Shown here: piece after piece, positions 1 to 64,000 of the stretch
Position numbering within the stretch: the first letter of the stretch is position 1
How the letters are laid out: the number at the start of each line of letters is the position of its first letter
Assembly (NCBI GenBank): GCA_048013815.1
Contig: CM106586.1
Location: 14,508,001-14,572,000 of the forward strand
Direction: 5' to 3'
Length of the DNA stretch: 64,000 bases
From: Setoptus koraiensis
Lineage: Eukaryota > Animalia > Arthropoda
The notes under the pieces: model-generated
The model's input: only the letters and a program-made list of their open reading frames with translations
Told to the model about the DNA's origin: nothing
The model's database searches: none
Program-made: the position numbers and the translations under genes

Positions 1-194
1 ACCATTATGTGCTCTCATTTTGCGCCGGCAGAGTGGCAGATATTATGTGTGTTATTATGTGAGTCAGTGGCTCACATAATCGAAACGGTGCCAAGATTGG
101 CCCGCAACCAAACAGACCGGGTCTAGACAGACGGCGTCGAGAGGCGCCCAAATAAAGACACAGGCGAAGCAAATAAAAAGTGGCTTAAGTCTGG

Positions 195-285
195 CAACAT
201 CAACAGCAGCAGCAACAACGACAGCAACAACGACAGGGGCAACAACAACAACAACAACAACAGCAACAACAACAACAACAACAGC

Positions 286-373
<88 letters not shown>

Positions 374-400
374 AGAGCAGCGGCAACAACAACTGCAGTG
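195..400. repeat. (CAA/CAG)n trinucleotide microsatellite
   Basis: Long run of aac/caa with interspersed cag. The poly-V/poly-L ORFs on the minus strand are artefacts of it. Confidence 0.95.
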
Positions 401-1354
401 TGCAGCATCTAGTAATCATTAGTTAGAAGTCATTCGATCGAGCTGCCGCTAACACCTCGCAGCTGGTTGTTATGTAACTGTAAACAAACAGGAAAGGTTT
501 CGAGCGAGCGAGCGGCCGGGCAGGGCAAGCAAAAGATAGGAGAAAAAGAAAGGGGAAAACAGATCGAACCAAAGATTCTTTTCGTTTTAACAGGCAGCTT
601 TTGGCCCGCTAGACACAATTAAAACTGCAACAGCAACGCGCTGTCTCCATCGAGACCATCAGATATCTCGGATAAACGTCTCGAGAGGACGGGGGCCCCT
701 TTTGAGTGTGCGTGTGTGCACCCAGGGGTCTAAGCTGGCTGCTTATTTGTGTGCATTGCATCACGGCCAAAAGCGGCACGAGAGACAGGCAGCAAGAGCT
801 TGTGAAAATTCGAAGAATCGAAACGCCAAGCAGCGCCTTCCAGCCGCAGCAGCAGAGGTACAAACGGGGCGAAATTGTCACATGTACGAGATTATTGGTG
901 GTCATCGAACGCACTCACATTTGAGACACTCGTTTATTTTTCATCATTTGCCACCCGTGCAACAACTCGACAAGTTGCGCGTGCAAATTGTGGCCCCAAC
1001 GACGGGGCCCCAATTCGCATTGGCGCGCCCAACAATTGGGGCCCAGCGGGCCTCACAATGGTAGCCTCGGCAATGGGGATAAAAGCAAGATAAAAGCAAT
1101 TTCGCACACTAGAGGTAAAGAGTGGAAGATTGCAGCCGAGGCAACTGCTAACACGCCAATATTGATTGTATGTGACAGGTAGTTAGACTCACAAATAGCA
1201 GTTTTCTCTTTCGCTGTGGCTACCATTTAACACTGACACACGCTGGCTGCTTGTGTCAGCTTAAGTCTCTTAAATAATAAAATCAAACATAAATAACGAC
1301 ACAGTGCGCCGCCGTTTCATTTGCACCGCCACCATTAAGGTCTGCCGGCACTCA

Positions 1355-1411
1355 GGCGGCCAGCGAAATCGGCGGCCAGCGAAATCGGCGGCCAGCGAAA
1401 TCAGCGGCCAG
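1355..1411. repeat. 16-bp minisatellite GGCGGCCAGCGAAATC, about 3.5 copies
   Basis: Exact copies at 1355, 1371 and 1387, plus a partial copy at 1403. Confidence 0.9.
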
Positions 1412-1951
1412 AACGGAAATAAACAGACAGTGGCTGCGGTGTAAAAAGAAACAACTTTGCTCGACACACACACACACGCACACACAAATAATTCTAATGA
1501 GTTCCGTCGCAACTTTGAGAGTTCTCTCGAGCGAAGTTCTTTCTTTTATGGCGCTGCTGTAGCAGCCTCATGTGTGTGCGTTCCATTTGCTTGATTCGAT
1601 TTGCTTCGAAGGGGTTCGAACTTCGAACAGGTTCCAAATTAGAATTTGCTCGGCTCGGCTCGATTCGTTTCGTTTCACTCTGATTCGATCGTCGCGAATG
1701 GACGGTTATTTTTGAAAAGTTCAACGCACGGCTCGCCGGCTATCATTTGCGACCATTCGCCAACTAGCAACTTTGCCTTGGTCCAATGATATCCATATTA
1801 GGCCGGCTCCGACTGCCGGCGCAGCAGTGAACAAGCTCAGCCAAGGGACCCGGCTAGACACACTCAAGTGGCAGCGCCGAGACACAAAAGCGCATACAAA
1901 AGCGCCACAACCGAAATCGGCCAGCGTAGAGTGTTGTGTACACTCACACTG

Positions 1952-1994
1952 TTGGACGGCACACCATTGGACGGCATACCATTGGACGGCACAC
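1952..1994. repeat. 15-bp tandem repeat TTGGACGGCAYACCA, about 3 copies
   Basis: Copies at 1952, 1967 and 1982 (last one partial). Confidence 0.85.
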
Positions 1995-2659
1995 GGAGAA
2001 TGGGGTTCCGGCGAGCTAGACAAACCCGCTGCGAGGAATATAAAATCATTTAGCTCGCCATGGCGCTTTGCTGCACTCGATTAGACGGCACGGGATACCT
2101 ACTGCGAAACGCTATGGCAGACGGCATGGGAGATGCCACGGGAGGTGGTCGGGTTCAAGTTGGACACAGGCCAGCAACCGCATATGAGGCCCGGCCCGCT
2201 CATATGGCTGGCGCAATGCCGATATATCGGTCCAATCGGTTCCAATGTACGATTGTAGTGGCGGCAAGCCGGCTCTCGCAGTGTGCAAGTTGCATATTGG
2301 CAAGCGACTGCCGTTACTTGCCACTAGGTGCTTGGCTGGCTAGGCTAGTGGGCCACTAGTAGTGGCTAAATTGGGGCTCCAGCCCGACTGGAGGGCCCGG
2401 CTTAAGTTGCTTTGCATCTGGCTGGCTGGCTGAGCGGGCCGTTATCTGCTGATGGCTCTACGGCTCGCCACCAATCGAGACTAATCGAAACTGGTGCTTC
2501 AGCGATTGGGGCTCCCTCTCGATCGGGTCTGCTCTTGGGTCTCTTGCCATTGACAATGGGACTTTGCGTGGCTTGTTGAGAGGGCCAGCAGCAAAGCAGC
2601 AGCCAGCGCAGCGAGACACACAAAATGAATCTGGCACCAACTATCTAATGTATACATTA

Positions 2660-2780
2660 ATTTGTTGTTGTTGTTGTTGCTGTTGTTGTTGTTTGTTGTC
2701 TAATTGGGGACACCAAGCACAGCCAAGGGCAACAAACATTACGCAACTGCGCTAATTTTCTCTCTCTCTCTCTCTCTCTG
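2660..2780. repeat. (TTG)n followed by (CT)n microsatellites
   Basis: Visible directly in the sequence. Confidence 0.85.
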
Positions 2781-3591
2781 TTTCTATATTACACATCTCG
2801 CGCTGTATGCCACTAGTGCTGGCTGTTGCCAGCGCAACGACTGTTTGCGACTGGCGACGGGACCTTAATTAAGATTCAATCTCTACTCCATCAGCTACAA
2901 GCGAGCAACTACAATTTTTCTCTCCTTCATGCGCACCCAATCCGATAGTGAAAAAGGGAGATGCCTGCTCTCCCAACCAGAGCCAGCAATCTCGCCAAAA
3001 GCACTAAATACGCGCACACTGGTACGTGGCAGCAGCGCCGCCGTAAAAAGCCGCTGCCGGGCCGGATAGCGGCAGAGGCGAATTATGGGCGAATGGACGC
3101 CGAAATCGCAGAGAATTGAAGCAAATAAACGGGGCCGCACATAAACAAAAAAGATTGCGCTCGCTTGATAAAGGCTAGCAACACATGGCAGCGAGCGACG
3201 TGCCGGTTCCGCCCGGTTCCGACGGGTTCCGACGGATTCTGAGGGGCAAAAAACACAAACGTATGTGTTGTGTTGGGGCCCCTTACATGCACACAATGGA
3301 CGCGTGTTTTCGGTTTGAATTGGCTTTTCTGGCTGCGCAAAGGTGCTTGCGCTGTTGCCAGCGAAACTGGCGGCCGTGTTCTTTCAATTTTCGCCAGCGC
3401 GCCCCATCAACAATTTTGAGGTGCATCTAATGGGAATTAAATGGCTCAAATACACAGTGACAAGCGTTTATAATAGCCTTTCAGTGTTTCTATTAAATGG
3501 CCATTAATCAAACCAGACACTCATGTAGATGGAGATTAAGACAATTCGGCGAAACATTTCGCCAGTTTGCTGGAGAATTTTCTCGACGAAT

Positions 3592-3630
3592 GCCTTATGG
3601 GTAGCTGGCAGCAGCCAGCTACCCATAGGC
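3592..3630. other. Perfect 14-bp inverted repeat (hairpin) with 4-nt loop
   Basis: TATGGGTAGCTGGC (3596-3609), loop AGCA, GCCAGCTACCCATA (3614-3627); extends by GCC/GGC past a 1-nt bulge. Confidence 0.85.
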
Positions 3631-4299
3631 AAATGTGAGTGTTGTGTTGGAAAGAAAAAAACTAGTTAGTGACGATGTACGGGCGAGATTGCTAATAATG
3701 ATAGCGAGCAATAATGACACTGTTGCTAATAGACAAACAGACTGGCAGCCAAATAGTGAAACCTGGCCAGCACTAATGCAACGGATAATAATAACAAATT
3801 GGTGAAATTCATTAACTTGGCTGTAGTGTTTTGACTTGCAGTGTTTGCGGTTCGACTTTATTTAAGAAACTAAGAGAAAAAATAGGCGAGTTGCTCGCCT
3901 CGGGCGAAAAGCTTCGAGAAAGTTCGCAGGCGAGCCAGACTCATTCATCATCGGCAAGCATCGCCATCAGCCCCAATGGGCCAGCTGTGGGTCCTCTGGT
4001 AATATGTTTTATTGTGCATGCCGTTGCGCTGATGAGCAAACAGCGGCGCCCCCAGATCAATTAATGGCCAAACTTATTACAGTGTGTAATTATTTATTTA
4101 TCCGTTTGCGCTAGCCAGACGGACGGTCATTAATCGTTACGCACGAGCTTTGTATCTAACGATCTATCGGCATCACTCTCAATCCAATTAAATTTATCCA
4201 TATATCCGGATCGTGTCACGGGTCCGGTTTCGTTGTGTTCTTTCACACAATCGTCTGCCCACACGCTGTCTTTACGCTGGCTGGCTGGTTGGCTATTTC

Positions 4300-4361
4300 G
4301 AGGATCACGTGTGGGCGATATGGCCCATACCAGCATGGCCATATCGCCCACACGTATCCTC
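4300..4361. other. 62-nt stem-loop of pre-miRNA size (candidate only)
   Basis: ACGTGTGGGCGATATGGCC (4307-4325) pairs perfectly with GGCCATATCGCCCACACGT (4337-4355). The loop is 11 nt. GAGGAT/ATCCTC adds 6 bp past a 1-nt bulge. Confidence 0.6.
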
Positions 4362-5356
4362 ACGTCATATTTGCCCAGGTGATGCAAGCGTCGCTCGATA
4401 GATTAACTGGTGTGGCATTATATTTGCTAATGATATTTATGTATTGTGTGTCCATCGATTGATGTTATGCCATTGTTTGCCCGGTGTTAGTTGCCAAACA
4501 CCGGGCAAACCCCAGTGGTCAGTGGTCCAATTTAGACCAAATACAGTATTGGCCATTGGCCAAAACGGCGTCACACAACACCAAATAATGTTGCTTTTAT
4601 TGTTACGGCAATGGCATTACGTATTAAAGTGCATCATCATGTTAGTGTGTCTTGAACGTGTCCAACTCAACCAAACAAGTTTGTCGTTCATTTATGCAAT
4701 TGCCAGTATGCAAAACGCTGTCACGGGCACGGGCACTGGCACGTCCACGTTATCTAAATAAAACTATTGATTGTTATGCCTCGAAGAGCGGCCAATACCG
4801 CGTTAGGTTAGGTGCCAACGCTCTCATTGAATGCTCCAGTCAATCGACCAGTCAACATTATAACACAATGTCAGTCAACATAACATAATAGCATGTCCGG
4901 ACATGGCGAATCCGGCAATTATTTGCCTCAAGCCCATCACCAATGTAATGGGCAGTGAATGGGCATCCAGATGGCTAACACGGTAGGGCTTCACTTTTGG
5001 CCTCAATGTTATCAGCTTCTTTTCATTCCGAGTCACTTATTAGTCTTGCAATCGCACACAATGGACATTGTTTGCTTTCTTGCTAACTTATCAAGCTGGC
5101 CCCATCAGAGCCACACATTGGACATCTTGCAAAATTTTATTATCGGCTGACCTTTGGCACGGTGCCTTCAATTAACGTGCCAGCATTATAGCAGCAGCAG
5201 CCAAAAAGGCAGTCAATTATTGCAGTGTCTGATTACTGGAAACGACTGATAATCTGTTCAGTTCCAGCTTGGCGAAAAATCGCTTGCCGGCGAACTGCAA
5301 ATAGGTACGTCGACGTTTTTGCTTGCACCGAAAAAACCTATTGTGGCAATTTTTTC

Positions 5357-5436
5357 TCGAGAAAATTTCTTCGAGAAAATTTCTTCGAGAAAATTTCTTC
5401 GAGAAAATTTCTTCGAGAAAATTTCTTCGAGAAATT
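5357..5436. repeat. 14-bp tandem repeat TCGAGAAAATTTCT, 5 full copies plus a partial
   Basis: Exact copies at 5357, 5371, 5385, 5399 and 5413; partial at 5427. Confidence 0.95.
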
Positions 5437-8400
5437 ACTGAAAATTTCTCTGAAATTTTCGGATGTTTTTTTTTCTCATGAGCCATGAGTCACGAGTCAT
5501 GACTCCGACTAGGACAGCTTGAAATCGAGATATTATCCTCAACAAACGAGTGAGTTTCCGAGACAAATGGTGCAAGCAGAACTACATTCACTTGCATCCA
5601 AAATTATGAAACTGGGGAATCACATTTTGATGTGTCGCTTGATTGCAAGTTGTGAGCTCCAGCTCAATCAAGTCGAATAACCGATATGTTTTCTAATCAT
5701 ATCCACAGGACTATCGGAGAAAGTTGGGCTATGTCCCGAACAAATAACTGCGGATTCTGTGTGCCCCACCGGCTGGATTACCTTGCTGGTAATACTTGTC
5801 TTCGCTCGAATGACAGCAGCCTGCTCGGATCGAACTGACCAACCCACATCCAGAATGAGGCCCGATCAAGCAGGCTTACGGCGAGAATACTGGCGCAAGC
5901 ATTCGCAGAAATGGGTGCCCGCTATCTCTGTTGACGGCATTATTATGTGAGTTATATAATGAAGGCTGTGAGTGGAATCATTAGCCATTATTGCACTGCC
6001 ATGTCAACTTGTCTAAATGGTCAACTTGTCTATTTATCTCACATGGCGCCCATACAACAAATAGCGCCTGAAACACCACCTGACAAGCCAAATCAAAGCC
6101 AAGCGGCGAGAATAATAATGAAAACAACAATAACGGTTACCGTTAAAGGTGATACAGCCAAACATAACTGTCGACACACTGACACATCTCATGCAATGAT
6201 TGTTTGTGGGGTCTCGCCAATGGCACTAGTTACGTCATGTAAGTTACATGACACTTATAGAGCAATGAATTGAACATGAGATGATAGTAATTGTCTGGTC
6301 TCGGGCAATAACATAATTGTTGCCATTACGGGCACAACACAGCGAATACATGCAAAACACAGATAGTTGCATCAAATGCACTTAGCTTGAAAGCAAGCGA
6401 GTGGCAACGGTCACAATAATGGCGACCAGCTTACGAGTAGGGCTTCTATGTGGCGTACTTCCGTTGGCGCATCAATTCGCCAACCGAACGCCAATTAGTC
6501 TATCTACTCTGTTTTTGTCATTATTTTCTCAATTCTAGAGAAATCGCTGACCGGGCTTATTCGAGCTTGCCCATGGGCTCAATTGCATGATTATTGACTG
6601 AACTGAACACAACTAAATTGTGTCGTATAATGGGGCCAATTTGAGGCCAGTCGTAAAAAGGAGATCCTGTAGTCCTGCAGGGGAGTGGTGGCAAAGTTGC
6701 GGGAGATCAATGTACGAATATAAAACAATAACATACAACCGACGTAATACTGTGCATTATGTTTGTTTTTCATTGTTTGACCATAAAGACTCATTTAGAT
6801 TTGTTGGCTTTGGCGGCCATCGGAGGGCTCGGCCATGGCCAATCCGCCATGCCAAATCCGCTCGCCTCGCCAAACACACAACGACGCAAGCAACGGATAA
6901 ATGCTAATAGCTCTCTCAAAACATTACAAGCCACCATGGGATGCAATGGAATGGAATAGAAACAGACCGAACAGCGGGTAAAATGCAACTTTTATTGGAT
7001 TTGCTCTTTCCTACTTGCATATGAATAATTCTAGATAGTACTTATTTTATTCTACAGTCTCACAACTACAAGCTGACACACCAGCAACAAATTGTGTTTG
7101 TCAGATTTTCACCAATAAAACAACGACAATACAGTTTGGGAATTTGTCGCAACTAACGAGCAAATGGGATAGTGTGATTATGTTATTTGAGGAGCGCGAT
7201 AAACAATGGTAGCTTCTAAAGCGGGCCAATTCTACATTTTGGGGCCACCACATTCTAACCATTGGCCAAGCTCAGATTGACAGATAGCCCAGAAAGAAAC
7301 TAGAAAGAAACCAGAAAGAAACACTTTGTGTTCAGTGGCATACGATAATTCGTGTCGGCATTATATTTTTTGCAATGTTAATTGGATCATCAACAACTAC
7401 CATGTTAATCACTTTGCTGTTACATGTAAATGTGCGTACAGCCTAAAATTTCACCAAGCGCCCTTTTTCGCTCTGGCCTCTGAATTTTAAGTTCACTTGT
7501 TCACTATTCGTAGATTGTTCACGGACGAATATCAGATGAATGAAACGGATGAATAAATAATTGTCCTCACGTCATTGTCTGACTTTTTACAATGGTTGTG
7601 ATGTAAATTTTAACATTTCAACCCTGGCCATGTCTAATGAAATTAACGGCGAATGCTACATATATATCAATATCTACATTCTATCTATGCAATACGCAGA
7701 TATGCTAGATTACTCACCTTTTCGCCTCGGCATTCGTAGGCCACCACAGTTATCAGTAATTTTCCTGTATTTCGAGGGAGAAACAAAAGGTCCATAAAGA
7801 CACATTAGAGGGATGTTGAGATGGAAATTTGGCACGAAGCCAGTCTAATTTTGAATACATATTCATATATGATTCCGAGAAGCAAATTGCTGGTTCGCAA
7901 AGGTAAGAAACTGTGTTTATAGGGGTGATCTCATAATGCGACATCCAAATAAAAATGAAAGCTCGGTGGTCGCTTTTGCCGATTCACCTGGTCAAGTGTT
8001 GAGATAGGTGATCGGTGATCAGGTGGTGTTGGCATCGACCAACTGGCGCTCAGAAATTCGTCAAGTTGGATTTTCTCTCTAATGGGGCTCTAATTTGAAC
8101 TATATTGGATCAACTTGTCATAGATGAACCCGAGGAGTCAAGTTGAAACATATTTACATGTGTGCACAAACACATTAGGTTGAACCTTGGTCATCTGGCG
8201 TCTTTCAATTTAATTTGTCTACTGTCGGTTGTTGGCACCACCATATACCACAACGTGCAACAACAAGTAAGCTAATAAGTATTAACTCGCGCGTGCTATA
8301 AGACGTGTGATAGTTAATTAACAAGTTTCCCATGTGACTAATGTGTATCAACTAACGTGTGTGCCATGTGTGATACTATTTAGCTGGCCACTACTAATAC

Positions 8401-9778
8401 TTTGGTATTAGTTACGTTGTAGCTGGTGCACAGTAATAACATTGAGTATCAAACAGTATCAACGTTGCCACCAACAACAACACCACCAACCAAAACAGCG
8501 CGCCTATCTAATACAATAATGACAATAATGTTATGTAACTATTGTCGTTGCTGGTTATCACCATTTTCTCGGTAGTTGTCGTTTTTCTTCCCCTGCCCTT
8601 ATGTACAATATACACGGTAGCCAATAGTCGAATGAGCAAAAGAAGAGATATTACATAATCATCTTTTAGCGTGACATCAACCAACTAACCATCGTCAAGC
8701 TAGTTAGTGTTAAGTTACTGTTAGCTTGGTGATGGTTATGACTAGGTAACGCTGCTGACCGGAGCTTGAATGAAAACCGCCGTCAACCTGTGAGTTAGCT
8801 GGAACCAGTCACTGAGTCACTAACAACTATGGCACCTACAACACATATTATAGCAAGCACGTTGCATAATATCAACTAGGTATCGTTACTTCGACATGAT
8901 AAAATCCACCGCTTAATGCGCTCACATGTACACTATGGCCAATATTACCATTACTATTATCATTATTAATATTACTATAATAGCCACTATGCCTCACCGA
9001 GTTCAAGTTGGTCGCCTATCAAGATCGCTATCATCGAGATAACTGTCGGGTATCAAGAGATCAGCTTCGCTCAGTTGAGATGGTGATTCGTATGCAGCGA
9101 CAACTCGACAGCATGATCTATATTCAGCGATGATGTACAAATCATTTATCATACGAGCATTGTTTAATTGTCAAGTCACTTGTGAGTGCCGGCAACTTTG
9201 ATAGAGTGTATTGTGAGAAATAGAGAATCCAGCCATGGATGTCAGCAGAGTGTTTCGATGATCGGATGAAAATTCGGGGATCAAATTTCAAAACGTCGAA
9301 CATATAACAGTCGAAAATTAGAATGTCGAACACCGAAGTCGAATCACTTGGATTCTATGCATTCTTATTCGACGCATTTGCAGCCGATCATCAATGTATT
9401 TGATGATGTACTGTTCGCCTGTACATCGAATCGGAAAACTGAGAGCACTAGATTATTTTTTGTAAAATAGATTAGTAGCAGATAATCAGAATAGTCCCTG
9501 GTATTGAAATTTTATAAATTCGATCATCAGACATTCGACTTTCAGTGTTCGATAGAGTAATTTCCGAAGTTCCGATATTCGGCGCATCGGCTACTTCCAG
9601 AAAATTCGCCGGTTCCTTTCCGGAAATGTTTTTCGGAAAGGAATTCACGTTTTTTTTTTGAACAGTAAAGCGAGTTTTCAGAATAAAATTGATCGGTTTT
9701 TCCGAAATGAAAATCATTTTTTTGTATCAGTGAAAAATAGGAAGAAGTGTCCGCAAAATGAAAACTACAAGTACTCAC

Positions 9779-10415
9779 CTCCGATTTGTAGCACTCGACT
9801 TATCTCAATTAGTATGCTCAATGAATGCCTTCTTGTCACAGAACTATGATGCAACAAATCAGCACAAATTACGCCATCAAACTTATCAGAACAAAATGGC
9901 AATCTGTGCTGGTCAGCTGACAAGCAATCATTGTGAAGGCCTTCAAAACTATTAATCAAATGATTTCTGGTATCAATTGAACTGGTGGCAATATTAATCA
10001 GCAGTTTATTGTTGGTCAGTCTGGACACTTGTTTGCGTGCATCTAAAATTTGTTTCATTTGTTGTTGCTGCTGAAAATTTTTCGCTTTATCTTCGGTAAT
10101 TTTATCTGTCTTATTGCCAACTTGAACTAATACCAATGGACCATTCAAAGTTAACAAAAAGTCTCTAATGAAAGCCTCGACGGTCAAATCACTATTTTGT
10201 AAGTGACCACAATCACTGGTACTACTATTTTGAACGATTTTCTGTTGTGTTGTCTTTTCGTCGCCTTGATCACTTGTGTCTGAATATGACTGTCTTGAGT
10301 TCCTTCTTTTTCTTCTTTTGTGCTGACGCGTTGGACTATCTTTTTTGGCTCTCTTCTTTTTATGTTTCTTTAACTTTTTATGTTTCTTTGATTGCTTCTC
10401 TGTTTCGGGACTCAT
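9779..10415 (-). CDS. TRMT9B: TRMT9B/KIAA1456/ALKBH8-like class I methyltransferase-fold protein, degenerate; partial (exon)
   Basis: LPFCSDKFDGVICADLLHHSSVTRRHSLSILIEISRVLQIGG aligns by eye to the Trm9 family motif LPFRxxxFDAxISIAVIHHxST..RR..Al.E..RVL..GG. The N-terminus is Lys/Arg-rich. The frame ends at a GGAG|GTGAGT donor (9779/9778); the next exon was not found. Confidence 0.6.
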
Positions 10416-11139
10416 CGTCGCTGACTAATCTATTCTAGACTTGAATCACCAGATTATTTATTCTTCTCACTTTGTCTGTGCCTCACCTTCGAGTGACCTC
10501 AGTATCTTTGTGTATGGTTGGAATATGGTATGCTAATGAGTGCTGATGATTTGAAACATATATGATTCGACAAGCTAATATATGCTGCTGCTGGTAATCT
10601 TACAATATAATCTGATATGCCGATATGGCGATAATTTAATATGCTGATATGTTTCACGATGGGCATACGGGCAAAGTGAATGCAAAGCACTCTTTGGTTG
10701 CAGCTAACTCAACGGACAATAGCAATTTTCAACGATGATTACATAACTTTCAACTGAATGAACGAATGCAAATTGTTTGCATGTATACGTTCTATCTTAA
10801 CTCGGGCAATAAACATTATGGCACGATAGCACGTGCAAACAAATGCGTCTTGAAATGCGCTTACCGAGCGGCACCTGCGCTCTGGTTTGTCATGTGCCGA
10901 GTTTGCGCCTCCTGAATGCAGTTTTATCTCCCTCTCTGGGTCCCCAAAAAGCAACGCTCGAAGCGCCAGCTGGCTAGACACAAACAAACTGCTAATCTTA
11001 GTGGGAACATATATCTCTATCAATAATCATGTCCCAGTTACAGCAACAGCGTAACAACTATTTGAGAGGCTATCGGTCGAGCACAGGTTTTCAGTTGCTT
11101 CATATTATCCACGAATTACGGATTTCGTTGGTTGTGACA

Positions 11140-12555
11140 TTCCAACAAAAAGACAAAGAAAAAATGACTGGTACTTTGCTGTTTTTATTGATAAATGACA
11201 ATTGAGTTGTCAGAGAGCTCTGGGTGTTATCTTCTTTCGAGCAAATACCAAATTTGTGATACCATGTTCGAATATGATCAATGGAATCGAATAAGTGAAT
11301 CAACTTAATGATAGGAAATATTTCAACCAATCGATCCAAAGCCATGAAAAGCGTGGCTGGCAGTGCGGATTTAGCGTAATTACTAGAAAAATCACACTAT
11401 GAACATTTGGAAATGTTTTTTTCCATCAGAGAAATATTTTTTATTTATTTATTTTCAGACATCAATTATAAGATGATGACATTCACACGGTTTTATTTTG
11501 TGATGGGAATGAGGCGTTATGTGAAACTAAATTTGTCGACAAAATATTACGCCCCAGTTTTCTCGCTCACAAGTTTCGAGCAAACGAAGTCGAGCTTCTA
11601 AAAAGTCGAGCTTTTGATAGTCGATCTTTCGTACGCCACCCCGATAACTCATTTATCGAAACAACAATTGTTATAGTCAATAAGTTGAGACTAATGAGTT
11701 GCTTATAATTCCAAGCCCGCCATTTCGTTAGTTCGATGCTACAGATATCCTCGACCAGACATGGCAGTAACAGTTAGACGAATCTCATTCTTTTTCATCA
11801 ACTCACTAAATGTATGAGGCATTTGCTCCAAGTGAGCATCCGTCGATCCAAGAGAATAATTGTTCTCCAACAGATCTAACAATTTCAGAGAGTTCTCATG
11901 AGTTCTCTCATATCCAATCATGGTCAGCAATACTCCTATTGTCTGGGAATATTCCACAGACAGAGATATGAAAACACTATATTTTCTTTCCCCGATTGCC
12001 TTTATGATAGTGTAGAGGCGCCTCACCATGTAAAATACTAGCTGAATATAACTTACGTAGAAAGTTATGAGAATCTGTTCTCTGATCAACAGCATTATAT
12101 TATTGTGCAAATCGAAGTCCTAGTCCAAAGGTCGTGATTATAGATTGGTTCGATGGATATGCATATCTATACTTTAATTTGGTCAAGCGATGCATGGGGG
12201 TTTAAATTTTGCATCTAGAAGCTCATCTCCAACTGCAGATGAAAAGGAATAGCAAATGAAATAATTACGTAATTACGTACATGCAATATCGGGGGCGGGG
12301 GGAATATAACTTTTTAAAGAACGAGTAATTCCGTGTGAATGAAACACACTGCATAAAATCTGCCAGCACTGCATTATGACTTTCGGAATTCGGATAATCA
12401 TCAGATGATATCACAGGAACTAATTAGCATACAGTCTAGTCTAGTTTATGTGAGATTATGTTATAATGAAAGTGAAAGAAAGACACCCTTACCTATCAAC
12501 TGGTACACTGGCAAGGCTTCGCGTGAAGCGAAGCAAAACCAATCCTGTAAGTACA
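11140..12555 (-). CDS. Putative exons of an unidentified spliced gene
   Basis: AG/GT-bounded open segments: ERAEQEMYLQDWFCFASREALPVYQLIG near 12555-12470, open frame 12110-11739, and NYAKSALPATLFMALDRLVEIFPIIKL... near 11380-11170. No family recognised and the phases were not reconciled. Confidence 0.3.
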
Positions 12556-12844
12556 TTTCTTGTTCGGCACGTTCCTACAACAATGGTCAATCCGGAACTG
12601 CTACCTCGACTAATGAGCGCACTCATCCGAAAAGTGACAAATTGTCTGCCAGTTATGTAACGCTAAAACTGGTCCACTGTTTATTAGGTTATGTTATAAG
12701 CACAATCACACTACTTCATTACTGAGTTGACCCTACCCTGTAAAAGGCAGTTTACATGTGAATACAACTAGTTAGCTAAAAAGCTGTTGTGTATCATTTT
12801 TATCTTGTACTCCACTATAAATTTAATGTCATTAACTACTACTT

Positions 12845-12898
12845 TTTAGGCCGTGAATTCAATTCACACTGGCATGTGAAATAATTTCACGGCCTAAA
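12845..12898. other. 54-nt inverted-repeat hairpin
   Basis: TTTAGGCCGTGAA (12845-12857) pairs perfectly with TTCACGGCCTAAA (12886-12898); inner TTCACA/TGTGAA stem. Confidence 0.75.
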
Positions 12899-13456
12899 CA
12901 CGGTCATCCAAATCTTGCGATTGTTTGTTTGTATTTTAATTATCGCCCAACTGATAAAATTTGTGTGTCTCTTTTCACTGGCTAAGTTATTTATTTAGTT
13001 GTGGCGCTATGATTCGATGTGCAATCAAGCTTTCTTCAATTTTTCTCAGCATCACTAACCGTAATAATGAGCTGCCGAACACTGCAAACTCATGCCACTT
13101 GCCAAACAGAATTAATTTCAATAGATTAACAAGTAGCCCTACCCCTTTTGGAGGGCATATTTTCGAGCTTTACAAGATTCGGTTTGGTTCTCAGGAGATT
13201 GTTTCTCTATGCTACAATCATGCAACTATTTTCCGACATCCCCTACATCTGCAAACATTGTTCTGTCGCTCGACATTATCAGAAACTATCTCGATACGTC
13301 CACTGCCGTAGATAGTTTGATCTTACGACGAATTCAATTCGTCTTTCATGAAACATCGCCTCAATTATGAACAGAGATCTCGCAAAATTAAACTGTGCAA
13401 TCACCAAAAATTAACTAAAACAATATACAAAGATCCACACACCAAATCTGAACAAT

Positions 13457-13825
13457 ATGGATTTAAATAAGATCAGAACAATCTCGCTGTGCTTGGTGTT
13501 CGCCTTCGTTCTTGCAACAATAATTCTAACAATGACAGGGCCAGATCAGGTTCACTGCAAGTCATTGATTAAAAAAATGTTAACAAAGAAGAAAGAAATC
13601 AAGATCCTCCAACATTTGGCGGTGGTAGCCACTGTGTTGGGAAAAAGAAAGAAATTCATGATGCCATTGCCACTTGTGTTACCTGTGCCGTTTCCAATCA
13701 TCCATAATCATCAACCGATCATTTCACCAGAAGGAATAGATCTCGGACTTGCCTTTGAACAGATTGGATCTAAATTCGGAAAAGGTGGCTTCGGGGCCAT
13801 CGGTGGTGGACTTGTGAGAAAATGA
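13457..13825 (+). CDS. Small secreted or membrane-anchored orphan protein (122 aa) with Lys-rich and PLPLVLPVPFP motifs
   Basis: Clean ATG-TGA ORF. Hydrophobic N-terminus (ISLCLVFAFVLATIILTMTG), basic segment, Pro-rich segment and Gly-rich tail. Confidence 0.75.
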   Translation: MDLNKIRTISLCLVFAFVLATIILTMTGPDQVHCKSLIKKMLTKKKEIKILQHLAVVATVLGKRKKFMMPLPLVLPVPFPIIHNHQPIISPEGIDLGLAFEQIGSKFGKGGFGAIGGGLVRK

Positions 13826-14419
13826 TCCACATGCAGACATGCAAAAAGGAAAAAAAAACTATTAATTAACAAACTAACTAAGAAAATGCCTCAAACCTAG
13901 ACTAATCGCCAAAAACATCTGCAATAAAATTATCACTTTTCGATACACAAACAATGGTAATTTTCGTTTCGATGAATAGTTTCACTCAAGTTTAAAACTT
14001 AATTACTGCATAGTTTTAGAGGGCTATCCTCTAGGGTAAAAAAATTCGCAAGTCTATGAAAGTGAAACCATTTATCCATTGAGATTGGATTCGAATCACC
14101 ATTGATATCGATGAGTAATTGACAGTGCTGGTAATTTCATCGACGAATCTGGCGACTATCATAGCTAATCCTTCGAAAATTTTTATCCAGAGATCAAACT
14201 GCCATTTTGTGCATAGTAAAGAAACTCATGGCGAGAACAATTTCAATTATGCGCACGGGTTGGAGCCACCTGATCCGTTAAACCAGTGCTGTAGGTGAAA
14301 ACCAAACCAGGGGACTAATTCAAACGGTCTCTCACTGTCGGATTGAGTGGGAATTTTTGATCGAAATCATTCGGTTCAAATCATGATCGAAATCGTTTGA
14401 TTTAAATCAAAAATAAACC

Positions 14420-15020
14420 AAAACCATAAGCATCTCTTAATAGTTTTAGAGTTTCTATGGCCGCGATACTTGTGCTCACAATTGAATGTCCTTGAATCAA
14501 AAACGTATGGGTCTTCATCATTGAATGACGCTAACATCTTGCTTCCAATTGAATTGTGAGCTACAGATGTAGCAATATTAGTATATGAGATCCCGGGGTC
14601 CCTGTAGTTAATGGATCAACTTCGTCCTGGGCATTCTTTTTAAGCATCCTACTATCATACAGATAGATGTAGGGTGAAGTTCCAGCAACTAACAACTTGG
14701 TAGTATCTATCGGATAAGAATTTATGGTATGCAAACTGCATAATCTATCACTATTTGAGGTCTTCACCACAAATAATTTGTTTACGTTTCGCGTTCTTGT
14801 ATCTATCTCATGAACGCTAGCATCTAGACTACAGGTGGCAACCGTTTTGGGTGATGTAAAAGCAAAGCAATAAATTTATTCCCTTTGTGCATGTAACAGA
14901 TCTGATTGTTCAGTTTTCAAATCTAGAAGACGAACAGTCCCATCTCTGGAGGCAGTAATGATGCTAGTATCATCATTGAGCCAGCAGCTTTGGAATATGC
15001 CCTCGTCACGTCCACTAATT
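14420..15020 (-). pseudogene. DCAF8: DCAF8-like WD40 gene, disrupted
   Basis: Segments ISGRDEGIFQSCW..IITASRDGTVRLLDL, VATCSLDASVHEIDTR, LHTINSYPIDTTKLLVAGTSPYIYLYDSR and MLASFNDEDPYVFD..YRGHRNSKTIK follow the order of DCAF8 WD repeats. In-frame TAA at 14878-14876 and a frameshift near 14583. Confidence 0.65.
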
Positions 15021-15392
15021 AGCTTCTTTTTTAATCGGATTAATTAATTGGATAAAAATCTGGTTACATTTGAAAATGGGATTTAAATCACGGTTTTGAT
15101 GGTTTTTATTGATTTGACAGTGTCGGATGAAGCAATTAACTTATATTATTGTGCAACAGCATCTGTGGATGATTGCTTCGATGTGCAAATCGGATATTTG
15201 TCTGTGAGTGATACCGGAATTTGGTTGATTTAATAAAGAAATTAAATGAACAAATACTGTATACTTTAGATGTTAGGTGGAATCCACTTATTTGTTTGGG
15301 CGGACATTAGAGAGCTCTATGGAAACTCTAGTATAGAGCTGTCATGTCCTTTCGAACCCAGTTGTTCGATTTTTGTCTGACCTCCGTATGTA

Positions 15393-17279
15393 TCAGTTCG
15401 ATGTTATCAGGCGACATAAATTTCTCAGCTCGTAGTAAAACAATAGTTTTTCGTCTTTAGCAATTGCGTCTGTCATCGACGATTCTCTGGCCAGCCAAGA
15501 TTTGTACAAGTCTAACCTATTTATGGGCACCATGAAGCTGTTGATTTCTTCGCAATCTTCCGACAGAACACCAGCATCATTTGATCCATCTCCGACAAGT
15601 GCCGTCATCCTTTTCACGCCTAAACCGCTTTCACTAGATGTACTTACAATCATGTCGAAAAATTGCTTCAGCGTATGACCCGTCACCTGTAGTTCCTCAG
15701 GTTTGTCATTGCTTTCGTCGGAATTTCCATTGGTCCATTGTGCAACAATCCTGCAGATGTTATTCAGTATGCTCAGTTGACACATTGATTTGTATCTATT
15801 CTGGCTCTTGCGCACGATCCAATTGTCGTTTGTTGGTTCATTGAAATTTGCATCCATATACTGGTCAATATTTCTCAGATATGCCATTTCCATCGCGCTA
15901 ACAAGCGCTTCCCATTGAGGCTGGTAACTACTTTGAAGCTGCTCGTCATTTTCGAGCAGCAATTTCATCTGATAAAGTTTCAACAATGCACCCTTGGAAA
16001 GGTAATGCTTTTCTGGTTCAATAGTGGTCAGTTCGTGAAGTAGTTTGTCTTTCTCATCGTGATCCAATTCTGACAACGTGGCACCCATCACAGCAGGACT
16101 GTATCTGTTGGCCAAAACAACTTGTCGTTCTTTACTAACTCTGTGTTCGTCTGAAACAACACTTGGCCCCAACTCAGTGGTAAGCTCTGTCTTGGGACAT
16201 CGACTATTGTCGCGAACTTCCAACTCAATCTCTTGAGTCTGTCTACTGATTTGCTTGTTTGATTCAATTAATTCCTCGTAGTATTGCCGTATACCATTCA
16301 ATTTGTCACTCAATTCCTTATTCAAATACAATTGTTCGTCCTGTTTCCCATTGATCAGATTCAATTTTTGTTGCAGCTCCTCATTGAGCGACAATTGTTG
16401 TTTATACAAGGTCTCATAATTTTCCAATATTTTGTTTTTGTCCAGTTCAGCTTGATACGTCACTTGTAGTTGCCCATAACTGCGCTTTATTTCCTCTGTC
16501 AATCTATCCCGATCTGCATCTCTCATTCGCAGCGTCTCCAATTCGGATCGCAACTCTGCCATAACTGTCAACTGGTCTTGGTATTTTTGTTCCAGTTCTT
16601 TTAGCATGACCTCGTTAGATTCCCGGGTCGCTTCATTTGGATTTTGATCTAACATTTGAGCATCTTGAATATATTCAGATGGCGCTTCTCGTGCAACCAC
16701 TGGAACAGCGACAACTTCTGGATTTGAAAGGGTTTCTTGATTGGGATCAATTTCCTGATTGAGTGGCATCTCTTGATTGCCGATTGCCTCTTCGGGAGCG
16801 ATCTGAGCAATATCGCGACAATAGTCCATGATTCTTTGCTGGTTGTCTCTTGGGTACAACCAATAATCCACGCAATTTTCCAAGTCGCGTTTCACCATTG
16901 GGTCTAATTTCTGATTTGGAGTCGCTAAGATTTCATTGAATACTTCACCCCAATTGTCTGGCAGATCCGTGTTGGCCCGTTGCCTGAATCTGGCTATCGA
17001 AGGGGCATTCTTCTGCGAGTTTTCGAAGAATTTTTTCCAGTAGGATCTGCACCTCTCATTCAACTTAAGATTTTTGAATAGGAAGCGCCACTCCGTCAGC
17101 AACTGTGGTGTCCACATCGGACCCTCCGTTTGCTCTGCATCCTCGACTGCATAAGACTGAGGGTTGACATTCTCTATGTTGCTCCAATCTTCGTTCATAG
17201 CGCCATAAGCACTAGAAATTCCAATAAACAAACTGGTGACAATCACCAATGACCTGAGAGTTGCCGGCCACTTTTTCAT
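15393..17279 (-). CDS. Orphan secreted protein, about 628 aa, with central coiled coil
   Basis: Uninterrupted 646-codon frame. Likely start is MKKWPATLRSLVIVTSLFIGISSAYG (signal peptide) at 17279, downstream of a polypyrimidine/AG acceptor. Heptad-rich middle; no known domain recognised. Confidence 0.85.
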   Translation of the reverse strand: MKKWPATLRSLVIVTSLFIGISSAYGAMNEDWSNIENVNPQSYAVEDAEQTEGPMWTPQLLTEWRFLFKNLKLNERCRSYWKKFFENSQKNAPSIARFRQRANTDLPDNWGEVFNEILATPNQKLDPMVKRDLENCVDYWLYPRDNQQRIMDYCRDIAQIAPEEAIGNQEMPLNQEIDPNQETLSNPEVVAVPVVAREAPSEYIQDAQMLDQNPNEATRESNEVMLKELEQKYQDQLTVMAELRSELETLRMRDADRDRLTEEIKRSYGQLQVTYQAELDKNKILENYETLYKQQLSLNEELQQKLNLINGKQDEQLYLNKELSDKLNGIRQYYEELIESNKQISRQTQEIELEVRDNSRCPKTELTTELGPSVVSDEHRVSKERQVVLANRYSPAVMGATLSELDHDEKDKLLHELTTIEPEKHYLSKGALLKLYQMKLLLENDEQLQSSYQPQWEALVSAMEMAYLRNIDQYMDANFNEPTNDNWIVRKSQNRYKSMCQLSILNNICRIVAQWTNGNSDESNDKPEELQVTGHTLKQFFDMIVSTSSESGLGVKRMTALVGDGSNDAGVLSEDCEEINSFMVPINRLDLYKSWLARESSMTDAIAKDEKLLFYYELRNLCRLITSN

Positions 17280-18761
17280 ATCGGAAAGCGCTTCGACGTG
17301 GTATCTTTGATCGGAGATGCAAAAAAAAAACAAATTAGTCTGACAAATTATCTACTGTATATTTCTGTTTCGATTTTTAAAGTTACTACACCTCTGCAGC
17401 TCGCCATCCAACTTGAATATCGTTTGTACCTGTCAGCGTAAGGCGCACGCATGTCAAGCCAGAAAAATTAAAAATATACTCTTGTATATTAGATATCATC
17501 AACATGCGGACTGTCGATGTCAGGTATGGATATATTTAGACAATTTGTAACAATGAGCACAGTAAAGTAAGACCTAAAGTGTTTCGTTCAATGATAGCTA
17601 GGTTGCTTTACAAACTTTTCATAAAAAAGTCCTGTCTCAATAAGCCTGGATCCAATCATTTGGGATACAGCATTACCAGGTAGTTTGGATTTTTTTTTGC
17701 TGAAAATGAGCCTCTTGTGCTCTCGGTTTATACATCATCAGATCCAGCATCTAATTTCATCTCAAGGGTAACTGTGCCTCTTGTGAGTACATAGATGTGG
17801 GGAAACTCTCACACAGATTTCCATTTAGATCATTTTGCACGGGCATTGCTGTCGAGTGAACTTGATTTAAATATCGTTGCATCGTTTCACAAACGCCTAG
17901 TTATCATCAGATCTAAATCAGAGTAACACAATGACTTTGTATACCAGCTGGCCCAAACTTGGGTTTGGATTCTCTTTACATCATCATATCGATCATTCCA
18001 GGGAACCCATCTCCTGAGCATCAAATAGAAAAAATTTCAAACAAATACTGAAAGTCATTGCCTTTCTGATATGAGTTCTATCATAAAACATAATAGTCAG
18101 AAACAGTTTAGTTTGTTTCTGCATCGGCAGAGTGTTTACACGACAATCACAAAGGGCTATTGTTGTTACATTTAATTTATCATTTTTATTGAGGTTAATA
18201 TATAATTGATTTGAAAGAGATGCTTTTGATCAGTTATTCAATCACGAAACAAAGGGCAATAGCTGATTTGCTGCTTGTTGAGATAATATTGTTACCACTA
18301 TCTGTTTATTGTCGGTGTTGTTTACATTGATGACAATCAAGTCAATTACCTATCATTGGCAAAGCTCATATATCTATTACAAATTTTCGTTACATAACAA
18401 TTTATTTCACTTTATCTATTTATGATAGTTTTAATTTGACAATTGACTGAATACATACGCGTTTATCTATGCGCCATCGTGTTTGTTGTGTTCGGTATCT
18501 AAGCGACAATCTTGTCCTAGATGCCTAACTTCCATTTACTTAATAGATTAATAAGTTGATCCGACGAATCGGTAGTTAATGAAAAGAAGTCTCAAATGAA
18601 GCTAATTCGATGCTCAAGTACGAGGTTTATCGGCGTATGCAAGTAGCTAATTGTATTAATTAGTGAGAAGGTTTGGACCAAGATTAGCTATAGATTGATT
18701 GCTTTTGTACAGTACCAATCGTACTTGCGCAATCGATTTTCCCGGTGAATCAAATAATATA

Positions 18762-19748
18762 ATGGTCAGGTCAGCGATAGAACCTCAACACGATGGGGAA
18801 GACGAAGAAAGTCTAAGTTGGATTGCGTCACAATCTACCATCAAAGAAGATCGTTCAAAGACTAAAAAACGGGTCATCATCTGCATTCTGATCATGGTTG
18901 TGATTGCAGCAGCTCTTGGTAAGTGTTTCCTGATGAATCTTGCCCTATAAATCATTTCCTTTCACAATGTTTCCTTCCCTTACTAATTCGAAATCGTTTT
19001 TTGCTTAAATTCATTTGTGACAATCTTTAAACAACGCCAAGTGTATTGCGTCATAGCTCTCCTCAATGACAAACTGTTCGCTTACCTGGAGGAAGAAGAA
19101 AACCAAACATTGAAAGTTGATTCAATGTTATGCAGTATGATAGATGATACTAAAATATTGCCGGCGGCTCAAAGTCTCGTGAATAGTGTAACAACGAAAA
19201 CAAGCAGAGATAATCGAGTCAGAGTTCTAATTGAGGCTTATTTTCACATCAGGGATCTGAGCACAGGAAAATCGATGGGAAGTTTGCCGCTAATAAGCGA
19301 TCTCAAGAAAACTAAACTCAATGAGACAAAACTCAATTATTACTATGGAGCGCACGCGATTCAATTTATTGACACAGGCCACATAGATAATGCTATTTGT
19401 AAATTGATAATTCTTTCTCAATGCATCCAATTGCAACTATTGCTCTCGTATGACATCGATGACGCTTTGATTGTTACGCAAATCGGAGCTGATATGAATT
19501 ATCTCACTTATAAAAGTGAGTGGAAACTAGCGATCGATTTGAGTGACCAGCAGCAACAGTTCAACTTTAAGTTTGGTCGCACCAACGACAGCTATCAATT
19601 TTTATGCGCCAATCCAATGTGGCTTGACGGATTCACCAGGCCCCAAAATGAGTTCAACATCAGTCTCGAGGTGCGACAGCTTCAGCTAGAGTTGCAAACA
19701 GATAAAAACTATATATTGGCAGATAGGCCTAAGTGTCAGATGATTTAG
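18762..19748 (+). CDS. Two-exon type II membrane protein, about 282 aa (exons 18762-18918 and 19057-19748)
   Basis: G|GTAAGT donor at 18919 and CATAG acceptor at 19056 join in phase; total 849 nt. N-terminal TM (VIICILIMVVIAAALG) follows a basic KTKKR. The ectodomain carries N-x-S/T sequons and Cys residues. Confidence 0.75.
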
Positions 19749-20038
19749 TCATTTCATCTAAGAAAAACAATTGCATTATCGTTATTTATTAATATCAAGC
19801 GTCGGTCAATTTAAACCAACATTTGCAGAGCTTCCTCGGGTAACAATAAAAACAAATTTGCCATCCCATCGAATCCGAACAATGTTGTTCCCAAAGAAAG
19901 CTTTCCCCGAATATATTTAACGTTCGCGCTACACAAATGCAATCGATGCAATTTATCAGATTTATATCCTTGCGAAAGATGTGGCTGTAGAAATTTTTCC
20001 GAACAACCAACCAACCCACTATCACTATGATAGTGACA

Positions 20039-20434
20039 CTATCCCTCAAAGATGCTGGGCGGTTTTTGTCCTGTAAGTCTGTTGATACCCTGTTGAATTT
20101 CATATCTTGTAGTGGGACCTTGCAATTGCAATTCACGCAAAGCCTTGCACTGAATCTTCACAAGCGGATTTGACTGGCCTGGGGGTTCTGAGGGTCGGTA
20201 GCAATAGCGCTGATGAAGTGAAGGACCCTGGCGTCTTATCGGACTTGGTCTTCCCATGGATAAAATGTTTTCATTGAAATCGTGCAGTCTTCTCTCTAAG
20301 TTTACTATGCCCTGTGTGAATGGACTTAATATCGGTTCGGGTTTAAGAATTGATTGATCTTCGAAAACCAGAGCGTGTGTGAGTGACAGATAAGCAGTGA
20401 GGCACAGAACAGCAACAATGATTAATTTGTTCAT
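20039..20434 (-). CDS. Small orphan secreted protein, about 131 aa
   Basis: Signal peptide MNKLIIVAVLCLTAYLSLTHA; two Cys in the mature part; clean ORF. Confidence 0.8.
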   Translation of the reverse strand: MNKLIIVAVLCLTAYLSLTHALVFEDQSILKPEPILSPFTQGIVNLERRLHDFNENILSMGRPSPIRRQGPSLHQRYCYRPSEPPGQSNPLVKIQCKALRELQLQGPTTRYEIQQGINRLTGQKPPSIFEG

Positions 20435-21294
20435 GTTGATAATATATTGGCACAAAAAGTGAATTCGATGATGAGATATCTAGGGTCACTTGGTAAATTT
20501 TGGTACGTTGGTCTCGATTGGAGTGTTTTCACAAATAATCACATCACATTTGGATTGGGCCTTTTATAAGTTACGCATGTTTACGTGTTCCAATCAACGG
20601 CATGATTGTATACTGTATTTATCACCACAAATCTCCGAGTACCACGAAGAGATGCACGTCTATACATTTTTGGGACGCGCTTATCGAGCTACCCTACTAG
20701 CCTACCCTCATAGAAGCAAAACCTGTTTCAGAAGATTGTTCTCCCAATCTGAGACGATAATTAGTAATAATTAGTGTGTGCTGCTTTTCCTCGGCCTTTC
20801 CTCCAATGGAAATACAAAAAATGAATTCACCTGGGATTACTTGGTTGATCAATTGTAGGAAACATCACCAAGGCTCGGCAGTTTTCATTTACTAATTGGC
20901 AGACTTCACTAATGGAGGAGTGATAAGAAGATGACACCATAGAAAATTTGATCCTGCAGAAGGTTTTTACCACCGTACACGGTTAAATTTTATTACATAA
21001 GCACGCAGCAGTTGCTGATTGTGTATTAGTTGCGTAATTAAATGACATTTACGCCATCAGTAATTGAATTTGTTGCATGACTTCGATGAAGTACAAGCTA
21101 ACTTCAATCGCCTGATAGCAAATGAAAATATCTATTTGCAAACAACAAATATCGTCAGTACTATGTAGAAATCGTACAAGTTTTGTATCAATCTCTAATC
21201 AAATCACTGACACATGAAGTGACTGATTAAAGCAAGGATTCAACATGTAAAAATATTCACACATCTTATTCAGTGATGATGAACCATGAAGCAT

Positions 21295-21794
21295 NNNNNN
21301 NNNNNNNNNNNNNNNNNNNNNNNNNNNNNNNNNNNNNNNNNNNNNNNNNNNNNNNNNNNNNNNNNNNNNNNNNNNNNNNNNNNNNNNNNNNNNNNNNNNN
21401 NNNNNNNNNNNNNNNNNNNNNNNNNNNNNNNNNNNNNNNNNNNNNNNNNNNNNNNNNNNNNNNNNNNNNNNNNNNNNNNNNNNNNNNNNNNNNNNNNNNN
21501 NNNNNNNNNNNNNNNNNNNNNNNNNNNNNNNNNNNNNNNNNNNNNNNNNNNNNNNNNNNNNNNNNNNNNNNNNNNNNNNNNNNNNNNNNNNNNNNNNNNN
21601 NNNNNNNNNNNNNNNNNNNNNNNNNNNNNNNNNNNNNNNNNNNNNNNNNNNNNNNNNNNNNNNNNNNNNNNNNNNNNNNNNNNNNNNNNNNNNNNNNNNN
21701 NNNNNNNNNNNNNNNNNNNNNNNNNNNNNNNNNNNNNNNNNNNNNNNNNNNNNNNNNNNNNNNNNNNNNNNNNNNNNNNNNNNNNNNNNNNNNN
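21295..21794. other. Assembly gap (500 N)
   Basis: Run of n characters. ORFs spanning it are artefacts. Confidence 1.
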
Positions 21795-22345
21795 CTACTC
21801 GATATATACCTCTTGTGCTCGGAGAAATTCGACAGGTTCTATAAAGGAAATTCCTCGTCAGAAGGTCAGGCCATATCGGACTCCCGCTTGACTCTCCCGC
21901 CCAGGAGGGGTCTCAATCGAGACTTCAAACGCATCGTAAAACATATACATTATGCTTCTACCTTGGTATTGGCCCTAGATATAAACGTAACTTTATTGAG
22001 GCCGCCATAGTTTTTCGTTTGTTTGATTCTAGAGTACGGGGCAGGTGAAAGGCAAGAGGTCTGACCTATATATGACGGGAGGAATGAGGGGGAGAAATCT
22101 CTCCCCTAATCTCTAAGAGAATCTAGTGATCGGCACTTTCGAATCTGGCGCTAGAAACTACAACCAATGCGATCTTTTTGTGCTTTTGTACCGTAGAATA
22201 GATACAATATTATCTTGTTTCCATCGACATTATATATTGAATATCTCGAAGAATATTTACATACCATATTTATATTTTCAATTGATTTAATTCAGGTAGA
22301 ACCAGTGACACTCTCACACACCCTCATTAGTAATTAATATTAATT

Positions 22346-23482
22346 ATGAAGCTCACAATAACATCAGAAGACAATGTCTTCGAGACAAATATCGGTGGAG
22401 ATATGGAATTAGAAAATTTCATCGCCTACTGTCAAGCAGAGACAGATCTACCAGTGGACAGTTTTCATTTAGTACACAATGGAAGAATATTGAATTCAAT
22501 GAAAAGTACTGTCAGCCAATTGGGTATTGTTGATGGCGACATGATACTTATTGCACCTAAACAAAGCGGCATATCTCATCAAACCGCTAACTCCCCCTTT
22601 GGTGTCAATGCCAATGCCTCAGCGTCAGCTAACAGGACACTTCCATTCAATTTTGGCACCAGCGCAATGACTTCAAGTCATAGGACAAATCCTTCCATCA
22701 CGAGCGATTCGTCTCGTCACGGACGTCAGTTTGATCAATCTAATATCATCGACGATGAAATTACATTGGAACAAGCATCGAAAGTGAGAGACTCTTTTCT
22801 AGCCAATAATGAAGAAATGACTAGTTTGAAACTAAGCAATCCACCTCTAGCTGACGCCTTATGTAGTGGTAGTCTAGAGGAGTTTCATAAAGTAATGAAC
22901 GCTCAACATAAAAGGCGCCGCGAAGATCAGGCCCGCCAGAGAAGAATGCTCACCGCTGACCCATTTGATATTGAAGCCCAAAGGATGATCGCCGAGGAGA
23001 TACAAAGGCAACAAATTGATTCGAATATGCACGACGCCATTGAATTTATGCCAGAGGCTTTCGGTCAAGTGCACATGTTATATATCAAATGTAAAGTTAA
23101 TGGTACTCCGATAGATGCATTTGTCGATTCTGGTGCTCAGTCTACAATTATGTCGAAAGCGTGCGCCGAAAGATGCAACATAACTAGACTTATAGACAAA
23201 CGATGGTCTGGTGTAGCCCAGGGTGTTGGCACTCAGAAGATATTGGGTCGTATTCATATGTGTCAGATTCAAATAGAAAGTGATTTTCTACCTTCTTCAT
23301 TCAGTGTTCTTGAAGAGCAACCGATGGATATGCTTTTAGGGTTAGATATGCTAAAGAGACATCAATGTGTAATCGATCTCAAAGAGAACATTCTGAAAAT
23401 TGGAACAACAGGTTCTGTTACCAGATTTTTAAATGAGTCCGAGCTGCCCGCTCATGCGAGGTCTCATCATCACGATTCTTGA
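22346..23482 (+). CDS. DDI1: DNA damage-inducible protein 1 homolog (UBL + helical domain + retroviral-like aspartic protease), single exon
   Basis: N-terminal UBL, DPFDIEAQRMIAEEI, MPEAFGQVHMLYI, catalytic FVDSGAQ and MDMLLGLDMLKRHQCVIDL. Confidence 0.97.
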   Translation: MKLTITSEDNVFETNIGGDMELENFIAYCQAETDLPVDSFHLVHNGRILNSMKSTVSQLGIVDGDMILIAPKQSGISHQTANSPFGVNANASASANRTLPFNFGTSAMTSSHRTNPSITSDSSRHGRQFDQSNIIDDEITLEQASKVRDSFLANNEEMTSLKLSNPPLADALCSGSLEEFHKVMNAQHKRRREDQARQRRMLTADPFDIEAQRMIAEEIQRQQIDSNMHDAIEFMPEAFGQVHMLYIKCKVNGTPIDAFVDSGAQSTIMSKACAERCNITRLIDKRWSGVAQGVGTQKILGRIHMCQIQIESDFLPSSFSVLEEQPMDMLLGLDMLKRHQCVIDLKENILKIGTTGSVTRFLNESELPAHARSHHHDS

Positions 23483-25657
23483 TATTGAACAGGATCGAAA
23501 ATCGGACATTACTCCTCACGTTGATAGCAATCTTTATTACCAGTGACTATATAAAATGTGACTCAGATAAACATCAAAGTACATATCCTCATTTATGTAT
23601 CCACAGAAAAAAAGATATATTTGTACTGATCATATATTTCATCGTGAATATAGTTATATAAATGAACATACTGAAATAAATATTTTTTCATCATTCGTAA
23701 GATGTTGTAGCTTGCCTAAACTCTATGAGCCTAGAGTGCGAAGCTGAGAGGATCTTCACTATTAAGAAAGTTATCGTTTATCTAACTCCGAATTCGTAAT
23801 AACTTGCACACTCACATTCTCTACCATGTGAACCGAAAGTTTCTCTTTAGTAATCAATTCGAGAACCGACGCACTGTTGCCCAAATATGATCAGTCATCA
23901 TAATTACCCAATACAATCTTATATACCAAGAGGGGTGTGGTGTTCTTATTTTCGCCCCATGTCGAGCAAGAGAAAGATGAGACATAAGCATCTTCGAAGC
24001 TGCATACATCAGCAGATATGCTACATAAAATTAGCCGTAACGAACTAAAAACACTATACCTGTACAGATAGAAATGCGAATGAATTTGCGTCGAGCTGTT
24101 TGGTCAGAGGAGTCGAATACTAAACATACATGTACAATTACTTTACAACGTAATAGTAATGATGATATCACCGAATGTTGGATACGACTGATGAGGTGTT
24201 TTTTCGATGAAGTTTTGCTAAGATCTTCTTGTTGAAATATCTAGCAATTATCAGCTAACCTGTAAAATTGTAACATATTTGTTGAAAAAAAATTCTTGAC
24301 TCTCACTAGTGAAATATCAAGCGGAAGAGCTGCGGTCATGCAACGGTACGATATAGAGGATAAGTTGGATCTAGGTCAAAATAATCTATTCACCGGGTGT
24401 GAACTATCTGTTCGAATGGATACATTTCAACTGATGCTCAAATGGGGCATCGGTAAGAAAACTACGGTTCGAAAATAATTTACACCAAGTTGAAATTGTT
24501 GTAATCGTGCCGGATTTCGAGTTATTCAAGAGGGTTTAGTTCCTATCGATACAAACAAAAATTGCCCCAACGATCGCACACAGCTATTAGACTATCTCTT
24601 CTCCCTGTGAGCAGTTATCAGACTCATGAGTTATGTCAGCTCAACCGGACATGCGAGACTCAAGACGTGAGTGCTGAAAATCTGTCATGTTAGATTGATC
24701 TTTGAGTTGACCTTCATTGACTATTACTGAGATATTGCTTTTAGAAAACTAAAATACCTCAGAATACCTCAATCAATAGTTGGAAATGTTGGCAATGAGA
24801 TGTCGAATGAATGCATAAGTCTAAAGAGAGAGCTCATAGAATATTAGATCTTGGTCGAGCGTGTTCAAATGAGCAAGCGGGCGAAAGAGATCCCATAATG
24901 TAGTAGATAATGATTTGTATCGTTGGATATCGTCTTCTCTGTCTTGTCTCGATAATTGACACACGTTGTATATGCTGCCATCATTTTAGCTATCACTGGG
25001 GATAGTTGAAGTGCTATTAATAAGATGGAACAAGTTCAACAGTTGTTTGATGCCGTCAATCGAGACGGAATTGATTGATAATTTACATGGAGTAGTAGTG
25101 AGATTAACACTGTTAAAAGAAAAAGTGTGAGGGAAAAAGAGGCTGATAAGCTTATTGTCAATTTTGTAAAGCTTATTATAGAGTAAAGCGACATGATGCG
25201 GAATTCGCAAGTAATTATTATTCAATAGTTTCACTCAAGCCTGTATATGGGGCTATATAGTAACGTTTGGACTAATAGCAACGACTGAGATGGATAAGCT
25301 TGCAGTCTTGTAGTACCTCAATAATACCCCAAGATTCATTACAACGTTGCTTTGTAGCGCCTTGATCTACAGTTATGGAACTGATACGGAATGTCTCTAT
25401 GGATTGTTGTTCCTCGTTGCTTTCTAAAACCTAATTCTCTCCGTACAATAATCACCATGTATATCATATATATCATGTATATCACCAAGTGAATCACCAT
25501 TGATGTCATTTATCTACGGAAAATACAACTTATGTCTCATTCATCAAACATTATCTAGTGATGGTATCAATATTTTCTTTCTTCATTGCATAACAGATCA
25601 TCCACGCCACATATTCAACAAGAATATATTCTACTCATATTAATAATAATAATATGT

Positions 25658-25659
<2 letters not shown>

Positions 25660-25701
<42 letters not shown>

Positions 25702-25705
25702 TAGA
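25660..25705. repeat. (GA)n microsatellite
   Basis: Visible directly in the sequence. Confidence 0.9.
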
Positions 25706-26004
25706 GAAAAAAAGAAAGAAACTATTGATATGGAGATCATGATCGTTTAGACAACACTTTTGTGTTTTTATCATCCGAGTTATATCTGATTTATCTTCAC
25801 TTATTGGCCAACAGCATTCGATTTGGTTACTGTAGTCTTGACAAATCAATTGTTTGTGCAAGATAATAAAAGATAAAATATATAATTTACAATGGCTCTC
25901 TAGGACACATTAAAAATTATGCCATGGCCATTTATATCTGACAGCATTGAAGCAAGAAATTATAACGCAATCAGATATTCATCGATCCCATGACATACTG
26001 ATAA

Positions 26005-29000
26005 ATGGCAAATAGTTTTTATGACGTTACGTCTAAAACACTAGGCAGGGGTCATTATGGACTAGTCAAGTTGGCAAAACATTCTTTGACAGGTTAGTTG
26101 TTTTATTGTTCTATCGTAACATTCAAATATCTAAACTGGACAGGATCAACTTAAATTGAAAAATTATTTTTTTTCTTTTCTTCTTTGGATAGGTGAACCA
26201 GTTGCAATAAAGATAATTGAAAAAATTAGATTGGACAGGGATAGTCTATGTCAGCTAGGAACGGAAATATGTATACTCTTTAGGCTATCGGAATACGAGC
26301 ATCCAAATATTTTAAAATTGTATCAGGTTATTGATACTAAATCAAAGCTACATTTGATCACCGAATATTGTGGCTCAAATGCTTGCGATTTACACGATTA
26401 TATATTCAACAAGTACAAACGAAATGGACTTCCCGAAAGGGAGGCCCAACATATTTTTAAACAAATATGTAGTGCCATAGCCTATTGTCATTCATTGAAT
26501 ATTGTTCATAGGGACTTAAAACCGGAGAACATCTTGGTGACTGACCAAAGGCAGACCATTGGCAATAACTTTTCCGGTTCGCTCATTAAACTGATTGATT
26601 TTGGTTTTGCTAATCACTGGAATCCTGAAGAAAAAATGCGCACCTCATGTGGCACATTGGCGTATTCTGCTCCCGAACTATTACTGGGCGAGATGTATGA
26701 TGGGACAAAAGTGGACATCTGGGGATTAGGCGTTATGTTGTATATCCTTTTATTTGGCAAGAACCCCTTCATGCAAGTGAGTGACAACGAGACTCTAGCT
26801 AGGATTCTAGATTGTTCATTTACGATACCACAAAGAACTGATGTTAGTGAAGATGCCATTAATTTAGTTAGATGCCTGATAAGGAGAAATCCTAGCTCTC
26901 GCTTACTCATGCATCATTTGATCCAACACCCTTGGATGGAACATGGGAATTCACAGTCGTGTTTTACTTTTGATGTCGAGGACCATGATCAAGCCGAAAT
27001 AGCTAGTAATAATTTTCAGAGCTCACATCATTCGCACGAAGCTGAAAGCTATGCGCCCAATAGATTGAGACTGTCCCACTCTTCATCGGCCGTTGCCGGA
27101 TCCAGTGGACAACAACATCTACCAATGAAGAGGCATTTGGCAAAAGGAAGAAAAAAAGTTGCGACCCCATTGGCTGCTGATAATGAAAAAAGCTCTAGTG
27201 ATAAGATAGATGAAGACGAATGTAGTTCAACTAGCTCGCCTCTCAATAGATCAAGATCATTCTCTGGCGGCGAAAAGCAAACCGTCGAGTCATCGTCGCC
27301 TGTATCCAACGGTAGTGCCTGCAGTTACAACCTTGATAGATCTCAAAACACGCCAAGGTGTAGCAATGCCAAATCAACATCACCCGATGTTATCAGGGGT
27401 CTGTTGGATCAAGAAGAAGAATATATACATGATTATATAGTTAACGAGATACTATCGCTAGGTTGCCTCTGCGAATCCAGAGAATCAATGGAGCAATCGT
27501 TGAGGAATGCAAAATTTTCAAATAGGCGATTCTTCAACAGTTCAATAGTGAAAGAAGTTTCTGGGGTTCGAATCTCAAGAATGAAAAGCTCACCGGATTG
27601 CACCAAATTAACAAAAAGTCTCCCACGCACTAGGTCTGAGTTATTCAATAAATTCAACGACGAGTATATCAATGCCACATATCAATTGATGAGGGATCGT
27701 ATACGTAAAGACATTCATGAAATAAAGCACAATCTTGGCGCTCAATCGTGCGATTCACTGAATGCTGAATTCGGTGGTGAGCCATCACACAAGAGAAAAT
27801 CGTCATTTTTTGGAACAAATTCAAGCAACAGCATGCTTAGTGGAGGAATAGTGAGATCATCAACGGAAAGATTTGATGCCCGACATTCTATGAATGAAAA
27901 CAGTGGTCTCAAATCTAAACAACGGCAACAGCAAAGAATTTTGGGAATGAGACTGCTGCAACCTCAAAACAAACTTAAAGACAAATTTACGCAATTCTTT
28001 CGGGGTGGCTCACTAACAAGCGGCCATGACAACGAATTAGGCGAGCAATATTACAGTAGTAGTGTCAACATTGAACCGGAAGATAGTCAAACATTGAGGA
28101 CACTAGATAGTGATCAAAACGAGTTGAGTTGCGCCGATTCTAAGCGCGCCAGTAGGAACATTTTCAAGTATGGCACCAAAAAACAACAAGCTAAACCCGT
28201 TAGAAACAGGGACCAAGATCCTGCTGGCATGGGCGAACCTAGTCGTCCCTCGAAGACTCACGATTGGAAGATACTTAAAACACCCAACAGGTGCCAGGAA
28301 TGTAATTTATATGTCTATTTCAATGGTTGCGAGTGCAATTTGTGCGGCTTTGTTGCCCACAAGAAATGCGTAACGTCGCTTGTGATCAAGTGTAGCGGTC
28401 ATAAAGTGTCCGCTCGTCAAAGAGTTGCTGCTCCTATATTTGGCCAACCGCTCAAAGTTCAAGTGATTGATTTCGTCAAAAGATTTGTCCAAGATATAGA
28501 CACAAGAGGACTTAGGCTCAAAGGAATCTATCGGGTATCATCGGTCAAATCTAAAGTGGATAAACTATGCTCTAGCTACGATCAAAATGCTTACTTGGTT
28601 GATTTGTCCTCGTTTCATCCTAATATTGTGGCCAATGCCCTCAAGTTATATCTCAGACAGCTTCCTGAACCTTTATTAACATTCAAACTATATCCATTAT
28701 TTGTCGCTATAGCCAAAAAATATCCAGCAACCTCACAGCAAACGAAATCTTCTTCTGTTGACAGCACATCATCGAACACAGACCCTCTTTTGATAATAGA
28801 AATGCGTCAAGTTGTTGAGCTACTGCCAAGTTTGAACAAGGAAATAGTGTCTATCATTATGAGACACCTCAAAAGGGTTGCCGATATGGCACACGAGAAT
28901 CAAATGACTGCCTCAAATCTGTCGATAGTGTTTGGGCCAACCTTGTTAAATTCCAACGATTCAAACACATTTGTTGATACTGTTCATCAATCTAGAGTTG

Positions 29001-29146
29001 TGGAATTGCTTATCAATAGTGTTGAACAAATATTTCTACAATGCACCACTTTTAAATCTACAGCTGTCATGAGATTAAATTTAAGCGAAATGAGGAGACA
29101 ATTCTTTGTGTCTTCTACTGCAGTAGGCCCCGAACAGGATCGTTGA
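26005..29146 (+). CDS. SNRK: SNRK-type Ser/Thr kinase fused to C1 + RhoGAP domains, about 1013 aa (exons 26005-26092 and 26193-29146)
   Basis: Exon 1 reads MANSFYDVTSKTLGRGHYGLVKLAKHSLT|G and splices in phase into EPVAIK. Kinase motifs HRDLKPEN, DFG and CGTLAYSAPE are present. An SNRK UBA-like INATYQLMRDRI follows. Then come C1 (HDW..C..C..C..C..H..C..C, about 28258-28395) and RhoGAP (IFGQPL, GIYRVS, ANALKLYLRQLPEPL, NQMTASNLSIVFGPTL). Confidence 0.9.
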
Positions 29147-29550
29147 ACTATATTGATACGCTACCAAACAAATTGATTGAATTATTAGTAATTGTAAGCG
29201 TCAGTGTGTATATGAGAAAAATCAACCGTCTGTCTGAAATTTCGGTCATCATAAGATATCAAGTCTTGCTAGGAAAGAATAAATGCAGAATCTGCTTGGA
29301 AATGCTGAAGCGGCCTCATTGATGCGCCGGCTATAGTCAGATTACACAGGCTTATTCATCGCCTATAACAATTAAAGGAATAATCTGAGAACCAACTAGC
29401 TCATCACTGGATGTGCGCTTTATGCAAGAAACCTGTCTATTAACTTTGGAGATATTTATGAGATAAAAAAATTGTTGCAGCTTGACTCAAGTTTAAAGGA
29501 TGGGAGATCTTGTTGAGAGACTGTAATTAAGCTATCGAAGCAATATCATA

Positions 29551-31230
29551 TCATGAACCCCTAGATTCACTTTGAACAGATGCTTTCACTGCTATATCCA
29601 TTATCGATGTGGATATCGAATCGTTATGTTTCAAACTTGACGCTTTATGAAGATAGTCGATGGCCTTATCCCAATCAGTTTTGAGGCAATAAAGAAATCC
29701 TAAGGTTGAGTAGGTAGATGCGTTATGCGGTATCAGAGTTAGAGCTTTTTTATGGTATTCTATTGCCTCATCGTACCTCTTTAACCTTCGGAGAGAATGT
29801 CCAATGTTGTTCAATAGAGGTTCCCACTTTTCCTGGAACTTGTCGCCAGAAAACCAGGCTTTCGATGACGTCGTCTTCAGGACGCTGAGGCCTTTATAAG
29901 CTTCCAAAAAACACTCAAGGGCAAGAGAAAAGTTCTTGTTTCTGTAGTGAATGACACCAAATTCGTGCAAAACGAAAGGGTCCTGCGGGGCGACGCTTTT
30001 GGCTTGTGTCAAAAATCTTTCAGCTAATTTGCAATTATCCGAGCGTCCATATTCCACTCCTATGTACAATAATGGTAGATGACAGCCCTTCATCAGATGA
30101 AAGGCCTTGAAGTAGGCAGCCATTGCTTGATCATGCTCCTTCTCAACGGCGAATGAGTGGCCAAAAACAAGCCACGCTGGTCCAAAAACATTATCTAGTG
30201 TAGTGGCTTTACTGAGATATCTTCGGGCTTGTTCTACTTTGTTGATTATTAAATAGTAACACCCAACGGCAAACCAGGATATTGCATTCTCTGGATAAAG
30301 ATCTACAAGCTTGTGCGCTATATCAAACAGTTGGTTGGGTTTGTTAAGTTCCATAAGACAGGATATGTGAACGGGTAAGCATTGAGTATGGTAGACATCC
30401 CTCTCTAGGACTGTTGTCGTTAGTTCAAATGCAGATTGATAATCGCAATTGTAGTAATGGCGTTCGGCTAGGGCTGTCATAACATCTACATTGTTGGACA
30501 AATATTCTAGATCTGAGGGAATTGATATCTGGTAGGGTTTATCATACTTTTTAAATTGTAGCTGATAGAATAATTTCACAAAATCACCCATTTCTGGCTC
30601 AGATTGAAAGTTTTTATCGATGTTGAAACTGTTGAACAACAGCAGCTCCTCTTCACTCGTGAGCATATGATGACATGTAAGGCATGTATAAGCCTCAAAG
30701 CAGAATATATCATGATGTAAAGCTTCCCTGAAACATTTTTCAGCCATCTGACGGTTATCTAAACATTCATAAATTTTACCCTTGAGTAAAGATATCGAAC
30801 CAAGCCATCTGCTTTTATTTTGATTGTATAAAGGTTCCTGTTTGTTCTGTTGCTGGTGATGTCTGTTACTATGTCTTCCAATGAAGGTGGTCTCATTCAA
30901 ATGCCCCTCGCTAGCTGATACAATTGGCAACTCCAATATTTGAAAGGCCTCTCTATAGTCCTTCTCGGCATAGTGACATTTAGCGGCTAGGTACAGACAG
31001 GGCAAACTGGTCATATGAAAGTTTCTCGATTTTATTGTGTGGGCAGCACGATGATACTCCTTTAAATTGTAGAGACATCGTGCTCTTTCGTAAGCGTCGT
31101 TGGCGTCGTTAGTTATGTAAAGAACCTTTTCTGCCCAAAAGGCTGCCGATTCATAATCTTGATTGACTATGAAACACTTCACTAGATCCCTCAGCTTCTC
31201 GGCCATTCCTTTTATATCAGGCTGATTCAT
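29551..31230 (-). CDS. CDC16: Cell division cycle protein 16 / APC6 (TPR subunit of APC/C), single exon, about 559 aa
   Basis: YESAAFWAEKV, ALHHDIFCFEAY, AERHYYNCDY, LVDLYPENAISWFAVGCYY and FGPAWLVFGHSFAVEKEHDQAMAAYFKA. Likely ATG at 31230. Confidence 0.96.
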   Translation of the reverse strand: MNQPDIKGMAEKLRDLVKCFIVNQDYESAAFWAEKVLYITNDANDAYERARCLYNLKEYHRAAHTIKSRNFHMTSLPCLYLAAKCHYAEKDYREAFQILELPIVSASEGHLNETTFIGRHSNRHHQQQNKQEPLYNQNKSRWLGSISLLKGKIYECLDNRQMAEKCFREALHHDIFCFEAYTCLTCHHMLTSEEELLLFNSFNIDKNFQSEPEMGDFVKLFYQLQFKKYDKPYQISIPSDLEYLSNNVDVMTALAERHYYNCDYQSAFELTTTVLERDVYHTQCLPVHISCLMELNKPNQLFDIAHKLVDLYPENAISWFAVGCYYLIINKVEQARRYLSKATTLDNVFGPAWLVFGHSFAVEKEHDQAMAAYFKAFHLMKGCHLPLLYIGVEYGRSDNCKLAERFLTQAKSVAPQDPFVLHEFGVIHYRNKNFSLALECFLEAYKGLSVLKTTSSKAWFSGDKFQEKWEPLLNNIGHSLRRLKRYDEAIEYHKKALTLIPHNASTYSTLGFLYCLKTDWDKAIDYLHKASSLKHNDSISTSIMDIAVKASVQSESRGS

Positions 31231-31600
31231 TGTGTATGTATGAGTAGAGGATGTTTTCAGATATGTCGTGTGAGTGTCCGATTTCACGTGAGATAAAAAC
31301 GGATAGAGTTGGGAAACCTCTAATAAAATTACAAACTAATGCAGCCATTTGTTCCTAGAACCCGTCAGATCTTGGGGCGGGAATTTCAAAAACTTTTTTT
31401 TTCTGTGATGATCTTGCACCAGATGTCTCTGTCCCTAATTCATGTTAATGCACACTCTGTGTTACCATTTTGCACCAAAACCCCTGCTACGCTCAAGTAA
31501 GATCAGAGCACTACGGTTTGTCACTTGCACTACGATATACTGCATATCGAACGTCTGTGTGCTGCGAACTTCTTAATGCAGTGAGTGTCGGTGAATCAAG

Positions 31601-31861
31601 TTAGATCGTAGGGAGGATACGATCGTAGATCTTTTAAACTTTAATAACGAGAAATGTCACGATATTTGTCACGATATTTGTCACGATATTTGTCACAATA
31701 TTGGTCACACTTTTTTTCTCGTCAGCTGAAAATTTTCTTTTTTTTTAGTTTTCTGGAGATTTGGGAGAGTGAGGGAGAACAGGGGAGTATAAAATCGATA
31801 GAACCTTCCCGACCTACGATCTCCCTACCTCAGTCCACCGACTGAGGGAACACCAAGTTTT
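31601..31861 (+). mobile_element. Non-autonomous Helentron-type element (HINE/DINE-1-like), copy A
   Basis: 5' TT then subTIR AGATCGTAGG (31603-31612). Internal 12-bp tandem TGTCACGATATT x4. 3' subTIR CCTACGATCT (31813-31822), hairpin CCTCAGTC-cacc-GACTGAGG (31828-31847) and a terminal T-run. Homologous copies lie at about 44.5 and 44.9 kb. Confidence 0.75.
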
Positions 31862-32656
31862 GAATTGAAATTCGATGAATAGTTGTCGATGAATTGGTAG
31901 CTTCGATGTCGCGAGCGTCGGCGAGCTGTAGGTGAACGGTGTGATTTCAGACTTGTCGACAAAGAATTCGGCACAAAATTGTGTGCGTCATGAGCAAATA
32001 CAGCAACTCACAAAAAGAGTGACTAGTGCGGCGTGTGTCGTGGTGTCGGCTTGTGCAAACATTGTAAAGTTTACACTGTGCAACGTATCCTATTAGCACA
32101 CAACAATGTCTTACATGTGATCTTAGGTGCGCGTCAATAATGCGCCAGCTGTCCGTCATCCAGATTAGCGGCTATGTTGTCCAACAAACAACGACCATAT
32201 TAATATTGTTCTTAATGAATGATAATTAACCAAACTAACCAATTACTGTCACTATATCCTATCGCTAATAAACGCTGATACAACAGATGAACATACATCC
32301 GTTGGGAGGACATGGACAATCTCGATTTACCACTCACACGCAAGCACTCTAACAGTCATCTCAAGACGCCCCACTTGATACACATTTCTTTGGCTTCATG
32401 GTCCAGCCTGAACTAGTCTGCCAATTTATGTATTTATATTTTTTGTAACAATATATTTCAATAATCGGACTAAACTCATCAACAGCCACTGCAACTTCCA
32501 CAGCAATGTCGCCTACCAAAACATAGCAGACTTATGTAAATCGTTTGTGATCGTTTTGTGTGGGCGCAACTATCAGATAATCAACAAAAAATTACTAGAT
32601 AACAAACAATGACATTATTCTCAATCATTCTCACCTACTAAACCAAAACTATCATC

Positions 32657-34074
32657 ATGAGTTTATGCAGCCGTTTGGTGGGATTTGTCCACCTTGTTAG
32701 AAATATTGAAGATTTTGCAGCAACTAGGTCCATATTTACCCTCATATCATTATGTTGCATGGCCAATTTTCTCAACTCCGTCGACAGGATTCTAATGCCC
32801 ATAGCTATTATTCAAATGACAGATAAATACAATTGGAACTTACATCTGCAAGGTTGGATTCTCAGCGCTTTCTCGTGTGGCTTTATAACAAGTCAAATTA
32901 TTGCTTCCCCAGCTGCTAACAAGTTCGGTGGAAAACAAGTGCTGGCATTTGCACTTACTATCTGGTCGCTTGCATCACTTGCTATTCCATTAGTTGCCCA
33001 CAACTTGCTTGCCCTCATATGCACAAGGATCGTCATAGGTATCGTTGAAGGACTTATTTTACCTACAATCTACCACATGTTTGCTCACAGAGTTCCAGCC
33101 AATGAAAGATCCAGGGCATTCGGATATTTAGCAGCCGCAGGTTCTATCAGTCAAGTATTCACAGCACTTCTGAGTCCACATTTACCCTGGAAACTCATGT
33201 TCTATTCCTTGGGTTCATTTGGGTTACTGTGGGTGGCACTCTGGCTTAGATTGTACCCAGCACTGTCTATAACAGAGAGTATTGACCATGTGCCTTTATT
33301 GTATTCTACCCCCAATTTGAAAAGTATTAAGATTTTGCAATTCTTCAATTGTTGGCCGGCTTGGGCCATCTATATTGCATCTTTCTCTCAAAATTGGTCA
33401 AATTACATCATTCTAATTTGGTTACCCACATACCTCTCCAGAAATCTCGGGGCAGATAGACAAAGTATAAGCTTGACCGCTATAGCATACTTCATAAATT
33501 CTATTTGTGGCGTCTGTAAGTATCTATTTCAACGAACGTACCCTACTCTATTAAAGTTTCAAGTTTTTTTTAACCATTCATTTTTTTATCATACTTTTCT
33601 GTAGTTTCTGGACACGTAGCCGATTCAATGATTGCTAGCAAATGGTCTATACTAGCTGTAAGAAGGTGGATGACTGTGATAGGATTGATGGGCCCAGGAA
33701 TATGTCTACTATGTTTTGCATTTTTACACAGCCTAGCATCGGCCATAATTGTCATATCTATCGCGATGGCATTTTGTGCATTCAATTCTGCCGGTCATCT
33801 GTCCAATCATGCAGATATCGCCCCAAATCACGCCGGAATGACATTCGCTATCTCGAATACCATAGCAACCATACCTGGAATATTGTGCGGACCTATAACT
33901 GCCGAGTTAGTTGGTCAGTCACAAGGAAGGTGGTTCCCAGTTTTTGCATTAGCCGCAAGTATTAATTTTGCTGGTGCTGCTATCTATGCATCTCAATCTA
34001 GTGATCGGCCACAGTGGGGACAGGAAATTCCGATAGACTACGCAGGCCCAGAAAGTATTGATCTCAAGTCTTGA
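32657..34074 (+). CDS. SLC17/MFS anion:cation symporter family (sialin/VNUT-like), about 442 aa (exons 32657-33515 and 33605-34074)
   Basis: DRILMPIAI, QGWILSAF..G...SQI, FGGKQVL, GIVEGLILP, WLPTYL and NHADIAPNHAGMTFAISNTIATIPGI. The GT-AG intron 33516-33604 restores the frame (total 1329 nt). Confidence 0.92.
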
Positions 34075-35051
34075 TGATTTCGCTTGATACCATGGCTTTT
34101 CACCCAGCTAATCGAATTGTGATTCTGGGAAATGTTCTGTTCGAAACAACTTTTGAGGGTCTCTTTCGGACAGGACTCACACCAAAGCACAATCCAAACG
34201 AATTTTTGTTCTAATTGTGTAAATAACTGTCTTTAAAGAAACATTGTGTCTCAACCGGCGATGTCTCGGTGTCTGAATCGCAACGGCCATCAACCGATTC
34301 AGTTGGCCAACTCTAATCTCGAATATACTCTTGAAGCGTTGCTGAGCACAGAAAACAAAAGATAATAACAATCATCATCAATGTAAAAAAAGGAAAAGAT
34401 TCAAGTCCGATAGGATGGATTCTCATTATTCGGATCTCTTTAAATTATTATCGATTCAAATCTCGGTCTCTTCTTTCCTACAAAGCTACTCATGATAACA
34501 GATGCTGTAGTTATACAGGCTATACAAGGCTGTACAACAAATGATACATGAGGTGACGTGATATCAGTACTAATCGATACAAAGATGGGTGTCCAATAAA
34601 TGCCAGTTTTTTTGTAATAACTGATTGTTTTTGTTGTCGATCCATTTGTTCGGGGACTTCTTATTTGAATTATACACTCATCGTCAGAATACGATCAAAA
34701 GTTGAATTGAAGTCTTTCCATTCCTTCCGAACAGGCAAGATTAACTGACAAAATACTCGCGATGGTTTGGTTATATCGAGAAATAGATATGATCGACTGG
34801 GTATGAAGTGTTTTGATGCCAATGTTACGTCCTTGACATCATAACAATAAAAACGGTTTCAACAACGATTTCACCATATCATTCAGACAACAATTAAGGC
34901 ATAGTAATGTTTCTAAATATCGAGGGAATAATTCTACAAATTGAACATAGAATGTCCAGCGCGAAGAAAATATTTTTTCATTGCGATTTATTATTTTTCT
35001 ATAAAGATTCTCTGAACGAAGTTTGTCTGTGGTGGATATACAGCAATAGAT

Positions 35052-36137
35052 CTAACTATTCTTACTGACTAACTTGCTCGTATCTTTGTTATCCATTTGC
35101 TTATATTGCTTGTCGTACGTTACAACATTATTGTCTTTGTCACCCACTGAATAGTTGTTGTTGTTGTTGTCGGTATGATTGCGTATGAATCTCTCAACAC
35201 TGCTGAGAGCTTTATCAAATTGGGCCAGATCTCCGATCAATTGTTGAACAAAATCTTGATTGCTCGACATGGTTTTGTACATATCCAAAAGACTTCGACC
35301 GAAATGGGCCCCGTCGCTTCCATGGTCTGAACTGACATCACGCTTCTTTCTACCAGTTGATAACGTGTATGAGCCAGAAGTAAGCATGGACACAAAACAA
35401 GCTGCAATCAATGGCAGAATGATTATACCGGCACCAACAACAATGACAGCGGGAACAACAAGCCAAAACCAATCAGATTTGGCTGTTGCCCCATGATCAT
35501 ACTCCCAATTGTGCATATCATGACCTCTGGCCAGTCTTATCAAGCTTGACGCCATTGAACCAAGAGATGACAATTTATCATCGCCAGAGTTGACTGAATG
35601 ATTTCCAGACTGGTGACCCTTATTGGTAGATTTAACCTGTTGCTGGTTGCTTGACGTCATACTGGACAAACTCTTAACTAAGCCACTGGCCAGACTTTTG
35701 AAATCTAGCCTATCTAAGGAACCGAGTACTTGATTGATTGCCGATGATGTTGATGATGATTTTTGTGAACGTGATTTCTTTGTTGGTTTAGCTGTCGATA
35801 CAATTTTTTCATCATTCACTCGTATTTGCTCACCATGATGGAAGGTCTTTTCTTCATTGCTAGATATAGACGAAGATTTGCTGTTGCTGTTGTTTTGTTG
35901 ATTTTCTGGCAATATAGTAAGATCTTCTTGCTTGTTGCTTGATTCTTGCTGATTGGCATGGTGCAAAATTGTATCAATTGATGATGTCGGTGCTGATGAC
36001 GCATGCATGGACGATGATGAAAAATCAAGGGAGTTTATATTTTCTAATTGTGATGCTTGGTGGCTATTGGCTAGAGTCAATCTAATTAGTATTAAATTGA
36101 CAGCCAGAATGGTTAAGCTTGATTTAAGTAAAGCCAT
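35052..36137 (-). CDS. Orphan signal-peptide protein (361 aa): Ser-rich region, hydrophobic/TM segment, then GRKKR
   Basis: Signal peptide MALLKSSLTILAVNLILIRLTLA; WFWLVVPAVIVVGAGIIILPLIAACFVSML; TLSTGRKKRDV; clean ORF. Confidence 0.85.
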   Translation of the reverse strand: MALLKSSLTILAVNLILIRLTLANSHQASQLENINSLDFSSSSMHASSAPTSSIDTILHHANQQESSNKQEDLTILPENQQNNSNSKSSSISSNEEKTFHHGEQIRVNDEKIVSTAKPTKKSRSQKSSSTSSAINQVLGSLDRLDFKSLASGLVKSLSSMTSSNQQQVKSTNKGHQSGNHSVNSGDDKLSSLGSMASSLIRLARGHDMHNWEYDHGATAKSDWFWLVVPAVIVVGAGIIILPLIAACFVSMLTSGSYTLSTGRKKRDVSSDHGSDGAHFGRSLLDMYKTMSSNQDFVQQLIGDLAQFDKALSSVERFIRNHTDNNNNNYSVGDKDNNVVTYDKQYKQMDNKDTSKLVSKNS

Positions 36138-37604
36138 CTCTACTGTGGTTTCTACTGTATATATGAATACTAACTAACAATATTCACGATTACAACAGAG
36201 ACCAATTTGTTCCTCAAGAAAAATGAGATCACTTCATACTGATGCGAGTGCCTTTTATACTCGAACATTTGCATATTTGTTGTAAACCTCATGAGTATAA
36301 TATTGCAAAAACATACTCTCGCATATATTGTTGCAGTATTATGATAGTGGACATTGACTTGATGAAAAGAAAGGTTTCTCTCCTATTCATTGTAAATGAT
36401 AGATATAATAGTGATTCTAATGGGCTAGACTCTTAGTCACTCTCGCTACTCAAATGAAAGTGTCACAACTTTATAAGCCATAGTAAACACAACAAAGAGC
36501 TTTCTTTTCTGCTAACAATCGGTGACATAAAGTTGGTGGCCGACATCTATTTTGCGACCTAAATAAGAATGAAGCCTCGCTTGAAATCCATTGTTGATCG
36601 TATCTCAAATGTAATGTCACATTATCAACCTCTTTAAAGAACGCAATTCGATATTTACTGGAGTCTTATTATCATTCCTCTCCAACTATATCTGGTGTAG
36701 ATAATATACATAAATAGAGAGATGCGATAATTTCTTGTGTAGATGTAGACAGACAAATATCATATTTCTTGGCGAGGTTTATCATGGGAAAGTGCAAGTG
36801 TGAAATGGTCGCTTTGTGCCATCTCTCCCATATTAATGGTCAATCTTGGTTTAAATTATTTGGCCATTTTCCTTTAGTGTTACAAGGATTAACACACTGA
36901 TCTTATAAGTTCACCTGTGATCGTAAGACCATAAAATGTTTTCAAACCAGTTAACAACTTGTTTGAACACATTTTCATACATCAGAATGACAACAACAAG
37001 TGATAATAAATATCGTCTATTCTTGGATTTAGATTCTTAGATGTCAAAAGATTATTCATGTAAGACTGATCCTGCTGACGCGTACATTCTAATATATCTG
37101 GAATATTGCAACCGAATTTCTTTGTAAGACTAACTTTTCCACAGAGATTTTCCCTATCTAATCGAAAGTACTATGGGCTTGTGGAATTATAGAACAATTT
37201 TCTGTCGACCTCCTTACATTTGATAAGACTGAACACAACAGAGACCTTGGCACTCCTCATAATTATATTGAAATTCTTCTTCAGGGTACAGTGGACAGTA
37301 TCACTTGCACACTGGAGACTCATGGTACAGTACACAAAGAAAAAAATGAAATGGTTGTCATCTATTCGACTAAATCCGTATGGCTCATACTGAATCAGAT
37401 ATGAAGATTACTTGGTACAAGTTAGCGAGCTATGTTGATAGGACACAAATGTATATAATTAGGTTTGAGTTCAATGAAAATCTAAGTTTCAATAATTTTT
37501 AATTTAATTTATTCATCTACTCGGTTCTAATGACTAAGGCATTGGAGGAAAAATACCACCGATTGAGTCCTCATTATGTTGTCGTGCAATTAGGATCCAA
37601 CGCA

Positions 37605-39221
37605 TCAGTCCAGCCGATGGTAAAGAAACGAGGCCTTCTCATTTCCAGTTTCGTTGAGTTTAGTTCTTAGACCTCTATATGTTCGCTTACTTCTATCTTT
37701 AACATTTTTGTAGGCAAGTCTCATTACAGGATTGATGCTTCGTAAAAACAATCCACCCTTTCCTTTCATGGTATTCAACCAATCTTGATATTGGTTTTTC
37801 AAATGTTTTGCTGACCTTTCCTCGTACAAATTAACTTCATACTCAAATTCGTCGTTAAATCCCTCACCTGCATTGAGCATGTCTAATCTACCCTCAACGA
37901 ATTGTCGAAAAATTTGCAGATGTAACATCTTCTGAAGATAAGGCTGCACAGGTGCTGGTCTTGTTTTAACAAATGTATCATAGTTGAAAGTTATCTTGTC
38001 GCCGTTGTTGAATTGGAGTGCCTCCCTATAGCCACCAATGAGCATTACAACAGCTTTTAGGAAGGCCCTTGCCAAACAGTCACCAATAATAATGGGACCT
38101 TTAAGATTTCGTTTCAGACAATTAACGATCTCCATGGGCATTGTTTGCAAATCATCATAGGGTGTTTCTATGACATTTTCGTCTGCTCTTAAAATTACAA
38201 CTTCTACAATATCTTTGGGGTTGATTTCTTTCATTATACAATCGGGAACTCCAATGAGAAATGGCATAGGCGCCGTGACATAACCAACCAAATGTGATGG
38301 TAATATTGGAATATAGATGTGTTGCCAATTCATTGGATAAATAAGGGTATTAGCGGCTTGGACACATGATGACAATCGATCTAGTCTCTTTGATGTGACT
38401 ATTATCCTCCTCTCATTTAGTATGCTGGCAAAAATAGTTATCATATTGTTCACATCTATGGCACTGAAATACTCGGCAAGATTTCTCTAGTTAGATTTGC
38501 AAAAGAAGCAGAGGGCGCGGAAATTTCGACCTTTGTGTTATCAAATAATAACAATAATAAAATATTTGAAAAATGTGTAGACATAATACTTACGTCTTGC
38601 GGAATTGTTGGTATGATACAAGTATCAGGACAAAAGGCAACAAAGTCTTTCGTCTTGCCATCTGCAAAATATGAAACCGTAAAATTGGCCCCGGGGGTCG
38701 GCATCTCACTCATATGGAGACATCTTAGGAATTCTAAAAGACATGATTGCTATATTATATATTAGAGGGGATAAGATTGTCAGAAACAATTTATATATGG
38801 TTATAAATCGTTTTTCAACAGGTGTTAACCGTAGATATTGGTAAGCACTATATCGAACCTTGTTTGTATCTATGTGCAACTGAGCAATGTGATTGATGAT
38901 CTTGTAAAAAGTATCATGCCAAGGCAATTGACTTAGAAGTACGAGGCAAATATCTGAATTGGGTGTTAGTCTACAATAGCCAAATGTCCACTTGGAATCA
39001 CCATTAGTGAGAACAAAGGAGAAGTGAGTTACATTAGTGACTTCCATGTCGCAAGGATAGGCGAATTTTGGCACAGATTTCAAGACCTCTCCATCTTTGA
39101 ATTCCTTTGGGTATCTTCTTTTGATAAATGGTGGGTCTCCATTGATAGGTAAGCCAACCTCGCAATAACAATCATATATCTTTTGTGCGTCGCTCTTGTA
39201 CCGCGTCGATCGATTATTCAT
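37605..39221 (-). CDS. DENND1: DENN domain protein 1 (connecdenn, Rab35 GEF family), about 466 aa (exons 39221-38859, 38749-38594, 38486-37605)
   Basis: uDENN: VPKFAYPC..FSFVLTNGDSKWTFGYCR..LPWHDTFYK. DENN: RNLAEYFSAIDVNNM..ILNERRII..YPMNWQHIYIP..APMPFLIG. dDENN: LQIFRQFVEGRL. In-phase GT-AG introns (total 1401 nt). Confidence 0.93.
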
Positions 39222-40623
39222 AATCCAATCGGAAATAAAATTTCTTTTTCTTCTAATTTAAATCAATAGTAATAATTACATTAGAGCTGATATTGTGATA
39301 ATTCATTTATAAATTTGTATTAATTATATATGCAACATTAAATAATAAATAAAGTATAATAATAAAAATAATTGATACAAGTAAGGCGTAGCAATCGAGA
39401 TGTACAACAATAAAAAAACAACAACAACAAACGCACATGCATTACACAGCAATTATAAAATCATCGTAGACTGCGAATCGCAGTTGGAGGGTTCATCAAG
39501 CAGCTGATCGGAAAAAAAAAACAGGATGTGATCCAATGTCACAGATCATTTTCTTGGACCTAATTCACAACTGTCAGATCAATTTCGACTGACAACCCTC
39601 GAACGTGTTTTTCTTTTTATATTGTTCTTTCAGTTTTACGTCAATCTCTCGACTGATGAGAGAAAGTGATATATTTTAGTGTACCAGAAATAATCAGTGA
39701 AACTACTAACAAATTTGATGGCTTACACAATCAATAGCTACAACTTCTGCCAGTCGAACTGATGCAAGAAATTAGTGAAGAGAAATTAATTAAAGAGTTT
39801 AATTTTTAATCGATCAGCGAAGAGTTAGATTTGATAGATTTGCTTAATTTAGTTGTTTGTCAAATGACGTCATGATGGCGATCTTTAAAGTGTAATAGGG
39901 ATGGCCCACATCCTTGATTGTTGCTTGTCACAATTATCTGGGCCCAGTGTGGGTGTAGTTGTTGTTGCATTGTTGCGAAGGGCAATATAATCTTGTTGAC
40001 ATGTTGAATGTGCATCTGATTTGCTTGTGTGGTTGAAAAGTTCAACATTACTGTATGTGGAGCTCTCATTGAATTGAAATCAGATAGTTGAAGAGATCAG
40101 TTGAGTATGTTGGGTCCAACTAAACTACCATGAGAATAGACAGCATTGTCATAATTAGAGTCTGGTAGTATCATCCCGGTGTTACCTGGCTTGGTTAGCT
40201 GGTCGCTGGTGGGATCCATGACTTCGGCATGGGTGTGCATGTTGTATGGTGGCTTGTGCCGTCAAGTGATGGCCCTCATTGGTGAGATCTGCATAAACTG
40301 CAGTTGAAGTACACGTCTAATTGGTTCTTGATGAAGGTACCTCGTCATCGTTTGGTATTCTACCAATGGTGTTGCCTATAATAGAATTAGGTTGAGCCCA
40401 GTATTTGCTAGGAATTGATGTCTTCTTATGAGGAACATCTGTTATTATTGGTGAGGCTAGATTCTTCTCTCTTTTCATACTCATCAAACAAGGGTCTGTT
40501 GGGTGATGGGACAAACGTGATGACTCTTGGCTAGATGATGATGATTTATTACTTGATGATGAAGTGTTTGTATTCGATTCGAATATTGTAACACGAATGT
40601 TTGAGGCAACAATTTTGCCCCGT

Positions 40624-40898
40624 CTAGTACGCACTAAATAATATAGACACCAAAGAGATCAAAACGGTGACGATCACTGAAAATCCTGCCCTTGAGTAAA
40701 TGGCTTGAGTTTGTCTGGCCTCGGTGGCATCCTCATTAAATATATGACAAAAATGACATTCTAAATCCATAGATTGTTTAACAGCTTCAGATTCGATTGA
40801 CATGTCACGATTGGGAAATAATGATGCTTGTATCGTTGGAGGTAATGGTGGTGGCATAAATAGTATATCGTCCGGTGGGGGCTTCAGAATATTGTTAT
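40624..40898 (-). CDS. Possible terminal exon with hydrophobic C-terminal tail (TM or GPI-signal-like)
   Basis: TTAG acceptor, then DNNILKPPPDDILFMPPPLPP...AGFSVIVTVLISLVSILFSAY*. Upstream exons were not identified. Confidence 0.3.
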
Positions 40899-41924
40899 CT
40901 AACCAAATAGATCTCTCTTTGCATTACACTCCCTTTATGTAGAAATCAAGTCTAACTTGTATTAAAGGCTTATAGGCGATGGAGCCGATACAGCGAGCCA
41001 ACAAGTTGCTATCCAAAAGCTCACAATCGATTCAATCATAGGAGGCTGTGATTGAAGAAATCCGGTGAGAAAAAATCCGATCCGGAAGGCAGGCGAAAAC
41101 TCATTGGATTGGAGCTGACAAGAGAGGTAGTGAATTGAGATATGAAATCGAAGAAAGCGACAATAGATCAGCGGATTACTTCAACCTTTTGAAAAACTAT
41201 CAAGTCTCACAAGGCTCCACCCTGAGTTGACAATTGTGAAACGAACAAACGGTTAAGCCAACGGTTCAAGACGACATTTCATCATGCTAAACAACGAAAA
41301 AGATCTATTTCAAACAGATCTGACAACATCGTCGGGCGGACTGTATTTAGCAATGACAATGGCCATTTAACTGGATCATTTGACAACTGCTGTTGTTGAT
41401 CATCGAATCACCAGCAGAAAGAGAGAGAGAGAGACAGAGAGAGAGCTAACTGAGCTGGACTGATTCTTCATTCAAACAATCCTACGATCTTTCCAAATAT
41501 ACATATATCAGATAAGAGAGACACTGAAGAGCAACACCCATTGCAAACTCAACCAAACGACAATCATGCGTTCTGGGGCTGAATATTGCGTGGGGCGATA
41601 CAAGGACTGGAAACGTGCTCGCGTCATGGAAAGCAGCCGAGCTATTGTTGAATGGTTTTCCGAAAATAGTATTCGTTAAACATTCCTGATTCGTTAACTA
41701 GCTTCGTGAAAAATCTACTTTTGAGCTGTTCGCGGATAAAATGCGAATACCGATCACCATAAATAGCTGTTGCAAATTCCTGTTTGCTGTAGATTTGGTC
41801 TAGTGAATGGAATTGTGAACCAGCAATTTAATTAATATAACAGATAGCAGAAACAAAGTGAATTTATTTTCCAAATCGTCCATATACAATTAGTAAAATT
41901 GGTTAAAGCTTGAAAAGCAAAGAG

Positions 41925-42284
41925 ATGAGATATTCGTGTTTTGGTGTGTCGGTCATATTGGCCATGATCGTGATGGCCATTCTACACTTCGAACTCGGCG
42001 AATGTGATCTTTTGTCGAAACTACCAGGTAATAGGAATAAAAAAAAAGAACTAGAGAGATGTCATCACGAATGGAGGGAAATCACCAATAGATTCGGTGA
42101 ATATCTAACACACACCTCCATGAACAACATTGATTTTACTTATTTGGATAGCGCGAAAGAGGAACTGGCGGTGAAGAAACGCGAATGCGAAAGTTTAGAA
42201 TCGAAGCCAGCGAAGAAATTGGCAGCTTTGAAGGATAAGATGAGGATTAGAAAAAAAAATGAGGGCAAAAAGAATGTTGCCTGA
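41925..42284 (+). CDS. Small basic orphan secreted protein, about 119 aa
   Basis: Signal peptide MRYSCFGVSVILAMIVMAILHFELGEC; helical Lys-rich mature region with Cys residues. Confidence 0.78.
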   Translation: MRYSCFGVSVILAMIVMAILHFELGECDLLSKLPGNRNKKKELERCHHEWREITNRFGEYLTHTSMNNIDFTYLDSAKEELAVKKRECESLESKPAKKLAALKDKMRIRKKNEGKKNVA

Positions 42285-42565
42285 GATGAGTAAAACATCT
42301 ATTCAATTGTGATACTACACTTTGGCGTCGGATTTACAATTGAGTTAGTCTATTGGTGCTGATAAGATGACATCTATTTATTAGATGAGGTTAATAGATT
42401 GACCAAACCGTTAGGTTTAGTGTTATTTGGATTGGTTGTTGATGCTGGTATTCGTTGTTAATCTTTGGAAGATTCATTTTTCACGAGTAAACAAAAACAC
42501 TGTGTTTAGTTGATTTCATGAGTTGATTTGTCTGTGTTTGTTTGTAACTTCAATTATTATTATTG

Positions 42566-43042
42566 TCATTCAATCAATTGATTATTTTCATTAGCTCGCA
42601 CGCGGAGTTGCAGTTTTTCCTCTTGCTTTTTCCGCCGTATTCGTTCTGCCCTGATATGAGCCGAATATTTTCGTAACAAATGCAGACTGGCCTTATTTTT
42701 TCCTAGTTTAATTAGTGGCTCGTAGCACTTAAGTCCAGATTTATACAGAACTAAATATTTGATGCCACCACCCCGGCCTTGATGCCCGATAACAGCAACT
42801 ATGTCCGTAGTATCAGGTGATTCCATTGTCGGTAAGTCGGCGCTTGCCGATGGTGTTTTTTCTGGATGTTCTTGCCACCTTTTTGAATGGCATATCGCAC
42901 ATTTGACCTGTTCTCTCAATTGTATCTTGAAACAGTCGTAACAATAGGTGTGATTACAATTTAACGTAATGGTGTGGTTGTAGTTACAAGAACAAACTTC
43001 GCAGATGTATTCAGTCTTATATACTCTTAATGACTTATCCAT
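42566..43042 (-). CDS. RING (C3HC4) finger plus chromodomain-like protein, 158 aa
   Basis: CEVC..CNH..CYDC..CAIC RING. C-terminal DIVAVIGHQGRGGGIKYLVLYKSGLKCYEPLIKL resembles the chromo-fold pattern (I..h...g..YLVkW....twEP..nL). Confidence 0.75.
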   Translation of the reverse strand: MDKSLRVYKTEYICEVCSCNYNHTITLNCNHTYCYDCFKIQLREQVKCAICHSKRWQEHPEKTPSASADLPTMESPDTTDIVAVIGHQGRGGGIKYLVLYKSGLKCYEPLIKLGKNKASLHLLRKYSAHIRAERIRRKKQEEKLQLRVRANENNQLIE

Positions 43043-44532
43043 GCTGCTGTCAGAATTAATTGATTTCTATCTTGCCTACGGTGATAAAGGGTTGTGCTTT
43101 GGTTGAAATGAGGATGTTTCCAAACGTCACTTTGTCGGTCTGGAAATACTTGCTACTATCGGATGAACATTGACCTATCAGATGTCTCGTCTGATATTGG
43201 TGGTGCCGGTTGTGGCTATATTAAAAATCACAACAACATACTTGTCAGTTTTTACGAGGCTATCATAATAATATACATAATTTATGATGCCTTAATTATA
43301 GCATTAAACTAATAGTTAAAAAATAATAAAAATAGTAATTATTATTAGACACAGAGTAAGGATGAATATATATTATTATTTGGGTGGACAACACCGGGTA
43401 CACCTGTTTTGTATTGTCAATTTTTCACATTATAATGCCGTCTTGTATCATATGTTTCGAAGCATCAAGAGGGCGCCACAGGCGCTATCTCAATTGTCTC
43501 CCTGCTCATCAACTATTGGCGGTCTGACATCCGAATGGCCAAGACAAAGGCCATTTGGAGAGTGTCATCCTCGGAAAAGTTAGCATGAGGCCATTCTATT
43601 GAAAACGGATGCTACATTCTCCATAGTTTGTAGTGATATGTACATGTAGATACCAGGCGAACTCTCCTCTTATTTCGGAAAAGTTTTCTGCCAAAACAAA
43701 ATCGGCACTCACTATGCTGGACACTGTTTTTTTTTTGTTGTTTGTCGGCTACTTGCCGGTTTGCAATAGATTTTCTAATTGAATTGAATTTATTTTTCTG
43801 ACCGGAACAGTTATTGGAAGTGTTGATTACGACGACATAATCAAAACGATGACATGATCAAAACAAGTTATGAGGATGGAAAAGAGAACAAATGTGACGA
43901 TTTAACGTTTTGTACGAGACACTGTCCAAAAACCGAGGTGATCAGCTTAGACAAGTGATAACTGAGTTATACCTGATAGAAAGGAATGTAGATGACCTAT
44001 CAATTTCTAAATTAATTAATTCGGACAATCTGATCGCACATAGGCCTTTCTATGTCATAAAACTAAAAAAAAATCAGATTACTGTTGTCTATGATTACAT
44101 TGCAACCACTGTATCTATTTGTAGTTTTAATGATTTTGGAATCTTTTCACTACCACTTCTCAACATTTACTATTTGTACATCATTACCTCACTATGTGCA
44201 ATTCAAATAAATTATCGTGTTGATTGGCGAGATCTTTTTGCAAGACGTCTTGCCTAGTCTTTCTACTTATATCTGATCCTATTGAGACTGATAGCACTCA
44301 ACGGATATAAAAACTAATATTTCATGTTGCCATCATTAAAACCCGGAAAACATCTACAAAAAGTTAGATTTGGGATGTGGTCGCAAATGAATGGGCGAAT
44401 GGAGGAGGTGACGGAGAAGAGGTTATCTATAGTCGAACATTATCCACTCAATGTAGGACTAGCTGGTGATTTCAATTGGGATTCCATGAAAAACTAGAAA
44501 TTTGTTTTATCATTTTTGCATAGCAAACATAT

Positions 44533-44768
44533 AAAACTTGGTATTCCCTCAGTCAAGGGACTGAGGCAGGGAGATCGTAGGTCGGGAAGGTTCTATTGAT
44601 TTTCCACTCCCCTGTTCTCCCTCACTTTCGCAAATATCCAGAAAACTAAAGCAAAAGGAAAATTTCAGCTGACGAGAAAAAGAGTGTGACCGATATCGTG
44701 ACAAATATCGTGACATTTCTCGTTATTAAAGTTTAAAAGATCTACGTACGTAACCTCCCTACGATCCA
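44533..44768 (-). mobile_element. HINE-like element, copy B (inverted relative to copy A)
   Basis: Reverse complement of 31601-31861. Same hairpin stem with a different loop (aagg on +), same subTIRs, and only 2 copies of the 12-bp unit. Confidence 0.75.
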
Positions 44769-44923
44769 ATATAGCTGATGCTTCATCGTGGCCGAGCGCA
44801 AAATTTATTACCCATTCGCAAATTAAGCAAGATTGGATACAATAAATGAATAAATAGCTTTGAGTGTTGGCCTATCTTGGGACGGGTCTTCATTTTCATC
44901 AGATTTTTTTTAACGTTACGGAA

Positions 44924-45123
44924 GCAGGGAGACCGAGGGTCGGAGAGGTTGGCTCCCGTTTATCACTTGTTCTCCTTCTATCTCCCAACTCTCCCGAAAA
45001 ATAAAGAAAAAACTCAGCTGATAAGGAGAAGTGTCAAAAGTGTGACGTCAAAACGTGACCGATAGCGTGACAGCTCTCCGTAAAAGCTCAAATATCTACG
45101 ACCGCTACCTCCTCACGATCTAA
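44924..45123 (-). mobile_element. HINE-like element, copy C (diverged, lacks 3' hairpin)
   Basis: Colinear with copy B: gcagggagaccgagggtcggagagg ... cagctga ... gtgtgac ... tctacgaccgctacctcctcacgatctaa. Confidence 0.55.
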
Positions 45124-45159
45124 TGATTCGAAATCGTTCAGATTGTTCCACTATTCAAG

Positions 45160-46527
45160 ATGACTATCAAAGCAGTAATACTAATTGGAGGACCCAACAA
45201 AGGTCAACGGTTTCGACCACTGTCGTTTGACTCGCCCAAATACGCATTCCCCATTGGAGGCAAACCTATTATTGCTCATTTGATAGAAAGATGTTTGCAA
45301 TTGGAAAAATTGTCGGAAATTATCCTATTAGGCTTCTATGAGCCAGATGACCTTAACTCGTATGTCCAAACATTTTCAGAAGAAATTTTGGGAAAAACAT
45401 CTATTCGTTACTTGCAAGAATCCAGCAGAATGGGCACTGCCGGAGGTTTATATCATTACAGAGATGAAATCAGACGAGGCGACCCTGAGGCAGTCATGGT
45501 TATAAACGGCGATGTTTGCGGTGATTTTGATTTCGATTTAATGCTCAGCCATCACAGAAAGCTAACAAATTTGGCTTTCAATACTGATAACTTGAAACCA
45601 CCATACATAACGGTCATGGCTACTGAAGCTAGTAGAGACGAATCGCTCAGTTATGGTTGCTTGGTAGAGGATAGCGATAGCCATGTTATCAAGCATTATG
45701 TCGAGAAACCCTCAACTTTTGTGTCCAATTTGATAAGCTGTGGAGCATACATATGCCATCCGAAAATATTCGAACTTTTGGAGCAGGCTAAGGCAAGGAA
45801 AAACCAAGATTCTCTTGATTATCACAATCTAATAAATGGGCAGAGTCCTGCATTACATTTTCACCCTGATTATTTATCTTTGGAGTTGGATATTTTACAG
45901 CAGCATGTCTCCCAGCAATACTGTTATGTCTATCGTACTCAGGGCAAGTGGTGGTGCCAGATAAAGACGGCTGCGTCGGCCATTTATGCGAATCGACATT
46001 TTCTCAAACTATGTAAGACAGAATCAAGCAATGATGCTGCTCTTTTCGGAGATAATAAAACGCACAAAAGTGGTGACCATAAACCTAAAAGATCTATTGC
46101 ATGCAAGATTCTCGGTGATGTCTACATACACCCGTCTTCTACAGTGGATCCGAGTGCTGTTATTGGACCCAACGTATCCATAATGGAGAATGCTATAATT
46201 GGTCCAGGAGTTAGAGTTAAGGAATCTATAGTTTTACAGAATGCCATGATAGGTGGTCACACTTTGGTGATGTATTCAATTGTTGGCTGGAATTGTCACA
46301 TAGGTCACTGGGTCAGAGTGGAAGGTACACCTAGCGAACCTAATCCAAATCAGCGTTATGCCAAAGTGCAAAATCCCCCATTGTTCAACAGTGACGGCAA
46401 ACTGAATCCTTCCATAACTGTCTTAGGTTGCAATGTCAAGATTCCCAGCGGTATGGTTATCATTAATTCAATAGTCTTGCCGCACAAAGAGTTGGCTAGA
46501 AGCTACAAAAACGAAATAATCTTGTAG
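45160..46527 (+). CDS. GMPPA: Mannose-1-phosphate guanyltransferase alpha, single exon
   Basis: KAVILIGGPNKGQRFRPLSFDSPK, YLQE..MGTAGGLYHYRD, HYVEKPSTFVS and a hexapeptide repeat region. Ends with the GMPPA-specific NSIVLPHKELARSYKNEIIL. Confidence 0.97.
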   Translation: MTIKAVILIGGPNKGQRFRPLSFDSPKYAFPIGGKPIIAHLIERCLQLEKLSEIILLGFYEPDDLNSYVQTFSEEILGKTSIRYLQESSRMGTAGGLYHYRDEIRRGDPEAVMVINGDVCGDFDFDLMLSHHRKLTNLAFNTDNLKPPYITVMATEASRDESLSYGCLVEDSDSHVIKHYVEKPSTFVSNLISCGAYICHPKIFELLEQAKARKNQDSLDYHNLINGQSPALHFHPDYLSLELDILQQHVSQQYCYVYRTQGKWWCQIKTAASAIYANRHFLKLCKTESSNDAALFGDNKTHKSGDHKPKRSIACKILGDVYIHPSSTVDPSAVIGPNVSIMENAIIGPGVRVKESIVLQNAMIGGHTLVMYSIVGWNCHIGHWVRVEGTPSEPNPNQRYAKVQNPPLFNSDGKLNPSITVLGCNVKIPSGMVIINSIVLPHKELARSYKNEIIL

Positions 46528-46629
46528 TTTATTTATTTTACAATGACTACAACATCGCTAGTACTTGTCTGTATCAAATAAATAAGGGTTGTTGTTTTTG
46601 TTTCCTCAGGCAATAAACGTGGATATCGT

Positions 46630-46994
46630 AGTACTTACACACCAAGTGCCTAATGGGAAAGAAGGTCCACCACCAATAGACATATCATAGCAGGAGACAT
46701 CCTCTGATATTCCTCGTGCTGGGGAACGATTCCCGCCCAGTAGTATATATTGGTGTCACGGTAATCTCTTTATAATTGCGGTCGTACATTATATCATTGA
46801 AATTCTCATACCTATTACGCCTAAATCCTCTACAAGCCGATAACCACTGAGACCCTTTTCCTAAGTTAGGTTAAAGGTTTGTAATCCTCTGGCATAAGAT
46901 CGTACTTCCTTGCGACCCTTGAATAATCTTCCTCTGTCCTAGGATACCGCCCGAGGGCGTATGACCTTGGGCGGCTGTATACGACGAGGAACAT
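46630..46994 (-). pseudogene. NDUFB8: NDUFB8 (complex I ASHI subunit)-like sequence, disrupted
   Basis: LGRYPRTEEDYSRVARKYDLMPEDYKPL matches the NDUFB8 motif PGPYPxT.eER.aaAkKY.l.peeYkP. TAA at 46868-46866. Weaker downstream similarity (RRNRYE..DIMY; IYYW..Y) lies in different frames. Confidence 0.6.
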
Positions 46995-47227
46995 TTGATT
47001 TTTTTTTTGTCAAACCTCTATCTAGGAGTTCCGAGTTATTTGACATTTGAGATTATTATTGCAAATGGTTCCGTTCAAAATTAGCAATAATATTTAACTT
47101 GTTGCGAGATATGACTTGATTGTGTGTGTGTGTCTTTGGACGGAAGAAGTTTCAATTGTTATATTCAACGAATCTACGATAAGGTGACCATGATTTGGAT
47201 AGTCGAATTATCCTCCCTTCGATTTTC

Positions 47228-49327
47228 CTAGATTGTAGACTCGTGCTGGACGACACGCTTTCTGATCACTTGTACGGACCTTGGCGTGGGTTTAGGCGTT
47301 GATTGCGACTCTGTTGTCTGATCCTTTTCCGTTGTTTTCTTTGATGCTCCCAAGGCAAACCTTTTAATGTGCATATGGCCTTGCATATCTTCGTCATTCT
47401 CTTTGTCCATCACGTTACTGTAAAGAGACTGTGAGATTTTTACATGAGGCGATTTCTTATATCTACCAGAATTAGTGGTAGTCGTTACGACGGTATCGGT
47501 GCTAGAATCTGCGAGGCCTTTCTTGGGAGTGACAGCAAAACCGCATTTCGAAGGATTGCAAATATGACTATGAACAGACTGCATATGATTGACGTATTTT
47601 TTCAATTTAACAGCATATTTTCGATATCTGGTCAACGATTGACCCAGCTCCCATTGCTTCGAATTGTAATCGTTGTTCAGAATATCACGTTCATGCTTGA
47701 CCTTGTCCAGTTCGTCCTCTAAAACTCTGATAGTCTCGCGATCGGACTCTTGACAGGACTTCCGGTCCTGTCGGACTTGATCTATTTCCTGTTCTAAAAA
47801 CTCAGTTTTAGCTCTGTACTCGCCATTCAGCACTCTGCAATCGTCTAATTCCAATTTTATATCTTCTACTATCTTTTTCAGGTTTCTGTTTGCCTCCTCA
47901 ATTTGCACAATATCTTTGAGTTTGGCCTCGTAAACACCCAGTTCGGATTTCAGCTTGAGACTTTCCTCGCGCATTGCCATAATTATCTTCTCTCTCTCCT
48001 CGGAGACGCCTCTGTATTCTTCTGCTCGCTTCACATACTCGTGATTGATTTTAGTCAACCCGTCAGCCTGCCTTTTGAGTGTTTTGTTAGTTTCGGATAA
48101 TTCATCTTGTTCGCGCAACAATTTTTCCACTCTGGCCTCATTCTGTTGCGTCAATCTGACCTTTTCTTCGATCGAATTCGCCTCAAGAAGCTCTATCTGT
48201 TGCTTCTTTTTGTTCAATTCACTCTCCAAGTGTTTCATTGACTCAAGCAACAAATCACACTGACCACTCAGTTCCGATTTACTGTTCTCATAGTGCTCTT
48301 TATATTTGGCTAGATGAGCCTCAAAACTTTCCTCTCGGCACTTCATCATGCTTTGTAAAGCGACAATTTTTTTCTCAGCTCTATCATGAGACTCACTTAG
48401 ATTTGAATTGATTTCGCACTGATGATCTAGGTCACATTTAACTCTAGCGAGCATTTGTTTGTATTGTGCAACCTCATGATGTAATCGCTCTATTTCGCTG
48501 TTATTTTTGCTATCGATGGACTCCTGATCGGCAACTAGATTCTCCAATTTGACACGTAATCTATTGTAGCGTTCCTTGTTTTCGTTCATTATTAACTTGG
48601 CGTGATCCAATTGATTCTGCAACTTGAAATTATCCTCTTTGAATTTTTTTACCTGACTCCATTTAGGTTCATTGTAGATAGTATCAATCTCTTGGCGTAA
48701 AATATCTATTGTTTGCCTCAGATTGATTTGACTAGTTTCAGTTTGTTTATTCATGGCTTCTATTGTTTTTTCGTGGCTGTCTTGTAATGCGATAAACTTG
48801 GTGCGTTCCAAACCAATTTGTTTCTCTAGCTTTTGAATACTGTCATAGAATTGAGTTCGTTCCTGATCAAACAGTTGACTCTGTTGTTCCAGTTTGGTTT
48901 CAAATGATGCCCTCAGTTGATCGGCACTTCTCAACTTCAACGATTCTTTGAGTTCTTGTATGAGTTTCTCTTTATCACTTAATAACTTATTTGTAGAGTC
49001 CAATTCAGATTGTTTCTTTATTTTCATCTCCTTGCTTAATTTCATCATGTCTAACATGTCCTGTTGAAGCTTTAAATAATCATCTTGCAATTTAGACATT
49101 TCATTTTTGACGATATTATAATTAGCTCTGCGCTGCTCGTTACGCTGTCGCTCGGCCCTCAACAAATACTGTAACATATCAATTTGATCGACCATTTGAC
49201 TGGCTTGATGTTGTCGTTCCTCAACGGTAGTACTAACACATTTTCTGGTTGGCTGTTGTCCGACGACAGTCGTTCTCTCTTCTCCTCTTGGCAGGGATTG
49301 TTTCTGGTGAATAGTGACGGTTGTCAT
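47228..49327 (-). CDS. CEP83: Long coiled-coil protein, CEP83/CCDC41-like (699 aa), single exon
   Basis: LQYLLRAERQRNEQRRANYNIVKNEMSKLQDDYLKLQQDM resembles the CEP83 N-terminal [30 protein letters not shown] motif (recalled); the rest is heptad repeats. Confidence 0.6.
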   Translation of the reverse strand: MTTVTIHQKQSLPRGEERTTVVGQQPTRKCVSTTVEERQHQASQMVDQIDMLQYLLRAERQRNEQRRANYNIVKNEMSKLQDDYLKLQQDMLDMMKLSKEMKIKKQSELDSTNKLLSDKEKLIQELKESLKLRSADQLRASFETKLEQQSQLFDQERTQFYDSIQKLEKQIGLERTKFIALQDSHEKTIEAMNKQTETSQINLRQTIDILRQEIDTIYNEPKWSQVKKFKEDNFKLQNQLDHAKLIMNENKERYNRLRVKLENLVADQESIDSKNNSEIERLHHEVAQYKQMLARVKCDLDHQCEINSNLSESHDRAEKKIVALQSMMKCREESFEAHLAKYKEHYENSKSELSGQCDLLLESMKHLESELNKKKQQIELLEANSIEEKVRLTQQNEARVEKLLREQDELSETNKTLKRQADGLTKINHEYVKRAEEYRGVSEEREKIIMAMREESLKLKSELGVYEAKLKDIVQIEEANRNLKKIVEDIKLELDDCRVLNGEYRAKTEFLEQEIDQVRQDRKSCQESDRETIRVLEDELDKVKHERDILNNDYNSKQWELGQSLTRYRKYAVKLKKYVNHMQSVHSHICNPSKCGFAVTPKKGLADSSTDTVVTTTTNSGRYKKSPHVKISQSLYSNVMDKENDEDMQGHMHIKRFALGASKKTTEKDQTTESQSTPKPTPRSVQVIRKRVVQHESTI

Positions 49328-50039
49328 TGTTGATGATCTTCTCTGATGATATAGTATTAAATTAATTTTTGTGTTTTGTTCTATATCTGACAGTAAATTC
49401 GGTAATCACGACAATAATATAATGTAAATTGAAAATGTGTGAGACGATCGGAATACCGAATTGACCGACCACGTGATATACACATTTGTGTTTGTTGTTA
49501 TAGCTGTCACCATGGCAACGCGCGCAAAAATGATTAGCTGAATTTGTTGAGTACCAAATCTAAAACATTTCACTAAATGATCCAATAAACTCAGGAAACG
49601 AAACATACAAACAAGATTAATTAACTTGCTCCGAATATCACATATGTGGAATATTTGTTCTTACGCCGGGTCTGTAATAGAGCGAAAACCAGATACAGTA
49701 GTTGTAGATAGAGTAGACGTAGTAGAAATGTACGATGTAGTATGGAAAAAAGTCGATTCAACTTTATTATTTCATTAACAAAAAAACATCGGTTCAGTGC
49801 CGCCATAGTCCCAAGATTAAACAGTTCCTCAAATAGAGTCCCATTAACTGAAACATGTGAAATCTTCTGAACGCACTTCTCTCGGATACAATTAAATCGC
49901 TCTACGAAACAAACAAAAAACCTTTCCGATAGCTTGCATTGACAATGTACACCATTTGTATACATACTACTGTATATACAGGAGACATGATGTTGTTGTC
50001 GACGTTGGGGTCGACACCAATCATCCATTTGAAGTCATT

Positions 50040-51335
50040 CTATGTAGTTTTTCGTTTGGGCAAGGTGCCCATAAATTTGCATATTATGCCAAGCATAATT
50101 TCGTCGGCTCCCCCGGCAATGGACATGGACCTTCCATCTCTAAAGGCACGTTCAATGAGTAAATTTGTCGTGTATCCCATGCCACCGTGGTACTGCAAAC
50201 ACGTATCACTCACTTCTCGGATCAATCTGCCAGCTTTGAGTTTTGATATTGAGGCCAACATAGCCGCTGTGGCACCATGATCCTCTGATTCGCCATTAAT
50301 AACCATATCGGCAATTCTGTGATTGAGAGACTTCAATAGTTCAACCTCGGATTTCAATTCCGCCAATCGAAAATGTATCACCTGATTTTCTATCAGAGGC
50401 ATGCCGAATGTGTGTCTGTCCTTACAAAAATTGATTGTTTCCTGTATCATACGTTCCATTTGAGCGCAAGCCACGGCTGCAGCACAAACACGCTCATCAA
50501 CAAATTGTAACATCTGATATGTGAAACCCATGCCCTCGTCACCGATAATATTTTTCGCAGGTACTCGCACGTCGTCAAAAAACAACAGAGCAGTGTCAGA
50601 ACACTTGAGACCCAGTTTCTTGATTGTACCACCCACTGTGAAGCCTGGTGTATTCTTGGGGACGCATATCAATGATTTGTTTCGATGCGGATGTCCTTCG
50701 CTAGTATTGGCCAACAAACAAATCCAGTCACTTTGGGCACCATTGGTGATCCACATTTTGCTCCCATTGATCACTAAATCGTCACCAACTCTTTTCGCGC
50801 TTGTCTTGATGGCAGCTACATCACTGCCACCCGATTGCTCTGATATGGCCACACTTGACACATAGTCACCCTTAATTGTTGGCTCAAGGAAATTCCTCTT
50901 AAGATAGTCGCTACCATAGTTCGCCAATGCAGGTTGTGTCATGTCCGTATGTACACTTATGGCTGTGACTACGCCACCACTATTAATTCTAGCCAATTCT
51001 TCGAAAAACAACATACTGTACGAGTAATCGAGACCAGAGCCACCGAACTCAGGATCTCTTGTAATACCTAGAAGGCCAGCATTTCCCAGGGTTTTAAACA
51101 CCTCATGGGCTGGAAATTTTTCTTCCTCTTCCCATTTTTCAACAAAAGGGTTAATGTCTTTATCCACAATCTTCCTTATCGTTGACCTGAGCTCTTCATG
51201 TTCGGAAGTGTAAGTCAAATTTTGCCGATTGATCAAATGTATCCCTGACCTAATATTAGAATTGCCATTGACGAGCCTTTTAATATTATTGGGCTGCTTA
51301 ACAATAGTTGAAAACATTCTTTTTCCGACTAGCAT
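50040..51335 (-). CDS. Mitochondrial acyl-CoA dehydrogenase, LCAD/acdh-6-type, single exon
   Basis: Transit-peptide-like N-terminus; AISEQSGGSDVA, INGSKMWITNG, GLKCSDTALLFFDDVRVP, LQYHGGMGY. Helix-G Glu (FVDERV) with C-terminal IAGG indicates the LCAD/IVD catalytic class. Confidence 0.95.
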   Translation of the reverse strand: MLVGKRMFSTIVKQPNNIKRLVNGNSNIRSGIHLINRQNLTYTSEHEELRSTIRKIVDKDINPFVEKWEEEEKFPAHEVFKTLGNAGLLGITRDPEFGGSGLDYSYSMLFFEELARINSGGVVTAISVHTDMTQPALANYGSDYLKRNFLEPTIKGDYVSSVAISEQSGGSDVAAIKTSAKRVGDDLVINGSKMWITNGAQSDWICLLANTSEGHPHRNKSLICVPKNTPGFTVGGTIKKLGLKCSDTALLFFDDVRVPAKNIIGDEGMGFTYQMLQFVDERVCAAAVACAQMERMIQETINFCKDRHTFGMPLIENQVIHFRLAELKSEVELLKSLNHRIADMVINGESEDHGATAAMLASISKLKAGRLIREVSDTCLQYHGGMGYTTNLLIERAFRDGRSMSIAGGADEIMLGIICKFMGTLPKRKTT

Positions 51336-52483
51336 CTAGATATCGTCCTTAGAAAATTCTTTGTTGAAATGAATATGTACCTCCGTTGTATAATATAAAA
51401 TCATTCCGGTAATAATTTCTGTTATCGATATCGATCTGAGTTTTTCTTAGCAATATATTTGATTACATTACATGTATTATGGCAGGGATCGACACGGTTA
51501 TTTTCAAACGGTCGAAATTGTGTGCAACATTCAAACCTTGTTTGATCCATCTACTTTCTATGAGAACAAGTTTTCCCATAATGGTTACGCTGAAGTCAGA
51601 ATGAATGCCAAGATATCGTGCCAATCAACAAGTGTATACTTTTCAAGCACCAGCTGTTCAGAAGGGATTTTTTCATCGTATCAGCAGTGTTGCTGTTTAA
51701 AATAATCAGCTATTATGTGAAGGCTTAAAAAACTTGAAGATTGATTAGGATCGATTTGTTGAGTACGTAGCTCTTCATTGACAGTCATCGTATGAATGAA
51801 TTACATTTGTTTGAGCCTTTATATAAAATACAGTACATACTGTGTACTACATACACAATCTTCTTGAACTAAGAATGAAATAACAATGCAACAGTTTCCA
51901 TTGCTGGTCTAAATAGTTATAGGATATAGATATTGGAGTAAACTATTGAAGCATATTCTCGGGGATGTCCCAGCATGAGCATGACTTCGCTAGTTTAGCG
52001 CTCAGTATAATGATAAGCTCAATCGATAAACATAGTTATTTTGACTGTTATTTCTCGAGTTGTTAGTGAATCGCTGTTGACCAGTCTCACACTTCTCACT
52101 TCACTTAGGACCAGATAAAATGGTGTTGATCTCTTGAATAAAATGTTGGTCTAGTTGTTGAATTGCGTCAATAGACAATGCCGAGTTTACTGAACTTGGG
52201 GGCATCGGCTACACTGTGTAGGCTCAATTTTGTGTGTTTTCTCTCGTCTGAGTATCTACGTCTATGTTTTGAAATTGATTGTCAATATGATTTAAGCACA
52301 ACACATTCGGACATTGTCCAATCTTCTGCGGATTTGATGAGTCTGCACCACAGCCCGTGTAGAAACAATGCGTGACCTAGGAATATATAGAGCTTGATTT
52401 GCCACCGACGTCTTTAGGTATATTTCAAATAAAGATATAGATACATATATATGACAGATGATTTGGATGTTGCATAGTTGAGT

Positions 52484-52876
52484 CTATAGTTTGGTTTTGT
52501 CAAATCGAACTCTGCAAACGGGACACAGTTCGTTGTAATCGGCGAGCCTTATGGCACATGTCTTGTGAAACCAATGCTGACAAGGATGCAACGCTATCAG
52601 TACGTATTGTTGTCGAGCTTTTGGGTCTATCAATAACTCCTGACAGATTACACAGGGATCGTCTGCGCCTGGAAGTTTGGGTTTTTTTCGTTGTGACGGG
52701 CCAGTGTTGGTGGTGTTCCGATTCTCTTGCTCGTCTCCGGCGTCTGGCCTGGACGGTGTGCGTCCTCTGTTTTGTCCGTGCGCTCTCTCCTGTTCCCGGT
52801 GCGAATCCTGATAGTATTGATAAATAACGAGGAGTGCACTAATGGCCACTGTACCAAACAGCATCCAACCGTTCAT
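52484..52876 (-). CDS. Small N-terminally membrane-anchored RING-H2 E3 ligase, about 130 aa
   Basis: TM WMLFGTVAISALLVIYQYY; RING-H2 CVIC..CQHWFHKTC..CPVC. Confidence 0.85.
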   Translation of the reverse strand: MNGWMLFGTVAISALLVIYQYYQDSHREQERAHGQNRGRTPSRPDAGDEQENRNTTNTGPSQRKKPKLPGADDPCVICQELLIDPKARQQYVLIALHPCQHWFHKTCAIRLADYNELCPVCRVRFDKTKL

Positions 52877-55800
52877 GTTGATATCGTTTGGTTGCTTGCA
52901 ATTTCTAAAACCTGACCTAACTGAGAATAATGATATCACCAGATTAAGTGAGACAATTGTTAAAATTCTAAAGGCTTGTACGATCTATTCTAAATAGATT
53001 CTTCTGCAATAATGTGTCCTACAGTTCGCTTGATGATATAGATGCAATGAAATGCCATCGCCACATTATGTGATGCGATCAAATAACTAAAAGGTTAACA
53101 TTACCATTGTGGTACACGCACAAAACCATCGTTTATGATGGTCGGATTGATGGTGTCGTTGTCGAGACTCTCTCACTGTTTCCTATCAGGATTAGTCATC
53201 TATGGCAACATGGTAAACATGATAATAATAACAACAAATCAAATACCCCGTTGGGACAACCGCGGTACCCACCCACGCCTACTTGTGCCCATCTAATCGG
53301 AAATCACTCTCGGAGTAAACACGTCTACTAACAATTGCTGTTAATCGGATAAGTTGCCATTGAATGAATAAACACGTCTTATCCTGTTGGCCAAAGCCAA
53401 TTATCCGAGCCGACTCATATTCATCCGCATGATCAATGCATTAGCTGCTGCCGGTCAACCAGTGCGGGTACACAGAGGGCGGAATTCTATTCGAAGGGCA
53501 CACCTCGACGCTTTTGTCGTGTGAGAGCTTATTTACTCATTCAGCCGATAGGAAACGTTCATCGTTCTTATAGTGTGACTGTGCTGCGCACGGAATACCA
53601 TTGCGCACTTTGCGCCTTCCCGTCTGGCGGCTTCATTCGCGCAATTATAAAACCTGTGCCCAAAGTAAAAAGTAAATTTTTATACAACAACAACAACTAA
53701 AACAACGCACACAATCTACGTGCATTACGTAATCTTGATTAGTGAACCGCAATGGTACGCAAGAGTTGCCGAGATTGTCTCCTATTGGCGGTTGTTTTAA
53801 ATTCAACACTTTTCGGAAAAAGAGTCTCTCCAAAGAATGTCTCTGTTGTTGTTGGTGGTGGTGGTGTTCATGAAAAATTAGTTGGCAAGATTTGGCGGAA
53901 TTACCTCTGTCAGAAAATTGCCATAAGTTGTTAGTCTGAATTATTCATGCATACCAGCCTATTGTTGTGCCATCTGATGGTAATCTTGCACTTTTCAATT
54001 TACTTATTCATTCCGCTGTTGTTGCAGATACTCTCAAGAGATGCTAGTTCCATGCTAGTCACGCATGTTACGTAATCCGTTTTTGTTTGTAACTCGACGA
54101 ACACAGAACAAAAGGTAATTAGTCAAAAAACAAAGTCGTCCGAACGCCACAAGACTTGTTTAGGCAAGTCAATACAATTGAATTGTGTGCATTGGAAGAT
54201 AGAAATAGAATATCGAACATATCGAACATATAGATGATAATAATACAGAGAGATACACAAACTTACAAATGTTTCCAAAATAAATGTGTTGGCCTGTGTG
54301 TAGGTTGCTACTCGGGGGCTTCATGGACACGCCGAAGGGTGTTAGTCAGTGAGTGAGTTATTATTACGGCCAACAACAATACGCAAAACTAATCCTTTGT
54401 GAGGTCTTAATTCCTCTCAAACTAGCACATCATTAGTCATTGGGTTTGACATAACCCACCGGCTACAAGGTGCCTATAGGCGTTTATGGGTGCGTCGGAG
54501 GGCACAAAAGAAAAGGGAAAGTTTTCTACTATCGGCTTGACATTTTGCACATGCGACTCATTTTTGGGCCCTCACTTGTGCATTGTGTGGGCGCCGAGCA
54601 CTGAATTTCGGGACAAACATATATTAAATCAAATTAAAACGGGTGCCTGTGTGGCAACAAAACGGGCCGCTATTTCAAAGTCGTTGTTTGATGTTGCAGT
54701 TTAGTGACTCCGATCGTTTCAAGTGCAGCTTTTAGCAAGAGCAAGAAGAAGAGGATAAATGATGCACCAAGAAGTTGTAACTACTGAACGAGCCGCAACA
54801 ATATTGTTCAGCGGGAATAAGAGTTGACTCTAGTTCATCAGTGGCGAAATCAATGCTTATATTTACAGCCGAACGACTGTTCGTCGTCAACTATCCAGTT
54901 TAGCTAATAACAATACTGGAGATCATGCATGGTCTGCCGAGATGATGCGCTGAGCGCGCCTCGAAGCAATTCCTTTGATTTCCACGGCAATAGTTTCTAG
55001 TTTCCTCTCACCCAGTCTCAGCCCAGTTTTGCTTCAGTCTCGCTCAATGAATGGTGCATCGCTCACTCTAGTCGCCCAATGAATTGGATATATGTCTCAG
55101 TGTCAGTTCGAAGCCCTTGTTTAACACATGCGAATTGATTAGTGCACAATTATATCCGATGAGGGGACAGGGTCGTTATCATCAGTGTTGCGCTGTCACA
55201 CAAACAAGATAACAGGAGAGCAGTCGCATGCAAGCAGATTTATGTTATTGTTATGGTTTGCATCTCCTTGGATCGCGCTGTTGGCTTGGTGGCTTCCATT
55301 GCCAAGTGAAGGGAGTTTTATGGCGAATATACCACTACGTAGTCTAGCACTAGTGACGCGGTTAATTGTTGTCCCTGTTCCAAGTTGCCTCCACGTATGT
55401 ACGTTTCATTATCGTGACATTGATAACGTCATAATTTATGCCGAAAGAGGAAGGGGTCTCTCCCTCTCATTCGGAACAACAGTAGCACAGGGTCACACAG
55501 GAAACAAACTACGCGCTTGCCTCAATTCAAATATTATTCACTGGCACACTTTTCAGCGCTTTGCGCCAAACGTAGTGCGCCGAAATATAGAAATGAATTA
55601 AGTCGCTAGGTACCTGACTCATGTGTGCTCACAATGACGAAAGCCAGACCATAATTATGCTGCAAAACAACGCAACTACGCTTCGAGTTGGCCCCTAAAG
55701 CAATGCGGGCGGATTAGCGACAGAGTCAATTGAATGTCTGGTCATTCTATTAATAGCTGCCAACAGTCGCAGACAGTTTGCCCAATCGATGGTGTTGCGA

Positions 55801-56341
55801 GACCGATCGCTGATGGTCGCTGACAGGGCTGCTGGATGCTTAAAAACGATTAATGTGCTCTCACAACACAGTCATGTCATGTTGTATAATTTATCCATAT
55901 TGTTGTCAGTTTGACAATCTACCAACAGTGCACACAACAACAACGGCAGCAACGTCTTGCGATTATCTCCCCATCAGAATGCCGCCGCTGTTCCATCCGT
56001 GCTACACGTCACTGCGACTTGCGATGGCGCTCGACCTCACCCGGCCGACTAGACTGTCAGGACGAGTTCTTGTTCCGCCGCTGCCGCCGTTTTTATTCGG
56101 TATTGGTGCGGAAACACACACACAACAACTAATTTGCACCAATAACAACGGCATGTTGTTTAAATACGTCGGTTAAATGTCGTCAGTGGTGCCGACTAAT
56201 GGCTGCCTTTTCCCACAAAAACTTAACTCGAGACTCCCACTCTTTCGTACAGGCCCTGCCTAGGGTCGCCGATAGATTCAGTTCGCAGCCGATGGCATCT
56301 AGCTAGCTGCGGATTGCGCCACCAAATCTCTTAAGGGCGAT

Positions 56342-56375
56342 ATGTGTGCGTGTGTGTGCGTGTGTGCGTGTGTGC

Positions 56376-56420
<45 letters not shown>
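56342..56420. repeat. (TG)n microsatellite with TGCG variants
   Basis: Visible directly in the sequence. Confidence 0.95.
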
Positions 56421-56441
<21 letters not shown>

Positions 56442-57710
56442 TTGTGTAAGCCGCCGAGATGTTTACACAAATTGAATCACGCAACTGTATTGCTGCGAAT
56501 AATACCGAAGTAACTTGGCTTGTGCGCAATCGCGCGCCGATACTCGAGCCGCTGCTACTGCTGCGAACACCCCTATGCGCCAGCTCGCTATAGCGAGCCC
56601 TATTCAGCTGGAAGCCATTGCTCATGGTTGGGGCTACAGTTGCCGCTCAGTGAGTGGGCTCAAACGATGTGAGAATGGCTAACAGAGGCAACATGAGTAG
56701 AGTGAGACTCAAGTTGAATGAGGACTGTCTCTCTCTTTACCGCTCGCCTCCACTATCCTAGCTAGCTCTTTGGCTCAACTTGCGTTCATGGTTATGTTAC
56801 GTCACAATCTGTTGTTGTTAGTGCCAAGGCTAAGAGCATTCTGAGCCCCCTCTTGCCCACCATCGGCGCCGCTCACACACACACACACAAGCAAGCCCAT
56901 AGAGCACCGCTTTAGTAAATAATAATTGAACATGAGGCAGCTTCAGTAGCTAGATCCGTTTGAGTATGTGTTTATGTGTATATGTTCACAGTGCACTAGT
57001 TAGGCAAGCGATGCACAACTGAGCAAATGAGGGTTAAAAATGTCAATGCAAGCAACGAGAATATTCTTCAAGATTACCGACTAGGACACACACTAGTTAC
57101 GAACAACAAATAGGCCATTACCACAAATTAAATCGATTGGCAATTACGGCAAGAGAACAATTAATAGTTAATCATTATTAGCATTTGTATACTATACAAA
57201 TCACCATCGACTAGCGTTATGTTTTACCGTTGTAATAGACACGTGCAATGATATTAGAGGCAACGAAAAGGAGAATAGAATATATATATATATATAAAAA
57301 GAAAGTTAGAGAGTTTATAGATTAATCTAACTGTATAGCTGTTAAGTTTTTCTTTTGAGTATTCTCTGTGTGAATTGCTATTGTGATTTATTGTCACTCA
57401 ATATTTTTTATTTTTGATATTCATCATTGTGTATAACATCCATGTCATATCAATCAATTGATCAAATTAACATAAGTATACATATTCAATAGAATTGAAC
57501 TACAGAGATTTATCTATTAATCCAATCATCTAGTGATAATATAAAGGATAATTAATTTTAAGGCTAACAAAGCCTCTAGCACGAAGCCGATAGTTAAAAT
57601 TATTATTATAGAACCTCCATAATAATACCATAGGACAAATAGAGAGAAAGGGAGAATCAGTTCTCCATCGATTAGTTACCAAGACAGATAGGCATCGTTA
57701 ATACAACGAA

Positions 57711-60700
57711 ATGCTCGCATTTGCCATAAGCGCAAATCAAGGTGATGGGCCAATCACTACTAGTGCACCTCTCACAACAGCGCCATCGACAACCTCCACG
57801 ATGATGCCCACCACAACAATTTATTCTCAAGAAACATCTAGTAGTACAATGTTAAATAATCAACAAGAGCAACTAGATTTCAGGACAGTTTCAACCACTA
57901 CCGCTGCCGCTACTACCTCAGCGTTATTTTCAACATCAACCAACGAAGCCCTCCCGACAACTGCTGGTCTAACTTCAACTCAGGCTACAACATCGACAAC
58001 AACAAATGCGGCCTCGACAATCCACCCGCCTCATCACCCAAATCCCATGAATGTGTACAATGTGCCACCGGCGAAATTTCAACCAGATAGATTAGCTACA
58101 CTAGATCTTATTATAATAGTGGTCTACCTTTGTTTGCTTATATCTACTTCCATAAGCGTAAGTATGATTCCAGTTATCTTGATATTATTTGTACTATATG
58201 TTATGCTGCATTTTTTGTATTATTATTACTTTTCCTTGGGCTCGAATTTGTGCGCGTGCGATATAGCGAACAGAGAGATAAATAAGATTTATATCTCAAT
58301 CAATCATCTAGAGGATACAACTGTGATATGCGTGTCTCACCTATATGATGTAACACATCAAAGAGGACGCCAAAACATTGAATGAGAGATGCATCTCATT
58401 CTTTTGATGTCGTAACCTTTGCCTCGAATGAGATGGATTCACCATGGCGGTGCTTATTTCCGTTGCATCGTTTGATCAGTTTACGTATCACAGTGGTATT
58501 GTCGTTGTGCTCAACCCGATCACTTTTGTGCGTTCCATGACAAAAACAGCAGCTCCAAACCACATTAATTCAAGAGATACGCTTAGCACTGAATTCTGTT
58601 CGCTGCCTTCGAAATGAACAATTTCATTTCTCATTACTGAAGCGCGTCTTCAGTTCAAAGATCAATTTGAGCTAAAGTTGGGTGCACTTAGAATTTCTTG
58701 TTTTCTTTGTCTTCTGTCCCTGTCACAAAGTGCTAAGCCAAAACATATCCGACAAGTGTTAAGACAGATTCACGACAAGTAATGCTCAACACATAACCAC
58801 GAGGTACTCTGATAGTAGCCACGGACGGCGTAAGTTATTCCTTCCCATTAAGCGTATGCTCCAAACAATGAGTAGATATTATAGCCAACGTGGGGTGTTT
58901 GGATTACTACTTCGCAAATTTGGAAGAAGTGGTGTTTAGCTCAGTATAAATCTAATCTAATATAGATGCGACAGAAGCACGACGATCATTATAGAAACAT
59001 TGGAAGAAGTTTTTGTTTTCCATTTTTTTTTTGCTCAGCAAGACTTAATCTTATGTGACTTACCATAAGTAACGTGTAGTTTAATGCTTTGCGTTTAGTA
59101 ACGACATTTGATGCGGACAAAAATGCCTCTTACGAGCAAACTTAGTTTCATCTTAAATGCAATCATGAACGGACTGACTTCACATGAATAATGCCGAGCT
59201 GAAATAGTAATGCGATTAATCAACCAAAGTGAAATTTTCTTTTATATTTGTCCCTCTTTTGATCGCGTCTTATGAAATCATCGATTGATAGCACTACTTT
59301 CGGCTTCGGATTACCTAATCTACAAATGTTTGAAGATAGTATAGATTATCAGATGTGTTAGTAAATTCGGAGGCGCAATTTTTACGACTTTTGTCTCTGT
59401 TTCTCTATAAAATGGTTCCATGATGAGTCCATTATTATCGCCATATGTGCACGATGATGTCCGAGTGGCTCATGAGACTTTCAATGATGGATTTCATAGA
59501 GAAATGTATTGTAATTTGAGTCTTAGTACAGTCTGATTCTTTCTATGCAATGCACAACTCATAGATTGGGAATAATTAGTAGTACAACTTGATGATAATT
59601 GCCACCTTTGGTCTCTACTCAAATTACTAATCTTTATCAATTGTGTTAGTTCAACGACCTGCCATCAGTATTTTTTGTTAATCACATAACGTTTATCCCT
59701 TTCCTTCTTTTGCACCTAATTACGTAAAAATAGACAATGCTCAGAAGAAAGAAAAAGCCCGGTACAAAGTCTCTAGACAGCCACATATTGGCTGGAAGAA
59801 AGATGAACTGGTTCACAGTGGGAGCATCAATCTTCGCCAGCAACATGGGTAGCGAACATTTCATAGGTCTTTCAGGCAGTGCAGCAGCTTCCGGTAGGTT
59901 TACTAAGGCGATCTTCCACAAGGAATTGCTCAGATGATGTGCTTATGCCAGAGTCATAGTAAAATTATTTTCATCCGAAAAATATATTTTAAATTTCATC
60001 TTGTCATGTAGGGATCGCTGTTGGCGCGTTTGAAATAAATGCACTACTTATCCTACAATTGGCAACATGGATATTTCTACCTGTGTTGATTGTAAGCAAA
60101 ATTTGCACTCTTCCGGAATACATGTCAAAACGGTTTGGTGGTAGAAGGATTCGAACCTACCTTGCAATCCTATCGATAATGCTATACATATTCACCAAAA
60201 TATCCGTAAGTCATCAATTTCATCATCCTAGGTCTGTCGCTCTTGAGTTCCTCAGTTATAACATTCGAGCATTTTTCTTGAATTGTTCACTTCCTTTATA
60301 TATTTAGGTGAATCTTTACTCTGGGGGCATCTTCATCCAGCAAGCATTAGGGTGGAATCTTTATACTAGCGCCATTGTTATATTATTGATTACTTCTGTG
60401 ATGACAGTAACTGGAGGCCTTAAGGGCGCCATGTATGTTGATACTCTGCAATGTTTAGTGATGACAATAGGAGCAAGTATTGTAGCCACAAAGGCATTTA
60501 TGGTAATTGGTGGTTGGCAGGGCCTGAGACACAAATATTCTCTGGCAGTTCCAGTAAAAGTGCCAGCCAATCTTACTCACTGTGCTCAACCAAATGTGCA
60601 TGCCTTCCAAATGCTTCGAGACTGGGACGATCCGGACATGGTAAGTATGGCGATAATACTACGACTGTAAAAATTCAAAAGTCTATGAGGATTCCTACAG

Positions 60701-62794
60701 AACAATTCCTATCTACTCTATTGATCCGGAATTCTTAATTCGACACTTTCAACACACCAGCCTTGGATAGGTTTCATTCTTGGTCAGACACCCGCCTCAA
60801 TCTGGTACTGGGCCGCCGATCAGATGATGGTACAACGTTTTCTATCAGCAAGATCGCTTGCTCATGTTCAGGGTTCGTCGGTATTTGCTGGATATTTGAA
60901 AATACTCCCTTTGTTTTTCATCATTATACCGGGTATGATTAGTAGATGCCTTTACACAGATGAGGTTGGATGTGTGGACCCTGTAGGTGAGTTATCTGCT
61001 ATAACTATTCATTCAGAACTGCCTCATTCTGAAGAATGAATCGATTAGATCTGAACCCTTCCCTCGGATAACCATATTAACCTACTTTTCATCTAATCGA
61101 ATCAAACTGTGACAATTAGAATGCCATAACTATTGTCAGAGCACCGTTAGCTGTTCGAACACTGCATATCCACGTCTGGTACTTGAACTGATGCCAGTGG
61201 GAGCTCGAGGTATGATGGTGGCATCAATGGTGGCTGCTTTGATGGGGGTAAGTTAACTAAGCACAAAATTATAACATTAAAAATTATATATACTGATCAT
61301 CAATTTATACTGATGCAATAACTCATAATCCAAAACGCAACACTTCATATGAATCTTCTCACATCCAAGGATCTTGTGAATGTATTCAATAGCGCAAGCG
61401 CCTTATTCTCATGTGATATTTGGCCATTGGTGAGAAGGAAATCAACAGAGAAAGAATTGCTTGTTGTCGGTAGAATATTCGTACTTGTGCTAGTTTTGGC
61501 CAGCATATTATGGATTCCCGTAATACAAGAGATGCAAGGTGGACAGCTTTTCATCTATATCCAAGCAATCGCTGCTTTGTTTGCCCCACCGATAGCCGCA
61601 GTCTATATATGTGCCGTATTGTGCAAACGAACGAATGAGTGTGGTGCTTTTTGGTCACTGATGATAGGTTTCTCTTTGGGAGCCACAAGAATGGCACTTT
61701 CTTTCTTGTATAGAGAACCATCATGTGGTCAGTTTGAGGATGAACGACCGTGGATATTGAAGCATGTTCATTATATGTATTTTGCAGCATTCTTGTTTTG
61801 GATATCAATATCGTCAACGTTGATCATAAGCTATCTGACAAAGCCACCAAATCCATTCCGGCTAATTCGAACAACTTACTGGACTAGGTTTGACACACAC
61901 ATTCGCAAAGATGACAAGAATGTCTTTGAGATGAAATATAATGGGGCGACATCGATGCCGACTGATGGCTCGGACAAGGCTATGATAAATGGGTCAAGTA
62001 GCGGGCTGAGAAGTTCCGATGAGAGTGCCGCTGATCTTGAATCTTATGGTGCAGCAAGTAAAACTTCGCAGCAACGGCTATTCACCATTGACGGTAAATA
62101 ACAACATTCACCATGAAATCTTGTATTCTATGACTGTGTAGTACTTGAGAGTTGACGTCTGATAATTTTGTCTTCATTTCTGTTCACAGAGGACCGAAAC
62201 GATGATGGCCAGTATGGTGGAATAGACAATCAAATGATGAACGACTCGTCATTGATTGACGGGAAGTGCGATATTCCTGATAAGAACGGTCAGCAGCATC
62301 AACACGCCAAAGGAAAAGATGTGTCCAAGAGCAAGAGGCAGTACAGACTGCCCCCAAGTGTACATCCAACAGCTTCGTCGAGCGGTGCATCGGCTGGCAA
62401 GTTTATCGCTAGCACATTTGGTGTGGCCACTGGTCAAGTGGGCGCCAAATTGGGTGCAGTGCGTGCAGCAGCAAATCATTTCAATCAGAATAAAATAAAG
62501 TTCCAGAATTTGCCTGACGACGGAAGTGAGGTTGGCGACCAGGATCAAGATGACGACGACGAGGAGGACGAGCGGGCCCAATTGGACGACAATCTAGACG
62601 GAGCCACCGATGGGGGTACCTACAAATGTCTGGACAATAGTGTGGCGTTGTTGATTAAGACTCGCTACGAGGAACTGATGCTACGTATCGCTTTGTTTGC
62701 TGTTATATTGGTGGCCGTGGGCATATTTATATTGTTTTCGATACCGCCGGCGCCCCTTCCTAAGGAGCTGATTGACATACTGAAGCAGAGTTGA
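57711..62794 (+). CDS. SLC5A3: Sodium:solute symporter SLC5 family, SMIT1/SLC5A3-like, about 938 aa; 8 exons (57711-58157, 59734-59893, 60012-60205, 60308-60640, 60761-60986, 61120-61247, 61370-62093, 62190-62794)
   Basis: [72 protein letters not shown] and HYMYFAA. All seven GT-AG introns join in phase (total 2817 nt). Confidence 0.9.
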
Positions 62795-63306
62795 GTTGTG
62801 TGTCGGTGCGCGAATGATTGCGTAACGGCCGATGTTGATAACGGACATGAGTGGTGTGCGACGTGTTTAAAAAGTTTGTAAAAAGTAGTGGCAATAATAG
62901 TAGTGGTTTGCATATCTGTAATGAGGCTCTGTTTTGTGTCACGGTGAATCCTTTCCTAGATCTGGGGCTCGCATCAATAACAATAATGATAATATAAATA
63001 ATAAACGTTTGCTCTCTGCATTAACACATTGGCGTGATATCAAACTGTAATTGATCGATACGCGGATAATACCAAACTGTGTCGTGATGCCGGGTCGTCG
63101 TTTTTGGCCAGTGCCTGCGAATTGAATCCGATTTGAATTTCGAATGCGCCCAGTCGAATTGTGGTGGTTCGCCGGGGGCGGCGACAATAATGAGGATTAC
63201 ACACAATAGGATGTAATGATGAGATGCAATAACAAAGCGTCGATATAATAATAATCGATGTAGTGATCGACCGTTGGGAAGGCGCTACAGCAAACTGTAG
63301 AACTTG

Positions 63307-63382
63307 GCTGGCGAAAAGGTTCAATCTGCGATCCGTTGTTTGCTGGCGAAAAAGTTCGATCTGCGATGCGTTGTTTGCTGGC
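63307..63382. repeat. 35-bp tandem duplication
   Basis: gctggcgaaaaggttcaatctgcgatccgttgttt followed by gctggcgaaaaagttcgatctgcgatgcgttgttt. Confidence 0.8.
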
Positions 63383-63915
63383 TTTGTGGTGCACAAAGCG
63401 AGCGAACTTTTTCACCGCCTTGCCGTTACACAGTTAGACGGGTCACACTCTCAGGCCACATGACGACCAATTTACCGTTTTTCGCATGCTGCCTGCACAG
63501 CCTGTTGCCGTTGTGCCGTAACAGGCAACGCAAAGGCAACCAACCGCCAAGCAGCCAGTCTGTGTGTCCGTACCAATGCACTACTGATTGCAGCGCTGTA
63601 GCACATAATAACAGTACATAATGTATCATAATGATAGTGCACTGCACACACTGCTGCGCAAGCTGTGCGATACACACACCTATTGTTGCAGTGTCGTTTG
63701 TCTTGCCTGGTCTTGCAAGAATTGCAAGAGAATTGTGCGCTCATTAATGGTGATGACTTTTTTTCAGCGCACACACTCTCCTGTGTTTCGCAAGCGAAAA
63801 TGTTGTTGCCCAAGCCAAAAGTGTCCAACGTAAATATTCAACTCGGCGTAAGCCAACCACTTCAATTCCCCCTGCATGCTGCTCAACATGCAACAATAAA
63901 CTTGTCCTCGCTCAC

Positions 63916-63917
<2 letters not shown>

Positions 63918-63961
<44 letters not shown>
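63918..63961. repeat. (CA)n microsatellite
   Basis: Visible directly in the sequence. Confidence 0.95.
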
Positions 63962-63963
<2 letters not shown>

Positions 63964-64000
63964 ACAATAAGTTATTGTCAATAAGTACACCATACTTCAG

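What the first reader, a model, noticed from the sequence alone, without database searches (positions are those of the whole stretch)
26005..29146. SNRK kinase fused to a C1-RhoGAP module in one reading frame
Seen: after a single 5' intron, one stop-free frame of about 985 codons carries an intact SNRK-type kinase (GRGHYG, VAIK, HRDLKPEN, DFG, APE). It continues through a UBA-like segment and a long Ser-rich linker into a complete C1 zinc finger and a RhoGAP with its arginine finger (GIYR; CGG at 28532-28534). Known: SNRK is an AMPK-related, LKB1-activated kinase with no GAP domain. The C1-RhoGAP pair of ARHGAP29/ARHGAP45/GMIP normally follows an F-BAR domain. Inference: the F-BAR part was replaced by an SNRK kinase, giving a chimera that could couple LKB1/AMPK-family signalling directly to Rho inactivation. 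I do not know this architecture from other animals.
Basis: partly seen in the sequence, partly recalled or inferred. Interest (0 to 1): 0.82.

Follow-up and report, generated by a model that had tools for sequence, protein, structure and literature searches.

The report
SNRK kinase fused to a RhoGAP
In what looks like an early-branching gall-mite genome, the SNRK kinase gene and a Rho-inactivating GAP gene, which related mites keep as two separate genes, form one unbroken 1,013-codon gene; very large protein collections hold no such combination, but nobody has shown that the fused protein is made.

Summary
An 88-base first exon, a 100-base intron and a stop-free 2,954-base second exon encode 1,013 residues. 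These carry an intact SNRK kinase, a displaced UBA-like module, the SNRK tail, a complete C1 zinc finger and a RhoGAP with its arginine finger (CGG 28532-28534).

In all eriophyoid-type relatives found, SNRK (about 570-780 aa) and the ARHGAP29/45-type GAP (about 560-740 aa) are separate genes. In one sample they lie on different contigs. No kinase+C1+RhoGAP protein appeared among the best 120 hits in 5.8 billion proteins or the best 150 in 1.84 billion cluster representatives.

- The GAP half sits at its ancestral locus, next to a CDC16-like APC subunit gene.
- The SNRK half keeps an ancestral intron, so it is not a retrocopy.
- The join removed SNRK's conserved C-terminal motif (LPLARKCSLVSEE) and the GAP's N-terminal leader, leaving no intergenic DNA.
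- The junction has coding-type codon usage.

All eriophoid-type GAPs already lack the F-BAR.

Best reading: a real, lineage-specific in-frame fusion, probably by deletion. Expression is unproven, because no data from this species or close kin exist in the collections. The scan has noted other in-frame fusions in this genome.

The parts
26005..26092 (+). Exon 1: ATG plus 29 codons and 1 base (phase 1). It encodes MANSFYDVTSKTLGRGHYGLVKLAKHSLT, including the glycine-rich loop.
   Evidence: Sequence read; spliced translation; tblastn of relatives' SNRK N-termini hits 26005-26136.
26093..26192 (+). The only intron, 100 bases, GTTAGT...ATAG. It sits in the Gly codon of LTG|EPVAIK.
   Evidence: Sequence. 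Fragariocoptes setiger SNRK has an intron at the same position and phase (L011).
26193..29146 (+). Exon 2: a stop-free frame of 984 codons followed by TGA (29144-29146).
26195..26959 (+). SNRK-type protein kinase domain, exon-2 part (full-protein residues 31-285). It carries VAIK Lys36, Glu54, HRD Asp137, DFG Asp165, T-loop Thr180 and APE.
   Evidence: Pfam Pkinase 3e-63; best PDB match SNRK 5yks; residues checked; AF2 pLDDT above 90.
26966..27388 (+). Ser-rich (22% Ser) disordered insertion between the kinase and the UBA-like module.
   Evidence: AF2 pLDDT about 30; composition; aligns loosely with relatives' SNRK.
27389..27745 (+). UBA-like helical module. The three helices are split by a loop of about 35 residues. 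It contains the conserved NDEYINATYQLMRDRI.
   Evidence: AF2 helices at q406-421, 429-449 and 480-516 with pLDDT 79-94. Structural alignment to SIK3/MARK2 kinase+UBA covers 280-289 residues, against about 240 for kinase-only chains. No sequence hit.
27953..28012 (+). Conserved SNRK tail motif LLQPQNKLKDKFTQFFRGGS. It is the last clearly SNRK-derived sequence.
   Evidence: Alignment with 15 eriophyoid-type SNRK tails; BLASTP ends at q606.
28013..28237 (+). Junction, 75 codons. Weak SNRK-tail similarity reaches about 28192 and weak GAP-leader similarity begins at about 28094-28170. There is no intergenic remnant. ATG (Met709 of the full protein) at 28229-28231 is a possible internal start.
   Evidence: Codon-usage score is +0.335 bits per codon in frame, against -0.49 and -0.97 out of frame. 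No repeats.
28259..28393 (+). C1 zinc finger, H-x10-C-x2-C-x10-C-x2-C-x4-H-x2-C-x7-C. All eight ligands are present, with short loops as in the mite orthologues.
   Evidence: Pfam C1_1 24.6 bits. The ligands are invariant in a 31-sequence alignment from mites to mammals. Coordinates; AF2 pLDDT 85-92.
28472..28957 (+). RhoGAP domain with arginine finger Arg810 (CGG 28532-28534), Lys847 and Asn938 (full-protein numbering).
   Evidence: Pfam RhoGAP 3e-37; PDB sequence hits to chimaerins and ARHGAP12/15; Foldseek to chimaerin C1+GAP 3.6e-15; invariant columns kept.
29551..31287 (-). Convergent neighbour, a CDC16-like TPR subunit of the anaphase-promoting complex. It is the synteny anchor showing that the GAP half sits at the ancestral GAP locus.
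   Evidence: Pfam ANAPC3/TPR. It is 64-65% identical to the gene that follows the GAP in L004 and L009. The same GAP->APC(-) pair is seen in L004, L007, L008, L009 and L010.

Best explanation
This is a genuine, lineage-specific gene fusion in an early-branching eriophyoid-type mite with a compact genome.

Origin: the SNRK gene came to lie directly upstream of the ARHGAP29/45-type C1-RhoGAP gene, on the same strand. A deletion (or a rearrangement with breakpoints inside both genes) then removed four things: the last ~45 codons of SNRK including its conserved LPLARKCSLVSEE motif, its stop codon, the intergenic DNA with the GAP promoter, and the GAP's ~100-200-codon N-terminal leader. The join happened to be in frame.

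Product: a 1,013-residue protein with an active-looking SNRK kinase, its UBA-like module and a long disordered Ser-rich tail. This runs straight into an intact atypical C1 finger and a catalytically competent RhoGAP.

Inferred working: the GAP half now depends on the SNRK promoter and start codon. The kinase and the Rho-inactivating module are therefore made in a 1:1 ratio and held together by a flexible tether. The C1 finger could bring the kinase to membranes. The kinase, or its upstream activator, could control the GAP through the linker.

What is shown: the anatomy, the orthology of both halves, the separateness of the genes in relatives, and the absence of the architecture elsewhere.

What is inferred: the deletion mechanism, expression as one polypeptide, Rho specificity, and any kinase-GAP cross-talk.
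For: - The continuous frame is far beyond chance, and the other frames are closed.
- SNRK homology runs to residue q606 (weakly to about q665), and GAP homology starts at about q659-682. The two coding sequences therefore abut, with no room for a stop, a UTR or a promoter.
- The junction has coding-type codon usage and no repeat that could seed a misjoin.
- Both halves keep every column that is invariant in 30 homologues each, including all catalytic and zinc-binding residues, and both fold confidently.
- The GAP half keeps its ancestral convergent neighbour.
- The SNRK half keeps the ancestral phase-1 intron shared with Fragariocoptes, so it is not a retrocopy.
- In separate trees both halves take the same position, at or near the base of the eriophyoid-type sequences (with the early-branching Fragariocoptes for SNRK; sister to all others for the GAP), as expected for one genome.
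- Relatives have two genes, on two contigs in one sample (SRR10674617). Fragariocoptes SNRK ends with its own motif and stop.
- In one relative the two genes lie only 5 kb apart on opposite strands (L009), so adjacency through a local rearrangement is plausible.
- No protein with this architecture appears among the best hits of two very large searches.
- Unchecked notes of this scan report other in-frame fusions in the same genome.
Against: - There is no transcript, proteome or raw-read evidence. This species and its close kin are absent from the protein and metagenome collections searched.
- Only this 64-kb window is visible, so a second, unfused SNRK or GAP copy elsewhere in the genome cannot be excluded.
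- An ATG just before the GAP homology (28229-28231) could give a separate GAP product.
- The fusion lost a SNRK motif that is conserved in 22 of 22 eriophoid-type SNRKs and in more distant homologues. This might impair SNRK function.
- The age of the fusion is unknown, so intact residues could simply reflect a recent event.
Confidence: 0.65

Rival explanations
1. The fusion is real in the DNA, but the locus does not work as one protein. The GAP half would be made on its own from an internal transcription or translation start (for example Met709, ATG 28229-28231). The full-length read-through product would then be minor, unstable or absent. Alternatively, only the SNRK part matters and the GAP part merely rides along.
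For: There is an in-frame ATG three codons before the start of GAP homology. The two halves are joined by about 160 residues predicted to be disordered, so each could function alone. The relatives' GAPs work without any kinase.
Against: The ancestral GAP promoter region is gone, and SNRK-derived coding sequence runs up to the GAP. A SNRK message has no stop before 29144, so any mRNA from the SNRK start encodes the fusion. Met709 aligns to an internal Leu of the relatives' leader, not to their start codon.
Confidence: 0.17
2. Assembly or consensus artefact: either a chimeric join of two loci inside the linker, or an indel or base error that hides the SNRK stop codon.
For: No independent sequence of this species could be found to confirm the join. 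The scan reports several fusions in this genome, which could reflect an assembly habit rather than biology. Fusion artefacts are common in some annotations (PMC12964723, abstract only).
Against: A chimeric join would have to fall in the same orientation and in frame. It would also have to fall exactly where the SNRK tail ends and the GAP homology begins, with no repeat at the join and with coding-type codon usage across it. A hidden stop would still leave the two coding sequences abutting, with no intergenic DNA. The helminth artefacts are gene-model merges across introns, not continuous ORFs. Both halves have the same phylogenetic placement.
Confidence: 0.1
3. A young chimeric duplicate that is decaying. 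Intact parental SNRK and GAP genes would exist elsewhere in the genome, and this copy would be a by-product of segmental duplication with little or no function.
For: Only 64 kb of the genome could be inspected. The fusion lacks conserved terminal motifs of both parents.
Against: The GAP half occupies the ancestral GAP locus next to the CDC16-like gene. Both halves have diverged from relatives as much as orthologues would, yet they keep all invariant residues and have no stops in 1,013 codons. The SNRK half retains its ancestral intron.
Confidence: 0.08

Closest known systems
SNRK (SNF-related serine/threonine kinase), an AMPK-related kinase activated by LKB1
   Same: The kinase domain's best match is human SNRK (5yks). 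It has all catalytic motifs, the T-loop Thr and a UBA-like helical module. The eriophyoid-type SNRK tail motif LLQPQxKxxDKFTxFF is present, and the intron position is shared with Fragariocoptes SNRK.
   Different: It lacks the C-terminal LPLARKCS(L/I/V)VSEE motif found in all other SNRKs examined and continues into a C1-RhoGAP. The UBA-like module is displaced by a disordered insert of about 140 residues, although this is shared with mite relatives. The residue at -2 of the T-loop Thr is Met rather than Leu.
ARHGAP29 (PARG1) / ARHGAP45 (HMHA1) / GMIP: F-BAR-C1-RhoGAP proteins, GAPs for RhoA
   Same: The C1+RhoGAP pair is orthologous by best named hits and by tree. The arginine finger and other GAP residues are kept, the zinc ligands are complete, and the neighbouring gene is conserved.
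   Different: There is no GMIP-like FCH/F-BAR domain, a loss shared with all eriophyoid-type orthologues. There is no N-terminal leader. The position in front of the C1 is occupied by a whole kinase protein.
Eriophyoid-type stand-alone C1-RhoGAP (e.g. Aceria tosichella 'Rho GTPase-activating protein 29', 600 aa; Logan proteins P0021-P0049)
   Same: About 50-57% identical over C1+RhoGAP. It has the same short-loop C1 and the same downstream CDC16-like gene.
   Different: These start with their own Met and a leader carrying conserved motifs (MGAIDP, KIKSASVE, LKPSxSTSCL). The fusion has lost that leader.
Other C1-RhoGAP architectures (chimaerins SH2-C1-RhoGAP; MgcRacGAP; myosin IX motor-C1-RhoGAP) and kinase-plus-C1 Rho-pathway proteins (ROCK, MRCK, citron kinase) - named from general knowledge
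   Same: A C1 finger directly precedes a RhoGAP, with a different regulatory or enzymatic module in front. The best structural match is chimaerin C1+GAP.
   Different: None of these combines a protein kinase domain with a RhoGAP. ROCK, MRCK and citron kinase are Rho effectors, not Rho inactivators, and their kinases belong to the AGC group, not the AMPK-related group.
Gene fusions in streamlined eriophyoid genomes
   Same: Eriophyoid genomes are tiny, intron-poor and have very short intergenic regions (Aculops lycopersici, 32.5 Mb; PMC7738191). That setting favours fusion by deletion. The scan's own unchecked notes list three other in-frame fusions in this genome.
   Different: The Aculops paper does not discuss gene fusions in its own text: the single occurrence of the term is in its reference list. 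This particular pair is not described anywhere I could search.

Membership tests
SNRK (AMPK-related kinase family) | Active Ser/Thr kinase domain closest to SNRK among the AMPK-related kinases | tested here: met
   Pfam Pkinase 3e-63. PDB phmmer gives SNRK 4.8e-62, next SIK3 2.8e-51 and MARK about 1e-45. All catalytic residues are present.
SNRK (AMPK-related kinase family) | Activation-loop threonine, the LKB1 site (T173 in human) | tested here: met
   KMRTSCGTLAYSAPE, Thr180 of the full protein. The -2 residue is Met, not Leu (PMC7508454 states that Leu at -2 is needed), so LKB1 dependence itself is not testable here.
SNRK (AMPK-related kinase family) | UBA domain following the kinase domain | tested here: inconclusive
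   No sequence match. AF2 predicts three confident helices that extend the structural alignment to SIK3/MARK2 kinase+UBA, but with rmsd 4-5.7 A. The module is displaced by about 140 residues and split by a loop.
SNRK (AMPK-related kinase family) | Orthology to SNRK of related mites (tail motifs, intron position, tree) | tested here: met
   42-45% identity over 606 residues, including the tail motif. Shared phase-1 intron. In the tree it groups with Fragariocoptes inside a 100/99 eriophyoid-type clade.
SNRK (AMPK-related kinase family) | Conserved C-terminal-region motif LPLARKCS(L/I/V)VSEE | tested here: not met
   Present in 22 eriophyoid-type and 5 more distant SNRK homologues. Absent from the protein and from all frames of the window.
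ARHGAP29/ARHGAP45/GMIP | RhoGAP domain with catalytic arginine finger | tested here: met
   Pfam RhoGAP 3e-37. GIYR Arg810 (CGG 28532-28534), Lys847 and Asn938. RhoGAP fold confirmed.
ARHGAP29/ARHGAP45/GMIP | C1 zinc finger directly before the RhoGAP | tested here: met
   All eight ligands are present and invariant across 31 homologues. Pfam C1_1 scores 24.6 bits, just below its 26.5 cut-off, much like the mite orthologues at 28-29 bits.
ARHGAP29/ARHGAP45/GMIP | N-terminal F-BAR (GMIP-like FCH) domain | tested here: not met
   There is no FCH hit in the fusion. It is also absent from the Aceria and Logan orthologues, but present in Tetranychus (PF22699, 1e-29).
ARHGAP29/ARHGAP45/GMIP | Orthology (best named hits, tree, synteny) | tested here: met
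   Named hits are ARHGAP45/29/HA-1 from arthropods to vertebrates. The GAP half sits in a 100/100 clade with the eriophyoid-type GAPs. The downstream CDC16-like gene is conserved.
ARHGAP29/ARHGAP45/GMIP | GAP activity specific for RhoA | not testable with these tools
   Inferred from family knowledge only.

The most novel reading that the evidence does not exclude
The fusion could be a 'Rosetta stone' for a conserved but undescribed pathway. In animals generally, SNRK would restrain RhoA-ROCK signalling by acting on, or together with, an ARHGAP29/45/GMIP-type RhoGAP, and this mite has hard-wired the pair into one polypeptide. This would give a mechanism for the reported rise in ROCK signalling when SNRK is lost in mouse cardiomyocytes (reviewed in PMC7508454). 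No paper that I could search links SNRK directly to these GAPs.
Probability: 0.12. Interest if true: 0.7.

Novelty: new variant of a known kind. Interest (0 to 1): 0.47.

Why it matters
If the protein is made, it is a domain architecture not seen elsewhere: an AMPK-related kinase joined to a C1 finger and a RhoGAP. It puts an LKB1-family kinase and a Rho off-switch on one chain.

It gives a clean, datable example of how genome compaction by deletion can create new signalling proteins. Both parent genes, the lost pieces and the retained ancestral neighbour are all identifiable.

It also yields a testable hypothesis for other animals: that SNRK and ARHGAP29/45/GMIP act together upstream of RhoA-ROCK.

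If the fusion is not expressed, or is an artefact, it is only a curiosity of one assembly.

Tried and rejected
1. Looked for the same architecture elsewhere.
   - Full-length search of 5.8 billion proteins and an exhaustive phmmer of 1.84 billion representatives.
   - All long multi-stretch hits turned out to be multi-kinase concatenations, or C1+kinase+EF-hand (P0147), with no RhoGAP.
2. Looked for independent sequence of this species across the junction.
   - Junction-piece protein search, exact-protein look-up of the neighbouring gene and a metagenome protein scan all found nothing.
   - An exact 20-mer scan gave one contig, L015, that does not align to the window at all. It is a chance match.
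3. A RhoGAP gene 9 kb from SNRK in locus L013 looked like linkage. It is a different RhoGAP family member, 20% identical, so it was rejected.
4. Searched for remnants of the lost SNRK C-terminal motif and the GAP leader in other frames, in the flanks and in the whole window. None were found.
5. A joint alignment of the fusion with SNRK-only and GAP-only proteins (A1) misaligned and was discarded. The halves were then aligned and folded separately.
6. A sequence search for a UBA domain found nothing.
7. A scan for AMPK-type phosphorylation motifs found none in the GAP half, so I name no cis-phosphorylation site.
8. There are no Rfam families or tRNAs in the window.
9. Literature searches for SNRK with ARHGAP29 or GMIP returned only gene lists.
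Full report
**Numbering.** 'q' numbers count from the first full codon of exon 2 (window 26195). Full-protein numbers are q + 30.

**1. What is there**

The window holds an open frame 26156..29146 on the + strand, 996 codons without a stop. Reading the DNA gives the gene model:
- ATG at 26005.
- An 88-base exon 1 ending in ...TTG ACA G.
- A donor GTTAGT at 26093 and an acceptor AG at 26191-26192.
- Exon 2 from 26193 to the TGA at 29144-29146.

The spliced product has 1,013 residues and begins MANSFYDVTSKTLGRGHYGLVKLAKHSLTGEPVAIK.

Pfam finds Pkinase (3e-63) and RhoGAP (3e-37). It also finds C1_1 at 24.6 bits, just under its cut-off. Across the junction the other two frames are closed. Only about 1% of shuffles of the 75 junction codons are stop-free, and none of 5,000 shuffles of the whole 426-codon linker is.

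**2. Identity of the two halves**

The kinase matches human SNRK best among solved structures, at 4.8e-62 against 2.8e-51 for SIK3. The C-terminal part matches C1+RhoGAP proteins.

In the 5.8-billion-protein collection the nearest proteins are from eriophyoid (gall and rust) mites:
- 'SNF-related serine/threonine-protein kinase' of Fragariocoptes setiger, 45% identity over 58% of the query.
- SNRK of Aceria tosichella.
- 'Rho GTPase-activating protein 29' of Aceria tosichella.
- Many unnamed proteins from Logan assemblies.
- Further out, ARHGAP45/ARHGAP29/HA-1 from arthropods to vertebrates.

Separate trees place both halves at or near the base of the eriophyoid-type sequences:
- The SNRK half groups with the early-branching Fragariocoptes, outside the 18-row Aceria-containing clade.
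- The GAP half is sister (90/90) to all 30 eriophyoid-type GAPs, inside a 100/100 clade apart from spider mites, Limulus and insects.

So the two halves belong to one genome, apparently of an early-branching eriophyoid-type mite. The scan's index says the genome is in two pieces with about 775 noted windows. That fits the small genomes and few chromosomes of eriophyoids (PMC7738191).

**3. Relatives have two genes**

None of the 120 best hits or of the 150 best among 1.84 billion cluster representatives carries both a kinase and a RhoGAP. I checked all 249 retrieved proteins with phmmer. The long multi-stretch hits are concatenated kinases, and the one 'double' hit is C1+kinase+kinase+EF-hand.

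In relatives SNRK is about 570-780 aa and the GAP about 560-740 aa. The genomic contexts differ:
- SNRK -> RRM protein -> MTMR6-like (L001, L006).
- CoA synthase -> GAP -> CDC16-like APC subunit (convergent) -> GH31 (L004, L007).

In sample SRR10674617 the two genes lie on two different 30-kb contigs. Fragariocoptes SNRK ends with its own ...YALPLARKCSLVSEEALSEEN and a stop, and its contig holds no GAP. In one relative (L009) SNRK lies only 5 kb from the GAP, on the opposite strand, beyond the APC gene, a primase subunit gene and an Arf gene. The two genes can therefore be close neighbours in this group.

**4. Anatomy of the join**

SNRK homology runs from the start to q606, including the conserved tail motif LLQPQxKxxDKFTxFFRxGS. 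Weak similarity to SNRK tails continues to about q665. GAP homology starts firmly at q682 (PSRPSKTHDWKILKTPNRCQEC) and weakly from about q659.

Two pieces are missing:
- The last ~45 residues of SNRK with the motif LPLARKCS(L/I/V)VSEE. This motif is present in 22 of 22 eriophyoid-type SNRKs and in five more distant homologues. It is absent from every frame of the window.
- The GAP's 100-200-residue leader with the motifs MGAIDP, KIKSASVE and LKPSxSTSCL.

No intergenic remnant is left. The junction scores as coding in frame 0 (+0.335 bits per codon against -0.49 and -0.97) and holds no repeats.

The GAP half keeps its ancestral convergent neighbour, the CDC16-like gene at 29551-31287, which is 64-65% identical to the relatives'. 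None of the other neighbours of either gene in relatives is in the window. The SNRK half keeps a phase-1 intron at exactly the position found in Fragariocoptes SNRK, so it is not a retrocopy.

**5. State of the domains**

In alignments with 30 homologues each, the fusion keeps every invariant column of SNRK (75 columns) and of the C1-RhoGAP (56 columns, including all eight zinc ligands, the arginine finger, Lys and Asn).

AlphaFold2 with these alignments gives:
- A confident kinase domain.
- A disordered Ser-rich insert (q258-398).
- Three confident helices (q406-421, 429-449, 480-516).
- A disordered tail through the junction (q518-681).
- A confident C1 and RhoGAP.

The three helices lengthen the structural alignment to the SIK3 and MARK2 kinase+UBA crystals from about 240 to 280-289 residues. 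The C1+GAP model matches chimaerin best (3.6e-15). No structure of the ARHGAP29/45/GMIP group appeared among the matches.

**6. The F-BAR question**

Pfam shows that the eriophyoid-type GAPs, including the Aceria protein, have only C1+RhoGAP. Tetranychus keeps the GMIP-like FCH domain.

One loss at the base of the eriophyoid-type clade, followed by the fusion in the window's lineage, is the most parsimonious history. What the fusion replaced was then a short low-complexity leader. The window's GAP is sister to all the others, so a second, independent F-BAR loss through the fusion event is not strictly excluded.

**7. How it most likely arose and works**

Most likely the two genes became tandem neighbours. 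A deletion of roughly 1 kb then removed the end of SNRK, the spacer and the start of the GAP, and the join happened to be in frame. This is an inference. It fits the deletion-driven compaction of eriophyoid genomes (PMC7738191) and the other in-frame fusions that this scan has noted in the same genome: Myt1-PR-Set7, IPMK-PPIP5K and Pus10-TAP42 (unchecked notes).

The GAP's own upstream region is gone and no stop precedes 29144. Any message from the SNRK start therefore encodes the fusion, and the well-preserved GAP half has no obvious other way to be expressed, apart from a possible internal start at Met709 (28229-28231).

Functionally I infer a kinase and a Rho off-switch made 1:1 on a flexible tether. 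No AMPK-type phosphorylation motif lies in the GAP half, so I propose no specific cis-site.

The T-loop Thr is kept, but the -2 residue is Met where LKB1 substrates have Leu (PMC7508454). The LKB1 link is therefore assumed, not shown. RhoA specificity is family knowledge only.

In mammals SNRK is reported to act on ROCK signalling (review PMC7508454, citing Cossette et al. 2016). No paper I could search links SNRK to ARHGAP29, ARHGAP45 or GMIP. The fusion can be read as a hint of such a link, but the probability is low.

**8. What could not be done**

No data from this species or from close relatives are in the collections. So there is no independent check of the join, no transcript evidence and no estimate of the fusion's age. 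Only 64 kb of the genome was visible, so other copies of either gene cannot be excluded.

**9. Verdict**

| Reading | Probability |
|---|---|
| Real, lineage-specific in-frame fusion | about 0.65 |
| Real in the DNA but not used as one protein | about 0.17 |
| Assembly artefact | about 0.10 |
| Decaying duplicate | about 0.08 |

This is a new combination of well-known domains: a new variant of a known kind. It is of moderate interest until expression is shown.

Noticed in passing
window 29551-31287 (-); L004 11964-13760, L007 11937-13745, L009 7533-9332: The convergent pair 'C1-RhoGAP gene -> CDC16-like APC subunit gene' is conserved between the window and three different eriophyoid-type relatives, although almost nothing else around it is syntenic.
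   Followed up: partly
proteins P0021-P0049, P0047 (Aceria tosichella); compare P0059 (Tetranychus urticae): All eriophyoid-type orthologues of ARHGAP29/45 lack the F-BAR (GMIP-like FCH) domain that spider mites and other arthropods keep. Instead they have a 100-200-residue leader with conserved short motifs (MGAIDP, KIKSASVE, LKPSxSTSCL). This looks like a clade-wide domain loss.
   Followed up: partly
SNRK homologues P0001-P0020, P0030, P0033, P0123, P0126, P0127, P0206, P0218: A short motif LPLARKCS(L/I/V)VSEE is conserved in SNRK homologues well beyond eriophyoids. It is C-terminal in eriophyoid-type proteins and internal in longer ones. I know of no described function for it, and it is the piece the fusion lost.
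   Followed up: partly
window 26966-27745 and relatives' SNRK: In these mites the UBA-like helices of SNRK are separated from the kinase domain by a disordered Ser-rich insert of about 140 residues. The third helix is split off by a loop of about 35 residues. The insert carries a conserved RTRSLS-type motif (RSRSFS in the window).
   Followed up: partly
L009 5531-14697 (Logan SRR29524840): In this relative SNRK (735 aa, - strand) lies only 5 kb from the C1-RhoGAP gene (+ strand). The APC subunit, a primase small subunit and an Arf-like gene lie between them.
   Followed up: yes
window 23483-26004: About 2.5 kb upstream of the fusion gene has no ORF longer than 82 codons, no Rfam or tRNA hit, and a (GA)25 microsatellite at 25658-25707. 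That is unusually long for non-coding DNA in an otherwise gene-dense window.
   Followed up: partly
window 15393-17333 (-) and 35052-36137 (-): Two long ORFs (646 and 361 codons) have no Pfam match.
   Followed up: no
window 22346-23482 (+), 32657-33604 (+), 37605-39221 (-): Ordinary neighbours: a DDI1/DDI2-type ubiquitin-like aspartyl protease, an MFS transporter exon, and a DENN-domain gene split over at least two ORFs.
   Followed up: no
L013 1596-3695 (ENA metagenome scaffold): The SNRK of this relative is called as two ORFs (409 + 256 aa), although tblastn aligns the fusion's SNRK part continuously over 1686-3461. This points to a frameshift, an intron or a calling artefact in that contig.
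   Followed up: no
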